Source: Octopus vulgaris (Eukaryota). Taken from it: 64,000 bases of DNA. The notes below the pieces were generated by a model. It did no database searches. It worked only from the letters and a program-made list of their open reading frames with translations, and had not been told where the DNA came from. Numbering within the stretch: the stretch's first letter is position 1; each line of letters opens with the position of its first letter. The position numbers and the translations under genes were made by a program. Positions 1-64,000 of the stretch are shown here, piece after piece. The stretch lies in assembly GCA_951406725.2 (NCBI GenBank), contig OX597819.1, positions 83,948,001 to 84,012,000 of the forward strand, given 5' to 3'.

Positions 1-37
1 AATTTTTTAGGGGTGTACATGCTTCTGTGAGATACTG

Positions 38-93
<56 letters not shown>

Positions 94-850
94 ATGACCA
101 GCACTATCATATAAGCAAAGTTGTTCATTTCCAGTCTTCCATGAAAACATGTCTATCTATGGGAAAATATTACCTGGTGTGAGAGTCAGTAACAGGAAGG
201 ACATCTGTTCATAGAATAAAATCTGCCTCCACAAATTCTATGTAATCCATGCAAACATGGAAAAGTGGATGTTAATTGATGATGATGATAACTTGGAAAC
301 TGTTAAGTCATCAAGTATTGATTTCCTTTGACAATGACAATCAAGGTAGAATAAAGCCAATTAAAATGATTCCAGTATTTTCTTTTTGTCACTTAGATAA
401 GGCCTATTTTATGATCCTTTCAGGACCTCCTAGAATGGAAGGACTAAGAACTGGGACTTAGTCTGAATATTTGCAACTGAATAGACTCTTCTATAAGACA
501 CCAAAGGAAGAGCTGTTCAATGGGACAGTTTTCATCAAATGAATTTCCCTTAAAATGCTCTACATTGACTAAAGCTACAGTAGAAGGCACCAATACAAGT
601 TATTGTGCAATAGGAATGAACCTGAAATCATGTAGTTACAAAGGAAACTTCTTAATCATATAGCCATGTTTGTACTCATATTATTGGATGTTACTTCTGC
701 TGTCCTTAGAAGAATGAAAGCAAAGTGGTCCCCCAGGGATATTTGAACAAAAGACCCACATAAGTGATACAAAGACTATAACAATGTTTCTCTTAATAAG
801 GGGAGGATGTGATGATTGAAAAGGAGTAGCTAAATTGCCAGCTTTTATCA

Positions 851-1192
851 TTTACTTGTTTTAGTCATTGAACTGTGATCAGACTGGAGCAACACAAAGG
901 TTTTTAATTGAACAAATTGACCCCAGTTCTTATCTTTTTAATGCCTGGTATTTATTCTACCAGTCTCTTTTGCCAAACCACTAAGTGACAGGGACAAACA
1001 AAGACTGGCTGTCAAGCGGTGATCACACACACGGCAGGCTTCTTTCAGTTTCTACTTTCCAAATCCACTTACAAGGCATTGGTTAGCTCAAAGTTATAGA
1101 AAAAATTGCTTTGCCCAAAGTAACATGCAGTTAGGACTGAACATAGGACTATGAGGTTTGAAAGCAAACTTATTATACAGGCATACCTGCAC
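851..1192 (-). mobile_element. SINE family A, decayed copy
   Basis: Colinear similarity to 1781-2176 with many CpG->TpG changes. Confidence 0.8.
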
Positions 1193-1780
1193 CATGCTTA
1201 AAACAAGATGTTTTTTTCATTAAATCTTTTAAACTTATTCCACATTGTGATAAAGAAAGAATTATGTGGTTACACACTCAATTCTGTTATCTCATTAAGA
1301 GAAAGGTCAGCAAATTTCACTAATATTTGGGGAGGGAGAAGAGTAGGAGCTGGTATTTGTCAATTTGAGAAATACTGTATAAACAGAATTTAGCCTAAAT
1401 CTCAGCATTTATCTACCAACTAATTATCCAGCATGCCACAAATATTACCATCTTTTTCTGAACATTAGAAATCCATAGGTTGTTGATGACTGTGAAGAAA
1501 GAGAGAGAGAAAAAAAATTTTTTTAACTTTTTCCATCCTTTACCAAGTGGTGGTGGTGGTGGTGGTGGTGGTGGTGGGGTGAAGAAAAATCTAGAGCACT
1601 AAGAGTTCCATAACAAGTAGCTTGACACACTTACTGAAGTGAAATTAACTTTTGTTAGTCAACATATAAAATGGGACAGAAATACTACATAACATTGATA
1701 AGTTTCAATTGCACAACATAAATGGATTCCAAGGCATTTTTTTTTTTTAATGAGTCTCTCTTTTCTCTTTTTTTCTCTTT

Positions 1781-2176
1781 CTCTTTTACTTGTTTCAGTC
1801 ATTTGACTGCGGCCATGCTGGAGCACCGCCTTTAGTCGATCAAATCGACCCCGTAACTTATTCTTTGTAAGCCCAGTACTTATTCTATCGGTCTCTTTTG
1901 CCGAACCGCTAAGTGGCGGGGACGTAGACACACCAGCATCGGTTGTCAAGCAATGCTAGGGGGACAAACACAGACACACAAACACACATATATATATATA
2001 TACATATATACGACAGGCTTCTTTCAGTTTCCGTCTACCAAATCCACTCACAAGGCATTGGTCGGCCTGGGGCTATAGCAGAAGACATTTGCCCAAGATG
2101 CCACGCAGTGGGACTGAACCCGCAACCATGTGGTTGGTTAGCAAGCTACTTACCACACAGCCACTCCTGCGCCTAT
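1781..2176 (-). mobile_element. tRNA-derived SINE family A (abundant cephalopod SINE), well-preserved copy
   Basis: Minus strand has A-box TGGCTGTGTGGT, B-box GGTTCAGTCC, a CORE-like TCTTGGGCAAATGTCTTC, an internal TA/TG microsatellite and the tail ...GACTGAAACAAGTAAAAGAG. Many homologous copies in the window. Confidence 0.9.
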
Positions 2177-2269
2177 AGTCGTTTATAATTCAGAAAATTC
2201 TCTCTCTCTATCCATTTATATATATGTATATAAACACACACACACACAAACATATATATACATATATAT

Positions 2270-2400
2270 GCACAGGTGTGGCTGTGGTAAGAAGTTTGTT
2301 TCTAAACCACATGGCTCTGGGTTCAGTCCCACTGTGTGACACCTTGGGCAAGTATCTTCAACTCTAGCCCTGGGCTGACCAAAACAAGTAAAAGATAAAA
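2270..2400 (+). mobile_element. SINE family A, internally deleted copy (head joined to terminal tail)
   Basis: Head GCACAGGTGTGGCTGTGG...CCTGGGCTGACC is followed immediately by the tail AAAACAAGTAAAAGATAAAA. Confidence 0.75.
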
Positions 2401-2460
2401 GATACACATATGTATATACGCATACACACATATTCATACACATATTTGTATATATTTAAT

Positions 2461-2800
2461 GTTTTACTGATTTCAATTGGACTGTGATCAAACAGGGGCA
2501 CTGCCCTAAAAGGTTTAGTTGAACAAATCAATCCCAGTGTATATTTTCTATGTCTGGTACTTATTCCATCAGTCTTTCTTGCCTAACTGCTGTTACAGGG
2601 ACATAAACCAATATCAGGGGAGGTGGGTACATATGCAAACGTACACATGTACAGTGTCTTCCACATAACTTGTCTATCAAATTCACTCACAATGCATTGG
2701 TTGGTCTAGGGCTATAGTAGAGGACTTTTGCCCAAGGTGCGATATAGTAAGACTGAACCTGAAATCACGTGACTGTAAAGCAAGTTTTTTAACCAGTCAT
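2461..2800 (-). mobile_element. SINE family A, decayed copy
   Basis: Similarity to 1781-2176. Confidence 0.7.
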
Positions 2801-3381
2801 ATATATACATATTGTAATTTACATGTTGAATTTTTCAATGAAGAAAAAACAAAAACAACATTTTAAATATTTTCTCTGGTTTCATAAGCCAAAGAAAATA
2901 TCTTTAAACTAATTTTTTGTGTAACATTTTCTAGATTTAATTCTCAGCATGGAATATGAAAACACATTTACAACTCACTGGGGATACTTTTTTTTTCTTT
3001 TGATATTTTACAAAAGAAAAAAAAATCAAAATATGCAGAATAAAATTAAATTAGAGATGGTACTGGTCAAACTTCAACAATCTACAAACAAAGGAAAAGT
3101 ATAAGCTCTAAAACAACAAATCCTCAGCAAAATATACTAAATAGAACAGAATTGTAACTTTCCCTGCAAAGTTGACTGTCAATGGTAGTAAGTAATACAA
3201 GGTCTTTTTGGTTGCAAAAGAAATGAATGATATTTGATTGAGGCAAGATCTTATGGCTGAATGCTCTTCCTGTTACCAACTACTACTAATTTTACAAGTA
3301 AATGATACCCTTATTCCATAGGTTTTCAAAAGTAGTGTGACTAGTCATAACACCAGCATAAGAAGTGATAAAGGTGGAATA

Positions 3382-4697
3382 TGCAGGCTGTTTCAAAAAC
3401 TTTGATATCATTTGAAATGCAAATATCTGGGTAACCACATAGCCTAGGCAAATGAAACTAAACAGATTTAATGTTGGGCAAAACAGGATTTACTCATCAA
3501 AATTTGAATGAAAAATTCAAAGGCATGTGAATTTCATAAATGATATCACAAGATTTTGCAAGTTTTCAATGTGTGCACTGTCTATGACATAGCTGTCAAG
3601 TTGGTAGTTCAACTCCTGCCAAACATGCTGCAGTATGTCTTGGGTAACAGTCTCTAGTGTGGCAGTGATTCTCTACTTGAGTTCCTCTAAGCTTGTAAGA
3701 AGAATGAGGACATAGACCAATCCACTCACATAGACACAGAGAAAAATTTTGCAAGGTATCAGGTCAGGTGAACATGGCACATAGTCTTCATCATCTGCAC
3801 ACCCAATCCATCTCCCTGACAGATTTTCATTGAGATAAGCCCACAGAGTGAGCTTCCAGTAAGGTAGAGCCCTCTCCTGTTGTAAAATTAAGTGTTTGTA
3901 TTCATTAGCAATGAACTTCTCAATTAGCCAGTCCTGAAGCATTTACAAATAAACATCACCAGTCACATTTCCTTCAAGGAAAAATGGGTCATGAAATTGA
4001 TTCTTGGGGATGGCGCATTAATTTTTGGTGAGTTCCTCATGTGCTCAACTGTAGCATGGGAATTTTCTTTACCCAAATTTGAACATTATGCTTGTTGACT
4101 GCCATTTATATATGTGGCTTCATCACTGAAAACAAGATGTTCTTCAAACTTTTCTTCAAATTTCTCTTGGATATTGACACTGAATGGCTTACACTTTTGC
4201 TTGTCACCTGTCTTAAGGACTGAACGAGCTGCAGCTTGTAGGGTGTCATTTGCAAGCATTTCCTTGTGACACATCAAGCTGGGCTTCCATATTTACTCTT
4301 CTAATGGAATACCTGGGGCTTTGCAAAAATGTTTCCCAAACCCACTCAACCATCTCCTCCAATACTGGTGGTCATCCAGACTCTTTTGACCTTTATAGAC
4401 AGCCTTCTTCTTTGATCTTTTTGTGCCATGTAGAAAATTGCATTGCATTTGGTGCATTTTTAGTGAATTCTTTCACAAATGCATGCAGCACAGCCTTATT
4501 CAACTGTGTTCAAACATACTCTAACATGCAAAGTAACATTTCATTTCTACTAAATGGCATTTCTACACCTGAAAGAAACCCCCAATAAAACATAGAATTT
4601 TGAGTTGTTTCTATACATGCTGTTAAAATATGAGATCATTTGAATGAAAATTGGTCAAGTTGATTACAAAATATCATTTTTCTGAAACATCTCATAT
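3382..4697 (-). mobile_element. Decayed Tc1/mariner-family DNA transposon
   Basis: Minus-strand peptides LVFSDEAT, LQQERALPYW (QQDGAPPH-like), YLNENLSGRWIG, SPDLIPCKIFL..YV...VY (WPPRSPDLTPCDFFLWGYVK-like). Degenerate TIRs CAGGCTGTTTCAAAAACTTTGATAT (~3384) and ATATCATTTTTCTGAAACATCTCATA (~4671). Confidence 0.85.
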
Positions 4698-7600
4698 AAA
4701 GATCAGGGCACATTTGTGCATGCAAACACACACACACATTTTATGTGGAACAAGCTTCCTGAAATTTTTTTCTACCAAATTCCCTTAAATTGCACTGGTC
4801 AATCCAGGGATATAAAAGGACACCCAAAGTGCTCCTGCACAATGGGACCAAACCGAAAAAGAATGTGGTTTCAAAGAAAAAATTTTAACCACACAGCCGT
4901 GCCTGCAACTATAAAAACTAAATAGTAAAGACTATTTATATAATGAAACATGTTTATGAAGTTTATGGAAAAAAATTCCAAACAAATTCCATTGTCTGGC
5001 AGTAAATCATCCTGCAATATAGTTAGTTCTATGTGCAGTTCCACTGTACAATTCCATAGTATCCCATAAAATATCTCACAACCTACTGGGATGCTGGGGG
5101 CATCATTTAAGATGCCACTGTGCAATAACACATGGAAAAAAGAGGCCACAGAATCTAGTATTATTATACCAGCCTTTCAGTTTCTTAACATACATATTGT
5201 TGTTTTGTCTTTGAACAGGACATTCAGTGCTTTATTTCATCAAAGGTTACTGCTCCAAATATAAGTCACTATTTTGTATCATGGAACAACAAGCATGATT
5301 TTAGGTTATAATTTGAATTTGCATGAGCAACCTTTTTCTAGAAGCAGGTCACAAGAGACATGGCTCATCAGGCAGGCTGCAATATTAATTTCCACTTATA
5401 ATTAGGTAAACCATTTAAAAAGTACTGCAGGTGGCAATTTGTCTATGACTGATATAGTCTATTGCTAAACCCTAAAGTTATAGTGATTTTCCTTACATCA
5501 ACCTAATGTAGGAACCTCTATGTGGTTGCTCAGACTACTTAAACAGTCAAATGAATGGATGGTCTGTTCAATCAGAGTTGACTTCAAGTTAAATGTCAAC
5601 TATCCATATCCATTTTTGATTCAGTTCACCTAATTGTTGGAATAGGTATAAAGGCGGCTTCATTTTGGTAAATATACATACATAACTATGATAAATAGTA
5701 TAAGGTCCTATCCAGAGAAACAAGACTTATCCGTCACTACCTTGACACTACAGACTCAGATGTAAAAAGCCAGCATTATGCTTTAGGAAAAGATGAACTT
5801 TCTCAACATAAATATAGACATAGACGCTTGAGGGAAGAGTTGGACATTGCTTTGGAACAGTTACCACTACCTGATACAGAAGGGAAAAGGAAATAAAAAA
5901 TAACTGGGGGTAGGAATGACATAAATGTAAATTTTTAGAAAAAATTCTATCAGAACCATAATTCCTATTGTCTGAAACAATGGAATACTATACAATGAAG
6001 AGGGTGGGGGAGAAATAACCACACCAATTCCTTGCTATATTCCTTCCAGCCAAGAGTTGATATAAAACCTTCTTTGACCTAGTATTATTTAACAAACATT
6101 GATTCCCTTTTCAAAATACTTTCATTAAAGTGAAAGTGATATAAAACAACAGAATCTCATTGCGACCCAGTGGCTGAACCAAAGAGGAATGTCAGGCTTA
6201 CTAACCAAACAGACGATAGTTTGTCTCAAATCACCGATGCCAGACAGTGGACTTCAACGGCCCAATAGGTTAGACACACAAATACATGACTGACTACAGA
6301 CGGATGAAAAGGTCCTCGTTCGAACTGAGAACAAAGCGTTAGGCTATCTAAGTATCAAGTGCATTTTTATATTCAAGCAAAGATAATTACAGCTTTCACA
6401 ATTGGAATAGTCGAGAAGGAATACAGCATAAAAATTATCCAAAGGTAGATGTTGGAGCACCACCCAGAATATTTCAACGAGGACCGTGAATCACACACAC
6501 ACACACACGTGTATCAATATTATTACAAACACAGAAAGTACTCAATACTATATATACATAATCAGAGAAAGTGGGGAGACTGTGTTGGAAGGAATACGTG
6601 TAATAACTGGGATATTGGAATATCAAAAACTATTTGTTTATAATGTTAGGTACACACACCTGACTCCCATTAGTGTAAACGTTATCTAGCAGGTTTTTAA
6701 CAAATCATTGTTGCCATTATGTTAGAATTCATAGGCCGTTTTGAGGTTGTGCCCCCAAAAAAACAAGCAAGTCCAGGAGAAAGCCGAGAAGGAGACGGTG
6801 GAAGCAATGCAGCGTTTATCTCTCATCTAGCTATCATCCCTTCTCCTCATATACACATGTATGTACATATCTATTTAACTACACATACATTATATATATA
6901 TATATATATATATATAATCACACACACAATGTTTGTTTATACTGATTTTAAGGTCATCTATGACACAGCTGTCTCTCTCCTTGCTACGTAATACACGCAC
7001 ACGTATATATAGATACAAACTGCATGATGTATGTTTTATATACACGCGTTGAGTATGGATTGTTTTTAATCAGGCCATTGTTATTATCCTCTTACATACG
7101 TGTTCAAGTTAACATTTAAAACATTTTTCAGACTAACCTTCAATGTACCTGGTCAGCACTGAAAATAAAGGAGTTGGGGGACAGTGGACAGAGGGAAAGA
7201 ATGATTACTATATACAGTTTGTACAATATTTATGCTACACACATACACACCAACGGGGAAGCATCTACATGGTCGCTCGAACCGCTAAAATAGCAGCCAA
7301 ATCGCCCTTAAATCACACCTGGTATCTTAAAAAAGAACATATTGCTGAATATGATCCTGGGAACCCTGCATAGAAAAAAACAATAGGTGGTCACGGACGA
7401 AATGCCATTGATCATATATATCCAATCTATAAAAAGTATCTTGAGGTTAAACAACTGATTAGAGAAAGTACCAGGGAAAAGAGAAGTCACTAACTTACTA
7501 TAGATAGTTAAAATTAATAATCACATTTTATCGCCTTAAAAAAGGCAAGACGATTCACTGAATAATGTTGTCTTAGTTACACTATATCAGAAAAGACAGT

Positions 7601-8344
7601 TACAGCTGGAATCTTTTTTTAAAACTTAACTTGGGAAACGAGATTATGAACTACAATAAATAAGAAAAAACAGTCAATTAGAACTGCAGACCTGGAAGAA
7701 ATTAATTGACGTTATTACAAGGAATGTGGTATATAAACGGTAACAATATTTTGTAACCCGGCAGTGCTAATAATGATTTCTTTTATTGGCACAAGGTCAC
7801 TAGTCGGTTAGGGGAAGGGCAGATATGGTAGAATCCGACCTGCAGGGAAGAAACGACAAACAAGTTACCCAATGACTACATACTACATATGTAGACACAC
7901 ACACAAGCAAACACGAATAGATTTACACACGCATAACCATATATGCAGCAAACACAAACATACATGCAAACAAGTGCAATAATACGTACACAGGAATATG
8001 AACATGTTAAATCTCTTCATTTGTATAACATTAGGGAGACAATTATAAAGATAACGCCTAGGCTTCTGCGACGTATTTTGAATAACATGATGTACACATA
8101 ATCACAAATTTTGTGTAACTTATTCTCGATAAAAAATATGAATTCCCTAACCAGATATCGCGCCTGCAGTAACTATAAAAATGGCACAAAATACACGATA
8201 GGAAAATAAATATAATGAAAGAGAAAGAAACTGGTTTATACAGTTTATACATACGTTTATATACACCTTAAACTTGATGCTCAAATTATGATTTTTTTTT
8301 AAAATCAGTATAAACATTCAGCCTGCCATGTGTGTGTATGTATG

Positions 8345-8391
<47 letters not shown>

Positions 8392-8879
8392 CAGATGAGT
8401 GTGAGCGTGGTGTGTGTGTGTGAGTGGTGGCCAGAGATGATAGATAGATAGATAGACAGATAGATAGAAGTATATGGCTAAATGGAATGACTATATATGA
8501 ATGGGTAGAAAATATGGATGTAGATAAAAGCCTATTTATGAGAGGGAGGGCGAAAGACGATAGACTAACAGAAGGATGGGCAGATGGATCGATTGACAGA
8601 TGTATGTATATTGGCTGGATGGAACGACTACATATTATGAATGGGTAGAAATGTGGCTATACATGTGTGTGTGTGTGTGTATATATATATAAAATTTATG
8701 TGTGTGTATGTGGCTAGATAGAATGATCGATAGATTTAAACAGAGATGCGGGTGTAAAGATTTTTGTATAAATCGTAACTAGTTGGTAGGATTGCGAGAT
8801 AATTGATGTGATATAAAAAAAAAATTGTAAGAATAAATTTAGCAGAAACGAAACCTCAATGTGAACAATTCATACATAC

Positions 8880-8993
8880 TTTGGCACACCCACACGGAGT
8901 GTAGACGTGCACAGCCTTCATATAGACTCCCTCCTCCATACATTTGTGTGAATGTCCGCCATTTTTCTCTCCCTTTCCACCATCGGTATGCAT
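8880..8993 (-). CDS. Candidate first coding exon of an unidentified host gene (38 codons)
   Basis: ATG at 8993, open through MHTDGGKGEKNGGHSHKCMEEGVYMKAVHVYTPCGCAK to an AAA|GTATGT donor-like site. Non-repetitive GC-richer island containing a YY1-like CCGCCATTTT. No downstream exon identified. Confidence 0.25.
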
Positions 8994-9173
8994 ATATATA
9001 TACTATATAATTGTTTCTATGTACATATTGATTTATCTATATACACACATCTTTTCAGAGGATAAGGCGAATATAGCAGAAATAGACATAGGTAACTAAA
9101 AAGTTGAAATAGAAGAGACAAAAACATATATATATCAAATCAACATACAGAAACTTAGCTACATGCATACGTT

Positions 9174-9209
<36 letters not shown>

Positions 9210-10289
9210 AATAAATATATATAAATGTATGTATGTATAGATGATAATGAAAATGACTAAATAAAGAAAATATTGAAGGCAAAAACGAGTAAAAGTTTGA
9301 AGAAAACGAAGGGGAATTTAAGAGGAGAAGGAGAAAGAGAAAAAGATTGTTCAAAACAGGCTCGTAAGCGCACCTTGGTCTGATAGCTGGCAATGTGTAC
9401 TACGTCATAGGTTAACGCCCATATAATGATGTCATAAGGCCAACAGAGAGAGGAAGGTGGAAAGTTGTTGCTATTGGTGATTTGGAAAAGGGAAGCGGAG
9501 CGGTCAGAAAGCATATTTCGAGCGTTATCTTAAACTATGGTTGACTTGATGAGTAAAGGAATAGCAGTAAGAGATAGACGAACAGAAAATGTGGTGAATG
9601 GTAGTAGTAAGAAATAAAAAAAAAGAAATGATGCTTTTTTTTCCCCTTCCCATAACGCGTATTGTCGTAGTAGTGGGAGTAATAAAATGAATATAGAAGC
9701 TGCGTGGGTTGTGTGTGCTTCATGCGACAAACATTATATGAGGTTTTTCAGAGAGTAAGAGGAGAAAAAAATGCTTTCAATGTACGTATATAGAAAAGAA
9801 ATAAGCAAATCTGTGACGATATAGAAAAATTAGTCTGACTGAATAATTTAAGGCTCATAAAGCTTACAGAGAAACTTATTTCACACTTCTTAATTTCAAA
9901 ATACAAATATACATCAATAAATTAAGTTTCCTGTTTCAGTAAATGTTATTGTAAGTCTGTGTGTGCGTCTTTATTGAATTGATCATCAGATGAGATTCGT
10001 TTCTAACTAAAGAGCCAAGACTTGTATAATGTAAAGAGTGTATTTTCCATTACTTCCTTCTTACTATCATTAAACACGGCTGATATCGGAGTACTACTCA
10101 TGAACGAATGACATCATCAAAATATGAGCTTGTTTGTTTTAAATGTCTGAAAAACCATTATTTTAAAATTTGTATTGACATTCCGTTTATTCTGTTTTTC
10201 CAGTCGTTAATATTTTCCCTTCGGTCGTTTCCTTTTACCTTGAAGAATATTTTTGTTGTTTTGCCCCAGCTTCTTTTTAAATAATGGTT

Positions 10290-10545
10290 CTGAAACATTT
10301 CGGAAGCTGTGATCCGCTCATCATGTGCTGTGACGATGGCCAAGAAGGGCAGTCGGCACTATTACGAGTGACTGTGAGATTCGTCTCAATGAACCGACAG
10401 CAACAGACACAACTGGTATCGCCGATTAAATGACAAGAGCCTTCGTTAACGCCATCGAGACAAAGATAGCTGAAACGACAGATGAATCGGTCTCTACTTC
10501 TTGGCTGTGTCAACGAATTAGTTTGCAAATGTTTTGCGTTTTAGT
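10290..10545 (+). pseudogene. CRE-clade (restriction-like endonuclease) retrotransposon C-terminal relic
   Basis: One frame reads EPTATDTTGIAD*MTRAFVNAIETKIAETTDESVSTSWLCQRISLQ, resembling the FEP.A.ET.G...F...G.RI...TG..RS..WL.QRISLA C-terminus of CRE-type RLE proteins. Confidence 0.6.
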
Positions 10546-10996
10546 GAGCTATTGGAATATTGGTGTCCCACTTTCTCTTGCATACGTGTAAATAAAACAA
10601 ATAAGTGGAGGGAAATAGACTAAATACAATCAAATATGCCATGCAGATCTAGTTTACAGAACTTAGTACGTCCGAAGGGGTGGGGAAATGGACAAATTAT
10701 ACTGACCTTCAAATAATAGATGGAATTTCATTTGGCGCTTGTTACCCCAAACAGAACAGTGAAAAATGTGTCCTGTTTCGAACGATCGTACCGTTGACGC
10801 GAGGAAAAGTTTATATAGGGAATACTCTCAGTCTGAATAACCCCCAGTCAGAATTATGACAGCTAAAGGAATGTTAAAGTCGCAATCTGAGCCCAGTTCT
10901 GAATGGGACTACCTTACTCTTACTGCCAAACAATTTTGACTGTCAGATGTGCATTGCTGCATCTCAGATAATTTCTGGTTGTGATCATGACTGTTA

Positions 10997-11190
10997 TTGT
11001 TGTTTAGCCCTGGGTCATCCTTGATCGAGCAAATCTAGGATCAATGGCGTTCCAGTTGTAACCATTCTGTTTTATGTATTCTTTGACTACATCATCTAAT
11101 CTTACCTTGCATTTTTTGTAGTAAGCTGTGGTGTGGGGGAGATTTAGCTGCTATTTTTTTGGAGATAGATTGACCGGGTAGCGGCTCCCT
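10997..11190 (-). mobile_element. Dispersed short repeat family D (further copies at about 7260-7430, 12860-13025, 13450-13580, 15040-15225, 19255-19445, 41150-41245)
   Basis: Recurrent motifs TTGTTGTTTAGCCCTGGGTCA.CCTTGATCGAGC and GGGAGATTT.GCTGCTATTT. A (CAA)n-type end suggests a SINE. Confidence 0.65.
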
Positions 11191-14100
11191 CAATTAAGAG
11201 CAAGTTTATTCTTGTTTCTGCATTCATCTACATGAAACTTTCCTATTATCTTAAGCTAACCAAATAATCAGCTGAGGTTTTTACTATGATTTTTCGAACT
11301 TTCACATTATATTACGGGAATTCCTTCGCTGTAGTAAAAAAAATATTTTTAAACACGTTTTAAGTTTTAAATTTCTTGAATATTTTACACTAATTTAATT
11401 TCTATGTAATGCTTTGTAATAGAATACTTGAAATAATATAGGATAAAATTTAACTCAAAAGAATTGATAATTTCTGTGATATGAAATAACTTCGGCGGAA
11501 AGTGTTGTTTCTAAGCTATTTTGTTATTATCGTGAGGGCACATGACTTTGTGGTTAGTGTTACACTCACGATCGCGAAATCATGGTTTCAATTCCTGGTC
11601 CAGGTGGTACGTTGTGTTCTTGAGTAAGACACTTTATTTCACGTTATTCTGCGATCACTTCGATAGCTGACATGCACACCGTACACTTGTGCAGGCAATG
11701 TTGATTTGATGAAGGTTAATTATTTGTGCAGCTTGTTCCGCAAGAAATCGCAGAGCCGCCTTTCTCGGACTACGAGAGACTACCATCATCATTACGAAAT
11801 GTAGCTGAGACATTTGATACCCGACATTTGAATTACGAATTATGAATTGGACAGACAATGTAAAACAGCTATTGGTAGACGTGGGGGAAATTAAACTAAG
11901 GTTGCCAGATGAAAATTAAACACGAATCCCCACCAAAATAAACGAGTAATTATGATAAAGCAAAGCATATTTAAGTATGCTTTTAATACCTAACGTCATA
12001 TGAAAAGCTGCAGATTCTCTTCAACAGTGTCATTCACATTAGAACAAGTAGAATTTACAGTATAGACTTTATAGATTTCTAACAGTTTTGGAGATATGGA
12101 GTCCTTACAAAATTTGTGCGCAATAGTTCATCTGTTTCTCACAACAGCGTCCGGGGTCGATAAATAAAGTAGCAGTATTGGACGGTATTTGGCGCTTAAA
12201 GCGTAGAACGATTGTCCTTTCAGAATTTGTTCTGGCTCTTTGCATTAAAAATCTGGCCGTGATCTACTTAAAAGAAGGACTTAATCTGTTACGCAGTTTT
12301 ACACCATCACCTGATCTTTCGGAACCCTTAGCGGAGTCAAATCTGTTGCAAATTCGGAATAGGTCTGCTGTTTGAGGAAAACTTTCCCCTCACCCCATCA
12401 GTCTTGGAAGTTCTGTACAGAGTCATGTGTATTCACTAGCGTAGCTAGAGTGTGCCGCCTCCGGACCCCACAAAAAACACATATTGCCCACAGCAGATCC
12501 AAAAGTGCCGCCCGGGACCAACTGCCTCATAGCCAAGCTACACTAGTGTGTGTATTGTCTTTTCTAAGTAAACGATACAAACCATAATATTATAAAGCCA
12601 TACAAGTGAAAATAAGTGAAAAAACCCAGCCTAACAATCTTGATTCAACCCTCACACTCACTACCCGTTAGGTTTTTGGAAAATTGAAAATTTCCGATAA
12701 GTGTCGCGTAATTTTTGCTAAATTACAGGATAAATGAAATATCGATATTAATTTCTTAGTGAAATTACAACAATAAATGTTTAAAATACCACTATATGTT
12801 TCTGTGGAATTCGTCACGCCACTCTATTGGTGGCGAACTCGGATTCAGCGTTCTGAATCCGCCAAATGCCTTTGTCAACTTACTAGAAACAATAACCAAA
12901 TTTGCACCAACTTACATCTGAACATCTTAGAACGATAAACATTGTATGACGTGCTACTGCGTTCCCTGCATTTAGGACTTTGATCACTGTTCTCCTCGAT
13001 TAGAGCTGACTCGTAGGTAAACGACTGTAACAATAACTAACTATCCTTGGGAAAATAAAAACTGCTTCATAGTATGTAATTTTGTTGTTGAAAGCCCGTG
13101 TAACTTTTTAGTGTTTCTCAACCGCAAGTCTAACGAGAGAAGTAATGATGGTGACGCTTCTCAGTATTAAAATGACATTTGCGTTGTCGTTAATACGTTT
13201 GTACTTTACAAAGAGCGGAGAGATTGCTGTTTGGCGAGGATGTATTCGAGCAGGATAGAAGTTGGACTTCGGACTCAAGGATTGTGCGATATATTTGGTG
13301 CGGAAATTAGAAATAGTCACAATGTGCGCAACGAAAAGTAAACGGTTTGTACAAACTACATTTGAGGAATGCGGATAACCTGCAGATTCGGAAGAGTTTT
13401 GGCAATTGTTTAATCGCAAGTCAACTTTGGTAAAGAAAACTTACGATGAAAGACATTCTAGAAGTGGTCATTACGTGTTCTTACTCAGGCTATTCTGTGT
13501 CTATCTTTTAAGACGGCAGGGTGTTGCTTTAGGGAGATTTTGTTGCTATTTCTAGCAGGCCGTGCGACTAAAAAGAGGCTCCGGAAGACAGAAGGTGGTG
13601 ACTAAAATCAGAAAGTTGTCAGTGAGTACGGAATTATCGATCCTGCAAATTGCTTTCCTCAGAATATTTTCTAAGATATCTAGGAATAAGGAGAGTGAAT
13701 CGGTCCTGATACAAGAACATGACTGTTACGAGGAGTATATATTACATACATACACACATACAATGAAGGAACCTTGGATCTAGGTTAGAAACTGGTTTTT
13801 TATTGGCAAGAAACTTTGAAATAAACTGAATAATAACATACATACATACATGCACAAACACGCGCGCGCGCGCAATGTAAAAAAGAATAGGTAATTAGAT
13901 ACCCAGTCTACCTAAAGGTGTTTTATGTGGCTTCCTAGAATGGTTACTGAAAATCCGACTTCTTGCAGTTGTCGAGTGGTTGAGAGATGAAACTACAGTT
14001 AATCTCTTTCGATCCCGTACCCGAGAGTTGTGTGTATTTTATAAAAAGTAGTGTATACATTGCAATCATTTATCTTTTACTTGTTTCAGTCATTGACCTG

Positions 14101-14388
14101 CGACCATTCTGGGGCACCACTTTGAAGGGTTTAGTTGACAAAATCGTTCCTGGTACTTATTCTATCGGTGTCTGTTACAGAACTGCTAGATTACGAGGAC
14201 GAAACAAGCCAACACCGGTTGTCTAGGAGTGGGGATAAGGACACAAACACATGCACACACATACTAATCAAATCATACTGAATTATAGATTCATCATAAT
14301 CGATCTAAGCAATCAGTTTTGCACTAGGTATTAAAACCGGATGTTAAATAACAGCTAGGTTAATTAATACCACCCTCTCCCTCTCTAT

Positions 14389-14394
14389 AGATAA

Positions 14395-14460
<66 letters not shown>

Positions 14461-14535
14461 GGATGGATGGATGGATGGATGGATGGATGGATGGATGGAT
14501 GGATGGGTGGGTGGGTGGGTGGATCGATCGATGGA
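14389..14535. repeat. Compound microsatellite (AGAT)n(GGAT)n(GGGT)n
   Basis: Directly visible. Confidence 0.95.
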
Positions 14536-14816
14536 AGGAAGGAACCAACCCAAAACTATGTGGTTGGGAAGCAAAGTTCTTACTACACAGCCATGCAAGC
14601 CGACAAAATTGAAACTGTGGAAACTTAAAGGGAAATTTTAAAGCTTACGTGACGTTTAACATGCAGCACTCGAGAAGACGGTTTGGTGAAAACATTCACA
14701 TATACTTTGTCAATGATTTCTCTGATGTTAGCTGTTACAGTCCAAATTTTCCTGTTATATTCTATGTCATAAGTCCATTTTATAGTTCTGTTTTTAAGTG
14801 ATGAGGAATTATGTAC

Positions 14817-14931
14817 CATTATTTACATTTGACGGATATATGTCCTCATCTGAAGGCTGGAGGGTATATCAGCCGAAACGTTGTTAACAGCAAACAGGAT
14901 GAGGACAAATATCCGTCAAATGTAAATAATG
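14817..14931. repeat. Inverted repeat (34-bp arms) enclosing a hammerhead-like motif; probable Penelope-like terminal remnant
   Basis: 14817-14850 vs 14898-14931 with 1 mismatch; loop contains TGAA-GGCTG-gagggtatat-CAGCC-GAAACGTT. Confidence 0.7.
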
Positions 14932-15279
14932 TCTAAGTCCAGTTTGTTGTCAACTAAAATAATCGATCACACACCAGTAAGTTTCAATTTTTGGAGAGAG
15001 CAGCAGAAATTGTTTTTCCACCACTCGTCTCGTACGAATCAACGAGTCATTTGACTTTCTAGAAATAGTACCCCAACCTTCCCCAAATTACAACCTAATT
15101 TCTTTTTTAAAATAAGTGAAAGATACATTGGAGGCAATGAAGTTCAGAATAAACAAAATGACAGGATGGTCATAGCTAAAACACTTTCGGTCATAGGTCT
15201 ATTTGATCAGGACTGATTAGGAACTTAATATGAATTAGGCACTTGCTGAAAAGTTTCTAGTTATACCTCGACTACTTCT

Positions 15280-15282
<3 letters not shown>

Positions 15283-15363
<81 letters not shown>

Positions 15364-15368
15364 CTCTC
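15283..15368. repeat. (TC)n then (TATC)n microsatellite
   Basis: Directly visible. Confidence 0.95.
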
Positions 15369-15570
15369 CATAATATATATATGTAATGTGTGTGCGTATG
15401 AACAAGTATGTATGTGTGTATATATGTTCATAAAATTTAATTAGACGATATGTTAACTTCGTGAAGGGATGGTTGCATCCAAGGAAATACTGGTTCAATA
15501 CCTAGTACTGTTGGAGAATGAAATTCCCTTAAAACAACAGAGATATATTAAGCATATAGTTTATATCCAG

Positions 15571-15882
15571 TTAAATGAAGAAAAGAAAATGGAGATGAGG
15601 AAGTTATTTACTATTAACAAATTGATCATCTTCGCTTCTTACAGCCGTTTCAATTAATACTCAATAATTTAATTACAAATTTGTACATTAAATTAGCATT
15701 TATGTGATATGAGCATAATTTCGTCAGAGAAAAAAAGATGTACCTTGGGGGTGTTATTTGAGGACCTATCAATTCATTTCAGCAGAAATTAAATTATTGA
15801 GTATTAATTGAAACGGCCGTAAGAAGCAAAGATGACCAATTTGTTAATAATAAATAACTAACTTCCTTATCTCTATTTTCTT
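15571..15882. repeat. Inverted repeat with ~100-bp arms; probable Penelope-like remnant
   Basis: 15571-15673 is an imperfect reverse complement of 15787-15882. Confidence 0.7.
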
Positions 15883-16147
15883 TGTATACATACATACATA
15901 TACATATGTATATATCGCTTAGGCATAGCAAGACTAATAACCTGGTGTAAAACTCAATATACGTATATTTCAGAACTCAATGTTAGATGAGTATAAAGAG
16001 GTAATAAGAACAAAGAGATGATACCGGAAAAAAGAATACATAACCTTTGTTTTTTCCAGTGTCGACTCTTTCTTCTGTTATGTATGTATATAAATGTGTG
16101 TATGTTGTGTGTGTGTGATAGAATAAAGGTATCAACAAGCAAACAAC

Positions 16148-16990
16148 CGGTAGCAAGTTAAATTATGACATATTTAAACATGACGGCAGAATTGAATGTT
16201 ACAGGAGTTTAGATCACAAGAGGTCGTTAAAAAGTTAGTTGAGGAATATTCATAATGGTTATGGTATATGCTAGTATTCTCCCAGAGCAGTTATGCTGAA
16301 GGTCCACATTACTAGCTTTCTGTTGTAGCAGGGCTTCGATTTGAAATTGCATTAGTACAATAACGAGAAATAGGTCACAGTATATCAGGTGATTTGCCCC
16401 GATTCTGACCAATAGTATTTCAGCGGTTATCATACGATCGATGGAATTTTCCATGAGTTTCCTGCCAAAATATGGTTGGACAACAGAAGTCTTTCAGAAG
16501 ACAGGTTTCTTGGTCGTTGCACGACGCTGGGTTAATAGAAATCATTTGTCTCCAATAAATAATGAGTTTTCCCACCTCAAGAAATAGCTATCTGGCTAGC
16601 ATGCAGTCATATCTCTAGCAATAAATGCTTCTCTAGACACATACGGCATAAGTGTCTCAGTATGTCATTGTGGCAATCTACTCCGACGATAGAATAGATT
16701 GCCATAATAATTTTGGCTGACAACTATTCTTGAAACAGCTGTAAGAGACACCACCTGTGCACCTTCTCCTTTCTTCTCACCCAGCTTTGGATTCAACGTT
16801 CGATAACCAGTTTTACTTAATACCAAATAATTCGGACTTAACCTTATAATTGTTCCGGAAGAATATTAGCATATACCATGACAATTATGAATATTCTTCA
16901 ACTGATCTTGTGATTTAATCTTCTGTAACATCAACTCTACCATTATGCCATGTCGATGATTAAATGTGTCATAATTTGACTGGATACTAG
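16148..16990. mobile_element. Decayed long-TIR (foldback/MITE-like) element
   Basis: ~16155-16310 is an imperfect reverse complement of ~16835-16985 (AAATTATGACATATTTAA/TTAAATGTGTCATAATTT; GAATATTCATAAT.GT.ATGGTATATGCTA/TAGCATATACCATGACAATTATGAATATTC). Confidence 0.65.
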
Positions 16991-17159
16991 TTATTTGCCT
17001 GCTTATACTTTATTCTATTATACATATACCTACACGATTGAAACACTGCCTATAGCCAATCTTCATTAGTTGCAGTTCAAGGTGGAGTTTAGACAGCAGC
17101 AAATCAACCCGAGCATTAATTGTATACACTTACTATCTTACATCATCAAACGTAATATC

Positions 17160-17321
17160 ACTCAGCACACTCTGTAAAGTGGTTGTCCTTAGGAAGGGCA
17201 TTCCAGCCGTAGAAACTATGCCTAAACAGACAAATGAAGCATGGGCAGCACTCTGACTATCCAACCGATGCCAGCGTGAAAATCAGACGTTAAATGTGAT
17301 GATGATGATGATGATGATGAT
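17160..17321 (+). mobile_element. SINE/RTE-type 3' tail ending in (GAT)n (related pieces at about 130-290, 24005-24115, 31970-32010, 36080-36270, 37128-37310)
   Basis: AGGAAGGGCATTCCAGCCGTAGAAAC...ATGCCAGCGTGAAAATCAGACGTTAAATG followed by (GAT)n; the motif recurs in the window. Confidence 0.65.
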
Positions 17322-17574
17322 TGTGGGGTGGGGGGCATACTTCCGAGATCTATTAGAATTTTGAATTTAACAACAATTTAATTTATTTGAAACAAAATCA
17401 TACTTCAGTTCTTTGAACATATATCTCCTAAATGGATGGAAAATTGACTTAACACCAACTTGGCGTAGAACAGAAACAGTGAAGGTCGACAGTAGCGTAT
17501 TCAGCGCCTAAAGGACGTTCCTTTTTGTCAATTTCAACAGCGAGGGCTACCTCACATATTTTTATTGATTTTTT

Positions 17575-18410
17575 ATTATTACTTGTTTCAGTCATTGGAC
17601 CACAGCCATGCTGGGGCACTGACTTGAGGGGGTTTAGTCGAACACAAATCAATCTCTACTTATTTTTTAAACCTGGTATTTTATCTGTGTGTGTGTGTGA
17701 TTCACTAAGGTGCATGTATGTATATATGTGTGTGTGTGTGTGCCTTTGCGTTTGATTCCACAACCACTTGACAACCGGTCTTGGTGTGGTTACATTTCCG
17801 TAACATAGCGGTTCGGTAAAAAAGAACGATATAATAAGGTACCAGGATTAAAAAGAAAACCAGTACTGGGGTTGATTCATTCTACTAAAAATTCTTCAAG
17901 TCGGTGCCCCAACATGGCCGCAGTCTAATGAGTGAAACAAATAGAAGGATAAAGGGATGTGTGTAGTATTAGATGTTGCCGTGTGGTAAGACGTGTGCTA
18001 CGCGCTGGTGTGGCTGTGTGGTACTACATTTGTTTTCCAATCGCACTGTTCTGAGTTCAGTCCCACTGCATGACACCTTGGGCATGTGTCTTCTACTATA
18101 GCTCTGGGCTGACCACAGCTTTGTAAATGGATTTAATGGCGGAAACTGAAAAAAAAAAACTCGTCGTATATGTACCTATATGTATTTATCTATGTGTGTG
18201 TCTGTCTTTGCGTTTGTGTTTATGCTCCACTACCGCTTGACAACCGGAGTTGGTTTGTTTATATCCCCGTAACTTAGCGGCTCGTCAAAAGATTCTGGTG
18301 GAATAAATACTAAGCTTAAAACTACTTATTGGAGTCGATTTGTGCGACTGAACCATTCAAGGCGGTGCCCCAGCGTCGTTGCAGTCCGGTGACCGAAAAA
18401 TGTAAAAAAA
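17575..18410. mobile_element. Cluster of SINE family A pieces (minus tail 17575-17690; plus tail ~17740-17950; plus full copy ~18005-18410)
   Basis: Similarity to 1781-2176 on both strands. Confidence 0.8.
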
Positions 18411-18465
18411 AAGATGTATTTACATTATTATATTATGTACATAAATGTGTGCATGTGTACGTATA

Positions 18466-18501
<36 letters not shown>

Positions 18502-18563
18502 GTATATATATATCTGTATGTATATATCTATATAGATGGATGGATGGATGGATGGATAGATAA

Positions 18564-18600
<37 letters not shown>

Positions 18601-18602
<2 letters not shown>

Positions 18603-18782
18603 ACTAGCCACTAAACCTTTTTTGTTTTCCCTCCTTGTATATTTCTGTGTTCCTTTCTGTCGAAGAGCGTAGGCTCGAAATGTAAAAGACTCTCTCACTT
18701 CCCGAGCGTTAAACTAATACATCTGTTGTTTACACACCCATCTTCGTCTTGTATTTTTTTTTGTAAATTCTCACTATATATA
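18601..18782 (+). mobile_element. Penelope-like terminal fragment with degenerate minimal hammerhead ribozyme motif
   Basis: CTTT-CTGTCGA-A-GAGC-gtag-GCTC-GAAA-TG-TA-AAAG at 18653-18688; pyrimidine-rich body ending at TATATA. Confidence 0.6.
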
Positions 18783-20299
18783 TTACGCATGTATATTCAT
18801 ACATACATACATACATACATACGTATGTACGTACGTACGTGTATGTAAACATCGCATTATTTCATTTCGCACTTTTAGTATTTTACACACCATTTCATAG
18901 ATGAAAGATTTTCTTCCCACTTTACTGCTCCCCTCGCTTTCTCCTTATATATCTTCCATCTCTTTCCTATCTAACATGAGTCGACATGACAGTGCTTCTT
19001 CTACTCTCTCACCTTGTATATCTTGTTGCCTGCTTGCCGCCTTCCATCACACTAAACAACTACTGAACTGCAGAACAAGTTCGCGACAACGAACAACTTT
19101 ATCCCTATTACTGGTAAATTTTTCACTCACAACATTCACTCCGCACTGTTAATAACGATTGCTTCCATGTAGGTTTATTTTCGTCTTTCTTTTCCATTTT
19201 TTTTTTTACTTGAGCTACATAAATTTTAAAATATAAAGTGAGGAGTGTTTATAGCTTAAGGCAGGCTTGATCAAGTAGGCATGTGACAAAAGGCATTATT
19301 CCTGCCGTAAAATATACCATATTTTTTTTTTTTTGAGAATGTTTATTGACCAGTGACCACTCCTTCCTTATGTGTCGGATGTGATGGCACGGTGTTGATG
19401 CGGAATCTGGCTGCTATTTTTAACAGATCGTGTGACCATGTAGAATAGTCATGGGCAACGTGCGGTCCGTGGGACTTTCTGAATGGTACATCTACACTAA
19501 AAATTATCTTAAATTTTTGTAGTGCGCATCACGAAGAAAAGATTGCCCGTACCTGACGTAGAGGTTCCTTTGATTGACTCTTCTTCTCAGGGGTTAGATA
19601 GAAAAAATGACTTCTGATTTGGGTACCAGGATAGTAACTTTGCAGTGAGGTGGTTAGACGATTATATTGGCACCTAGTACTTGACTTTTACTTAATTATA
19701 TCGACTCTGAAAAGCAAGGTGCAAAGTCAATGTTGACCTCGGCGTTATTTGAATTTAAAACGTAATAAAGCGAGATTTTTAACTGAAAAAATTGATGTTA
19801 TCTTTTACAATTTTATTTCATATTCTTCGAACTTGCCTTTTATTGACAACTATTATTTCACTTGGACGACGGAATCATTTGGTGACGAAGACACTACTTA
19901 AATATACCAGTCGTATTACAACTATAAGCTTTTCGTACACTCAAAGTATACTTTAAAGTTGACAATACGTATGAAAAGTGCACTTGGTTACACTCGATAA
20001 CAGTGACATCTTCGTAACAGACGTACCTCATTGGTTATAAACCCTGTTGAGATAACGTAACTTTTTTCAGATTTAAATTTTGACTATTTGCTAATTACAA
20101 ACTTAGATTTTTAAAATTGAGACTTATATTGAATATCATTAAATTATCAATTAAGTAAATTATAACCAACTTACGATCAAATATAGGATGCTCCACACAC
20201 ACTCACACACGTACACACAAAATGCATACTCACTTTTACAACTGATAAGTCAATTTTCATTACTTTTTAGAATTAATTCATCGGAAATAACTGTTACAA

Positions 20300-20745
20300 A
20301 TTTTAACACAAGGCCAGCTGTTCTAGTGGGTGGAACAAGTCGATTATATCAACCTCAGTACTTGATCGGTGCTTTGTTTTATCAACCTGGATAAATGAAA
20401 AGCAAAGTTGATCTTGGAGATATCTGAACTCGGAATATAGAGTGCCAGAAGAAATGCTGCTAAGTATTTTGACCAACAGAAATGATTCTGCCAACTCGCC
20501 ACCTTTAATTCATTATAAATAATTGTTTCAAATTTTGGCATAAGGCTACCAATGTTAGGGGAGGGCTATGTCAATTATATTAACTCTTCTACTCAACTGG
20601 TGTTTTATTTTATTGGCCCCCACAAGGATAAAAGACAAAATTAACGACCTCAGTCATATTTGATCTCAGAACATAGGGAGCTAGAAAATTACCACTAAGT
20701 ATTTTGTCCAGAGCACCAACGATTCTTCCTTCTCTCTGCCATAAT
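20300..20745 (-). mobile_element. Two tandem Nin-domain-type SINE copies
   Basis: Each is homologous to the body of 41317-41551 (GGATAAATGAAAAGCAAAGTTGA..., TTCTGCCAACTCGCCACCTT) with the alternative tail GCCTT(G/A)TG.. on the element strand. Confidence 0.8.
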
Positions 20746-20759
20746 CCATTGGACATAAT

Positions 20760-21115
20760 GAAGGGAACCAGATGAAGCTTTGAACAAAGGAAATTTATCC
20801 GTAAGTACTACTGAAGATTAGAAAAGACAGTTTAAAGAGTTTCAAACAGATCCACCAACACAACATCACTCAAATTAGGGTTAAGTTTGAAATAGATGGA
20901 ACTGTTCAGAATGTCCTCAAGAAATGTTCTGGAAGACTGTGGACATTGTTGAAGCCCACCAACCAAAAGGAATTTCACAATCAAGCATCCATTAAATTTT
21001 GAAGTGGTGTCATTGGTGAAGTTACATTCCAAGGACAGTTCATAGTTTCAATGAACATGATCTGGACCAAGAATAGACTTTTATGCATGGTACTTAGCAA
21101 GATGTGTTGAAGATA
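20760..21115 (+). pseudogene. Tc1/mariner transposase N-terminal relic
   Basis: Plus-strand translation gives FEQRKFI, RQFKEFQTDPPT and KFEIDGTVQNVLKKCSGR, typical of the N-terminal HTH region of this transposase group. Frameshifted. Confidence 0.55.
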
Positions 21116-21161
21116 TATATTTTCCTACTAGGAGTATTTGGAGTGATGTACTAACTTTTAA

Positions 21162-21367
21162 CCCTTTAGAATTCAGATTACTCTGTCAAATTTAATACTT
21201 ATTTCTTCACATTGTTTTAAATTAATCATTCATTATCTTGTAGTTTTGAGATTTTGAATATGTGATTGTTTATTCTGAGAATGACATTATAGGGTAAGTG
21301 AGAGGCTAGATCTAGTTAGTTTCAATGTAAAACAGGTAGAATATTTGAGCTAGATATGGCTAAAGGG
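21162..21367. mobile_element. piggyBac-type MITE
   Basis: TTAA|CCCTTTAG ... CTAAAGGG|TTAA; body shared with 25023-25242, 37378-37595 and 22500-22683. Confidence 0.85.
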
Positions 21368-21554
21368 TTAAATTAAATGGTTCAATTTACTGTCACAATT
21401 GTGCCTTACTAGGGATCTGAGAAACTGCATATTACAGAGGAACATCATGTTAATTCACCAGGGGTTACAGTTTAATGCAGCTTATCATCAACAAGATTAA
21501 CTGTTATTCAATATTTATGTCCAAGAGTGGCTGTGGAAAGATTATTGCATTTAT

Positions 21555-21765
21555 TGATTTCAAATTTCAGCACAAGGCCAGCAATTTGGGGAGAAGGGGT
21601 AAGTTGATTACATCAACTCCATTACTGGTACTTATTGTATTGACCTCGAAAGGATAAAAAGCAAAGTTGAATTTGGGAGAATTTGAGCTCAAAACATGAA
21701 AATGGACAGCATGGCACTGAGCATTTTTCCCAGCTTGCTAATAATTCTGCCAGTTCACCACCTTA
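21555..21765 (-). mobile_element. Nin-domain-type SINE
   Basis: Homologous to 41317-41551 and 24495-24700. Confidence 0.78.
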
Positions 21766-22438
21766 ATGATGATTACATATATTAGAAGTATTTAATACTA
21801 GAGAAGTAAAGGTGAATTGAGGTGTCATTAATTCAGCTAAACCATACCAGATTTTCAGAAAATAAGCTAATGGGTTCTGTTAATATGTCAGTGGGATTAA
21901 CTTTTCATCACCTAGAAAGTATTACAAAGGAAAGGATAGAATAGCCAAGGAGGTTTCCAAAGGATCAGATATAGTGTAAATAAGATAAAAATAAAATATC
22001 AGATATAGAATATAAACAGAACATTTCATATTAAGTCTGAAATATTTAGTTAAACTCCTGGAAAGTTTATTTAATAGTATTCAAGACCTACTTTGGACTT
22101 CAGTTGTTTCAAGAGTATATAGGTTAATACTAATAATAATAAGAACAACAACAAGAATGGTTTCAAATTTTGGCACAAGACCTGCAATTTTATTTTTTTC
22201 TGGTGGGATATTAAGTTGATTACATCAATGAAATTAATCTGGCAACCATGCTCATAATGTTTCTGAATTCCCTTAACGTTTTGCAGGACGGACTTAAGGG
22301 ACATGGTCAACTGGTTAAGGTCAAACAACTGACAAGCAAATCTGTGGTATTGAGCAGAATATTTGCTGTAGACCATTTTTATACCAAGATAAAATAATGT
22401 ACATGATAACACTTACAATCAGTTAAGATCAGAAGCCA

Positions 22439-22471
<33 letters not shown>

Positions 22472-24274
22472 GATCCCACCAATTTTCGACACTTTTATGA
22501 ATAAAACAGTGTAATGCTTATTTATTCACATTATTTTGAATTAATTATGCACTGTCTTGTAGCTTAGAGATGTTGATGATGCAACTGTTTATTTTTAGAA
22601 TGAGATTGTAGAATAGGTGTGAGAGGCCAGATCAGGTAGAACATTTGGGCCAGATATGATTGGTTTAAATGCTAAAGGGTTAAAGGAAGACTGGAACCTA
22701 CTTAGCATTGCAAACTAGCAAAGCACTCGTTAACTTGATAACACCCAAATTATCAATTTGCAGCACAAAAAAATTACTGATAACAGAATAACTGTAAGGA
22801 GTTGCAACAAATGCCAGATACTATAATTGCTTGAAATCAATAATGCTGTTCAAATGTAAAGAATTTTTCGTGCTCAACCAAGCTGTAGTTCAGCCAGATA
22901 TGGAGTCAGTGATAGTTAAGTGTTTTGCCCATGGACAGTGTAGTTTTAGTAAAGAGATATGAATCGTCAACCCATTAACAAGCAACCTATTATATTATTG
23001 TCTTACCAGGTCTCTTTACCCAACCATTAATAAAAATAAAAATTGAAGTAAATAAACTTGCTTTTGATCTGCAACGGAATCAATACTAGTATTCCTTTTT
23101 ATTTGACTTGTTTTAGATGTTGGCTTGAAATTTTTCACTCCTTTCCTCACCAACACTGAGTAAAGATGTTTGGTTTCAAGATGTGAAACATTCTGTCTTC
23201 CATATTTAAACCTGGGTCTATTTCAGGCAAAAATTAATTAATTTAAATCCTTTCATTTTCACTAAGAAATTTGTTGTTTTTAAACTGAAATGAATGTTGA
23301 TTTTTGCATCTTTCCATATAGATTTTTGAATTTGGTGATGGAAATGTTTATTATGTCACCTCATTAGAGGCAAAATAGCAGCTGAATAACAAAAGAATGA
23401 ACTACTAGTTTGGGGGTTCCTAAGTTCAGATCTACTGCATTCTGTTGTGTTTTTGCACAATGTGCTTAATTCTAGATGCTTTGACTCAGGTGAAGGGAAT
23501 ATGCATTTTGCAAAAGACTGGTGTCATAATTAGGAGCACAAATATCTCTGAAATACTGAAAACCACGAAACTAAATATGAAGGTTTTGAAGAAAACATTT
23601 TCTTCATCAACATTATAAAAATTATACTTTTTCATCATCATATTTTCATCATAAGCGCAATTACTTAATAAATATTAGTATATATACTACCTATACTACT
23701 TCAGCATAATATTTAATTAGTTTCTCAGTAACATTTTAATAAATTCTATTTATAATATAGTGACATACATTTTCTGTTTTTTTGTTTTTAATCTATTCTG
23801 ATATGGTTATGTGGTTGTGCTAGGTTTTGTGAATTTGGATATTTGCATATTGCTGGAGTAATTCTTTTAAAAATACTCTTCCAAATGCTAAAGATAACAT
23901 AGGAGAGGAACCTGACTGTCAGGAATAGTGATTCAAGTGGCTATGAGCCTTATCCAGGAAAATAGCACAATGGTAGCATAGTAATATTTAAATTCATTTA
24001 AAAACATCGTCATTTAGCTTCTGTTTGCAAGGCTAGCATGAGTTGGATGGGTCATCAAATGCTGGTGAGCAAGAGGACTGCACCAAACTCCAGTGTCTGC
24101 TTTGCCATGGTTTCTAACAGTATGTGATCATTAATTCAGCTGCTTACCTTACAATAATTGTATGGTATTAAGAATTACTTTATTATCAAACATATTACTA
24201 AACTCAACTTTGAAATCACAAATAAGAAAATATTTATATTATTAGATATTAAACTGGGATAATGTTCTCTAACA

Positions 24275-24700
24275 TTCCTTTCTAAGGCCTGAAATTTTGG
24301 GGAAAGAGGTTAGTCAATTATATCACCCCCAGTACTCAACTGATACTTATTCTATCAGCCTAAAAAAGATGAAAGGCAAACGAAACCTTGGCAGAATTTG
24401 AATTCAGAATATAAAGCTGGAAGAAATGTTGCTAAGTATTTTATCTGGTATGCTAATGATTCAGCCAATCCTCTATCGTTAATATCTCCGATATTGGTTT
24501 CAAATTTTGGCACAAGGCCAGCAACTTCGGGGAAGTGGGTAAGTCAATTACATTGACCCCAGTGGTCAACTGGTATATCAATCCAGAAAAAAATGAAAGG
24601 CAAAGTTGACCCTAGTGGCATTTCACTCAAAATGTAAAAGTCGGAAGAAATGCTAAGCATTTTTCCAGCATGGTAATGATTCTTCCAACTCATCTCCTTA
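24275..24700 (-). mobile_element. Two tandem Nin-domain-type SINE copies
   Basis: Repeated GATGAAAGGCAAA...GAATTTGAATTCAGAA...GAAGAAATG units. Element-strand tail of the second copy is GCTGGCCTTGTGCCAAAATTTGAAACC. Confidence 0.8.
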
Positions 24701-25022
24701 ATGTTCTCTGATATTGATATGAGTTTGTTGTTATAATTCTTTAATTCTGTAAGTCTGATGCTTAATAATAGGTCAAAATTTTAAATCTAGTGGTCCCAAG
24801 TTTTAGTGCTATCATATTCTTAGACTTAAGAAACATTTTTATTGTGCCACATGTTATCCTGAGGTGTTGATAGTGACCCATCTTTGTCAAGTACCTCAAA
24901 TTAAAAATTTTCTAATAAAATAATCCTGTTATTGGAGTGTCAAGTTTGACATGTTTTTTAGTTTCAAGTAAATACTTATAGATAAGCAGCTTCATGGTAA
25001 GTTAATTTCCAAGCAACTTTAA

Positions 25023-25242
25023 CCCTTTAGTGTTTAGATTACTTTATCAAATGTAATACTTATTTATTCACATTGTTTTGAATTTATTGTGCCTTGTCTC
25101 ATAGCTTCAAGATTTTGATGATGTGATTATTTATCTCTAGAATGACATTGTAGGGTAGGTGTGAGAGGCTGAATCTCATAAGTTTGAACATAAAACAAGG
25201 ATAATATTCTGGCCAGATATGGCCGGTTTAAACACTAAAGGG
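25023..25242. mobile_element. piggyBac-type MITE
   Basis: TTAA TSDs at 25019-25022 and 25243-25246; 14-bp perfect TIR CCCTTTAGTGTTTA / TAAACACTAAAGGG. Confidence 0.9.
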
Positions 25243-25934
25243 TTAAATTTGCATATTATAATATATAGTGTCGCATCATTTGATATTACTGCAAAACACA
25301 ATTTTTTTAGAATGATATTTGCTAAACCTTAAAAATACCCTCTCAAATTTAGTAAGATTTTTATAACATGATATTTCAGGGAATGTGTGTTTTTTATAAT
25401 TTTCAGTCCACAACATGTTACCTGAAAATTGCTATTTTTCACGTAGGTGCAGTCTTTGATTTATTCAATTTTAAAGCAATTTCTTTGAATTTCCCTACAC
25501 TGACAAATGTACAATCTTGTATATTTATATAGTGATTTATTCATCACTATTTCAGTTAATAAAAGTCATACACACTGCTCATCTTCTTCCAACTAAGCCA
25601 TGAAAAATGGACAAAGAGAGTTATAAGCTTTGCTGAAGGGATCAGAATAGGACTGAAATATGTTCAGAGTTTTTTTTCATAATAAAAAGATATAATATTA
25701 CCTACTTGTCTTTGAATAGTAATATTTTACTAGTCAGCCTTCAAATGCTAATTTAAAATAAATAAGCAGTGATGTAAAAGCAAGATTAGTCAATAACTAG
25801 TAATATTTGAATTGTTTTGAAAGTATAAAAGAAAACTCTGAACATGTTTCATTCCTATCTAACACCATCAGTGAAGTCTTTTTTTCTTTTTTTGCTTGTT
25901 TAACATTTGAATGCTCCATACATTAAATATATCA

Positions 25935-26495
25935 ACAAGCATGGATGTGTGGTAAGAAGTTTGCTTCCCAGCCATATGGTTCTAGGTTCAGTCCTACTGT
26001 GTGGCACCTTGGGCAAGTGTCTTCTATTATAGCCTTGAGCTGTCCAATGCTTTGTGAGTGAATTTGGTAGATGGAAACTGAAAGAAGACTGTTGTGTGTG
26101 TGTATTCTAAATAATTGATATGAAAGACAGAGTATGCTATGCATTTACTGTGGATGATGTCAGATGAATGTGCTCTGTGAGTACACTATTAGAGACATAC
26201 CCAAAATATAGTTTGAATGTTAAATTTTAAATTTTAAATCTGAACTTTATTATAATATACATGCATACATACGTACATACGTGTGTGTATGTGTGGTATG
26301 TGTGTGACTGTGTTTGTCACCCCACTATCACTTGATAACCAGTGTTAGTTTTTTTACACCCCTATAACTTAGTGGTTTAGCAAAAGGGAATGACAGAATA
26401 AGTACTAGGCTTTAAAAAACATAAGTACTGGTCAATTTGTTCAACAAAATTTCCTCAATGGCCACAGTCTAATGACTGAAACAAGTATAAAATAA
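25935..26495 (+). mobile_element. SINE family A copy with expanded or interrupted middle
   Basis: Head at 25935-26100 and tail at ~26305-26495 are homologous to family A. Confidence 0.75.
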
Positions 26496-27849
26496 AGGTA
26501 ACATGCATTAAATATAACAACACTAAAATTAAATGTTCTGCAGCCTTACTTTATGTGATCAGTTACTGATTTTCATTGACTAAAAATAGTAAATGAGATG
26601 TTGTGAGCCTCATGCCCTTCCTAAGATTTTCATAAAAATCAGTGAAATAAAATTGCTTCAGATGAGATCAGTATCAGAAAGTGAATTGGTTTTGCTGGAA
26701 AGTTATCTCGTAACATGCACTGACACTTTAAAAATTATTAATGAATAAGAAACGAAAGAACATTCCAATTAGATAATTAAAAAGTAAATGTAATTAAATG
26801 GAATGAAATCACAGTTTACATAGAATTTTGAAATTGCTGCTGTTTAAAATAGGGAAAATATTTTTGATCATTGATTTTGCTTACATGACAAATTTATAAA
26901 ACAAAATATTAGGTTTCAATTTGCTTATTCATTGACAGAGTAATTTTAGAAATTAAGAATTTTAGAATAATTAAATTAGTTGAGTATAAATTTGGAAATG
27001 ATGAATTTTAAAGAAATTAAGCTACTTGCAAAACAAGTTAAGATAGTTTATACATATATCTCTGGAATATTGATATTCCTTTCTTCATCATTTAATTCTT
27101 ATTTTTAGTATCATTAGACTGGAATCAAGGAGGGCATCCAGCTGTAGGAAACACTGCTCCAAGTATTTTGCTTGGTCTATGCATGCATAAAAAGAGGAAG
27201 AGGAGAAGGAGGGTGATGGTGGTGGTGGTGGTGATGATGGCAGTCTGCCTGTCTGACAAGTTCCACTCATACTGTTGTACTTTTGGTTGAGTGTACAAGC
27301 AGTAAGAAAGACATTTCTGAAAGAACAACCTTACATAAATATGTAAATAACCAAATTTGTGGAAAAAAGAAATAGGAAGAGAGACAGTATTAAAAATAGA
27401 AATGAAAATTTCTAGTTTTGTTTGTCCAAGTTGCTCTGCTTCTAAAACCAATTTGTAATTTTTTCTTTTTTTTTTTTTGTGAATTTCTCATCATCTATTT
27501 TCATCTCTTCATTATTTTTGTTTAGTGTTGCGTACTGGCAAAGTCATAGTACCAAATTGAACATATAAGACAATTGTGAGATCACAGCATCAAAACAAAC
27601 TTGTTCTTGTTATACTGTTGTTAATGCTATATATTGCTGATGTTGTTTTCCACTGTTTTGCATAATTAATTAATTTTGTCATAATGAGTTTAAATTCCTG
27701 AAATGCTGCTCTTTAATTCTCAGGTAGATGGGCATCAGTGGTCCTTATCCATCTCCCTAATCTTTCATGTGAATATCTAAGTGCCATACATTCATAAACT
27801 ATGTCAGCTGGTGGGTATAACCATGATAGTGGGGGTGCATACCATCAAG

Positions 27850-28960
27850 ATTAGTCATGCAAGCAAGGTAAGATTTAGAGACATTCTGAATAGACTGAAA
27901 CTTCAGTAGAAAATATTATCAAAGAACAAGCTGGCTTCTACAAATGTTGTAGAGCAGATCTTCAACCTTTGCTATCTCTGCAAGGAGTACATTCAGTACT
28001 GAAGAGAGTTATGACTTCATAGACTTCAGGAAGGCATTTGATAGAATCTGACATGATGCTTTATGAGCCACTATGAAGGATTTCATGGTGGGGAAAAAGC
28101 TGACTCATTTGTTCCAACATCTTTATATCTAGGCAACCAGTGTAGTTCTCACACAAGGTCACATTGTGGGGTGGTTCCATGTCACCAATGGAAGTCTGTC
28201 GGGGTTACATTTTGGTCTGCACTCTCTTCAATGTTGTCTTAGTGCAGATCTTAAGCAATGTCCCGAAAGACCTTAAAAGTAGTTATCATCAAAGATTTGC
28301 TGATGGCATCCATCAGTTGAAAAGAAGAGATGAATCAGTAGACTTAGACATTCAACTTGACAGAGCCTCCACTAAGCTTGGAATGAAAGTTAGTGCTGAA
28401 AAACCAAATTCATGATAAATGCTAATGGTGTCATCACAGCAAGCAATCTCTGTCCAAGGACAAAAACTAGAGATGGCACAGATATCTGTCTATGTGGGCG
28501 GATGGGTTGTTCTAATGTTCCTTCTTATTGTCTGTGTACTCAAAAACATTACATTGTGTAAATGTTTTTCATGACTAAAGTATGTGTCCATTGAGTATTC
28601 AATTAATATTAATTTCTTACACTATTTTAGGCAACTAACTTTTTGTCAGACATTAATTTTTTGTGAACATATTAATTTCTTTTATGTGGTGTGTACATGT
28701 ACACTTGTGCGGTTAGGGAGAGATTAGTGCTGAAGGCAATCATTAATGATACAGTATCAATAGTAGAAATCCTTACAAGAACTCCAGAGACTGTGATTGC
28801 ACTAACCAAACCAACCAAACCAATACGGAGGATAGAAACATCATCATGAAGACCAAGATTAATTTCTTGTACGTACTGATATTTTTCACCATGTATGCAT
28901 GTGAGACATGGAGGCTCACTGCAGACTTACAGAGAAAGACACACCATAAGGGTTGTGGAT
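27850..28960 (+). pseudogene. Decayed RTE-clade LINE RT fragment (interrupted ~28490-28715)
   Basis: Peptide patches KEQAGF, EQIFNL, DFRKAFDRI*HDAL*ATM, TLFNVVL, RFADGI, KLGMKVSAEK and YACETWRLTADLQRK. Confidence 0.8.
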
Positions 28961-29442
28961 TGGGAGAAAATTCTTAGAGTATATAGAGATAAAAAAAAAT
29001 GCTTTGCTGTATTTGTGGCTCTTTACATTCTGAGTTCAAATCCTGTCAAAGTTAACTTTGCTTTTCATCCATCTGATTTTGGTAAAATAAAATAACAGTC
29101 AAATACTGTGGCTGATGTAATCAACTAACCACTACCCCCCTTTAAGATTGTTGAACTTAAATGTAAATGAGAAATAGCTATTAGACTATCATTTTAAAAC
29201 ATTAAATACAGTTTATTATTGTGAACCAAAGAATGTCAGTTCTACCTTCACTAATTTTCTGTTTCATTTTCTGTTCTACAAATATGTATGTATATTGAAA
29301 CATCTTCCATTTAATGATTCAATAGGTACGTATGTGTATGTGTGCTAACATCTCCCTCCTCCTCTCTCCTTCTGTTTTTTTCATTTACTTCTATGAGCGA
29401 GGAACTGCTCTTAAAGTTATAATTTGTGCACAGCTTTATAGC

Positions 29443-29702
29443 TTTAACACTTTTGTGACTACATTTCTAATGAGTAAGCTGCCTGTGTTTCAATTAATTT
29501 ACAACATAATTAACATGGGGAGAGGTTTAGTAAAATACTTGTTAACTTTATATATTTGTGTAAATTATGTTAGTGTTATTCTCCAGCTGTAATGACATAA
29601 TATTATTCAAGTTATAATGAGATTTTGATTGAAATTTTTTAATTTAAATATGAATACTTTAGTATAGATGGTCTTAGGTGGGTTGGTATTAAAAGGGTTA
29701 AA
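29443..29702. mobile_element. Second piggyBac-type MITE family
   Basis: TTAACACTTTTG ... TTAAAAGGGTTAA termini; the left TIR is imperfect. Confidence 0.55.
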
Positions 29703-31015
29703 TGATGGAAAGACAGGAATGTCTTCTTTGGATAAGATGTTAATCTGTAGCAAATGATTTCAGTTCAAAGCCCCTACATCAAGGTATCACCTAATCACTT
29801 GAACATCCCCACTCCTACAACTGCATCTGCTTTATATTAGTCAGCCTAATATCTATTTTATCAATCCCAGATGGATGAAAGGCTAAATTGATTTTGACAG
29901 GATTTGAATCAAACAATAGCAGGTTTTAAACTTGTTACTGGCAAATATCAATTTCACAGCTCTTGCTTCTGTAAAAATGACAAATTGCTTACATGCACAC
30001 ATGCATACAGATGGATTAGATTTTGCACCTATTCTTCACAAATGTTACCCATTCTTCAGTTAGGTAAACTAAATATATGCAAGCACTGTAGAACAGAAAT
30101 TAAATCTCTAGCACATTTTTGAATCTTAGTTGTAACTGTTTCTCTCATGTGACCAATGTCACAATTATTCCACTTTAGCTTCTCCCTAAAAATATTAAAA
30201 TTGATGCTTATCTAGAGAAGGGGATATGAGAAACTACTGAAAAATACAGAAGTTGAGTAATGAGTTTTGTACAATGAGGCAATCAAATAAGGGTGGATTT
30301 GGATTTCTGACTTTAAATTAATTTGGTGGCATTGTGCATAGGAATCAAACTAATACCTACAGGACACAATTATAGAGTCATGATGGAAGCAAAAAATTCT
30401 CAGTTATTTGACATTTATATCTGAGTTGGAGGAAGAAAATAAAAATCTAGTGCTGTTAGTAACTCTTAAAACAACAAAACATGGCAAGATAATTTCAAGA
30501 AATTAATCTTTTCCATCAAATTAATTCACATGCTTTGATGGAAATTTGATTTTTGTTATCAAACAAGGTGACTGCTGCAGATATGTTTTGCTCTATTGGA
30601 TCTTGACAATTAAGGAAAGCTAAATTTACACTTGTTTGGTCAGTTGACAGATTTTATTTCTATTAGTTAAAATTTTAGCTGAGAGTAATTTGCTTAGATG
30701 AAAATAAAAGGAACTTGGATTTTGCATTGTCTTTCACTTTCTTGAAAAAATAAGAAAGAATATTCAATAAAAAAAATCATCCATATGAATGCTTGATAAT
30801 TTTCTAAATTTGTTTACTATATTGTCAAACTAAACTGGTGCATATACTTGCATACATATACATGCACCAGACTTTTTGCATTTTCATTTTGTGTCCTAAG
30901 AGATTTTTGTTTCTATTCATGCTACAGATATGGAGAAAATATTGCAAATAAAACCTTCCAACTTACTTCAATAGCTAAAGCTTCAGGATATTTGACAATA
31001 GCTCACTGTGATTTC

Positions 31016-31113
31016 ATATATACATACAACATATATATGTATATATATGCATATACATATATATATATGCATATACATTTGTGTATACATACATATATAT
31101 ATATTTATATATA

Positions 31114-31146
<33 letters not shown>

Positions 31147-31439
31147 GGAGGCGCAATGGCCCAGTGGTTAGGGCAGCGGACTCGCGGTCGCAGGATCGTG
31201 GTTTCGATTCCCAGACCGGGCGTTGTGAGTGTTTATTGAGCCTAAAAGCTCCACGACGCTCTAGCAGGGGTTGGTGATCCCTGGTGTACTCTTTCACCAC
31301 TCTTTCTTCTGTTGGCCTGCTCGCTTAGCCAGGGGGGTGGCGTCATTCGAAGGCTAAAACAATGCAAATGCATTGTGACCAGCGATGTGTAACAACATCT
31401 GATGGTCTGGTCAGTCACGTGATATATATATATATGCAT

Positions 31440-31482
<43 letters not shown>

Positions 31483-31551
31483 TATATACATATGCATATA
31501 CATACATGTATATATATTTATATATATATTATGCATATACACATATATATA

Positions 31552-31601
<50 letters not shown>

Positions 31602-31692
31602 TATACACATATATATATTAATATATATATATATATATATTTATATATGTACATATATACTTATCCATACATATAAGATATATATATATATA
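31016..31692. repeat. Long degenerate (TA)n tract interrupted by a SINE
   Basis: Directly visible; source of the spurious YIYI ORFs. Confidence 0.95.
31147..31421 (+). mobile_element. tRNA(Arg)-like-headed SINE family B, inserted in a (TA)n tract
   Basis: Head GGAGGCGCAATGGCCCAGTGGTTAGGGCAGCGGACTCGCGGTCGCAGGATCGTGGTTTCGATTCCC has pol III A and B boxes, followed by a unique body. GC/CpG-rich island between TA microsatellites. Confidence 0.82.
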
Positions 31693-32025
31693 TTTGTGTG
31701 CCTGATTTTGTCCCCACCACCATCGCCTGACCAACCGATGTTGGTGTGTTTACATCCCTGGAACTTCGCAGTTTTGTGAAAGACGCCGGTAGAACAAGTA
31801 CTAGGCTTATATAGAAGTTGTGGTGTTGCTTTCTTCGATTATAAGGTGGTGCTGCGGCATTGCCACCATCAGCTGACTGAAACAAATAAAAGAATAAAAG
31901 AATATATATGTTAATATATGTATATTTACAAACACATAGATATTTATACACATATATATATATATATATAACCCATGCTAGCATGGAAAGCGGACGCTAA
32001 ACGATGATGATATATATATATAATA

Positions 32026-32410
32026 CTAGCAGTATCGCCCGGCGTTGCTCAGGTTTGTAAGGGAAATAACTATAAAGCATTTTTAGAGAGTTATAGCCAA
32101 AAAATAGCAAAAAAATGGAAAAAAATTATGGTAAATTTTTTTTTGAGATTTAAAAAAGGTGGAGTTGCGTCCCCTAGACAGTTTGTGGTTCGTGTTTCTG
32201 ATTCTCGACCCTATGTGGAATTTATCGATTCTTTTCAGAACTGGGGGAACTTTTCAAAATTTTCGCTGCGTTAGTTTTGAATTATGACATTGGGCGAGGT
32301 GTGTGTCAAGTTTCATCAGAATCGGTTGAACGCCGTGGTCAGGGTGAGGGTACAAGCAAACAGACACACAGAAACACGCACAGACAAACTGCCGTTTATA
32401 TATAGAGAGA
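32026..32410 (-). mobile_element. Non-autonomous Helitron-like element
   Basis: Minus strand starts A|TCTCTCTATATATAAA and ends ...GAGCAACGCCGGGCGATACTGCTAG|T (TC...CTAG between A and T, GC-rich subterminal segment). Internal AAGTTTCATCAGAATCGG and ACAGAC repeats. Confidence 0.75.
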
Positions 32411-32446
32411 TATATAATATATATTATATATATATATATTCTTCGA

Positions 32447-32607
32447 TTCTTTTACTTGTTTCAGTCATTTGACTGCAACCATGCTGGAGCACTGCCTTTA
32501 GTTGAGCAAATTGACCCCAGTAAACCTAGTACTAATTCTATCGGTCTATTTTGCCGAACTGTCAAGTTACAGGGACACGAACACTCCAGCATCGGTTGTC
32601 AAACATA

Positions 32608-32639
<32 letters not shown>

Positions 32640-32803
32640 ACGATGGGCTTCTTTCAGTTTCCGTCTACCAAATCCACTCACAAAGCTTTGATCGGCCTGA
32701 GCTATAGTAGAAGACACTTGCAGAAGGTGCCACACAGAGGGACGGAACCCAGTACCATGTGGTTGGTAAGCAAGCTACTTACCACACAGCCACTCCTGCG
32801 CCT
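32447..32803 (-). mobile_element. SINE family A copy
   Basis: High similarity to 1781-2176; ends CCACACAGCCACTCCTGCGCCT. Confidence 0.88.
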
Positions 32804-35524
32804 CTTTCTCTCTCTCTATATATATATGTGTGTATATATATACATATACACACTCATTTATATACACGTACATAAACATAAACACACACACAGACATATA
32901 TTCATATATACCTGTATATATAAATGTACACATACATATATTCTTTTATTTTCTGTTGTTTGTCATTTGACTGCAACCATGATGGAGCTCCACCCTGAAG
33001 GGTTTTAGTTGAACAAATTGACCCTAGTACTTATTGTATCGGTCGTTTTTGTTGAACCACTAGATTACAGGAACGTAAACACTATAACACCGGCTGTCAA
33101 GTAGTAATGGACGGGGGGGGGGGGGCACAAACAGAGACACAAAGACACTCGAGATATATGCATACATACATATAGCCAATCTTTCATTATTAGTAGACAA
33201 CGTCATTAACTCTCTTTTTCAGCCTATCGTCTTTAACTATGTCATGAGGGAACGCTACGTGCGTGAATGACGTTACCCACTTATATCGAAAGATTGTCAC
33301 ACACGTGTGCGCGCGCACATACATACATACACACACACACACACAAACACATTTGAAGTTGTGTATATACTTGTATTATCCCCTAGTTATTAATGTTGTA
33401 AAGGATTCCTTCCAAAATAACAATTAACAGCTTGCATTGTGCGTTTGTGTTGTGTACACGCATATATTACAGTAATAAAATGAAGGGCTAATCTTAAATT
33501 AATCAAAGAATATAATGCCTACTTTAAGCTTTTTCCTTCTTCTCTCTATTCAAGCTTAATTTCAAGCATAAGCCCGCATCTACAAGTCTATAGTAGTATA
33601 AACATTTCCAGACGTAGCTTGCCTTTATACTTCGTATACTAAGGTGGATACATGGTAAGGATTCATATTTTCTCCAGGTGTGCCCCAAAATTTTTAGAAG
33701 TTTAAATAGAATTTGAAATGTTGATATCTTTCCAAAAGGTCACCACGCCACCTTTCTTAGACCTATTTTGTTTAATGTGTTGAAAGATAAGGGACGATAG
33801 CAAGACGGGACTAAAATGAATATGGGTCTTCCTCACCTCCGGGATGCAAATTTATTTCTGGTTTATCATGCCTGTTAATTAAAATGGGGGGGGGGGGGGA
33901 TTCCAGAAGTGCCTTTGAAATCTCACTTTGCCTCTAGAACTTCTTAGGCAGTCAAGAAGGTACGTTATGTGTTCATGAATTTAAAATGATACGCTAGGAA
34001 GAAAATAATACATTAAAAAAAGTAAGAGCATCATAAAAAATAAATAATGCACTGTAAATGATTAAGATCAGGGGGTCGTCACAATTGTTTTATATTCTTA
34101 TACAGGGATGAAAACAAAGTTGACTCCAATGCAATTTTAACTGAAAAACAAATGTATGACACCTATATAGAAGCATTTATTCTGATGGTCACTCGAAGCT
34201 TATAAAAACGATATATGCGTGTTTTCATGTACGGATACGTAGACGAAAAAAAAAAAAAGCAGAGAGGGAAGGAGAAAGCTCAAAGGAAGAGATTATTTGC
34301 ATATATCTGCTAGTACACTAAATACGTCTGACTGCATTTATGTTAACCCAAGAGTAACTGGCAATTTTGATAAGCCGTATAAGTGCATATTCCAATTAGG
34401 CAAAATATTTGATTGGCTATGGTCATGATTATTATCGTGCTGATGAATATTAATCATTAAGAAAACGGTAAAGCTGTTACAATTGTTGTTGTCAAATAGT
34501 GTTTGACGAAGGTAGTCATCAGGGTTTTTTCTGAGCTGAATCTGTTAGTCAAAGACTTGTCACTGGCAGAAATCAAAATTCTGTCACTAAACTGGAAATT
34601 TGACATCAAGTAGTTAGACGGCAAGAAAAGGCCGAAGTCTGGAGATGGTAACTAAAGGTGATCAAAGAGGAGATTGCGAGCGTAATGGGTGGAAAGAAAA
34701 TAGAAGACTTCTTTAGAGATAGAAAGAGCAGAGTAAAGACAAGAAAATGTGTTCGGGAGGGTAAGGCGAAACAAGCAAAAAATATATGAAAGGTGAGAGA
34801 TAGAGAGAAAAAGAGGTGGAAGTCTACGAAGCTGTCTAGCAGTCGCAGATCATAAAGTAGTAGAGAAAGAGTAGAGAGAGAAAGAGTGGAGAGAGAGAGA
34901 AGAATGGAGAGACAGAAAGTGAAGAGAGAGAGTGTGTGTAACTACATTAGTGAGCAGAGAAATACAAACTAAATTGTTGAAAGTAAAGGGAAGGTGACTA
35001 TCGTGTTTATGTATATATTTATTTATTTATTTATTGAGTAGTTGGCGACGAGAGGTGAAGGCTTGCAACTAGCTTAGCAGGAGCAGATAGGCTTTATGAT
35101 GATACTAGTAGTGGAGCCCGGCCCGTAGATCAGTTTTAGCAATCAATATGAAGGAATCATGTTTCTGTAGGTGATTACAGGCCACATACTTTCGTTGTTT
35201 CGATGGTAGTTGTCTCTAATTTAATACTGACTGTACTTACTTATAGATATTTTATGAGATACCAGTTCCTTACTTTATAATTTTTCAAATTGTTTTTTTT
35301 TTTTATATGCTGACTAAAATAAATGTAAACATTACATCTTCTATGAATTTGTGCATATAATAGGAAAAGAAGATGAAATGTAAAAGAGTTAATATAAGAC
35401 AGTTTATTTTTTTCTAATTTTCTGGTTATTTTGGTACAGTCGTCATGTGTGCAACAATACATGAATGTTTCTTCAGAAGCTTACACAAATTCAATATATT
35501 AAATACATAAATATGTACTTTCTA

Positions 35525-35596
<72 letters not shown>

Positions 35597-35781
35597 CATA
35601 CATATGTATGTATGTATATATATATATATATGCTTGTATTATATATATCGTATGCTTGTATTATATATATCTGTGTGTGTGTGTATACATATAAAACATA
35701 CACATGCGTACGTGTATGTTTGTGTGTGTACACACACACACATATACACACGTACATATAGATGTGTGTGCGTGCATATAT

Positions 35782-36006
35782 AATTTCTTTATTTGTGATT
35801 TAAAGCTACCATTGGTTTCATGTTAAAAAAGATAGGGAAATAGCTTAATATCTTAATTTTTCAAGCCAATCACATGAAGGAATGGTATTCGTCTCCAGAA
35901 ACGAACACCATTCTTCCATGTGATTGGCTTAAAAAATTATTACGATGTTTTCCTATCTTTCTCAACATGAAACCAATGGTAGCCTTAATTTATAAATAAG
36001 GAAATT
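35782..36006. repeat. Long imperfect palindrome (~110-bp arms, 3-5 nt loop)
   Basis: GCTACCATTGGTTTCATGTT...AAGCCAATCACATG.AGGAATGGT.TTCGT mirrored by ACGAA.ACCATTC..CATGTGATTGGCTT...AACATGAAACCAATGGTAGC. Confidence 0.85.
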
Positions 36007-36729
36007 CTATCCACCAATGCAGTGTTGGGCACTCATTTTCATCATTTGACATTTACATACATATATATGTATGTGTGTGTGTGTTAATGTCAACTCTTTC
36101 ATGCTCGCATCCATCAGATGGAATTCATAGAGCCAGATTTTCTATGGTTGATACCCTCATATTTTCAAGCAAGGTAATAATTTCCCTATTGGAAATAGGT
36201 GACCCAGCTTGTATGAGGAGAGACAACTATTTTACAACTATCATGCGATGTCAAGACAAGGAGACACTAACACACACAACATACATGTACGACGGGCTTC
36301 TTTCAGTTTCCGTCTACCAAATCCTCTCACAAAGCTTTGATCAGCTGGGGCTGCAGTAGAAGATACTTGCCCGAGGTGCCATGCACTGGGACTGAACCTG
36401 GAACCAATCACATCTGCATATGTGGGTATGAATGTACATGTGTGTGTGTATATATGTATGTGTATATATATGTATGTGTGTATATATATATGTGTGTATG
36501 TGTATATATATATATATTTAAGTATTTGTTTTGCAAGATTCTTGATGTGAAAACATGTGTTGAAACCATTCCCAAGTATGATAATGTATATATGTGTGTG
36601 TATGTATGTTTATATGTATAAAATGTGTGTGTGTAAAAAGCTAATCTATCTTTTTATGTATAGATGCATTCATATCTATATACACATATATAAATTTGTA
36701 TATATATATTTGTATATGATATATACATA

Positions 36730-37090
36730 TATTTGGTTGTATGGTTAAGAAGCTCACTTTGCAACCACAGCCCCTCGGGCAAGTGCTTTCTATAGCTGCA
36801 GGCCAACCAATACTTTGTGAGCGGATTTGGTGGACAGAAACTATGGAAGCTCATTGTGTATATGTGTGTGTGTGTCTTTGTGTCTGTGGTATCCACTATC
36901 ATCACTACCACTTCACAATTGGTGTTGGTTTCTTTACATCTCAGTAACTTAGTTGTCTGGTGAAAGTGACTCATAGAATAAGTACCAGACTTAGAAAATA
37001 GGTACTGCAGTCAATTTGCTTGACTAAAATCCTTCCTGGTGGTGACCCAGCATGGCCACAATCCAATAACTGAAACAAATAAAAAATAAA
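36730..37090 (+). mobile_element. SINE family A, decayed copy
   Basis: Head, middle and tail similarity to family A. Confidence 0.72.
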
Positions 37091-37373
37091 AGCTTAAGAT
37101 ATTTATTTGTATGAATGTGTATATTAACATCGTCATCATCGTTTAATGTCTGTTTTTCATGCTGGCATGGGTTGGATGGCTTGATAGGAGCTGGCAAGCC
37201 AGAGGACTACTCCTAGCTTCACTGTTTCAGCATGGTTTGGATGCCCTTCCTGATGCCAACGACCTTACAGAGTGGACTGGGTGCTTTTTATGTGGCACCA
37301 GCATGGGCAATATATATATGCCAGTGGACATAATTGACATTGCCCAGGTACCAAATACGTAGAACATTTGTTA

Positions 37374-37599
37374 TTAAACTTCTAGCATTCAGATTACTCT
37401 GCCAAATGTAAAGCTTGTTTATTCAAACTGTTTTGAATTAATCATACATTATCATAGCTTCAAGATTTTGATGATGCGATTGTTTATTTTTAGAATAACA
37501 TTGTAGGGTATGTCTGAGAGGCTGGATCTAGCCAGTTTGAATATAAAACAGGTACAATATTTGGGCAGGATGTAACTAGTTTAAGTGCTAAAGGATTAA
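37374..37599. mobile_element. piggyBac-type MITE, decayed TIRs
   Basis: Body colinear with 25023-25242; TTAA at both ends. Confidence 0.8.
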
Positions 37600-37881
37600 A
37601 CTGATATAAATTAAAGTGTAGCAAGTTTTTTTGTAGTGTTAGCATCTTAACATTCCAAGTCAGTGGCTGCTAGCTGGCTGTTTTCTCCCAATTAAAGCAA
37701 AAATTTTCAAGCAAAAATGCTGAGACATCTGTATTAAGTGTACTCTTATGTTGGTAGGAAGATGAAGTGTTCCACATCTTTCTAAATACATGTTTTGCTG
37801 TGGTTTGCTCCCAACTCATCAGTTGGTGCACCCTTTAGAATATGACTGGAGAGTTTGCCTGCAATCACCTGAGGGCGAGAC

Positions 37882-38098
37882 TATATATATACCGCGTGTG
37901 TACCGTTGGCGATTTTTTTTCCTCTGTCTTCCCTTCTTTGGATCTTTCCTTTTCCTATGTTTCTGACGAAGAGCTCCACTCGATACGTTAAATCCTCCTT
38001 CTTTCCTGAGTGTCCAATAATACTATACTTGTTCCACGTCCTCGCGTTGTTGTGTTTTCTCTTTGTGTTTTCATGTTTGGATTAACTATATATATATA
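37882..38098 (+). mobile_element. Penelope-like terminal fragment with degenerate minimal hammerhead ribozyme motif
   Basis: TTT-CTGACGA-A-GAG-ctcca-CTC-GATA-CG-TTA-AAT at 37960-37993; both ends abut CTATATATATA; same layout as 18601-18782. Confidence 0.6.
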
Positions 38099-38341
38099 GG
38101 AAGAGAAAAATGTATAGTAAACACACAAATGAAAAGTAAAAAAAATTATAATGTATATTGAGTAATACCATCTGGTTGATAACTGATGAAGAATTAGGGG
38201 CCTTCTGCATCTGTCTTCTGTCCGTTTGTACACTCAGTATACATTATACAATTTTTACTTTTCGTTTGTGTATTTACTATACATTTTTTCCCTTGTTAAG
38301 TAACAGAATGTAACACCCTGGCTTTCATATATACTCTTTTA

Positions 38342-38617
38342 CTCTCTTACTTGTTTCAGTCATTTGACTGTGGCCATGCTGGAGCACTGACTTTAGTCAA
38401 GCAAATTGACCTCAGGACTTATTCTTTGTAAGAACCTGGAACCAGTCACATCTGCATATGTGGGTATGAATGTACATGTGTGTGTGTATATATATGTATG
38501 TGTATATATATATATGTGTGTGTATATATGTGTGTGTATATATATATATATATATATTTAAGTATTTGGGGATGTAAACACACCAGTATTGGTTGTCAAG
38601 CGATGTTAGGGGCACAA

Positions 38618-38704
<87 letters not shown>

Positions 38705-38868
38705 CGATGGGCTTCTTTCAGTTTCTGTCTACCAAATCCACTCACAAGGCTTTGGTTGGCCCGAGGCTATAGTAGAAGACACTTGCCCAAGGTGCCAAAC
38801 AGTGGGACTGAACCCAGAACCACGTGGTTGGTAAGAAAGCTACTTACCACACACCCACTCCTATGCCT
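38342..38868 (-). mobile_element. SINE family A copy carrying a foreign ~137-bp insert
   Basis: High similarity to 1781-2176 except for 38432-38568. Confidence 0.88.
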
Positions 38869-39430
38869 ATGTATATATATCCATCCATGATGTTCATGTT
38901 ACTTCTGAGATCTAGTAAGGTGTGACCATGAATATAAAACATCTAAGTCTGTGAGGCATTGTACACTCATACTTTCAGCTTAGCCTTATTCAGGACTTCT
39001 GCTTGCATAGATTCCTTGCTGATATTGCACAGAGGACTGCCATAGTTATATTTACAGAGGATCATAAAACTGAATATTTGAGAAGTATCAACAAATTTAA
39101 ATGTGAAACAATGAAAGAATTAACCCCTGTAGTAACTTTTTGAAGATATGACTTTTAAATGTGGAATCTTAATATTGGCAGCAATCCAATTGTGTGTGTG
39201 TATGCATGTATGTATGTATGTAGGTAGGTAGGTAGGTAGAAATAGCAAGTCAAATGCTGATGTGGGAAACTGCACATCCTACCTGGACATTTATTGACCA
39301 ACTTTTGACTGCTCTAGTCTATTGAGGAGTGACTTTCTAAGGGCATCATTGCAGGAGAAAAAATTCTAGAGACAAGTAGTGTTCATCTGAAGATGACACA
39401 AAGTGTTTGTATAACATCATCATCACCACC

Positions 39431-39995
39431 ATTTTGTCAACAACATTTTCTGGCGGTGTCATATGAATTTGTCACTGTTATTTATGACATATTTCATATC
39501 AGTTACGTTCGTATGAATAAAATATTATCGTTTTAAACTTTTATTAATAAACACATATTCTGAGTTCACAACATATGCAGTTTTAATTTCCCTCCAACCC
39601 TAACCCTGACCCTAAAACAGATTGAAATGCAAAAGATCGATACTAGGGTCATAATTATGGGTGGACACTAAAGAGGGAACGGTTTTGTTATCCAGCTCTG
39701 TTTACGAGTGACCACTCAGTTTATGGCCACAGTGTATCTTTTTTCTCATAAATAACAGTGACAAATTCATATGACACCGCCAGAAAATGTTGTTGACAAA
39801 ATACGGCAGATATTGTATTCACCTCAATTGACGTCATTGATTGGTTGAAATTGCCGAAATTAAACAACAAATAGCTTACAAACTACAGAATTTTCTCAAG
39901 AAAGCCAAGAGAAAAAGATGTTTTATGTAACACACTACCAGTATACGAAGTGTTTAGTTACAAAGAAATTATTTTTAAAATCTGCCGGTCAAAGT
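39431..39995. mobile_element. Rearranged relative of the 61636-62057 MITE with a 57-bp perfect inverted repeat
   Basis: 39431-39487 is the reverse complement of 39746-39802. 39600-39665 matches 61690-61745 in reverse. 39820-39990 matches 61855-62040. Confidence 0.75.
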
Positions 39996-41316
39996 GAAAA
40001 GTTCAATTTAAAGAAAAATTCAAATTTAAAAGAGTTTTCAAGTTTTTATTATAAATTGCTTCAAAAAATTGTGATTTTCGTAATTGGCATGTAAAACTAC
40101 ATCTGTGTGCAAACTTGGAATAAAATCGAACTATATATGAAATTAAAAGGATTCGCAAACACATACGTGTGTATATTAGTATGACCGCATCTTTAAGTGG
40201 CACATATATCGCAGTTCAAGTGGGAATTAAGTAGCAGTCCTTTTAGAGGTTTTATCTACAGTCACAAACGTCCAGGGAGAATATTCGTCTCCTGTCCTTG
40301 TACTGAGTTCAAAGCCAATTTCTGACTTCATGATCCCAAGCATGTCAAGTCTGTTGTATAGCAAGTGAAATGAACAAGAAAAAAACAGGGAAAGGTGAAT
40401 AACCTACTGTGTACAAAGTATAGGAATTCTACTTCTGAAATAAGACATTTGTACTTTTTCAAGGTCTATTCTATGAACAAATTGATGACACATTGCCTAG
40501 CACTTGCTAACATCTGAACCTCCAATTGGACATTCATCCAATATAAAAACTGCTCACTTTACTACTTAATATATTAGACTTGTTTCTTTAATGTTGTGAA
40601 TAAAACTAGATAATAGTGTCAGGAAAAATTATTTAGTGAAGTTTCGTAAATTTGGATAAGTTCATATACCATGGAAAGATTTCGGGGTAAGCCTTTCGTG
40701 TGAGAGAATAACACCAGGATTCTCTTTTCTTAAACTGTATACAAACTTACTCAGATTTATGAACCAAATTACGACACACAAGCTAAATTACCAACCAGCC
40801 AACCAGTCAGTCTGCCTACGAAGCATAGCTTAGCAGCCAAGTAGCTAATAAGACTACCTACTAACTGCCTGCTTAACAACAAACGTCTGTCATCTAAACT
40901 GTATATTAATTGACAATGAAGAATAATCAGCCGGACTTACGTTTATCAACAAACGTTATTGTTATTTTTTAAATTTACATTTTTAAAGTTAATGTTTCGA
41001 ACCTTTAACAGTTTCTCCGACGAAGAGCCTGGTAATTTTTTTTTTTTCGCATAGTTCATCAACATACCATTTTTTCCTTCTTTTTGCTCTGAATTGGCTC
41101 TATTTTTCTTGAATTCTGTGGCTACACTAGAGAAACAAATGGGACTTCTACGCGACCATTCGACAAACTACAAATTATCGCCAAATCTCCTTCACCTTAC
41201 TGTCTTAAAAACAAACGGATACATTAGATAATGCAGGCTTAGGTACACTACACATCAAATTAAAACCTTGTCTTGCCTTGAACCCTTGGATAGCCTCGTA
41301 ACTTGACGGAATACCT

Positions 41317-41551
41317 ATTTCTTTACTACCCACATGGGGCTAAACACAGAGAGGACAAACAAGGACAGACAAACGGATTAAGTCGATTATATTGATCCCA
41401 GTGCGTAACTGGTACTTATTTAATCGACCCCGAAAGGATGAAAGGCAAAGTCTACTGCTCGGCGGAATTTGAACTCAGAACATAACGGCAAACGAAATAC
41501 CGCGAAGCATTTCGCCCAGCGTGCTAACGTTTCTGCCAGCTCGCCGCCTTA
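41317..41551 (-). mobile_element. Nin-domain-type SINE, full length with TSD; tail matches the Tx1 LINE 3' end
   Basis: Perfect 17-bp TSD AACTTGACGGAATACCT at 41300-41316 and 41552-41568. Minus strand has a tRNA-like head (GGCGGCGAGCTGGCAGAAACGTTAGC...GAGTTCAAATTCCG), a central CCTTTCATCCTTTCGGGGTCGATTAAATAAGTACC (Nin-domain-like) and the tail GTTTAGCCCCATGTGGGTAGTAAAGAAAT. Confidence 0.88.
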
Positions 41552-41589
41552 AACTTGACGGAATACCTTCCTCTCATTACAGATATAGC

Positions 41590-41865
41590 GTGAAGGCGTG
41601 TAGTATAAGTGGTTAGTGTGTTGCACTCACGATCATGCAGTCGTACGTAGTTTCAGTTCCCGGACCGGGGAGTGCGCTGTGTTCTTGAACAAGACACTTC
41701 ATTTCACGTTGCTTTAGTATACTCAGCTGTAAATGAGTTACAACATTAACTTGAAAGTTAACCCTGTGATAGGACCAGTGCCCCATTCAGCGAGGAGTGC
41801 CGCAATCTGAGTCACTTATATGTCATGGAAACTGAGTTAAGCTCCGGCCTTATGAGTCATTGGGC
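41590..41865 (+). mobile_element. tRNA-derived SINE family C (related copy at ~11533-11790)
   Basis: tRNA-like head AGTGGTTAGTGTGTTGCACTCACGATC...GTTTCAGTTCC followed by TGTGTTCTTGAACAAGACACTTCATTTCACGTTGC, shared with 11533-11650. Confidence 0.7.
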
Positions 41866-42208
41866 TCATGGAAAGAGTGAGGGGGTGGGAAAGAGAATCG
41901 ACTCCAATAATAGACTGTTATTTTATTGACCCTGAAGAGATGAAAAGTAAAGTTGACTTCGATGGGATTTGAACTCAGAATGTTGAGAGTAAGAACGAAT
42001 ACTACAAACCATTGTCTCTGACGTTGTAATAACTCTGCTATTTCGCCGCACCGTATAAAAAGATGGTATGGTCACAGCTGGGACGTATATACAATTATAG
42101 ATTTGTTCGATCAGAGCTAACTTGAATGTAAACAATAAACCTACAAGCTAAACCGACGATGCCCAATCCCTTTTCAGTCAATCTCTATTTGTATCCCTAG
42201 TGTCTAAG

Positions 42209-42840
42209 CAGCGGTCCCCAATTGTTTTTGCGCCACAGACCTTTTTTATGGATGACAATTTTTTCCCGGTTCTAGGAACTACAAGCATAACAAAATACAA
42301 TAAAGTAATATAATTAATCATTGCATATATAATACATAAATATCATATACATAATATAATGCAAAAACACCCTACGAACTGCGATAGTCGGTACTTTTTG
42401 GATATCTCACCCCATTAAAAAATGCCATTAAAAATTGGGTTATCTCCCCACTAAAAAGTTGAGTTAATGTGGTGACAAGAGATTGGATTAAAAGGGTTAG
42501 ATCCTTTTGATTCAATATCTCAACATATTGTTGACTTTTGGCCTCCTCAAAAGGCATGGTATGATTTGTTATAAAAATATTATCAGATTCAATAAGATGT
42601 TTAATCTTTTCACTTTCCATGTTTATTAATTTTTCATTTTTTTTTTGTTTTATTGAGGGTTGAGCAATTTTTCAGTTGGAGGAGATAACGCAATTTTTTA
42701 ATGAGGTGAAATAACCAAAAAGTACCCGATAGTCAACAAAACAAATAAAATTTTAAAATTTATTATTTCTGTGCGGCCTGGTACCAAGTGATCCACGGCC
42801 CGGTACTGGTCTGCGACCCCGTAGTTATGGATTCTTCCTT
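42209..42840. mobile_element. hAT (Charlie-like) MITE hosting the Merlin insertion
   Basis: Starts CAGCGGTCCCCAA. Right part GCGGCCTGGTACC...CACGGCCCGGTACTGGTCTGCGACCCCGTAGTT is typical of hAT MITE subterminal sequence. Right TIR decayed. Confidence 0.6.
42390..42726. mobile_element. Merlin-type MITE nested in a hAT MITE
   Basis: GGTAC...GTACC termini, ~30-bp imperfect TIR (GGTACTTTTTGGATATCTCACCCCATTAAAAA), perfect 8-bp TSD CGATAGTC at 42382-42389 and 42727-42734. Confidence 0.82.
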
Positions 42841-44320
42841 ATAGTACTGCCTAAAAGAGTTGTTTATACAACACTGTAGGGGATAAATGTCCCAAAAGGT
42901 TCAGAAAGCCTTCACTCAACGCTGGATGCAGCAATTCAAATGCTTTCTGAAGCAGTAACGCCCATTTTAAACTAGCTACTGAACTAGTTAAACAGTCATT
43001 TAAAGCTACTGCTCAATTATTCTAAATGATCTATAAGACATCCACACGCACACACATTTTTATTTTTGCAGTATGTAGCGTTGCATTAAATAATGAGTAA
43101 AAAGACACATAATAAATGCACAAACTAACGGAAAACAGACACAGATGGTCGCCAACTCCTCATCATTTATCAGCCAGAGGGTCAACCACAATTTCGTATC
43201 TAATATACACAAATACATATTCTTTTATTCATTTCAGTCATGCCGTATACATAGATATATTTGTACAGAAGTAACTACGTAACGTATACACTATGCAATA
43301 CAAGCGAAAAGCAGCATCTAATTACTCTTTTCACACTATACAAATGCACATACGTATCAGTGGCGTTTTCTGCATGTATGCAATGCATGCTTTAAATAGT
43401 TTAGAATATACAAATGAATGCAAATAAAGATGATTTTACTATAAAACCTTTTTGTTTTTTTTTTAATGTGAGACAGTTCGAAAGGAGGTACATACATGTT
43501 TATATGTACCCTACTTTAATTATATAGCGTTGATTTTTAATATTGTACGCGCTGACTTTAAATGAGTTCTGTAAACATGAAAAGAAATACAACTAATTAG
43601 CAGCCTTTGCACAACAAACATATCTAGTATAACTAATGAAAAGTTTCCTTGCACTTTTCAGGACATCAACAATGAATGGCTGAGAAGAGTCGTCGAAAAA
43701 TTTTCGTTCATGTTTATTGTTGAAAGATTGTACTGGACACGATGATCCAGAATGGAGAAGCGAAAGACTGTTCTTTTGCTACAGTTGTGTGGTTTAAAAC
43801 CTGTTCCGTAATCATATAAACATGACAGAGATGGAGGAGAGATATTGTGTGTGCAATGTGTCATTTGCTATAGTATAGTTATAGTGTAGCTTTAGACCTT
43901 TAATGTTCACAAATATGACTGGCAAACAGCTGATTGCTGGATAACGGCTGACCTGATGCTTGACCGAGTTAAATTCCTTCCTCCTGTTCAACATTCAGAT
44001 CTGGTCTATTTTCTTCTCGCTGAATTTGCTCCATGTTGAGTTTGACTGATATGTAATCAACAAACTTCATTAGATAGTTTTTTTTTTCTGATACCAGTCA
44101 TTAACTTTGATGTGTAGTTGTTGAAGGTCATTGGTTAAAGCTGTAAGCATTCATATTCAACACGTTCGGATACATTTAAATGTAGAAAGACTTCCACTGC
44201 GGTAACTGTTTCGAAACAGGAATATTTTTGATAAACAATGAGCTGGACTATAAATGATGGCAATGAACATGTTTCTGTGTGGTTATGCTTCACTAGCTAC
44301 AGACACCGAACCCGTCGTTC

Positions 44321-45881
44321 ATTAAATCTTTATTATAGGCACGATGGCTGCAAAACAGGACGTGGGGTACAGATAATAAAAAAAATCGAAAAATATGATA
44401 TGAAAATGAATTATTTGTAATGAATTAAATGGAATGGCTTACGAGCCCCCCAAAACTCGTAGTTTCATTTAAAATACAATTCTGCTATACTGGGCGTTCA
44501 TCTGTAATGTATTCTATTAACTTCTCCTGGTCTACAATCGCTGGCAAACTGTCGTAACGGATATATTGCATTTCACAAACAGTCGAAAACACACTTTTCA
44601 ATTTCATAAATGTCTCTTTCTCTACGACCGCCGACTTCACTTGGTCATCAAATATTTTTGGGTTCAACCTAACCCTGATTAAACCTTTCTTACCTGCCAG
44701 TCTCTTTTCGATTTCTTTGTCTTTCATATACAATATTACTACTTTAAGATTTTTTCCTTCGGGTCTTCCTCCTTCTTTACATACTTTTAACTTCTCTTCC
44801 ACACTTCTTTCTCATTCTTGGTTTGCCGTTAAATTTGCCGGTTCTCTCGCTTTCGCTTTTGCATTCTTATCTTCGCACGTTCGATCTTCCATCTCGTCTG
44901 TAGTCTTATTTTTCGCTTTTTTCTTTTTTTGAACTTTAGGTGGTGATTCCACCCTCGTTCTATCTTCTTTTCCTTCTGTTTCTCCAACTCGTCACCACTT
45001 TCCACATTTTCTGTGTTCACACATTCTTCATCCGCCATCTGCAATATCTCTGTCTGCGCCTCCAATGTTCTCGTCGGACACCCATCTTTCATGTGGCCTC
45101 TAATTTTGCATTTGTAGCACACAGGGGGTCTTCCCTCTACCACGACTCTGAGTCGTGTCTCGTCGGGGAACACCAACTCCTCTGGAATGTTATACAGGTC
45201 TGGCATGGTTATATGGACCAACGCCTGCACCGCATAACCCCACCACTGTATATCTTTTGACTTTTCCACGTTCAATATTTCAACGCTTTCTTTGCAGTTG
45301 AATATCACTGCCGCTAAGATTCTTTCCATGTTCAGCTCCGGCGAAATCTTACTGATTCGTATTCTTACTACCCTTTTTCCACGATAACTTGGTAATAACA
45401 TCCATTTTTCTGTTTTCAGTATTTGCGTGGCACTCTTCTTCGCTTCGTCTTCGTTTTTAAAAAGAACGACCACTGTTGCGTATTTTCTACCTCTATTATA
45501 GAAGGTAGGCTCTCCTTCAACTCCATTCAGACAGCACTCAATCTCCCCTATCGGCGCCACTTCTACTTTCTTTGAAGCCAAGTTCCACGTTCTGTATGTT
45601 ATAATACGTTTTTCTGCTTCTTTCGCTTCTTCTTCAGATGGTGTGACCTTCACACAGTCACCTTCCTTCTTTAAGCTGTCGAAATATTTCTTCAAAATCT
45701 CCTTCTCGATGATAACTTCTTCCAACTGCAATTCCCGCATACGTTTGGGTTTGCATTTTCGAGAAAAACCTCCAAAAAATTCCCCACGCCGCAACCGCTT
45801 CCACCAACGAATTCGATCTCACAACCGCGACACAACAATAACGTAATCAAATTTTCCGACACCAAAAAAACCAACAAAAGG
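44321..45881 (-). mobile_element. ORF1-only non-autonomous retroelement (HAL1-like 'half-Tx1')
   Basis: Flanked by a 15-bp direct repeat with 1 mismatch: CCGAACCCGTCGTTC at 44306-44320 and CCGAACCTGTCGTTC at 45882-45896. Contains only an ORF1 homologue plus short UTRs. Minus-strand 3' end is ...GCCATCGTGCCTATAATAAAGATTTAAT. No endonuclease or RT sequence between the TSDs. Confidence 0.85.
44485..45740 (-). pseudogene. Divergent Tx1-type ORF1 homologue with a frameshift (~44945) and one in-frame TGA (44812-44814)
   Basis: First ATG at 45740. Aligns by eye with the neighbouring ORF1: EAEKRIITYRTW/EIEKRTVIFKTY, TFYNRGRKYATV/TFLTRGKRYGTV, LKTEKWMLLPSYRGKR/LKTDKITLLPIYRGRR, VEGRPPVCYKCKIRGHMKDGC/VEGRKPRCFTCGKKGHIKKDC. 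The C-terminal part continues in the frame of track ORF 44485-44802. Confidence 0.85.
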
Positions 45882-46240
45882 CCGAACCTGTCGTTCCTTG
45901 TCTACTAAGAACTGCCGTTTTATATGTAAATGGCAAATAATAAATTTGCTGGCATATGCAAAGCTCTGTCAAACTAGAATTAAGTAATTCAAGCACATTA
46001 AGCAGCAACTATAAAGATAATGCTATGTACATTTATATTGAATTCGTTCATGTACACGCAATTGGCTGTCTGACGAGGCTTAATGTTTTGTCCCGACTAA
46101 TCAACACCTATATAAAGTTGTCACTGTTGCTACTAAAAACAAAAACAAAAAGAAAAAAAAAAAGTAAGTTGTTTTTTTTTTCGTTAGTCGAATTTGTTTG
46201 ACTAATTTCAGTGAAGACGCTGAGGAGGGGTAGACCAATA

Positions 46241-47578
46241 ATGGCCAGCCCGAAGGCGGACAGAGCGGAAGACCAAACCCAGGTCCTTAGTCCAGAGATG
46301 TCCAGCCTGGAAGGAATAATGGCTATACCCGACATTTTCTCGGACGAGGAGGAAAGTGGGAGAGTCAGAAGAAGTATAGATGTGCCAAGCATGGCAAGGA
46401 AGGTGCTAAACTTCGCCGAGGCAGCTAGTCCGAAGGAAAGAAGGATTAACCTAACAAGGGTGGAAGAAGCGAAAAAGATAGTATCTCGAGACGGGTACAA
46501 GATCAAACTGAACCAGACGAAAGAATCTCTCGAAGAGATAGAGAAGAGAACGGTAATATTCAAAACATACCGTAACATGGAAAGGAAAATAGACTTTTCG
46601 TCGGAAAAGGAAGTGGAGGCGTGCCTACTACCCATCTGGGATAAAATCACATTTTTAACCAGGGGTAAGAGGTACGGAACCGTGGAAACCAGGTTCAAGA
46701 CAGAAGAAGAAGCGAGGGAACATTCAATGAAACCCCTGAAAACAGACAAAATAACCCTTCTACCTATTTATAGAGGAAGGCGTATTTCAAAAATTACGGT
46801 TGCCAACATACCGCCGGAGATCGAGCCCGAACTGATAGTGGCTGGGGTCACTGCAGGACTGGAAGACCAAATGGAAGTGCGTGATGCCACGGTGATAGAA
46901 GCCAAAAAGTGGCAAGGACAGAAAGTACAAATTATTGTACAGGCAGAGCAGGTCGCCTTGGAAGAGATAGGCGAGGTCATCGAAATAGGAGAGAGCCGGA
47001 TGGCAGTAATGGTGGAGGGCCGGAAGCCCAGGTGTTTCACCTGTGGCAAGAAGGGCCACATCAAAAAGGACTGCAAGCCGGCGGAGAAGGAAAAGAGCGT
47101 ACCCACAAAACCAAGTGCTCAAGTGGCGGCAACAGAAACAACAGCCGCAACAGAAGTAGGGGAGGGGTGGTCACAGATTGCTGCGACAAAACGAAAGCAC
47201 AACAACCCCTCCTCGGAGAAAATTATAAGCAAAGAGAAGAGAGAAGTGAAGAAGGCGAAGAAGCCGGAGAAGGAGAACAAGGTGTATGTGGCGATGAATA
47301 TCGCAAACAGAGAAGTGGTACGCAGAGTGGAGACTCAACACGTCGAGGAGGTGGAGATGGAAGCGAAAGGTGGAGGTTGGAGATGCTACGTGATGGGACT
47401 GAAAGGGTTCAACACGTTTGCAAACGATTTTAGAAAAGACGTAGGCACACCCAGAATGAGCAAGGAGGATGCCCTGAAGGATGCAGAAAGGAAGAACAGC
47501 AACGCGCCGAGTCCACGTTCATCTGAGGCAGAAGAGACGGGTCCCCCCCGCCGGCCGGACCCAGAGGAAATAAGGTAG
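46241..47578 (+). CDS. Tx1-type ORF1 (Gag-like nucleic-acid-binding protein with CCHC zinc knuckle)
   Basis: Open frame 46211-47578 with first ATG at 46241. Motif VEGRKPRCFTCGKKGHIKKDC (C-X2-C-X4-H-X4-C) followed by a basic/acidic low-complexity tail. Lies directly upstream of an APE-RT ORF. Confidence 0.9.
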   Translation: MASPKADRAEDQTQVLSPEMSSLEGIMAIPDIFSDEEESGRVRRSIDVPSMARKVLNFAEAASPKERRINLTRVEEAKKIVSRDGYKIKLNQTKESLEEIEKRTVIFKTYRNMERKIDFSSEKEVEACLLPIWDKITFLTRGKRYGTVETRFKTEEEAREHSMKPLKTDKITLLPIYRGRRISKITVANIPPEIEPELIVAGVTAGLEDQMEVRDATVIEAKKWQGQKVQIIVQAEQVALEEIGEVIEIGESRMAVMVEGRKPRCFTCGKKGHIKKDCKPAEKEKSVPTKPSAQVAATETTAATEVGEGWSQIAATKRKHNNPSSEKIISKEKREVKKAKKPEKENKVYVAMNIANREVVRRVETQHVEEVEMEAKGGGWRCYVMGLKGFNTFANDFRKDVGTPRMSKEDALKDAERKNSNAPSPRSSEAEETGPPRRPDPEEIR

Positions 47579-47585
47579 GCAAACT

Positions 47586-50500
47586 ATGGCTGTTTACGTT
47601 GGTTGCATAAATGTGCGCGTCCTGGTAGCGAACTGGAAACAAGGTCGTTTACTAAACGATATCAGGGCGCGGAATTTAAATGTAATTGTCGCTACTGAGA
47701 CACGAATCGAAGGGCCAAGAGATCTACTCCCGCTCATGGAAGACTACGAGAAATTTATTTCTCCTGGACGGCATGTGGGCGGGAGTGGGGTGTTGGTTCT
47801 GCTTAAAAAAGATAGTGTCGCAGAGAAAAAGTTGATTTTTTCTGATTCAGAAGGTAGGCTGGTCGTCTTAGATCTGACGTTCAGTTGTGGTAAAGAAATC
47901 AGGCTGGTGGCGGTGTATGCACCTAATACGGGTCAGACTGATTTTTATCGAGGCTTGGAGAAGTTTCTTGGCACGTCAAAATCCATAGTCATGTTAGGGG
48001 ACTTTAATGCCATAGTCGACGCGCACGTCGATGGCATTGGCTCGAAAGATAGGAAACCAAACGCTGGCTTCCGGGATCTACTGAGTCGCTTTCAGCTAGT
48101 AGATCCCTACAGACTTGAATTCCCGAACGCTCCACAGTGGACGTGGTTAAGTGGCGACGGGTCTGTCGGGTCTTACATAGACAGAATTTTTATTAGAAAA
48201 ATAGATAAAGGATTAGTTAAGTGTCCACAGTTTCACACGGTCAGTTACAGCGATCACAGGATGGTCACTGGCGAACTGAACCTAGATAAGTTAGGTAGTA
48301 GGGGATCCGGCTACTGGAAACTCAATAAGTCCCTCCTGGCTATTGAGGAGTACAGAAAGCGGATCGAGTTAGTAGTGAAGAGGGCGTTAACCGGTTCCAT
48401 TATTAACAACAAATGGTGGTACGCCCTCAAAAGAGCCATCAAATACGAGTCCGTTAGATACAGCATAGGTCTAACAACTAGCGGGCGTAAGAAAGAGATG
48501 GGGCTAGTTAAGGCCTTAGAGGAAGCCATCAGAGCTGGCGATAGGGCCCAGGTTAGGCTGAGGAGACTGGAGTTGAACCAGCACCGCGAAGCCCAACATA
48601 TGGGTTGCATCGTCAGAGCTAGAATTCGCGCAATGGGGTGCGAGGGTATCAAGGCTACCGGATGGGCACGAGTTGTGGAGGCTCAACGTGGAAACGATTC
48701 CACAATTAAGTCTGTGACGAACGGGCGAGGCGATGTGATCACCGAACCAGAGGAGATGTGTCGGACGTTTCAGGAGCACTTCGCTCGGCTCTTTGGGGGC
48801 GACGGCGGACCGGAGGAGAGGGTGGACCTAACGGACATCCTCGCCGGGCTGCCGCGCCTCTCGGGGCAGGATGCGGAGAGCTGTGAAGCGTCGATCTCGC
48901 CTGAGGAGATTGCCGAGGTCCTGGCCGACTGCGGCGAAGGCAGGGCGCCGGGGATCGATGGTTTACCTTACGAACTATATAAAAGAATGCCAGACTTGTT
49001 CGGGAACGTGCTGGCCGGCGTTTTCACGAACTGGCGGCAGAATGGGTTCATTCCCAGGTCTGTACGTCGGGGAGTGGTGACGCTGATCAGGAAGGACCCG
49101 AGCAAGGGGGACAACATAGACAACTTTCGGCCCATCACACTGCTAAACACAGAGGTGAAGATTTTGGCCAAGGTGTTAGCGAAAAGGTTGACGCGTGTCG
49201 CGGGTGGTCTGATCGGGGAGGCACAAACTTGTGCGATCCCTGGAAGAACCATCCAGGACAATCTTCACCTAGTACGCTACACAATAGAAAGGTTTGGGAA
49301 TGACTCTGGCAAGGGTGGGGCATTGGTCCATTTAGACCAGAGTAAAGCGTTTGATAGGGTGAACCATTGGTACCTGGTGTCCGTGCTGGCGCAGTTCGGT
49401 CTCGGCATTGGCTTCCTCAGGTGGATCATACAGTTGTACGATAACATCGACTCGATCGTTCGGGTGAATGGCTTCCTGTCGAAGCCGTTCCGCATCAAAC
49501 GGTCTGTTCGTCAAGGGTGTCCGCTCTCCCCGATTTTGTATGTGATGGCTCTCGAGCCATTGCTGCGAAAGCTGAGCGCCATCCCGATGAATCCAGGAGG
49601 TGGAGGATCTGTGACATCGTATGCGGACGACATCACCATCATCGTGACCGAGGTGGAACTCCTACGTAATGTGGGAGACGCCATCAAGGCTTACGAGACG
49701 GTGACAGGAGCAAAGATTAACCGGGAAAAATCGGTCGGCTTGCAACTCGGCACCTGGAGGGGCAAGTCGATGCCTTCGAATAGCATCGTGGGATGCTGGA
49801 CGGAGGGCCCGGTTAAGCTGCTAGGGATCTGGTTTGGTCCAGGTCTCCAGATAGAAAAGAACTGGTCTGAGGTGTCGGGCAAGGTGGCTCACGCGGTCGG
49901 GACTTGGTCCGGACGGTGGCTGTCCTTGAAAGGGAGGGCGGAGGTGGCCAATGTGTTTTTAGCATCGGTCATCACCTACCGCCTGACTGTCGTCCCTTGT
50001 CCGGATTCGTGGTTGAGCAAGTTGGAGAGACAGATCTTCCGCTTTTTGTGGAAGGGAAGTGCTCCTCTTGTAAGACGTTCTATCTGCTGTCAGAAACCGT
50101 TAAAGGGTGGCTTGGGGATGCCTTGGCTGATGATGCGCAGAGATGCGCTGAGGTTAAGGCACCTTTGGCTCTACCTGGATGGTGAACGGGTGTGGTCCCC
50201 GCTTGCGAAGCAGATGTTCCCCAGCTTTGTCAGTTTCGGTGGCAGAGAAACCTGGTTTCGTCGCAGACTTAGATCGAGCATGTGGTATTCGGAGTGCCAT
50301 AAGGCACTCTGCCACTTCCGCAGGTCGGGCAATGCCGGCGGCTTTGGTACCACCGCAGCTTTCTATAGCAGGTTGGTAGAGGCCGAAAATGACGATGCCT
50401 TAGGAAGGACCTTGGACCTCGATAGAAATCAGTTGGACAGCCTGTTCCGAAGGACGTTCGGGCCGAAGACATTGGATAACTTCCAGAAGTCTTTGACCTG

Positions 50501-50972
50501 GCAATGTTTCAGAGGAGCTTTACCCGTTCGGGATAAACTCACAAGGCATGGTTGGAGTGGACCATCGAACTGCCCAAGATGCGAGCGGGATCTGGAAACA
50601 GTCTCGCACGCTATTGTTCAGTGTCCGGAAGTCTCGGACGTGTGGGTATATGCCGAACACCTGTTGTCGGACGGAAGAAGAGTACAGCTATCGGCTGAGA
50701 CAATTATAAAAATTGACTCGCCTAGCTTTTTGACAAGTGAAGGTAAGCATTGCTTTCTCAGTACAGTAGCAGTAGCGAAAGAGTGTATATGGAAGACCAG
50801 AATGAAAGCGGTAACGACAGGCACCGTGATCTCTGGCTCCGCCTTGGTGACCTATTTCAGGTTCCACCTAAAAAGAAAGGTGGAATTAGAGAAAAGGTGT
50901 CTGTCTGCGTGTGAGTTCGATAAAATATGGAAGCGTGTGGCACGGTTGCTGCGAGTGAGAGGAGCCACGTAA
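47586..50972 (+). CDS. Tx1-type ORF2: APE endonuclease + reverse transcriptase + C-terminal zinc finger (1128 aa)
   Basis: APE motifs INVRVL, ATETR, VYAPN, LGDFNA, IDRIF, SDH. Tx1/L1 linker GYWKLNKSLL. RT motifs NFRPITLLN, LDQSKAFDRV, QGCPLSP, YADD. KGGLG thumb. C-terminal CPRC...HAIVQC. No stops or frameshifts. Confidence 0.96.
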   Translation: MAVYVGCINVRVLVANWKQGRLLNDIRARNLNVIVATETRIEGPRDLLPLMEDYEKFISPGRHVGGSGVLVLLKKDSVAEKKLIFSDSEGRLVVLDLTFSCGKEIRLVAVYAPNTGQTDFYRGLEKFLGTSKSIVMLGDFNAIVDAHVDGIGSKDRKPNAGFRDLLSRFQLVDPYRLEFPNAPQWTWLSGDGSVGSYIDRIFIRKIDKGLVKCPQFHTVSYSDHRMVTGELNLDKLGSRGSGYWKLNKSLLAIEEYRKRIELVVKRALTGSIINNKWWYALKRAIKYESVRYSIGLTTSGRKKEMGLVKALEEAIRAGDRAQVRLRRLELNQHREAQHMGCIVRARIRAMGCEGIKATGWARVVEAQRGNDSTIKSVTNGRGDVITEPEEMCRTFQEHFARLFGGDGGPEERVDLTDILAGLPRLSGQDAESCEASISPEEIAEVLADCGEGRAPGIDGLPYELYKRMPDLFGNVLAGVFTNWRQNGFIPRSVRRGVVTLIRKDPSKGDNIDNFRPITLLNTEVKILAKVLAKRLTRVAGGLIGEAQTCAIPGRTIQDNLHLVRYTIERFGNDSGKGGALVHLDQSKAFDRVNHWYLVSVLAQFGLGIGFLRWIIQLYDNIDSIVRVNGFLSKPFRIKRSVRQGCPLSPILYVMALEPLLRKLSAIPMNPGGGGSVTSYADDITIIVTEVELLRNVGDAIKAYETVTGAKINREKSVGLQLGTWRGKSMPSNSIVGCWTEGPVKLLGIWFGPGLQIEKNWSEVSGKVAHAVGTWSGRWLSLKGRAEVANVFLASVITYRLTVVPCPDSWLSKLERQIFRFLWKGSAPLVRRSICCQKPLKGGLGMPWLMMRRDALRLRHLWLYLDGERVWSPLAKQMFPSFVSFGGRETWFRRRLRSSMWYSECHKALCHFRRSGNAGGFGTTAAFYSRLVEAENDDALGRTLDLDRNQLDSLFRRTFGPKTLDNFQKSLTWQCFRGALPVRDKLTRHGWSGPSNCPRCERDLETVSHAIVQCPEVSDVWVYAEHLLSDGRRVQLSAETIIKIDSPSFLTSEGKHCFLSTVAVAKECIWKTRMKAVTTGTVISGSALVTYFRFHLKRKVELEKRCLSACEFDKIWKRVARLLRVRGAT

Positions 50973-52599
50973 ACATGCTGTAGGTTGGCTGCCGAGTTTC
51001 GGTGGGAATAGCAGGGCTCGTGGGGTCGGCAATCCTGGTGTTCCCACTTCATGTGTTCCCTTTATGTTGTGTTGTTGTGTATCATTCGATTTATCCGATT
51101 TTGTGTAATTTAAAAAAAAAAAAAAAAAGTTCATTTTTCTGTAAATACCATTTGTGTCTCATGACCCCAAATCATGATGTATTGTCCCATTCTTCGTTGG
51201 CCCCTTGTGGGTAATAAAGAAATAAATTCGTTCATGTACACTCAAACGTGAAAATATCTTCGTTGCAGTAGCTGTCTCGGGAAAAAAATCTCTTTATAGA
51301 CAATATATTTGAAGACAAAATCCGGGTTTTTGCATATTGAAAATAGAGAGTCCCGATTTTCAACTTTCAGGTTGAGATCTGTTACATTATTTCTTCGGCA
51401 GGGAGTAGGATACAAGCGAAATCTGTCAGCATCTACCTATTTACGGTATTACATTGGACAAGACAGACCATAGTTCTTTTTCAAAGACGAGCTAGGTAAT
51501 ATAGGAAGAGAGCTAGTCAATGATATTAATGTTAAAACAACAACTACATTTTCGGCAAAGTTCTCAATGACAAACTTGACTTTACAAATCTTATACTGAT
51601 TGTTTTTGAGGTGTGAATATTCTATTAGAAATCATTATTTACAGCTGTCTTAATCACATTTGAGGTGTTAGTTGCGAGTGCAATTGAGCAACGGGTGGCA
51701 GGACTTGAATGTGTTGCCGCTCTTTAGTTTGGAATACACAACTGAAAGCTTATCTCATTTGCTGGAATTAATTCAACTGTAGTATGGATTTTAAAAGTAG
51801 TATTTTCTGTATTCATTCTCATGTAAGAAAAACAACGTACTAACAAAAATTACCAATTAGTAGTGGACGTAGTTAGTATTAATGGATTCATCGATTTCTG
51901 AAGAAAATCATTCTCGTTTTCGAATATCAATTTCACTTGCGTTTGTATATTATACGAGATGTTTTGATCTCTGTGGTAGGAGGTAGCCGTAATTTGTTTA
52001 TTACCGAGATAGTATTTGACTTGTCTGAGAGGAAGGGGAGAAAAAAGGAAGAACAAGTAATTGCCATAAAGAATATGGAGCTTCTATTAATTTCTTTGAA
52101 ATTCCCTTTTTGTTTCGATTTCAAGTGTAATCGGTGGTCAAAACTATATAGTTTATCCTTCCTGAATCAATAAAATAAATATCAGTTTTGTGTAGAGCTG
52201 ATTCAATAAGGCTAAACCTTTCCTCCTACATGCACACAAGTTTTTCCAAGGGAGAATCCTCCGGCTTCTAATGCAGTTTGGTACCTGTATCGTAGCAGGC
52301 GTTGCTGTCAGAACGCAAAGAGCCAGAATAGATACTGCAAGGCAATTCGCCCGACTTTCTGACTGTTCCATCAATCCAATCCACCATCCTGGTTTGGTAC
52401 TTTTTTAATGACACAAAGACAAAGATGACTTCAACTGGATTTTAAGTCAGAGCTCAAAAAGCCGGGACAAATACTGCGTGATATTCTGTTCAACACTCTA
52501 ACGACTTTGCCAATTCACTACCTTAATCCTATCTTTAAAAAAAGTAACAAAAAAGAAAGAAAAATTATTAAATGATGCCATGTTTGTAGTTGGATCCGC

Positions 52600-53060
52600 C
52601 AAATATTTTGATTACATCCATTATTAACGTGAACAAACCATAGCCATCAACAAGCTAAATGCATTGAATGTTAATGGAAGAGAGAATGGTTAACAACTGG
52701 AGGTCTTGAAGTTGGTTCTAGGGGGTATTTTGTGATTTCTTTGGATGATATAATATGTGTAACAACAGTGTTTAAATGCATGGAAACATTATGTTGAACA
52801 ATAGCTGTGAACGATCTTTGGGCGTCACACGAGATAGTCAAACAAATTGGTGTTCAACACATGGCGTTCATTCATTCCCTGAAATTCATTGAAATTCCAT
52901 GTTGAATCGCAGCGGAATTATGCCAAAATAAATAAATAAATAAATAAATGAGATAAATTAGATTGTTACATTTAATCGAGTTTATATGACATAATTGGCC
53001 TTCTTAATAATAGCTTTGAACAATTATTTTAAAATATTATAACTGTTTACAATTTGTATT
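52600..53060 (+). pseudogene. Possible mariner transposase relic
   Basis: Only short peptide patches resembling the mariner HTH (EIVKQIGVQHMAFIHSLKFI). Heavily decayed. Confidence 0.3.
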
Positions 53061-53329
53061 CAATAAATTTCATAAAACTTTCACTTTTTGCACATCAAAT
53101 CACTTTCACTTTTCTGCAAAAGTAAACATTATTACTGGTTTTTTAACCTGGCAAACACCTTATCTGATAAAGTAAATAATTCTAATTTTCACATTTACAG
53201 TAAACGTGATTTTTTTCACATACGTCCATTGCCATATAAATTGTGTTGCCACGGTATACAAGTCTTTTATTGTCAGTTACTAAGCTTAGAATATTTGCCA
53301 AATTGACTTTTAACCTTTTCTTTCTCACT

Positions 53330-55620
53330 CTATACGAAGCTATAACTGACATTTGGAAATATATTTCAACGTATTCCATTCAAAAGAAAGGCAACCCTAC
53401 TAGTTCAGCTAATTATCGTCCTATTTCATTCCACTAAGGTAATGCAGACAGCTATTAATAACATTGTATAACCTGAGTTTTGTCCTTGGGTAGCAACTGT
53501 CATTTCCTATTTGCTTACCCCTAGAAATTATGAAAAATGGCCAATATTCACTTCAAACTTTGCTTTTGTTGCGATATTTATTCAAACTCCAAAGAATGGA
53601 CAACTAGAAGTAAACTGAACTGTCGAGCTTATGATCCCTCTATTCATACTGCTATCTATGCTACCAGAACGTTCTAGAAATTCTTGAAACTTTTAAAAAG
53701 TTCTTGAAATTTCTAGAAAGTTCTAGAAAATTCTGCTTCAGCAACTCAGCGCTGAATCTATCAGAAATGTAATGGAAAATAAGTTAGTTTCAAAACATTG
53801 ATGTCCAGGTCAGAATAGCAAAGTTTGAAGACAATAGTAGTCATTTTCTTTGATTTCTAGATAGAAGAAAATACAAAATAACACTTACTGACCAAACCAT
53901 AAAATAAAAAAAAGTAAATATAAATTTTGTTACACAGTGTTATCGTCCTATTGCATTCACACAAGGTAATGGAAACAGCCATTAATAATTCTTTCTAATT
54001 TTTAGTACAATGCCAGTAATTGGTAGGGGTGGGCATGTTGCTTACATCGACTCCAGAGCTCAACTGGTACTTATTTTATCGACGTCTGAAGATGAAAGGC
54101 AAAGTCAGCCTCAGCGAAAGAAATTCCGTTCAGCATTTTATTCGGCGTGCTAACGATCCTGCCAAGCTTGTCGCCCTAAGACAACCATTTCAAATCATTC
54201 GAGAGAGGGAGTAAGTTGATTACATCGACCCCAGTACTCAACTGGTACTTATTTTATCGACGTCGGAAGTTGAAAGACAAAGTCGGCCTCGGCGGAAGAA
54301 ATTCTGCTAAACATTTTGATCAGTGTGCCAACGATTCTGCCAGCTTCCCGCCCTAAGAAAACCATTAATAACGATGCTCTTGAACATCCTCTCACTCACT
54401 CTCTCTCTTTTCCCCATTGAGAACACCCATACGGCTTCTGTAGGGTCAGATTCACGAGAACATACTCTTATGTCACTCACCAGTAGGTTCTTGCTCTAAA
54501 GAAGTTCAGTGAAAGCAATGTTGTTGCTGCCCTAGTCATCAGTAAATCTTTCTACCGTATCTAATATGCGAATCTACTATCAAAACGTCCTGCCTTGAGT
54601 TCCAATAATTTCTCATGTCTCAGATCGGTAGCCTCCAATTAGATCATAACGTTGCGGCATGTGTTGACAGAGTTGTTTCTATCTGATCTAAATCAGTTCT
54701 GGTGTACTCCAGATTTCGATTTTGTCCCTCACGTCCTTCTTCACATCAATGAACTGTTTGCCGCCACATTCCAATAATGCCCAATCTTCTGCAAATGTAA
54801 TGCTAATCGATCGAAAGGCTCTTTTCTGGATGCGGTCCAGGATATCCATGTGTGTAACAGTGGAACCGTCTCAGTAGTGGGAGTACTCCATTGCAGACCC
54901 CTAACCTTCCCCAATCATGCATCATCTACACGTAACCTAGACTTCACGTGCCATGTTTGCATCAATTCCATGCATCTTCCAGAGAACATCCTTCAGTGGG
55001 GCCATGTGATTCATGGCTTTTTTAAAAGAAACAAAATTCATACCAAGAAAAATATCCCCGCCCCTAAACATGAGTAACCATTCTGTTATAGCATCACAGG
55101 TGCTCCAAACACAGTGCCTCACTATCACTGAGGATCTCAGCAGGCGTGAGCTTAGAAGCGCATCTCAAAAACTGGCTTTTCTCCTCAGGGTCAGAAAATA
55201 TTTCAGTTGTGACACTCTTCAAAGCTCAGTCGAGTCCACAATGGAGCACTGGTCTAATATCTGGGATGGTGCTGCTGCTACTGCTACTACTACGCACATG
55301 GGCATCCTGGACAGCATCCAGAGAATGGCCACTCGATTGAATGACATTAAATCACTGGTCCACAGACATACTATCCACTGTCTTTGTTTCTTCTATCCCT
55401 ACCTTAATGGTCTCTGTCCCTCCGAAATAGCTGGTCTCATACCTCCCATCACTCAGGTACCCCTGACTTACTCGGCGGTGCACTCTTGTTGAGACCAACC
55501 CTTCCGATTCTGCATTAACAAGTATCCTTCTCTGAACATCGATCTTCTGGAAGCTTCTCCCTGTTCATGTCTTTCCTACAGATGTTGAACTGCAACAGTT
55601 TATTTAAACGTAACGTTAAT
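53330..55620 (+). pseudogene. Decayed CR1/Jockey-like LINE RT relic with nested insertions
   Basis: Peptide patches QKKGNPTSSANYRPIS, YGF, ALVISKSFYR (ALDISKAFDR-like), SGVLQ.SIL, HINEL, SASQKLAFLLRVRKYF, MEHWSNIWDGA, LDSIQRMATRL. Interrupted by SINEs at ~53990-54355. Confidence 0.7.
53990..54355 (-). mobile_element. Two tandem Nin-domain-type SINE copies
   Basis: Duplicated CTCAACTGGTACTTATTTTATCGACGTC...GAAAG.CAAAGTC.GCCTC.GCG units. Confidence 0.8.
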
Positions 55621-56311
55621 ATCACACTGATCGGTCTTGGAGAGCATGCAAAGACAGGGGCGCTGCCCCGACCGCCAGACTCAGCAAGTAAAATAAATAA
55701 ATAAATAAATATTGTGATGCTTTCCTGGTTCACTATCTGCTTAAGCCGTTTGAAGACTGAAAACTGTAATAATTGTTTCTACTACAGGCACAAAGCCAGA
55801 AATTTGAGGGCAAAGATTTAGTTGATCACATTGATCTAGTATATGACTGGTACTTTGCTTTATTGACCACGGAAGGATGAAAGCAAAATTCCCCTCAGTG
55901 GTATAATAGACAAAGGTCTAAAAAAAATGTAGATGATTTTTTATTTGTTTTCGTTTTCCATGGTCAAACACGCCTATATGGTACATGTGTGTGTTCGCTT
56001 AGCTAGGGCGTAGATATTAAAATCTTCATTTTGATATTACACCAAACTCCCTACCAAGAAAGTTTACAGTATAGTGTATGGATGGAAATGTTTCGAATAG
56101 ATTATTTTGATAGGTATTAACCTCTGTGTTCCATGAAACAGAAATAGACACCGAAATTTTGGAAGTTACTCTGACGAAGAAAAAGACATGTAAGGTATAC
56201 ATAGTTGATAATGCAGCGATCATTTGTTTATAACAGCATTTTCTCCGGCGACAATCGACTGGTACAACCCCCCCCCCCCCAAAGAAAGCCCCGAATACGC
56301 GTAAGCTTGGA

Positions 56312-56360
56312 ATTAGGGTTTAGAGTTAGCGTTTAGGGTTAGAATTAAGGTTTAGGGTTA
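56312..56360 (+). repeat. Short degenerate telomere-like (TTAGGG/TTTAGGG) array
   Basis: TTAGGGTTTAGAGTTAGCGTTTAGGGTTAGAATTAAGGTTTAGGGTTA. Confidence 0.6.
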
Positions 56361-56887
56361 AATTCTAAAAACGAATGTTCAGTATATAGGTACAGATAAC
56401 TTTAAGCAGATAAGAGCTTGGCTTGTTACTCTGGAAGCAGGACCATTCAATGTGCCTGTGGCTTACGGTTGGCTAAAATTACCCAAAATTTCCAAATTTT
56501 AAAAAGCTTTTAACTTTTTATTTATCAATTTATGGCAAAAAAAATTAATTTCATTTCTATAATTAGCATATAAAACTACAACGATACACTAAATTTGAAA
56601 TGAATTAGAACAAAATTAAATTAATTGAAAAGTGAAAGATAAACAGAAAAGATCCCTATTCAGTGTTATTGAAACAGCATGTGTACTACAATTGTGTTGT
56701 CATGACTGGCGGTTAGCGCTTGGTACATGTTGTTGAACAATACCGGATTCATAGTGTGAGAAGTAGACTAGGCGAAAGAAGTGCAGAGTTGAACTAACAC
56801 AAGAAAAATGAGATAGTTAAGTGCAGAGGGAAAGTGAAAGAGGAAGAGAAAGATTATTAATCATATGACAGAAAAAGACCTCATTTG

Positions 56888-56891
<4 letters not shown>

Positions 56892-56946
<55 letters not shown>
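56892..56946. repeat. (GA)n microsatellite
   Basis: Directly visible. Confidence 0.95.
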
Positions 56947-56949
<3 letters not shown>

Positions 56950-57204
56950 AGAGAAAGAGACCGGTGTCAGTTAAATAATATATATGCTAGCATACCCGTG
57001 ACGTCAAAAATGCCGACTGCTTTATTAATGATAGAAGATGGCATTATCAAAAGAATGAAAGAAACCATTGATAAAGGTTAGCAATCGAGTAAATATATGC
57101 ATATACACAGAATTGAAGCACTCGAAGAATCAGATGCGGTTGTAACGTCTCGGTCGAAAATATATGTCAAAAAATGTGTGTATATACACATTAAGTGGAC
57201 GATA

Positions 57205-57254
<50 letters not shown>

Positions 57255-57256
<2 letters not shown>

Positions 57257-57766
57257 GTAAATCCTCGAGTATAATCCGCATTTTCCCCCCAAAATGTAAA
57301 GGCCAAAATCCCTAATGCGTACTATATACGAAGTTAAAAATGAAAAATATTTTCTAAGCAATGTCCGAGTCTCTATTTGCTGCCCGGCATTGTTTATTCA
57401 GATGCATTTTGTGATGTCGGGGGCGAAAATACCTTAAGCTAAGCCTGAAAGCAATGAAGTCATAAAAAAATCATCCATAACTTGCAGTAAGCAACATTTA
57501 TTAAACGTTATTGCTATTATTTCTTTATTTTCTGCAAACAAAATGCACAAAAAAGCTACACGTTTGCATTATGTTATATATACAATAATAATAAAGGACG
57601 TTACCGTGTACATTTTTACAAACCAAGGACGTTATATAGACCTCCTTGACTCAAGTTAGAGAAGGGGTGCGTATTATACACAAGGTTTAGCGTTTTCAGC
57701 GGTACAGGCCCCTAAAAATCTCCAGCGTATTATACTCAAGGGCGGACTATACTCGAGGAATTACGG
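57255..57766. mobile_element. Tc1/mariner (pogo-like) MITE in (TA)n
   Basis: TA|CCGTAAATCCTCGAGTATAATCCGC ... GCGGACTATACTCGAGGAATTACGG|TA; internal GCGTATTATAC subterminal repeats. Confidence 0.88.
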
Positions 57767-57810
<44 letters not shown>

Positions 57811-57828
57811 CATATATATATTTATATA

Positions 57829-59075
57829 TATGAAGAGGTGCTGGCTGAGTGCTCTAGGGACAAATCACCGGGGCTGGATGGTCTGCCCTACGAATTTTAT
57901 TGTAGCATGCCGGACTCGTTCGGACACTTGCTGGCGCATGTCGCGGAGAGACTTGTTGGGAGGGCGCAGACATGCGCCATCCCAGGTAGGTCAATCCAGG
58001 ACAATCTCCATCTCCTACGTTACACCTTAGAGAGGGTGGGTAAGTTATCCGGTAAAGTTAGGGCTCTGGTCCATTTAATCCAGAGTAAAGCTTTTGATAG
58101 GGTAGACCACCAGTACCTGGCGGCTGGGCTAGTCTCGGACTTCCGTGGTTGGATCAACGCCATTTATGGCGGCATCAAATTCACAGTCCAGATAATCAGT
58201 TACCTATCGGTGCCGTTTAGGATCGAGCACTCGGTTCATCAGGGGTGCCCTCTGTCTCTGCTTTTGTATGTACTGGCTCTTGAGCCATTGCTGTGGAGGT
58301 TGGAGAGTTTGGGGAGCATCCCCAATGAATTGGGATGGGGTAAGTCTGTTTCTGCATATGCGGATGACATCACCGTGTCCGATGAAGCTCAGCTACTTTA
58401 TGTAGAAGATGCGACCAAAGGATACGAGACGGTGGCAGGGGCAAAAATTAACAAGGCCAAGTCCATTGGCTTGCGGCTCGGCACCTGGAGTGGCAATACG
58501 ATAATGTCCAGTGTCATAGGGCACTGGACGGAAGGTCCTGTTAAGTTGCTTGGAGTTTAGTTTGGACCGGATTCCCAGACGGAGAACTGGAGTGAAGTGG
58601 CAGATAGGGTAGATGCCCTCATCTGGACCTGGTCTGGAAGGGCGCTATCCCTGAACGGGAGGGCGGAGGTGGTGCAGGTGTATATTGCATCTGTTATCAC
58701 TTACCGTCTGACCGTTTTCCCTTGCTCTGATTTGTGGCTAAACAAGTTGGGACGCCTTCTCTTGCGCTTTTTGTGGAGGGAGAGAAAACCGCTTGTGAGG
58801 CGCTCTGTTTGCTGACAAGAACCGCTAAAGAGTGGCTTAGGGATACCTTGGCTGATGATGTGCATACATGCGCTGAGGCTAAGGCACCTCTGACTTTATC
58901 TGGAGGGTGCCAGGTGTGGAATTCGCTGACGAAGAAATTCTTTCTGAGATTGGCCTCCTTGGAGGAACTCAAACCCAACTTCATTAAAAGACGCAACCCG
59001 ACTGAATGGCAAAAGGAGTGCCAACAGGCACTCGTGCTAATCCATAAGGCGAGCAAAGCCGGCAGCGGGAATATA
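57829..59075 (+). pseudogene. Decayed fragment of a related Tx1 ORF2 (RT region)
   Basis: Track ORFs 57838-58560 and 58597-58815 match ORF2 (PGLDGLPYEFY, AQTCAIPGRSIQDNLHL, QSKAFDRV, QGCPLS, YADD, WTEGPVKLLG, RAEV..V..ASVITYRLTV). It has stops, an internal deletion and truncation at both ends. Confidence 0.92.
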
Positions 59076-59384
59076 CATACATACATACAAAGTATGGGGA
59101 TCTAGTTCACAAGTGATCTAAACGATTAGGTACGCTACGTAAGTGCTGTAACGGATTTCTAGGTCTCCAAGGTTATAGCTGAGACGGTAGTTATGGAGCC
59201 ATCGGAAATCTGCAAGGGCTCCATAACAATTTTATATATATATATATATATATGAAAATTCCCAAGTCGATTCTGGTATGAATTGAACTCACAAAAATGA
59301 GACAGTGAACTCTTAGTCCACCATGAAGCAGTAAGTCTTCCAAGCGAAATCTATTTTCCGCATAACAAAAGTCAGGACAATAGA

Positions 59385-60122
59385 CGGCATACCTACACAA
59401 GTGTACCCCAGCTCCAACTTTGTTTCCTCGTAGCTTTCAGAAAAATGGATATTTTTAACGTAATTTTCTACAAATACACTTCGAATGATGTAGATTATAT
59501 CGGAATTCGTTGTGAACAATGTTTTATCCAAAGATGGGGAGAGGAGTTTTGGAAAATTCACACGAACCGGCTTTGGTTACTGGTAACTTTTTTTTTTTTA
59601 AAAAAGGGGTATTTTTTAATGAAATTTTCTACAAGTAGCTTTCAGAATGTGTAGATTACTATTATATCAGAATTTAATGCGAAAAAAAAAAAATTATTGG
59701 ACGCACATACCTCACATATATCTTACAAAATGAAACTTGAAATTTCGCATGTGATGAGTGTTAGTATGTGTGCGTGGCCACTAGTTTTATTCTTTCTTTC
59801 TTTTTCTTTTTTCATTTTAACTTCCGTAATCTGCACCATTTGATAGGTGTCATCGTAACCTACACCATCTGAAAGGTATTTATGGAAAATTTTACTAAAG
59901 AAAGCCTATTTTTCTGAAAGTTATGCGGAAGCAAAACCATCTCATGTGAATTTTCCCAAACTCTTTACCCTATTCTCGAAAAAAGTTATTCACAACGAAT
60001 TCCGATATAATCAGAATGTATACCATGTGACGCGTATTTCTAGAAAATTTCATTAAACATTTTTTTTATGAAAGTTATAAAGCAACAAAATCGGAGGAGG
60101 GCACGCTTATGTAGGTAGGCCG
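59385..60122. repeat. Decayed long inverted repeat (~250-bp arms)
   Basis: GATTATATCGGAATTCGTTGTGAA (59493) vs TTCACAACGAATTCCGATATAATC (59989); GGAAAATTCACA vs TGTGAATTTTCC; CCTACACAAGTGTACCC vs GGGCACGCTTATGTAGG. Confidence 0.7.
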
Positions 60123-60152
60123 TTTCGACAATAGTTGTAATAAATAATTTTC

Positions 60153-60439
60153 GGTACTACTTATGAAGAGTGGTCCCGGTGCGCGCACTCGCGTATTCGC
60201 GTTAGCTAGTCGTGACTAGTCGATCCTACAACGAGTACCTAGCAAAGTAAATAAAACACAAAATAAATAATTTTTTTTACACAAAGTAATTAATTTTTTT
60301 AAACAAAGTAAATAAAACAAAAACAAAGTAAATAATTTTTTAAAACAAAGTAAATAAAACACAAAAACACAAAGGACCGACTAGTCACGACTAGCTAGCG
60401 CGGATGCGCGCACCGGGACCACTCTTCTTAAGTAGTACC
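60153..60439. mobile_element. Merlin-type MITE
   Basis: GGTACTACTTA.GAAGAGTGGTCCCGGTGCGCGCA... ~70-bp TIRs, perfect 8-bp TSD TAATTTTC at 60145-60152 and 60440-60447, and an internal CAAAGTAAATAAAAC tandem repeat. Confidence 0.88.
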
Positions 60440-61635
60440 TAATTTTCTTCAAGATTACTTGCCTTCAAAACATAGAAAAAAAAAAAAAAGATTTCAGAGA
60501 GACTTTGCACACATAATTTTTGCCTTAATATTTTGTGTGCAACTGAAACTAATGATTATTGCTGAAAGAAATATCGTGTATATCAAAATGTCATATTTAA
60601 CAACTTGCATCTTTAAACGTTAAGGGTTAACAACAATTTCTATATTTTTTAGAATTTTTGATAATCTGTTGGGTAAAACCCTAGCCCCTAACTATAAACA
60701 TCAAGTGTCCGTATTTTTTTATCTTCGCCCAATTTTACTTAAGTTGCACCACTAATGCTCAAACATCACAATCTTATTTGCCTTTCTATAAATTTTAGGA
60801 CATGCTCACAATAAAAGTAATCAATATTACTGAAAGTTGGCAGAATCAGTAGAGTGTCTAACTAGATGCCGCATAGTATTTTGTCACAGTTCTGAATTCG
60901 ACACAACATATAACGTTTAATTTCATCCTGAGATGGTAGAACAACAAATATGTCATAGAATTTAGTTTTATCCGGATTAAATATATATTAGTAGCGGTAT
61001 ACAACTATCCAAATGATAATCAAATAGCTTTGTTGGTGAAAGTATATTTAATTATTAAAACATTAAAACATTTGCCTTTTGTCGTATTGGGTCGATAAAA
61101 TAAGCACCAGTAATATATTAGGATCCAGTTAAACGACTGTTCCATTTTTTTCTCAACAAACTTGTGGCTTTGTGCCAACTTCATAATCAGTATTACTAAA
61201 AGTAATCCTATAGTATATTTGCCATCCAAATCAATTCACCATATTTCAAGCCATCGACATATTCGCCAGTAAAGCTGATAGCAAACTATTGTTTTTAGAG
61301 ACAACAGGATGTAAAACCAAATACAGAAAGTATGACAATAATCACATTCATGTGTTTTCCAAAATACCCAATGGTAAAAAAAAAATCTAGTTTCTATTTT
61401 AGTTGCACATCCGGCTTTACAACAAACCACTATAGAGATCTGTTTTCTTTTGTTTTATGAAGAGTACATGGGGATATCTTCCTGACTAGCATGTTCAATA
61501 AGTTAAATGTATGGCATTGTAAATAATACGGAAATATGTCGGCTCAACTTCAGCGCGCGCGCGCACGCACACACACACACACCACATCACACATATATAT
61601 ATACATAGACATATCTCAGTTTGGGCCAGTAATTA

Positions 61636-62057
61636 GGGATCTTTTCGGTTTGGACGGCAGTTTTTTCTAGCGGTGTCATATGAAATTGTCACCCATAATT
61701 ATGACCCTAGTATCGATCTATTGCATTTCAATCTATTTTAGGGTTATGTTTAGAGGTGTGAGGAAGGGTATCTTTTTTTCTTCACAAATGTAAATAAACC
61801 CAATCTGTTTCTTAAACGAGGGACATATTCATATGGCACAGAATGTTTTTTTTTACCTCAATGGACGTCAGTGATTGGTTGAAATTGCAGAAATTGAAGA
61901 AAACCAATAACAAATATCTTACAAACAATAGAATTTTCTCAATAAAGCCAAGAGAAAAAGATGTTTTATAAACACATTCTACCAGTATACGAAGTTTAAA
62001 ATTTTTTAGTTACCTAGAAATTATGTTAAAAACTGCCGTTCAAACCGAAAAGATCCC
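61636..62057. mobile_element. MITE with ~30-bp TIRs (GGG termini, possibly PIF/Harbinger)
   Basis: GGGATCTTTTCGGTTTGGACGGCAGTTTTT ... AAAAACTGCCGTTCAAACCGAAAAGATCCC; no clear TSD. Confidence 0.8.
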
Positions 62058-63304
62058 AAACTCGAAAAACGATGTAACACACACACACACACAAAATTAG
62101 CTTATGCTTGTTTTAATAAATCGCTTGTACATATTTTCACATGTATTTGATTTGGTATTCCACTTGGTGGGGGGGGGGGGGGGTTAAATAAAAAAAAAAT
62201 TATGCGTTTTAAATATGTTCACTGAGACCGACGTAAAGTCGGATAAATTGACTGAAGCTGAGATATGGGTGCACATATGCTTGTGTGTGTAGAAACAGAT
62301 GAAAGTAAACTTCATCAGGAACACAAAGTAAAAAGATTACTTGATGCTGGAAGCAGAGTGTCAAAATATATTTATTACAACTGAAACTTCAAATCTGGTG
62401 ACTGAGTTTCACGTCAACGATCTTCCAACGAGATTTGAATAATAAAGCAGGAAACCATTAAGAAGAATATTCTGATAACGAAAACAAAAACGAAGTTTTT
62501 TAGCAGACGATGGGATGAAAATTTCATCTTTCCTCTATCTCTCCCTCCCCTCACTTTCTCTCCTCTCTTATTTTATGCCCTCATTACGTTGGCACATCGT
62601 ATGCAATGACTCTAGGCTTATTGGAGAGCGGCAGCTTTTATTGCAGTCACAACAGATAAGACAAGCTACTGTGTGTAGTTCATGCTGTACATCTTTGTCT
62701 CTTTAGTTGATTTCCATTATCCTCACCTTCTTTAACCTTTCGTTTGTTTCATGGGGTGTGTTGTCATCCCAAATTTTTTAAATGCTTGCAATTTCTAGTT
62801 GGCAACTTATTTTGGTTAGTATTAAGTTTTGGAATTAGAAGGAGGTGGGGTAAAATGACAATAGATAAATTTTTTATTCCACAATGTATTCATAGTGGCT
62901 TCATGCCGGCATAGCGTGGATTCGATCCTCAATTGCCAAATTTCACTTAACACTTCAACAGCGCTTTTCTCACAATAAAACAATAGTTTTTCTGAGAATG
63001 ACAACAGTTATACATTTCCCAGATGCCTTCGCTATGCAGAATAATGCCTTTGCCTCTCACGAACTTCCGACAACCTCTCTCACGAATCTCCAACAATCTT
63101 TCTCACCAACCTCTGCAAACCTCTCTCGCCAACCCCCAACAATCTCTCCCTCCTTCAGCTGACAGATTTTTGTATTTTTTCGTGGTGGAAAATACACCTT
63201 TTGTGGCAGTTATAACGAAATTGCTTTCTTATATCAGAGTAATAAGTGGTTTCAATAGGACATCCTTACCCCCGGGAATTACCAGGTACACCAGCTAGTA
63301 TATA

Positions 63305-63519
63305 TATGTTTGTCTGTGTTTGCCCCCCACCCCCATCACTTGACAACTGATGTTGGTGTGTTTATGTCCCCATAACATTAGTGATTTGGTAAAAGAGACT
63401 GTTAGAATAAGTACTAGGCGTACAGAGAATAAGTCCTGGGGTCGATTTGTCCGACTAAAGGTGGTGCTCCAGCATGGCTGCAGTTAAATGAGTGAAACAA
63501 GTAAAAGAATAAAAGAATA
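63305..63519 (+). mobile_element. SINE family A, 3' half
   Basis: Matches the reverse complement of 1781-1975. Confidence 0.8.
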
Positions 63520-64000
63520 ATATTCATCACGGATATTAAAAAATTTTACAAAATTGTGTATTCTGTGAGTATTTTCAAAATAAGTTTTTCCTTAATTTTA
63601 TAATTTATTTTATTGCTTTGTTTTATATTAATCAGTTACAAGGGTTTCAAACTTCTCAGCAGTGATTGCAGATATATTCTGAACCAACAGAATCAGTATA
63701 TTTTACATAATACTAAAACTATGCAGCACAAAGTTTTGTCAGTGAACAGGTTGCAGTTTCAAAGCAACAAAAATATTTTGACACAAATTAAATTTAAATG
63801 TTGAAGTGAAACTAACGATTTTTGTGTGTTTTTAAATGGCTTACAAACATCTGCCACACTGCAGTTGTTAAAAATATAAACATTTTTGCATTGGGGTGTG
63901 TAAACACCCCATGTGACTAACCATGTTTGGAAAGGTCATGTGACTATCTGTTATATCCTTATGCCTCCAGTATCATAGTACAGTTGATAATGTTGACAAT

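Follow-up and report, generated by a model that had tools for sequence, protein, structure and literature searches.

A Tx1-like LINE and a tRNA-type SINE of Octopus vulgaris end in the same 3' tail: a candidate partner pair

SINEs account for roughly 11.6% of the genome of Octopus vulgaris, which also holds 13 L1-Tx1 families with recent copies (PMC13282606), and no partner LINE for octopus SINEs was found in the literature searched. In a stretch of 64,000 nucleotides from O. vulgaris contig OX597819.1 (positions 83,948,001 to 84,012,000; hereafter the window), a full-length LINE and a SINE share their 3' terminus. The features concerned are as follows, in window coordinates.

41300..41316, no strand assigned: TSD copy of the SINE, 17 bp, exact
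41317..41551, minus strand: SINE of 235 bp with tRNA-like head, body and LINE-like tail; A-like and B-like boxes
41317..41361, minus strand: tail of the SINE, similar to the end of the LINE, with its core at 41317-41343
41552..41568, no strand assigned: TSD copy of the SINE, 17 bp, exact
44324..45881, minus strand: second Tx1-related element, ORF1-only (HAL1-like), without poly(A), 16/18 TSD
46041..46057, plus strand: left TSD of the LINE, 17 bp, exact
46058..51223, plus strand: full-length L1/Tx1-group LINE (5' end at 46062 with a 21-bp TSD)
46241..47578, plus strand: LINE ORF1, 445 aa, one CCHC zinc knuckle (Pfam zf-CCHC, E 3.7e-5)
47586..50972, plus strand: LINE ORF2, 1128 aa, AP-type endonuclease, RT and zf-RVT, no internal stop
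50973..51223, plus strand: LINE 3' UTR, 251 nt
51112..51128, plus strand: internal A17 run in the LINE 3' UTR, not the end of the element
51178..51223, plus strand: LINE tail common to the SINE (core 51197-51223), with predicted hairpin GCCC-CTTGT-GGGT, AATAAA (51213) and GAAAT
51225..51241, plus strand: right TSD of the LINE, 17 bp, exact

Both ORFs of the LINE are intact. The Pfam domains of ORF2 are Exo_endo_phos (22-224), RVT_1 (509-748) and zf-RVT (968-1020), and the sole match of ORF1 is zf-CCHC at residues 264-279. The TSD, AATTCGTTCATGTACAC, occurs exactly twice within the window, at the two positions given; as it can be stretched to 21 bp with one mismatch, the 5' end lies at 46058 or 46062. 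At the other end a single A (51224) separates the tail from the right TSD, and a terminal poly(A) is absent. No AATAAA was found upstream of the A17 run in the 3' UTR, the only one within the UTR being that of the tail shared with the SINE.

ORF1 of the Tx1 clade carries a CCHC zinc knuckle, unlike the vertebrate L1 ORF1 family. ORF1 of this LINE is of the Tx1 type, with the knuckle and no other Pfam family, and ORF2 follows the Tx1/L1-group layout, with an AP-type endonuclease at its N-terminus, then RT, and a CCHC at its C-terminus. ORF2 scored 391-460 bits against three U2-inserted (Keno-type Tx1) elements and 230 bits against human L1 ORF2p. Its best solved relative was human L1 ORF2p (E 4e-67; R2, E 4e-25). 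In a quick tree of 92 rows, with no mammalian L1 row and a poorly supported backbone, it grouped with an Argonauta protein (99). The assignment to the Tx1 clade made in the initial annotation is therefore supported by similarity, while the tree backbone leaves the grouping with Tx1 as opposed to L1 weak. Many Tx1 elements, though not all, prefer a particular target sequence. At all 11 element ends examined, which are few sites for a target preference, the next letters were A, CA or GA, with AT-rich sequence beyond.

The head of the SINE contains an A-like box (14-24) and a B-like box (78-87), both matched to consensus patterns, with a long hairpin between them; neither ARAGORN nor Rfam found a tRNA in it. 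The element had been described as a Nin-domain SINE, a label that found no support: by eye its body is unlike Lottia_Nin as printed in the supplement of PMC4758252, and a 13-letter Nin/Deu motif, allowing up to 3 mismatches, had 7 matches in the window (10.7 expected), none of them in the SINE. Nor was there support for MetaSINE or CORE-SINE, as comparison by eye with BivaMeta, BivaMD and BivaCORE showed no Meta or CORE domain. A few letters at the CORE 3' end resemble the SINE body, with nothing further, and a neighbouring SINE at about 41590-41760 shows a CORE by eye. The octopus tRNA-derived SINEs OK, OR1 and OR2 were reportedly described by Ohshima and Okada in 1994. They resemble the present element as octopod tRNA-type SINEs of high copy number; however, OR1 and OR2 are CORE-SINEs, and the SINE at 41317-41551 shows no CORE by eye.

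LINE and SINE terminate at the same base, and the roughly 45 nt that they had been said to share were borne out by direct comparison. Anchored at the end and without gaps, the tails are identical at 18/20, 24/27, 26/35 and 32/45 positions, and a gapped alignment has 35 of 47 columns identical; the solid core measures about 27 nt, with weaker likeness out to about 45 nt. When the last 60 nt of the SINE were compared with 2540 window tiles, the top score of 39 fell on the LINE end (best other tile, 29), and none of 5000 dinucleotide shuffles reached it (maximum 33). When all 165 AATAAA sites of the window were compared in the corresponding register, the observed score of 20 was found at the LINE end alone, the next best scoring 9, so the match is more than a polyadenylation hexamer. 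A CR1/Jockey-like fragment in the window, the sole non-L1 LINE end compared, ends differently (score 15 vs. 39). The SINE end also lacks a terminal poly(A), and both TSDs measure 17 bp (one copy each; the LINE alternatively 21 bp with one mismatch), in agreement with the first reading of the locus. ATT(C)CGT is common to the two TSDs, but 3-4 nt out of register. Searches for the tail and SINE-body patterns in viral, metagenome, prokaryote and plasmid collections, and for ORF2 relatives in viral contigs, gave 0 matches and are uninformative, as octopus DNA is not expected there.

The 4-bp stem and 5-nt loop predicted in the tail are identical in LINE and SINE, with no variation between them, and the predicted hairpins are no more stable than shuffles (z -1.3 for the LINE, -0.2 for the SINE). 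Older SINE tails in the window read TGGC-CTTGT-GCCA; up to 3 of the 4 pairs are changed on both sides, which amounts to one event. In these tails, which were chosen by a stem-containing motif, 39 of 44 pairs were standard, vs. 8-21 when the pairing was slid; a MAFFT alignment with loops out of register (A2) was excluded from the pair counts. A profile built from 8 older SINE tails picked out none of the LINE, SINE and ORF1-only ends, which ranked 91, 352 and 39 among the non-training peaks. A post hoc motif (loop, 9-10 nt, GAAA) had 8 matches in the window vs. 1.6 expected, 7 of them at element ends, and an automatic TSD search at 9 older SINE loci gave scores between 14 and -1, most of which fell inside the null range.

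Looking beyond the octopus, the tail was absent from 80 metagenome loci of distant relatives (25-46% aa), where the best scores of 26-32 fell in non-terminal places; it is therefore not a Tx1-wide trait. The region downstream of ORF2 was inspected by eye at 17 of the 80 loci, and several of the 80 relatives end A-rich. Closer at hand, the element at 44324-45881 carries a Tx1-type ORF1 that is 34% identical to LINE ORF1 over 199 aa, and ends 5 nt past an AATAAA without poly(A); one random pair in 60 scored as high as its TSD (12). Compared with HAL1 as described in the accessible part of PMC5786205, it likewise consists of ORF1 alone, with its own TSD and no ORF2, but the ORF1 is of the Tx1 type. 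Its end resembles the LINE and SINE tails weakly: against the LINE end, 13 of the 165 AATAAA sites scored as high, so this element is not support for the shared tail.

Is the tail the end of a LINE family or of one copy? Contigs of four public runs were aligned to 50500-51400 at ≥85% identity, depth being distinct from copy number. In the three runs covering the unique 3' flank, depth was 52, 63 and 6.6 there and 5181, 2813 and 392 in the bin 51151-51181, past the A-run and before the shared core; this is 44-99 times the flank and level with the UTR upstream of the A-run (6638, 2806 and 409). In the next bin (51182-51212) depth was 365,000, 446,000 and 50,000. As it was still at LINE level at 51189-51190 in run X1 (5,100-5,800), the jump falls within the shared core. 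The last ~30 nt of the LINE are common to a far more abundant repeat, presumably the SINE family of 41317-41551; two of the loose ends listed, behind 51232/51233, are SINE-head sequence. The commoner letter was C at 51189 in all four runs and at 51190 in three of four, which extends the pyrimidine stretch matched by the SINE. Repeats of other types are joined to the tail at 51178-51191, and the sequence upstream of the junction in them is related and rich in TTGTCCCC. At least three of the contigs listed span the A-run with at least 31 letters on each side, among them 51012-51224 (15 differing letters and 13 gaps), 51075-51217 (10 differing letters) and 51077-51187 (8 differing letters), and copies about 7% diverged retain the same LINE end. 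Past 51224 the loose ends listed are mutually discordant (agreement 0.52-0.62): the end point is one, the flanks differ. The 95 nt past the A-run exist in many copies, and other, diverged copies of the LINE have them too. That this copy ends at the A-run and acquired its last ~95 nt by a one-off 3' transduction, the alternative offered in the initial annotation, is thus extremely improbable. The A17 run itself and a dip in depth across 51058-51150 would suit such an event, but the dip coincides with a repeat-skipped zone (51101-51139) and with indel variants, and the depth beyond the run, the diverged contigs across it and the lack of an AATAAA ahead of it all speak against it.

For the LINE, the tail is thus the end of the family, and its likeness to the SINE is co-terminal beyond chance; the proposed partnership of the two elements is supported on both counts. 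We consider it probable that the SINE is mobilised by the Tx1 family of this LINE, or by closely related sister families, by way of the terminal tail of predicted hairpin and AATAAA, with no poly(A) copied. An ancestor of the SINE would have acquired the tail from the LINE, and the LINE enzyme would recognise it: ORF2 may bind the predicted CCC-CWUGU-GGG hairpin close to the RNA 3' end, with target-primed reverse transcription beginning ~12 nt beyond the stem and 5 nt downstream of AAUAAA. Any poly(A) that the LINE RNA carries, or read-through of the SINE RNA, would thereby be left uncopied, and the A adjoining each of the two ends may base-pair with a T of the nicked target. The reverse course, in which an ancestor of the LINE family captured a SINE 3' end by template switch or an early fixed transduction and another LINE drives, or once drove, the SINE, appears unlikely. 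SINE tails so outnumber the LINE that a chance capture would be easy, the LINE has an A17 run 95 nt before its end, and distant relatives lack the tail; yet the ~50 nt between A-run and shared core are not SINE body and stand at LINE-level depth, the end is preserved in diverged copies, and the other types of repeat joined to the tail have related sequence upstream of it. Capture also sits poorly with two insertions that both have 17-bp TSDs and no poly(A), and with the ORF1-only neighbour, which likewise lacks poly(A) and ends 5 nt past an AATAAA. Somewhat less likely still is a tail shared by descent whose sole function is to signal 3' processing (AAUAAA with its context), with a relaxed enzyme that, like that of mammalian L1, copies any suitably ended RNA. 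The position of the only UTR AATAAA inside the tail and the unremarkable hairpin stability would fit this; against it, poly(A) was copied at neither end, the SINE has AGTAAA in place of AATAAA and still the same terminal base, and the likeness reaches well 5' of the hexamer.

If the partnership of LINE and SINE holds, this intact Tx1-type copy with the shared tail is a candidate engine of octopus SINE expansion. A broader and more tentative reading is that the Tx1 elements of octopods retrotranspose stringently: they would recognise a hairpin with a CUUGU loop at the RNA terminus and begin reverse transcription a set distance away from this hairpin. One Tx1 family after another might then have driven the consecutive waves in which the dominant SINE lineage of octopus spread (old GGC-CTTGT-GCC and young CCC-CTTGT-GGG tails), together with ORF1-only passengers, as an animal L1-group system of tail sharing. 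Ohshima proposed that the L1 group was ancestrally stringent and became relaxed in mammals and plants (PMC3472496, PMC3747384). A complete ORF1/ORF2 pair with a mutable signal of 30-45 nt offers an animal test of this proposal, and octopod Tx1 stringency, if true, would support stringent recognition as ancestral in the L1 group.

A tail-driven SINE had been called unusual for the group, which stands for animals in the papers searched but not for the group as a whole: maize/sorghum and Chlamydomonas have stringent pairs of the L1 clade, and Tx1 has been proposed as the driver of crocodilian SINEU. Only 3 of 58 SINE/LINE pairs had L1 tails (PMC3472496), and the tail-sharing L1-group pairs in the papers searched came only from grasses and Chlamydomonas. 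ZmSINE2/3 with LINE1-1_ZM in maize and SINEX-3_CR with L1-1_CR in Chlamydomonas resemble the octopus pair in having an L1-group LINE with a conserved 3' end of ~45-50 nt and a hairpin shared with SINEs (PMC3472496); they belong, however, to plant and algal L1 lineages and have homopolymer ends, whereas the octopus elements are animal, Tx1-like, blunt-ended and of other sequence. A co-terminal 3' tail with a predicted stem-loop is also found in the stringent L2, CR1, RTE and I/Nimb pairs such as eel UnaSINE/UnaL2 (PMC3747384, Table 1, which lists no Tx1 partner) and, in the accessible part of PMC11481361, in bivalve HCD SINEs. The L2, CR1, RTE and I/Nimb pairs differ from the octopus pair, in which the partner is L1/Tx1, the TSDs are long, at 17 bp, and there is no terminal microsatellite or poly(A). 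Crocodilian SINEU, the one Tx1-linked SINE group in the papers searched, was proposed to be mobilised by Tx1 elements (PMC4494074), but its heads derive from snRNA and its tails are poly(A), instead of a tRNA-like head and a tail shared with the LINE; no LINE similar to the 3' half of SINEU-1 was found, and the Tx1 link is one of target preference, not of the tail (PMC4494074). Tandem insertions with a TSD between them also occur in the crocodilian SINEU/Tx1-Mar system (PMC4494074), a pattern seen as well among older SINEs in the window.

The LINE and the SINE form a real, well-supported candidate partner pair. The elements concerned are as follows:

46058-51223 (+), full-length non-LTR retrotransposon (the LINE), flanked by TSD copies
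46041-46057 and 51225-51241, the LINE TSD copies, exact 17-bp repeats
46241-47578 (+), LINE ORF1, 445 aa, with a CCHC knuckle
47586-50972 (+), LINE ORF2, 1128 aa, stop-free, with endonuclease, RT and zf-RVT domains
41317-41551 (-), the SINE, with an exact 17-bp TSD
44324-45881 (-), ORF1-only Tx1-related element, HAL1-like, with a 16/18 TSD and without poly(A)

The LINE TSD sequence does not occur elsewhere in the window and can alternatively be read as 21 bp with one mismatch. The insertion is real, because contigs of the public runs X1, X2 and X4 cross from the tail into the 3' flank (a long contig spanning from 51198/51199; depth 52, 63, and 6.6, respectively). At the 5' end, a TATA-like box (46107-46114) sits about 50 nt into the LINE; A and T runs that face each other come after it.

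As the initial annotation had proposed, the LINE and the SINE stop in a common tail, both lacking terminal poly(A) and both carrying exact 17-bp TSDs. Without gaps, 24 of the last 27 bases were identical, and 35 of 47 columns when aligned. The LINE end was the top match of the last 60 nt of the SINE among 2540 window tiles; its score was attained by none of 5000 shuffles and, among the 165 AATAAA sites tested in the window, by the LINE end alone. The proposed Nin domain found no support: by eye, the SINE body showed no likeness to the printed Lottia Nin-DC sequence (PMC4758252 supplement), a search of the SINE for the short Nin/Deu motif gave no match, and Meta and CORE domains were not recognised in the body by eye. 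A CORE-like SINE at ~41590-41760 (+) adjoins the studied SINE and by eye resembles BivaCORE-SINE2; octopus OR1 and OR2 are CORE-SINEs according to the sections consulted of PMC4824008.

The LINE copy might instead end at its internal A-run (51112-51128), the last ~95 nt being a one-off 3' transduction. We aligned contigs of X1, X2, X4, and X15 (4 of 24 listed public runs) to 50500-51400 at 85% likeness. Depth dipped at 51058-51150, as a transduction would have it, in a stretch where repeats were skipped in alignment. Between the A-run and the shared core (51151-51181), however, summed contig depth, which differs from copy number, was 5181, 2813, and 392 in X1, X2, and X4, 44-99x that of the flank and on a par with the UTR on the 5' side of the A-run (6638, 2806, and 409). 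At least three contigs, none identical to the window copy, spanned the A-run by 31 or more letters per side (51012-51224, deviating at 15 letters plus 13 gaps; 51075-51217, at 10 letters; 51077-51187, at 8). Loose ends, where contigs depart from the window, were mixed past 51224 (agreement 0.52-0.62 among those listed), and the sole AATAAA of the 3' UTR sits in the shared tail, with none before the A-run. The transduction is therefore rejected, and the tail is the end of the LINE family, not of one copy. A joint from 51053 to 51196 was present in three runs. At 51178-51191, loose ends showed other repeat types joining the tail via related TTGTCCCC-rich upstream sequence of up to ~186 nt; these may be sister Tx1 families or further passengers.

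Depth rose to 365,000, 446,000, and 50,000 (X1, X2, and X4; ~7000x flank) at 51182-51212, while at 51189-51190 it was still 5,100-5,800 in X1; the last ~30 nt alone are common to the LINE and something far more abundant. We take this repeat to be the SINE family, because the window SINE matches exactly that stretch and two loose ends past the tail are SINE-head sequence. Most LINE-level contigs had C at 51189 (4/4 runs) and 51190 (3/4 runs), a closer likeness to the SINE than the window LINE shows.

Both tails are predicted to fold as GCCC-CWUGU-GGGU, 11 nt from the end, the predicted LINE stem continuing into a long imperfect hairpin; stability showed no excess over shuffles (z -1.3 for the LINE, -0.2 for the SINE). 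The window also contains about ten older copies that have head and body in common with the SINE (in one example, 125 identities, 40 mismatches, 20 gaps) and end in TGGC-CTTGT-GCCA, 11-12 nt from the end, without poly(A). Loop and spacing equal those of the young tail, and the stem is altered by two-sided changes; across 11 ends, 39 of 44 stem pairs are standard, and sliding the register leaves 8-21. These changes are only suggestive of a conserved predicted hairpin, since the tails were chosen by a stem-containing motif, a single event is involved, and a profile from eight older tails ranked the LINE, SINE, and ORF1-only ends 91st, 352nd, and 39th among other peaks. The tail was absent from all 80 distant relatives examined. 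At 20293-20743, 24277-24700, and 53990-54355 (-), older SINEs stand in head-to-tail pairs with apparent TSD copies between, as described for SINEU-3. An older-type tail at 22159-22215 (-) follows upstream sequence without the usual head and body, and is either a 5'-truncated SINE or a different element.

Most likely, the ORF2 of the LINE family or a sister reads the terminal hairpin and copies its own RNA and, in trans, SINE RNA. Target-primed reverse transcription would begin at a fixed point directly past AAUAAA-GAAAU, leaving ~17-bp TSDs and no poly(A). The main rivals appear unlikely: early capture of a SINE end by the LINE, and, slightly less likely still, a processing signal common to both elements combined with a relaxed enzyme. 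Of the proposed partnership, the common tail, the TSDs and the LINE end as a family trait are shown; that ORF2 binds the hairpin, which way the tail was transferred and that the SINE is mobilised in trans are inferred.

The Tx1 assignment held in part: the LINE belongs to the L1 group and is likely Tx1. Among solved structures, human L1 ORF2p was nearest to its ORF2 (230 bits; R2 at most 91). At equal database size, ORF2 scored 434, 391, and 460 bits against L003, L012, and L014, the 3 of 12 related loci where an Rfam scan placed U2 snRNA sequence after ORF2, a hallmark of Keno-type Tx1 elements in the sections consulted of PMC4494074. The best named relative was an Argonauta hians protein (60% over the RT region, best 120 of 780 matches), which grouped with the window protein and the related P0001 with support 99 in a quick tree of 92 RT rows, none mammalian L1, with an unresolved backbone. 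U2-inserted Keno-type elements were seen in L003 (1-123, 782-896, 5806-5947), L012, L014, and L001, with an additional U2-like piece 5' of the ORFs in L003 and L001.

L1-type tails occur in 3 of 58 SINE/LINE pairs, from maize and Chlamydomonas (Ohshima, PMC3472496, in part); Table 1 of PMC3747384 has neither a Tx1 partner nor an octopus SINE. Crocodilian SINEU, tied to Tx1-Mar through target preference, has poly(A), and the SINEU-1 3' half has no matching LINE (PMC4494074, same sections), whereas the octopus SINE lacks poly(A) and shares its tail with a LINE. Bivalve SINE partners are CR1, L2, Nimb, and I (excerpts of PMC11481361 and PMC4824008); 'Tx1' is not mentioned in the excerpted text of the former. 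The literature searched, including parts of PMC13282606, PMC4758252, PMC5804259, PMC3531059, PMC13295347, PMC8967140, and PMC5786205, yielded neither a Tx1/SINE pair with a common tail nor a partner LINE for octopus SINEs; Repbase, Dfam, SINEBase or papers beyond this set, among them most subscription papers and the 1994 report on octopus SINEs, may hold a prior note of the pairing.

The ORF1-only element lies head to head with the LINE, ~180 bp apart; its ORF1 is 34% identical to that of the LINE over 199 aa, and the two 5' UTRs have a short T-rich stretch in common. What we take to be the 3' part of a CR1/Jockey-like LINE (55010-55715, +; without Pfam match) ends in (AAAT)n, an end that did not match the SINE tail. 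At 57840-59070 (+), a degenerate piece of ORF2 from a different Tx1-like family (69% DNA identity to the LINE) lacks a 3' end and is flanked by AT microsatellite.

What the first reader, a model, noticed from the sequence alone, without database searches (positions are those of the whole stretch)
44306..45896. ORF1-only retroelement with its own TSD: a HAL1-like 'half-Tx1'
Seen: a 1.56-kb minus-strand unit bounded by a 15-bp TSD (1 mismatch). It consists of a 5'UTR, an ORF1 homologue with a CCHC knuckle, and a ~160-nt 3'UTR ending TAATAAAGAT. There is no trace of APE or RT. Its protein is clearly homologous to the neighbouring Tx1 ORF1 but very divergent (roughly a third of residues identical by eye), so it is not a deletion product of that neighbour. 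Ordinary LINE truncation removes the 5' end and keeps ORF2; here ORF1 and both ends are kept. Known: vertebrate HAL1 ('half-L1') elements encode only ORF1p and depend on L1 ORF2p. Inference: this is an independently evolving ORF1-only family derived from the Tx1 clade in a mollusc, supplying its own RNA chaperone and borrowing ORF2p in trans. This copy has one frameshift and one stop, so it is probably inactive.
Basis: partly seen in the sequence, partly recalled or inferred. Interest (0 to 1): 0.85.

Follow-up and report, generated by a model that had tools for sequence, protein, structure and literature searches.

The report
Octopus ORF1-only Tx1 retroelement family
This is a dead copy of a multi-copy octopus jumping-gene family that carries only the RNA-binding gene ORF1 and likely borrows the copying enzyme from full-length Tx1 elements, a design already known from mammals, flies and slime mould but not found in my searches for this group of elements.

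Summary
A 1,561-bp minus-strand unit (44321-45881) lies between 14/15-identical direct repeats. It holds a broken ORF1 (two predicted RRMs, CCHC knuckle, C-terminal domain) that is 33.7% identical to the neighbouring Tx1 ORF1, and no ORF2 trace.

It is a family, not a one-off deletion. Public contigs cover the whole unit far above flank depth, mostly at 85-95% identity. Depth does not step at the ORF1 stop, diverged contigs run from ORF1 straight into the same 3'UTR, and the premature stop is private to this locus. Coding differences to relatives are mostly synonymous (18 of 34, p 2e-5 to 0.015). Named protein relatives are octopod.

Corrections: a probable third lesion near 45732; the neighbour is not shown to be the partner; no orthologous empty site was seen; one near-identical contig leaves the window inside the right repeat. 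Contigs are short, so an autonomous relative with a similar ORF1 is not excluded.

Verdict: a HAL1/TRE5-A.2-like ORF1-only non-autonomous Tx1-type family, a new variant of a known kind.

The parts
44306..44320 (.). Direct repeat at the element's 3' side (target-site duplication, likely the original target)
   Evidence: paralogous uninserted contigs match 25 nt ending at 44321 (table 5)
44321..44484 (-). 3'UTR, 164 nt, 31% GC, ending TAATAAAGATTTAAT with no poly(A); core about 44404-44475 conserved across subfamilies
   Evidence: depth peak and joints
44485..44760 (-). ORF1 C-terminal alpha/beta domain and the stop codon (44487-44485)
   Evidence: shared with octopus ORF1-type proteins P0005, P0007, P0041, P0045, P0089, P0098, P0130; model pLDDT 61.6, no clear fold match
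44812..44814 (-). Premature stop, private to this locus
   Evidence: other base in 167 of 183.1 depth (X4) and 35.6 of 35.6 (X7)
44761..45077 (-). Lys/Glu-rich linker of ORF1 with the frameshift near 44960-44975
   Evidence: frames; other copies leave the window at 44954-44961 (table 7)
45078..45119 (-). CCHC zinc knuckle (C208, C211, H216, C221 of P0001)
45138..45608 (-). Two predicted RRM-like domains of ORF1
   Evidence: AlphaFold2 pLDDT 91.1; best Foldseek hits are tandem-RRM proteins, E from 1.5e-4
45609..45756 (-). ORF1 N-terminus; probable family start ATG at 45756, uncoupled by a probable deletion near 45732; in-frame ATG at 45740
   Evidence: N-termini of P0043, P0012, P0050; X2 record 15 stops aligning at 45733
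45757..45881 (-). 5'UTR, 125 nt, T-rich start (internal promoter inferred, not tested)
   Evidence: another copy has its 5' end near 45869 (table 5c)
45882..45896 (.). Direct repeat at the element's 5' side
   Evidence: X2 record 14 leaves the window at 45894, unexplained
45897..45990 (.). Multi-copy flank: rest of the repeat the element landed in
   Evidence: depth 179 against 18-26 (X4) and 65 against 4-8 (X7); joints 44321 to 45910 and 45933
46041..51241 (+). Neighbouring full-length Tx1-type LINE: 17-bp perfect repeats 46041-46057 and 51225-51241, ORF1 46241-47578, ORF2 47586-50972 (APE, RT, zf-RVT), ending TAATAAAGAAATA; candidate partner only

Best explanation
This is a decayed copy of a multi-copy, ORF1-only retroelement family of Tx1 type that likely makes its own RNA-coating ORF1 protein and likely borrows endonuclease and reverse transcriptase from full-length Tx1 elements. 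Shown: the anatomy, the copy family, the direct ORF1-to-3'UTR junction in several subfamilies, and a synonymous excess in ORF1. Predicted: tandem RRM plus CCHC fold. Inferred from TRE5-A and L1 biology: transcription from the 5'UTR, ORF1p binding its own RNA in cis (the reason ORF1 stays under selection without ORF2), ORF2p recruited in trans through the conserved 3'UTR and AATAAAGA end, and target-primed reverse transcription giving the 15-bp duplication. Weakly inferred: a preference for a repeat-derived target, shared with other Tx1 elements. This copy, with one stop and probably two frameshifts, would not make ORF1p.
For: (1) Copies: 452 contigs laid in X4 and 421 in X7, 288 and 285 of them under 95% alike; all 17 bins inside the unit stand at least 14-fold (X4) and 12-fold (X7) above flank, medians 41- and 27-fold (summed contig depth is not a copy number, and some contigs belong to the neighbour's 5' end). 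(2) No depth step across the stop: 44479 against 44494 reads 53.6/53.6, 347.9/351.4, 209.6/210.9. (3) X2 record 10 (17 differences in 137 nt) runs from 3'UTR through the C-terminal domain and, by matching depth and length, rejoins the linker at 44925-44961; X7 records 25 and 26 bridge the stop. (4) Two more diverged loose ends next to the 3'UTR core read by hand as ORF ends with a stop; one scores against ORF1 C-ends above all but 78 of 4,046 pre-stop 9-mers. (5) The stop is private. (6) 18 of 34 coding differences are synonymous, against 20-33% neutral. (7) The ORF ends in a domain shared with ORF1-type proteins, not in an ORF2 remnant. (8) Other 3' ends fall at 44321-44325 with other flanks, one head-to-tail. 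(9) Precedent: TRE5-A without ORF1 kept 0.5% activity, with a stop 12% (PMC3159450, passages).
Against: Contigs are short and tables were cut (40 of 138 difference rows, 18 of 232 loose ends, 31 of 928 pieces shown), so most ORF1 N-terminal matches cannot be followed to their 3' end; N-terminal depth exceeds C-terminal depth. Three contigs in X7 leave the 3'UTR at 44481 into sequence I could not assign. No orthologous empty site: the uninserted contigs are paralogues and differ in the 13 nt right of the right repeat. X2 record 14 leaves the window at 45894. The 3'UTR is not significantly like the neighbour's (154 of 500 shuffles reach the score), and the C-terminal-domain profile does not find the neighbour ORF1. 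The synonymous test rests on rows the tool chose by support. Tx1 membership rests on ORF1 similarity only, since there is no RT.
Confidence: 0.78

Rival explanations
1. A mixed family: autonomous Tx1 elements with a closely related ORF1 still exist, and the ORF1-only forms are repeated internal-deletion or spliced derivatives that owe their selection signal to the parent.
For: N-terminal ORF1 depth is higher than C-terminal depth and most contigs cannot be followed; unassigned loose ends at 44481; 214 loose ends not shown. ORF2 was lost repeatedly in Drosophila telomeric elements (10.1101/2025.06.09.658640, passages).
Against: No depth step at the stop in three runs; the junction is seen at about 99%, 87% and lower identity; none of the 18 loose ends shown lies on the UTR side of the stop.
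Confidence: 0.15
2. 3'-truncated retrocopies of a full-length Tx1 made by premature polyadenylation behind ORF1.
For: The unit ends at an AATAAA motif; this route is suggested for HAL1 in PMC4859970 (passage).
Against: No poly(A) tail; the 164 nt after the stop are AT-rich, have stops in all frames and no ORF2 match, whereas ORF2 starts 7 nt after ORF1 in the neighbour; contigs passing the 3' end run into different flanks.
Confidence: 0.03
3. Processed retrocopies of a domesticated ORF1-derived host gene (L1TD1- or ZCCHC3-like).
For: Synonymous excess; a ZCCHC3-domain cluster is among the Atlas look-alikes, 0.91.
Against: Many subfamilies, a head-to-tail copy and a Tx1-type end without poly(A); hundreds of diverged relatives (409 hits).
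Confidence: 0.03
4. A unique internal deletion of the neighbour or of one LINE copy.
For: Adjacent to a full-length Tx1.
Against: 33.7% protein identity, opposite strand, own duplication, distant in the tree, many other copies.
Confidence: 0.01

Closest known systems
HAL1 (half-L1), mammals
   Same: Non-autonomous LINE derivative encoding only ORF1p, arisen several times (PMC5753468, PMC13756887, passages).
   Different: HAL1 derives from L1 (Transposase_22-type ORF1p, per PMC5203782); this has an RRM-RRM-CCHC ORF1p, a Tx1-type end without poly(A), and an octopus host. The original HAL1 paper was not held.
TRE5-A.2, Dictyostelium
   Same: ORF1 kept, large ORF2 deletion, mobilised in trans, 3' module essential, ORF1 acting in cis (PMC3159450, passages).
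   Different: TRE5-A.2 is a derivative of a living parent in the same genome; here no close parent was seen and several diverged subfamilies share the design; no tRNA gene in the window.
HeT-A and other ORF1-only telomeric Jockey-clade elements, Drosophila
   Same: ORF1-only lineages that depend on others' ORF2 and can found new families (10.1101/2025.06.09.658640, passages).
   Different: Jockey clade and telomeric; this unit is interstitial with a target duplication and a short 3'UTR.
Tx1 clade (Tx1, Keno, Kibi, Koshi) and its parasite SINEU-3
   Same: Target preference, insertion into other repeats and tandem copies around a duplication (PMC4494074, passages and section 14).
   Different: Autonomous members have APE-RT; SINEU-3 codes for nothing. 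This unit codes for ORF1 only; its target rule is not established.

Membership tests
ORF1-only non-autonomous LINE (HAL1-like design) | Encodes a LINE ORF1 homologue | tested here: met
   33.7% over 199 aa to the ORF1 of an intact APE-RT element; fold
ORF1-only non-autonomous LINE (HAL1-like design) | No ORF2 between ORF1 and the 3' end | tested here: met
   bridging contigs
ORF1-only non-autonomous LINE (HAL1-like design) | Multiple copies with the same structure | tested here: met
   junction in several subfamilies; whole copies with both ends not seen on one contig
ORF1-only non-autonomous LINE (HAL1-like design) | Target-site duplication confirmed by an orthologous empty site | tested here: inconclusive
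   repeat real; only paralogous uninserted contigs seen
ORF1-only non-autonomous LINE (HAL1-like design) | ORF1 under purifying selection in the ORF1-only lineage | tested here: inconclusive
   18 of 34 synonymous, but the contigs compared are not all shown to be ORF1-only
ORF1-only non-autonomous LINE (HAL1-like design) | Mobilised in trans by a partner's ORF2p | not testable with these tools
   needs a retrotransposition assay
HAL1 in the strict sense | Derived from vertebrate L1 (Transposase_22 ORF1p) | tested here: not met
   no Transposase_22 match in 133 aligned members; zf-CCHC in 20 of 133
Tx1 clade | RT phylogeny places it in Tx1 | not testable with these tools
Tx1 clade | Type I ORF1p (RRM plus zf-CCHC) | tested here: met
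   type defined in PMC5203782
Tx1 clade | Target sequence preference | tested here: inconclusive
   lands in a multi-copy sequence, one tandem copy, two other Tx1-type insertions within 150 bp, but the duplications share no clear rule; no Rfam or tRNA target
SINE | Small-RNA-derived head, non-coding | tested here: not met
   coding ORF; no Rfam or tRNA match

The most novel reading that the evidence does not exclude
A whole octopod clade of Tx1-type ORF1s, including the Octopus bimaculoides proteins at 53-56% identity, lost ORF2 once, long ago, has outlived its parent, and has kept diversifying under selection as target-preferring parasites of unrelated Tx1 ORF2ps: the first long-lived ORF1-only lineage of the Tx1 clade, and a natural test of what ORF1p in cis is for.
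Probability: 0.35. Interest if true: 0.62.

Novelty: new variant of a known kind. Interest (0 to 1): 0.45.

Why it matters
It would extend the ORF1-only strategy from L1, Jockey and TRE elements to a Tx1-type element in a mollusc, showing that the design recurs across ORF1 types. Such families are missed by RT-based annotation and show up as 'uncharacterised CCHC proteins' in octopus gene sets. A lineage that keeps ORF1 under selection with a divergent ORF2 donor makes ORF1-ORF2 compatibility and cis preference testable. The concept itself is established, so the surprise is moderate.

Tried and rejected
No whole genome is held. Word-index protein searches: P0001 none; neighbour ORF1 2 hits; alignment A2 against proteins of 794-2265 aa none, weak evidence. 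None of 153 stored relatives matches the neighbour ORF2, but that is uninformative because neighbour-like ORF1s are unfused too. JGI metagenome scan with P0001: 156 pattern matches, none confirmed. No RNA holder listed, so nothing is said on expression. Rfam and ARAGORN: no target RNA gene. Hairpin in the last 80 nt: z -2.05, weak, none in the neighbour's. 5'UTR likeness to the neighbour: 20 of 500 shuffles, not pursued. C-terminal-domain fold: best Z 6.2, no clear match. By-eye homology of the C-terminal domain to the neighbour's was not supported by the profile. A shared 7-mer in the two duplications lies in opposite orientation to the elements and was not taken as a target rule. Earlier findings: four look-ups, nothing. 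Literature: nine searches listed no paper on a Tx1-derived or cephalopod ORF1-only element by title or abstract start; the O. vulgaris repeat paper PMC13282606 (parts 1-2 of 3 read, term search of text and its one supplement) has no HAL1, ORF1 or non-autonomous mention. Its consensus library on Zenodo, Repbase and Dfam could not be searched and may already hold this family.

Full report
OBSERVATION. Direct repeats of 15 bp, one mismatch, lie at 44306-44320 and 45882-45896. Only 1 of 6,327 complex 15-mers sampled from the window has such a copy at this spacing. Between them, on the minus strand, are a 125-nt 5'UTR, a broken ORF and a 164-nt 3'UTR ending TAATAAAGATTTAAT without poly(A). The first ORF piece is 33.7% identical over 199 aa to ORF1 of the full-length element 144 bp to the right (E 1e-30); that element's ORF2 (APE, RT, zf-RVT) finds nothing in the unit.

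THE PROTEIN. phmmer over 1.84 billion representatives gave 409 relatives at E 0.001 or better. Of 20 looked up, 13 are named Octopus proteins, 1 Argonauta and 6 unnamed; the neighbour ORF1's best hit is an Octopus protein at 70%. AlphaFold2 on 133 sequences gives pLDDT 91.1. The best Foldseek matches are tandem-RRM proteins (SFPQ/PSPC1, IMP3, Sxl; E from 1.5e-4, TM-scores only 0.2-0.44). With the CCHC knuckle this is a Type I ORF1p as defined in PMC5203782 (passages). The last 91 residues form a domain shared with seven octopus-type relatives; a profile built from the element and five of them found the other two at E about 1e-23, but not the neighbour ORF1. So the ORF ends in ORF1 sequence, not in an ORF2 remnant. 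Close relatives begin with an M-x-T-x-[ST]-Y-A-like start about nine residues before the segment that starts our frame. The window has such a start at 45756 in another frame, and X2 record 15 stops aligning at 45733. I infer a third lesion there. In a 48-row tree the element and the neighbour ORF1 fall on opposite sides of the deepest split (92/98, midpoint root; the closest hits P0005, P0009, P0012, P0043 were left out as too short).

IS IT A FAMILY? No genome is held, so I used public runs. 20 of 24 listed runs, from 10 studies and four organism codes, hold the stretch or part of it. I laid 4 of them on 43800-46300 at 85% likeness. X4 and X7 gave 452 and 421 contigs, 288 and 285 under 95% alike; some belong to the neighbour's 5' end. 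All 17 bins inside the unit stand at least 14-fold and 12-fold above the flank, medians 41- and 27-fold; the tool warns this is not a copy number. The insertion at this locus is present in all four runs (organism codes A, B, C): records span flank and 3'UTR. X1 and X2 carry the same stop. Relatives do not: another base is read at 44812 in 167 of 183.1 (X4) and 35.6 of 35.6 (X7).

DO RELATIVES LACK ORF2? Four lines say yes. First, depth 6 nt downstream and 7 nt upstream of the stop is equal in three runs (53.6/53.6, 347.9/351.4, 209.6/210.9); a close full-length parent would raise the ORF side. Small offsets can cancel. Second, X2 record 10 (781 nt, depth 40.5, 17 differences in 137 nt) runs from 3'UTR into the C-terminal domain, and a joint of the same depth rejoins the linker at 44925-44961; lengths add up to a colinear copy (same record inferred). 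X7 records 25 (21 differences) and 26 (2 differences, depth 30 against 7.7 flank) bridge the stop. Third, two loose ends beside the 3'UTR core read by hand as ORF ends. The one at 44475 aligns without gaps to our last codons and stop (21 of 30 nt by hand). The one at 44454 resembles ORF1 C-ends better than all but 78 of 4,046 pre-stop 9-mers, and not the neighbour's ORF2 end; modest support. Fourth, contigs passing the 3' end stop matching at 44321-44325 and enter different flanks, one of them the 5' end of another copy, head to tail. Against: contigs are short; only 18 of 232 loose ends, 40 of 138 difference rows and 31 of 928 pieces were shown; N-terminal depth exceeds C-terminal depth; three X7 contigs leave the UTR at 44481 into unassigned sequence. 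An autonomous relative is therefore not excluded.

SELECTION. Of the 40 rows shown, 35 lie in the ORF: 18 synonymous, 17 not. Dropping one row that is an allele of this same locus gives 18 of 34, against 20% (equal rates, p 2e-5) or 33% (transitions only, p 0.015) expected. The rows were chosen by the tool and are not all tied to ORF1-only copies.

TARGET. The right flank 45900-45983 is itself multi-copy, and contigs in X4 and X7 join 44321 to 45910 or 45933. They share only 25 nt with the left flank, while the filled allele is unbroken, so they are paralogues of the target and not empty alleles. They differ from the window in the 13 nt right of the right repeat, and X2 record 14, near-identical to this copy, leaves the window at 45894. 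Both points are unexplained and leave the exact 5' boundary open. The neighbour sits in a perfect 17-bp repeat 144 bp away, and X7 shows a 12-nt AATAAAGA-containing insert in a 23-bp duplication at 45970-45992. Three Tx1-type events in about 160 bp suggest a preferred region. Insertion into repeats and tandem copies are described for Tx1 and its parasite SINEU-3 (PMC4494074, passages and section 14). No RNA-gene target was found.

MECHANISM. Most likely the RNA is coated in cis by its own ORF1p and reverse-transcribed at the target by a borrowed Tx1 ORF2p that recognises the 3' end. These steps are inferred. The closest experimental model is Dictyostelium TRE5-A.2: ORF1 kept, ORF2 deleted, mobilised in trans, 3' module essential, activity 0.5% without ORF1 and 12% with a stop in it (PMC3159450, passages). 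The partner is unknown: the neighbour shares the TAATAAAGA end, but its 3'UTR is no more alike than shuffles (154 of 500).

COMPARISON AND NOVELTY. It works like HAL1 (PMC5753468, PMC4859970, PMC13756887, passages), TRE5-A.2 and the ORF1-only telomeric elements of Drosophila (10.1101/2025.06.09.658640, passages). It is not a HAL1 in the strict sense: no Transposase_22 match in 133 members. The Tx1 label rests on ORF1 type, ends and the neighbour's anatomy; no RT tree was built. Nine literature searches listed no Tx1-derived or cephalopod case; the O. vulgaris annotation reports 80 L1-Tx1 consensus sequences, 13 families recently active, and does not mention ORF1-only forms (PMC13282606); the bivalve survey PMC10294476 (passages) has no HAL1 mention. 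Repbase, Dfam and the Zenodo library were out of reach.

VERDICT. New variant of a known kind. Interest 0.45.

Noticed in passing
window 46041-51241 (+): Full-length Tx1-type LINE with both ORFs open, ORF2 starting 7 nt after the ORF1 stop, and a perfect 17-bp duplication: probably young. Its 5' end has very high depth in X7 (1,178-5,796) but 100-279 in X4.
   Followed up: partly
window 45970-45992: In run X7 a contig repeats these 23 bp around a 12-nt insert holding AATAAAGA: possibly an extremely 5'-truncated Tx1-type insertion in the same hot spot (table 5c).
   Followed up: no
window 45869 joined to 44321: Run X7 shows a head-to-tail pair of copies of this family with 22 other letters between them.
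   Followed up: partly
window 45686-45894: X2 record 14, one difference from this copy, continues for 243 nt with other sequence from inside the right repeat; X2 has almost no cover beyond 45990. Another insertion, a rearrangement or a transcript feature; unexplained.
   Followed up: no
window 44297-44320 plus 45897-45990: A short multi-copy sequence (about 8-9 times flank depth) split by the element; identity unknown, no Rfam match, no other copy in the window.
   Followed up: partly
window 57691-59100 (+): Decayed RT fragment, 61% identical to the neighbour ORF2 over 319 aa, 69% at DNA level.
   Followed up: no
window 43640-43750 (+): Pyrimidine tract plus AG followed by a 27-codon open frame ending in TGA: possibly a last host exon, which would put the insertions in or near a 3'UTR. 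Not tested.
   Followed up: no
proteins P0035, P0067, P0130: Gene models fuse this ORF1 type to WD40, LDL-receptor and RGS domains: probably mis-annotated intronic copies; exonisation not excluded.
   Followed up: no
protein P0025: A 603-aa distant ORF1 with the same C-terminal domain lies on a 2,209-bp unnamed contig, too short for ORF2: could be another ORF1-only unit or a cut contig.
   Followed up: no
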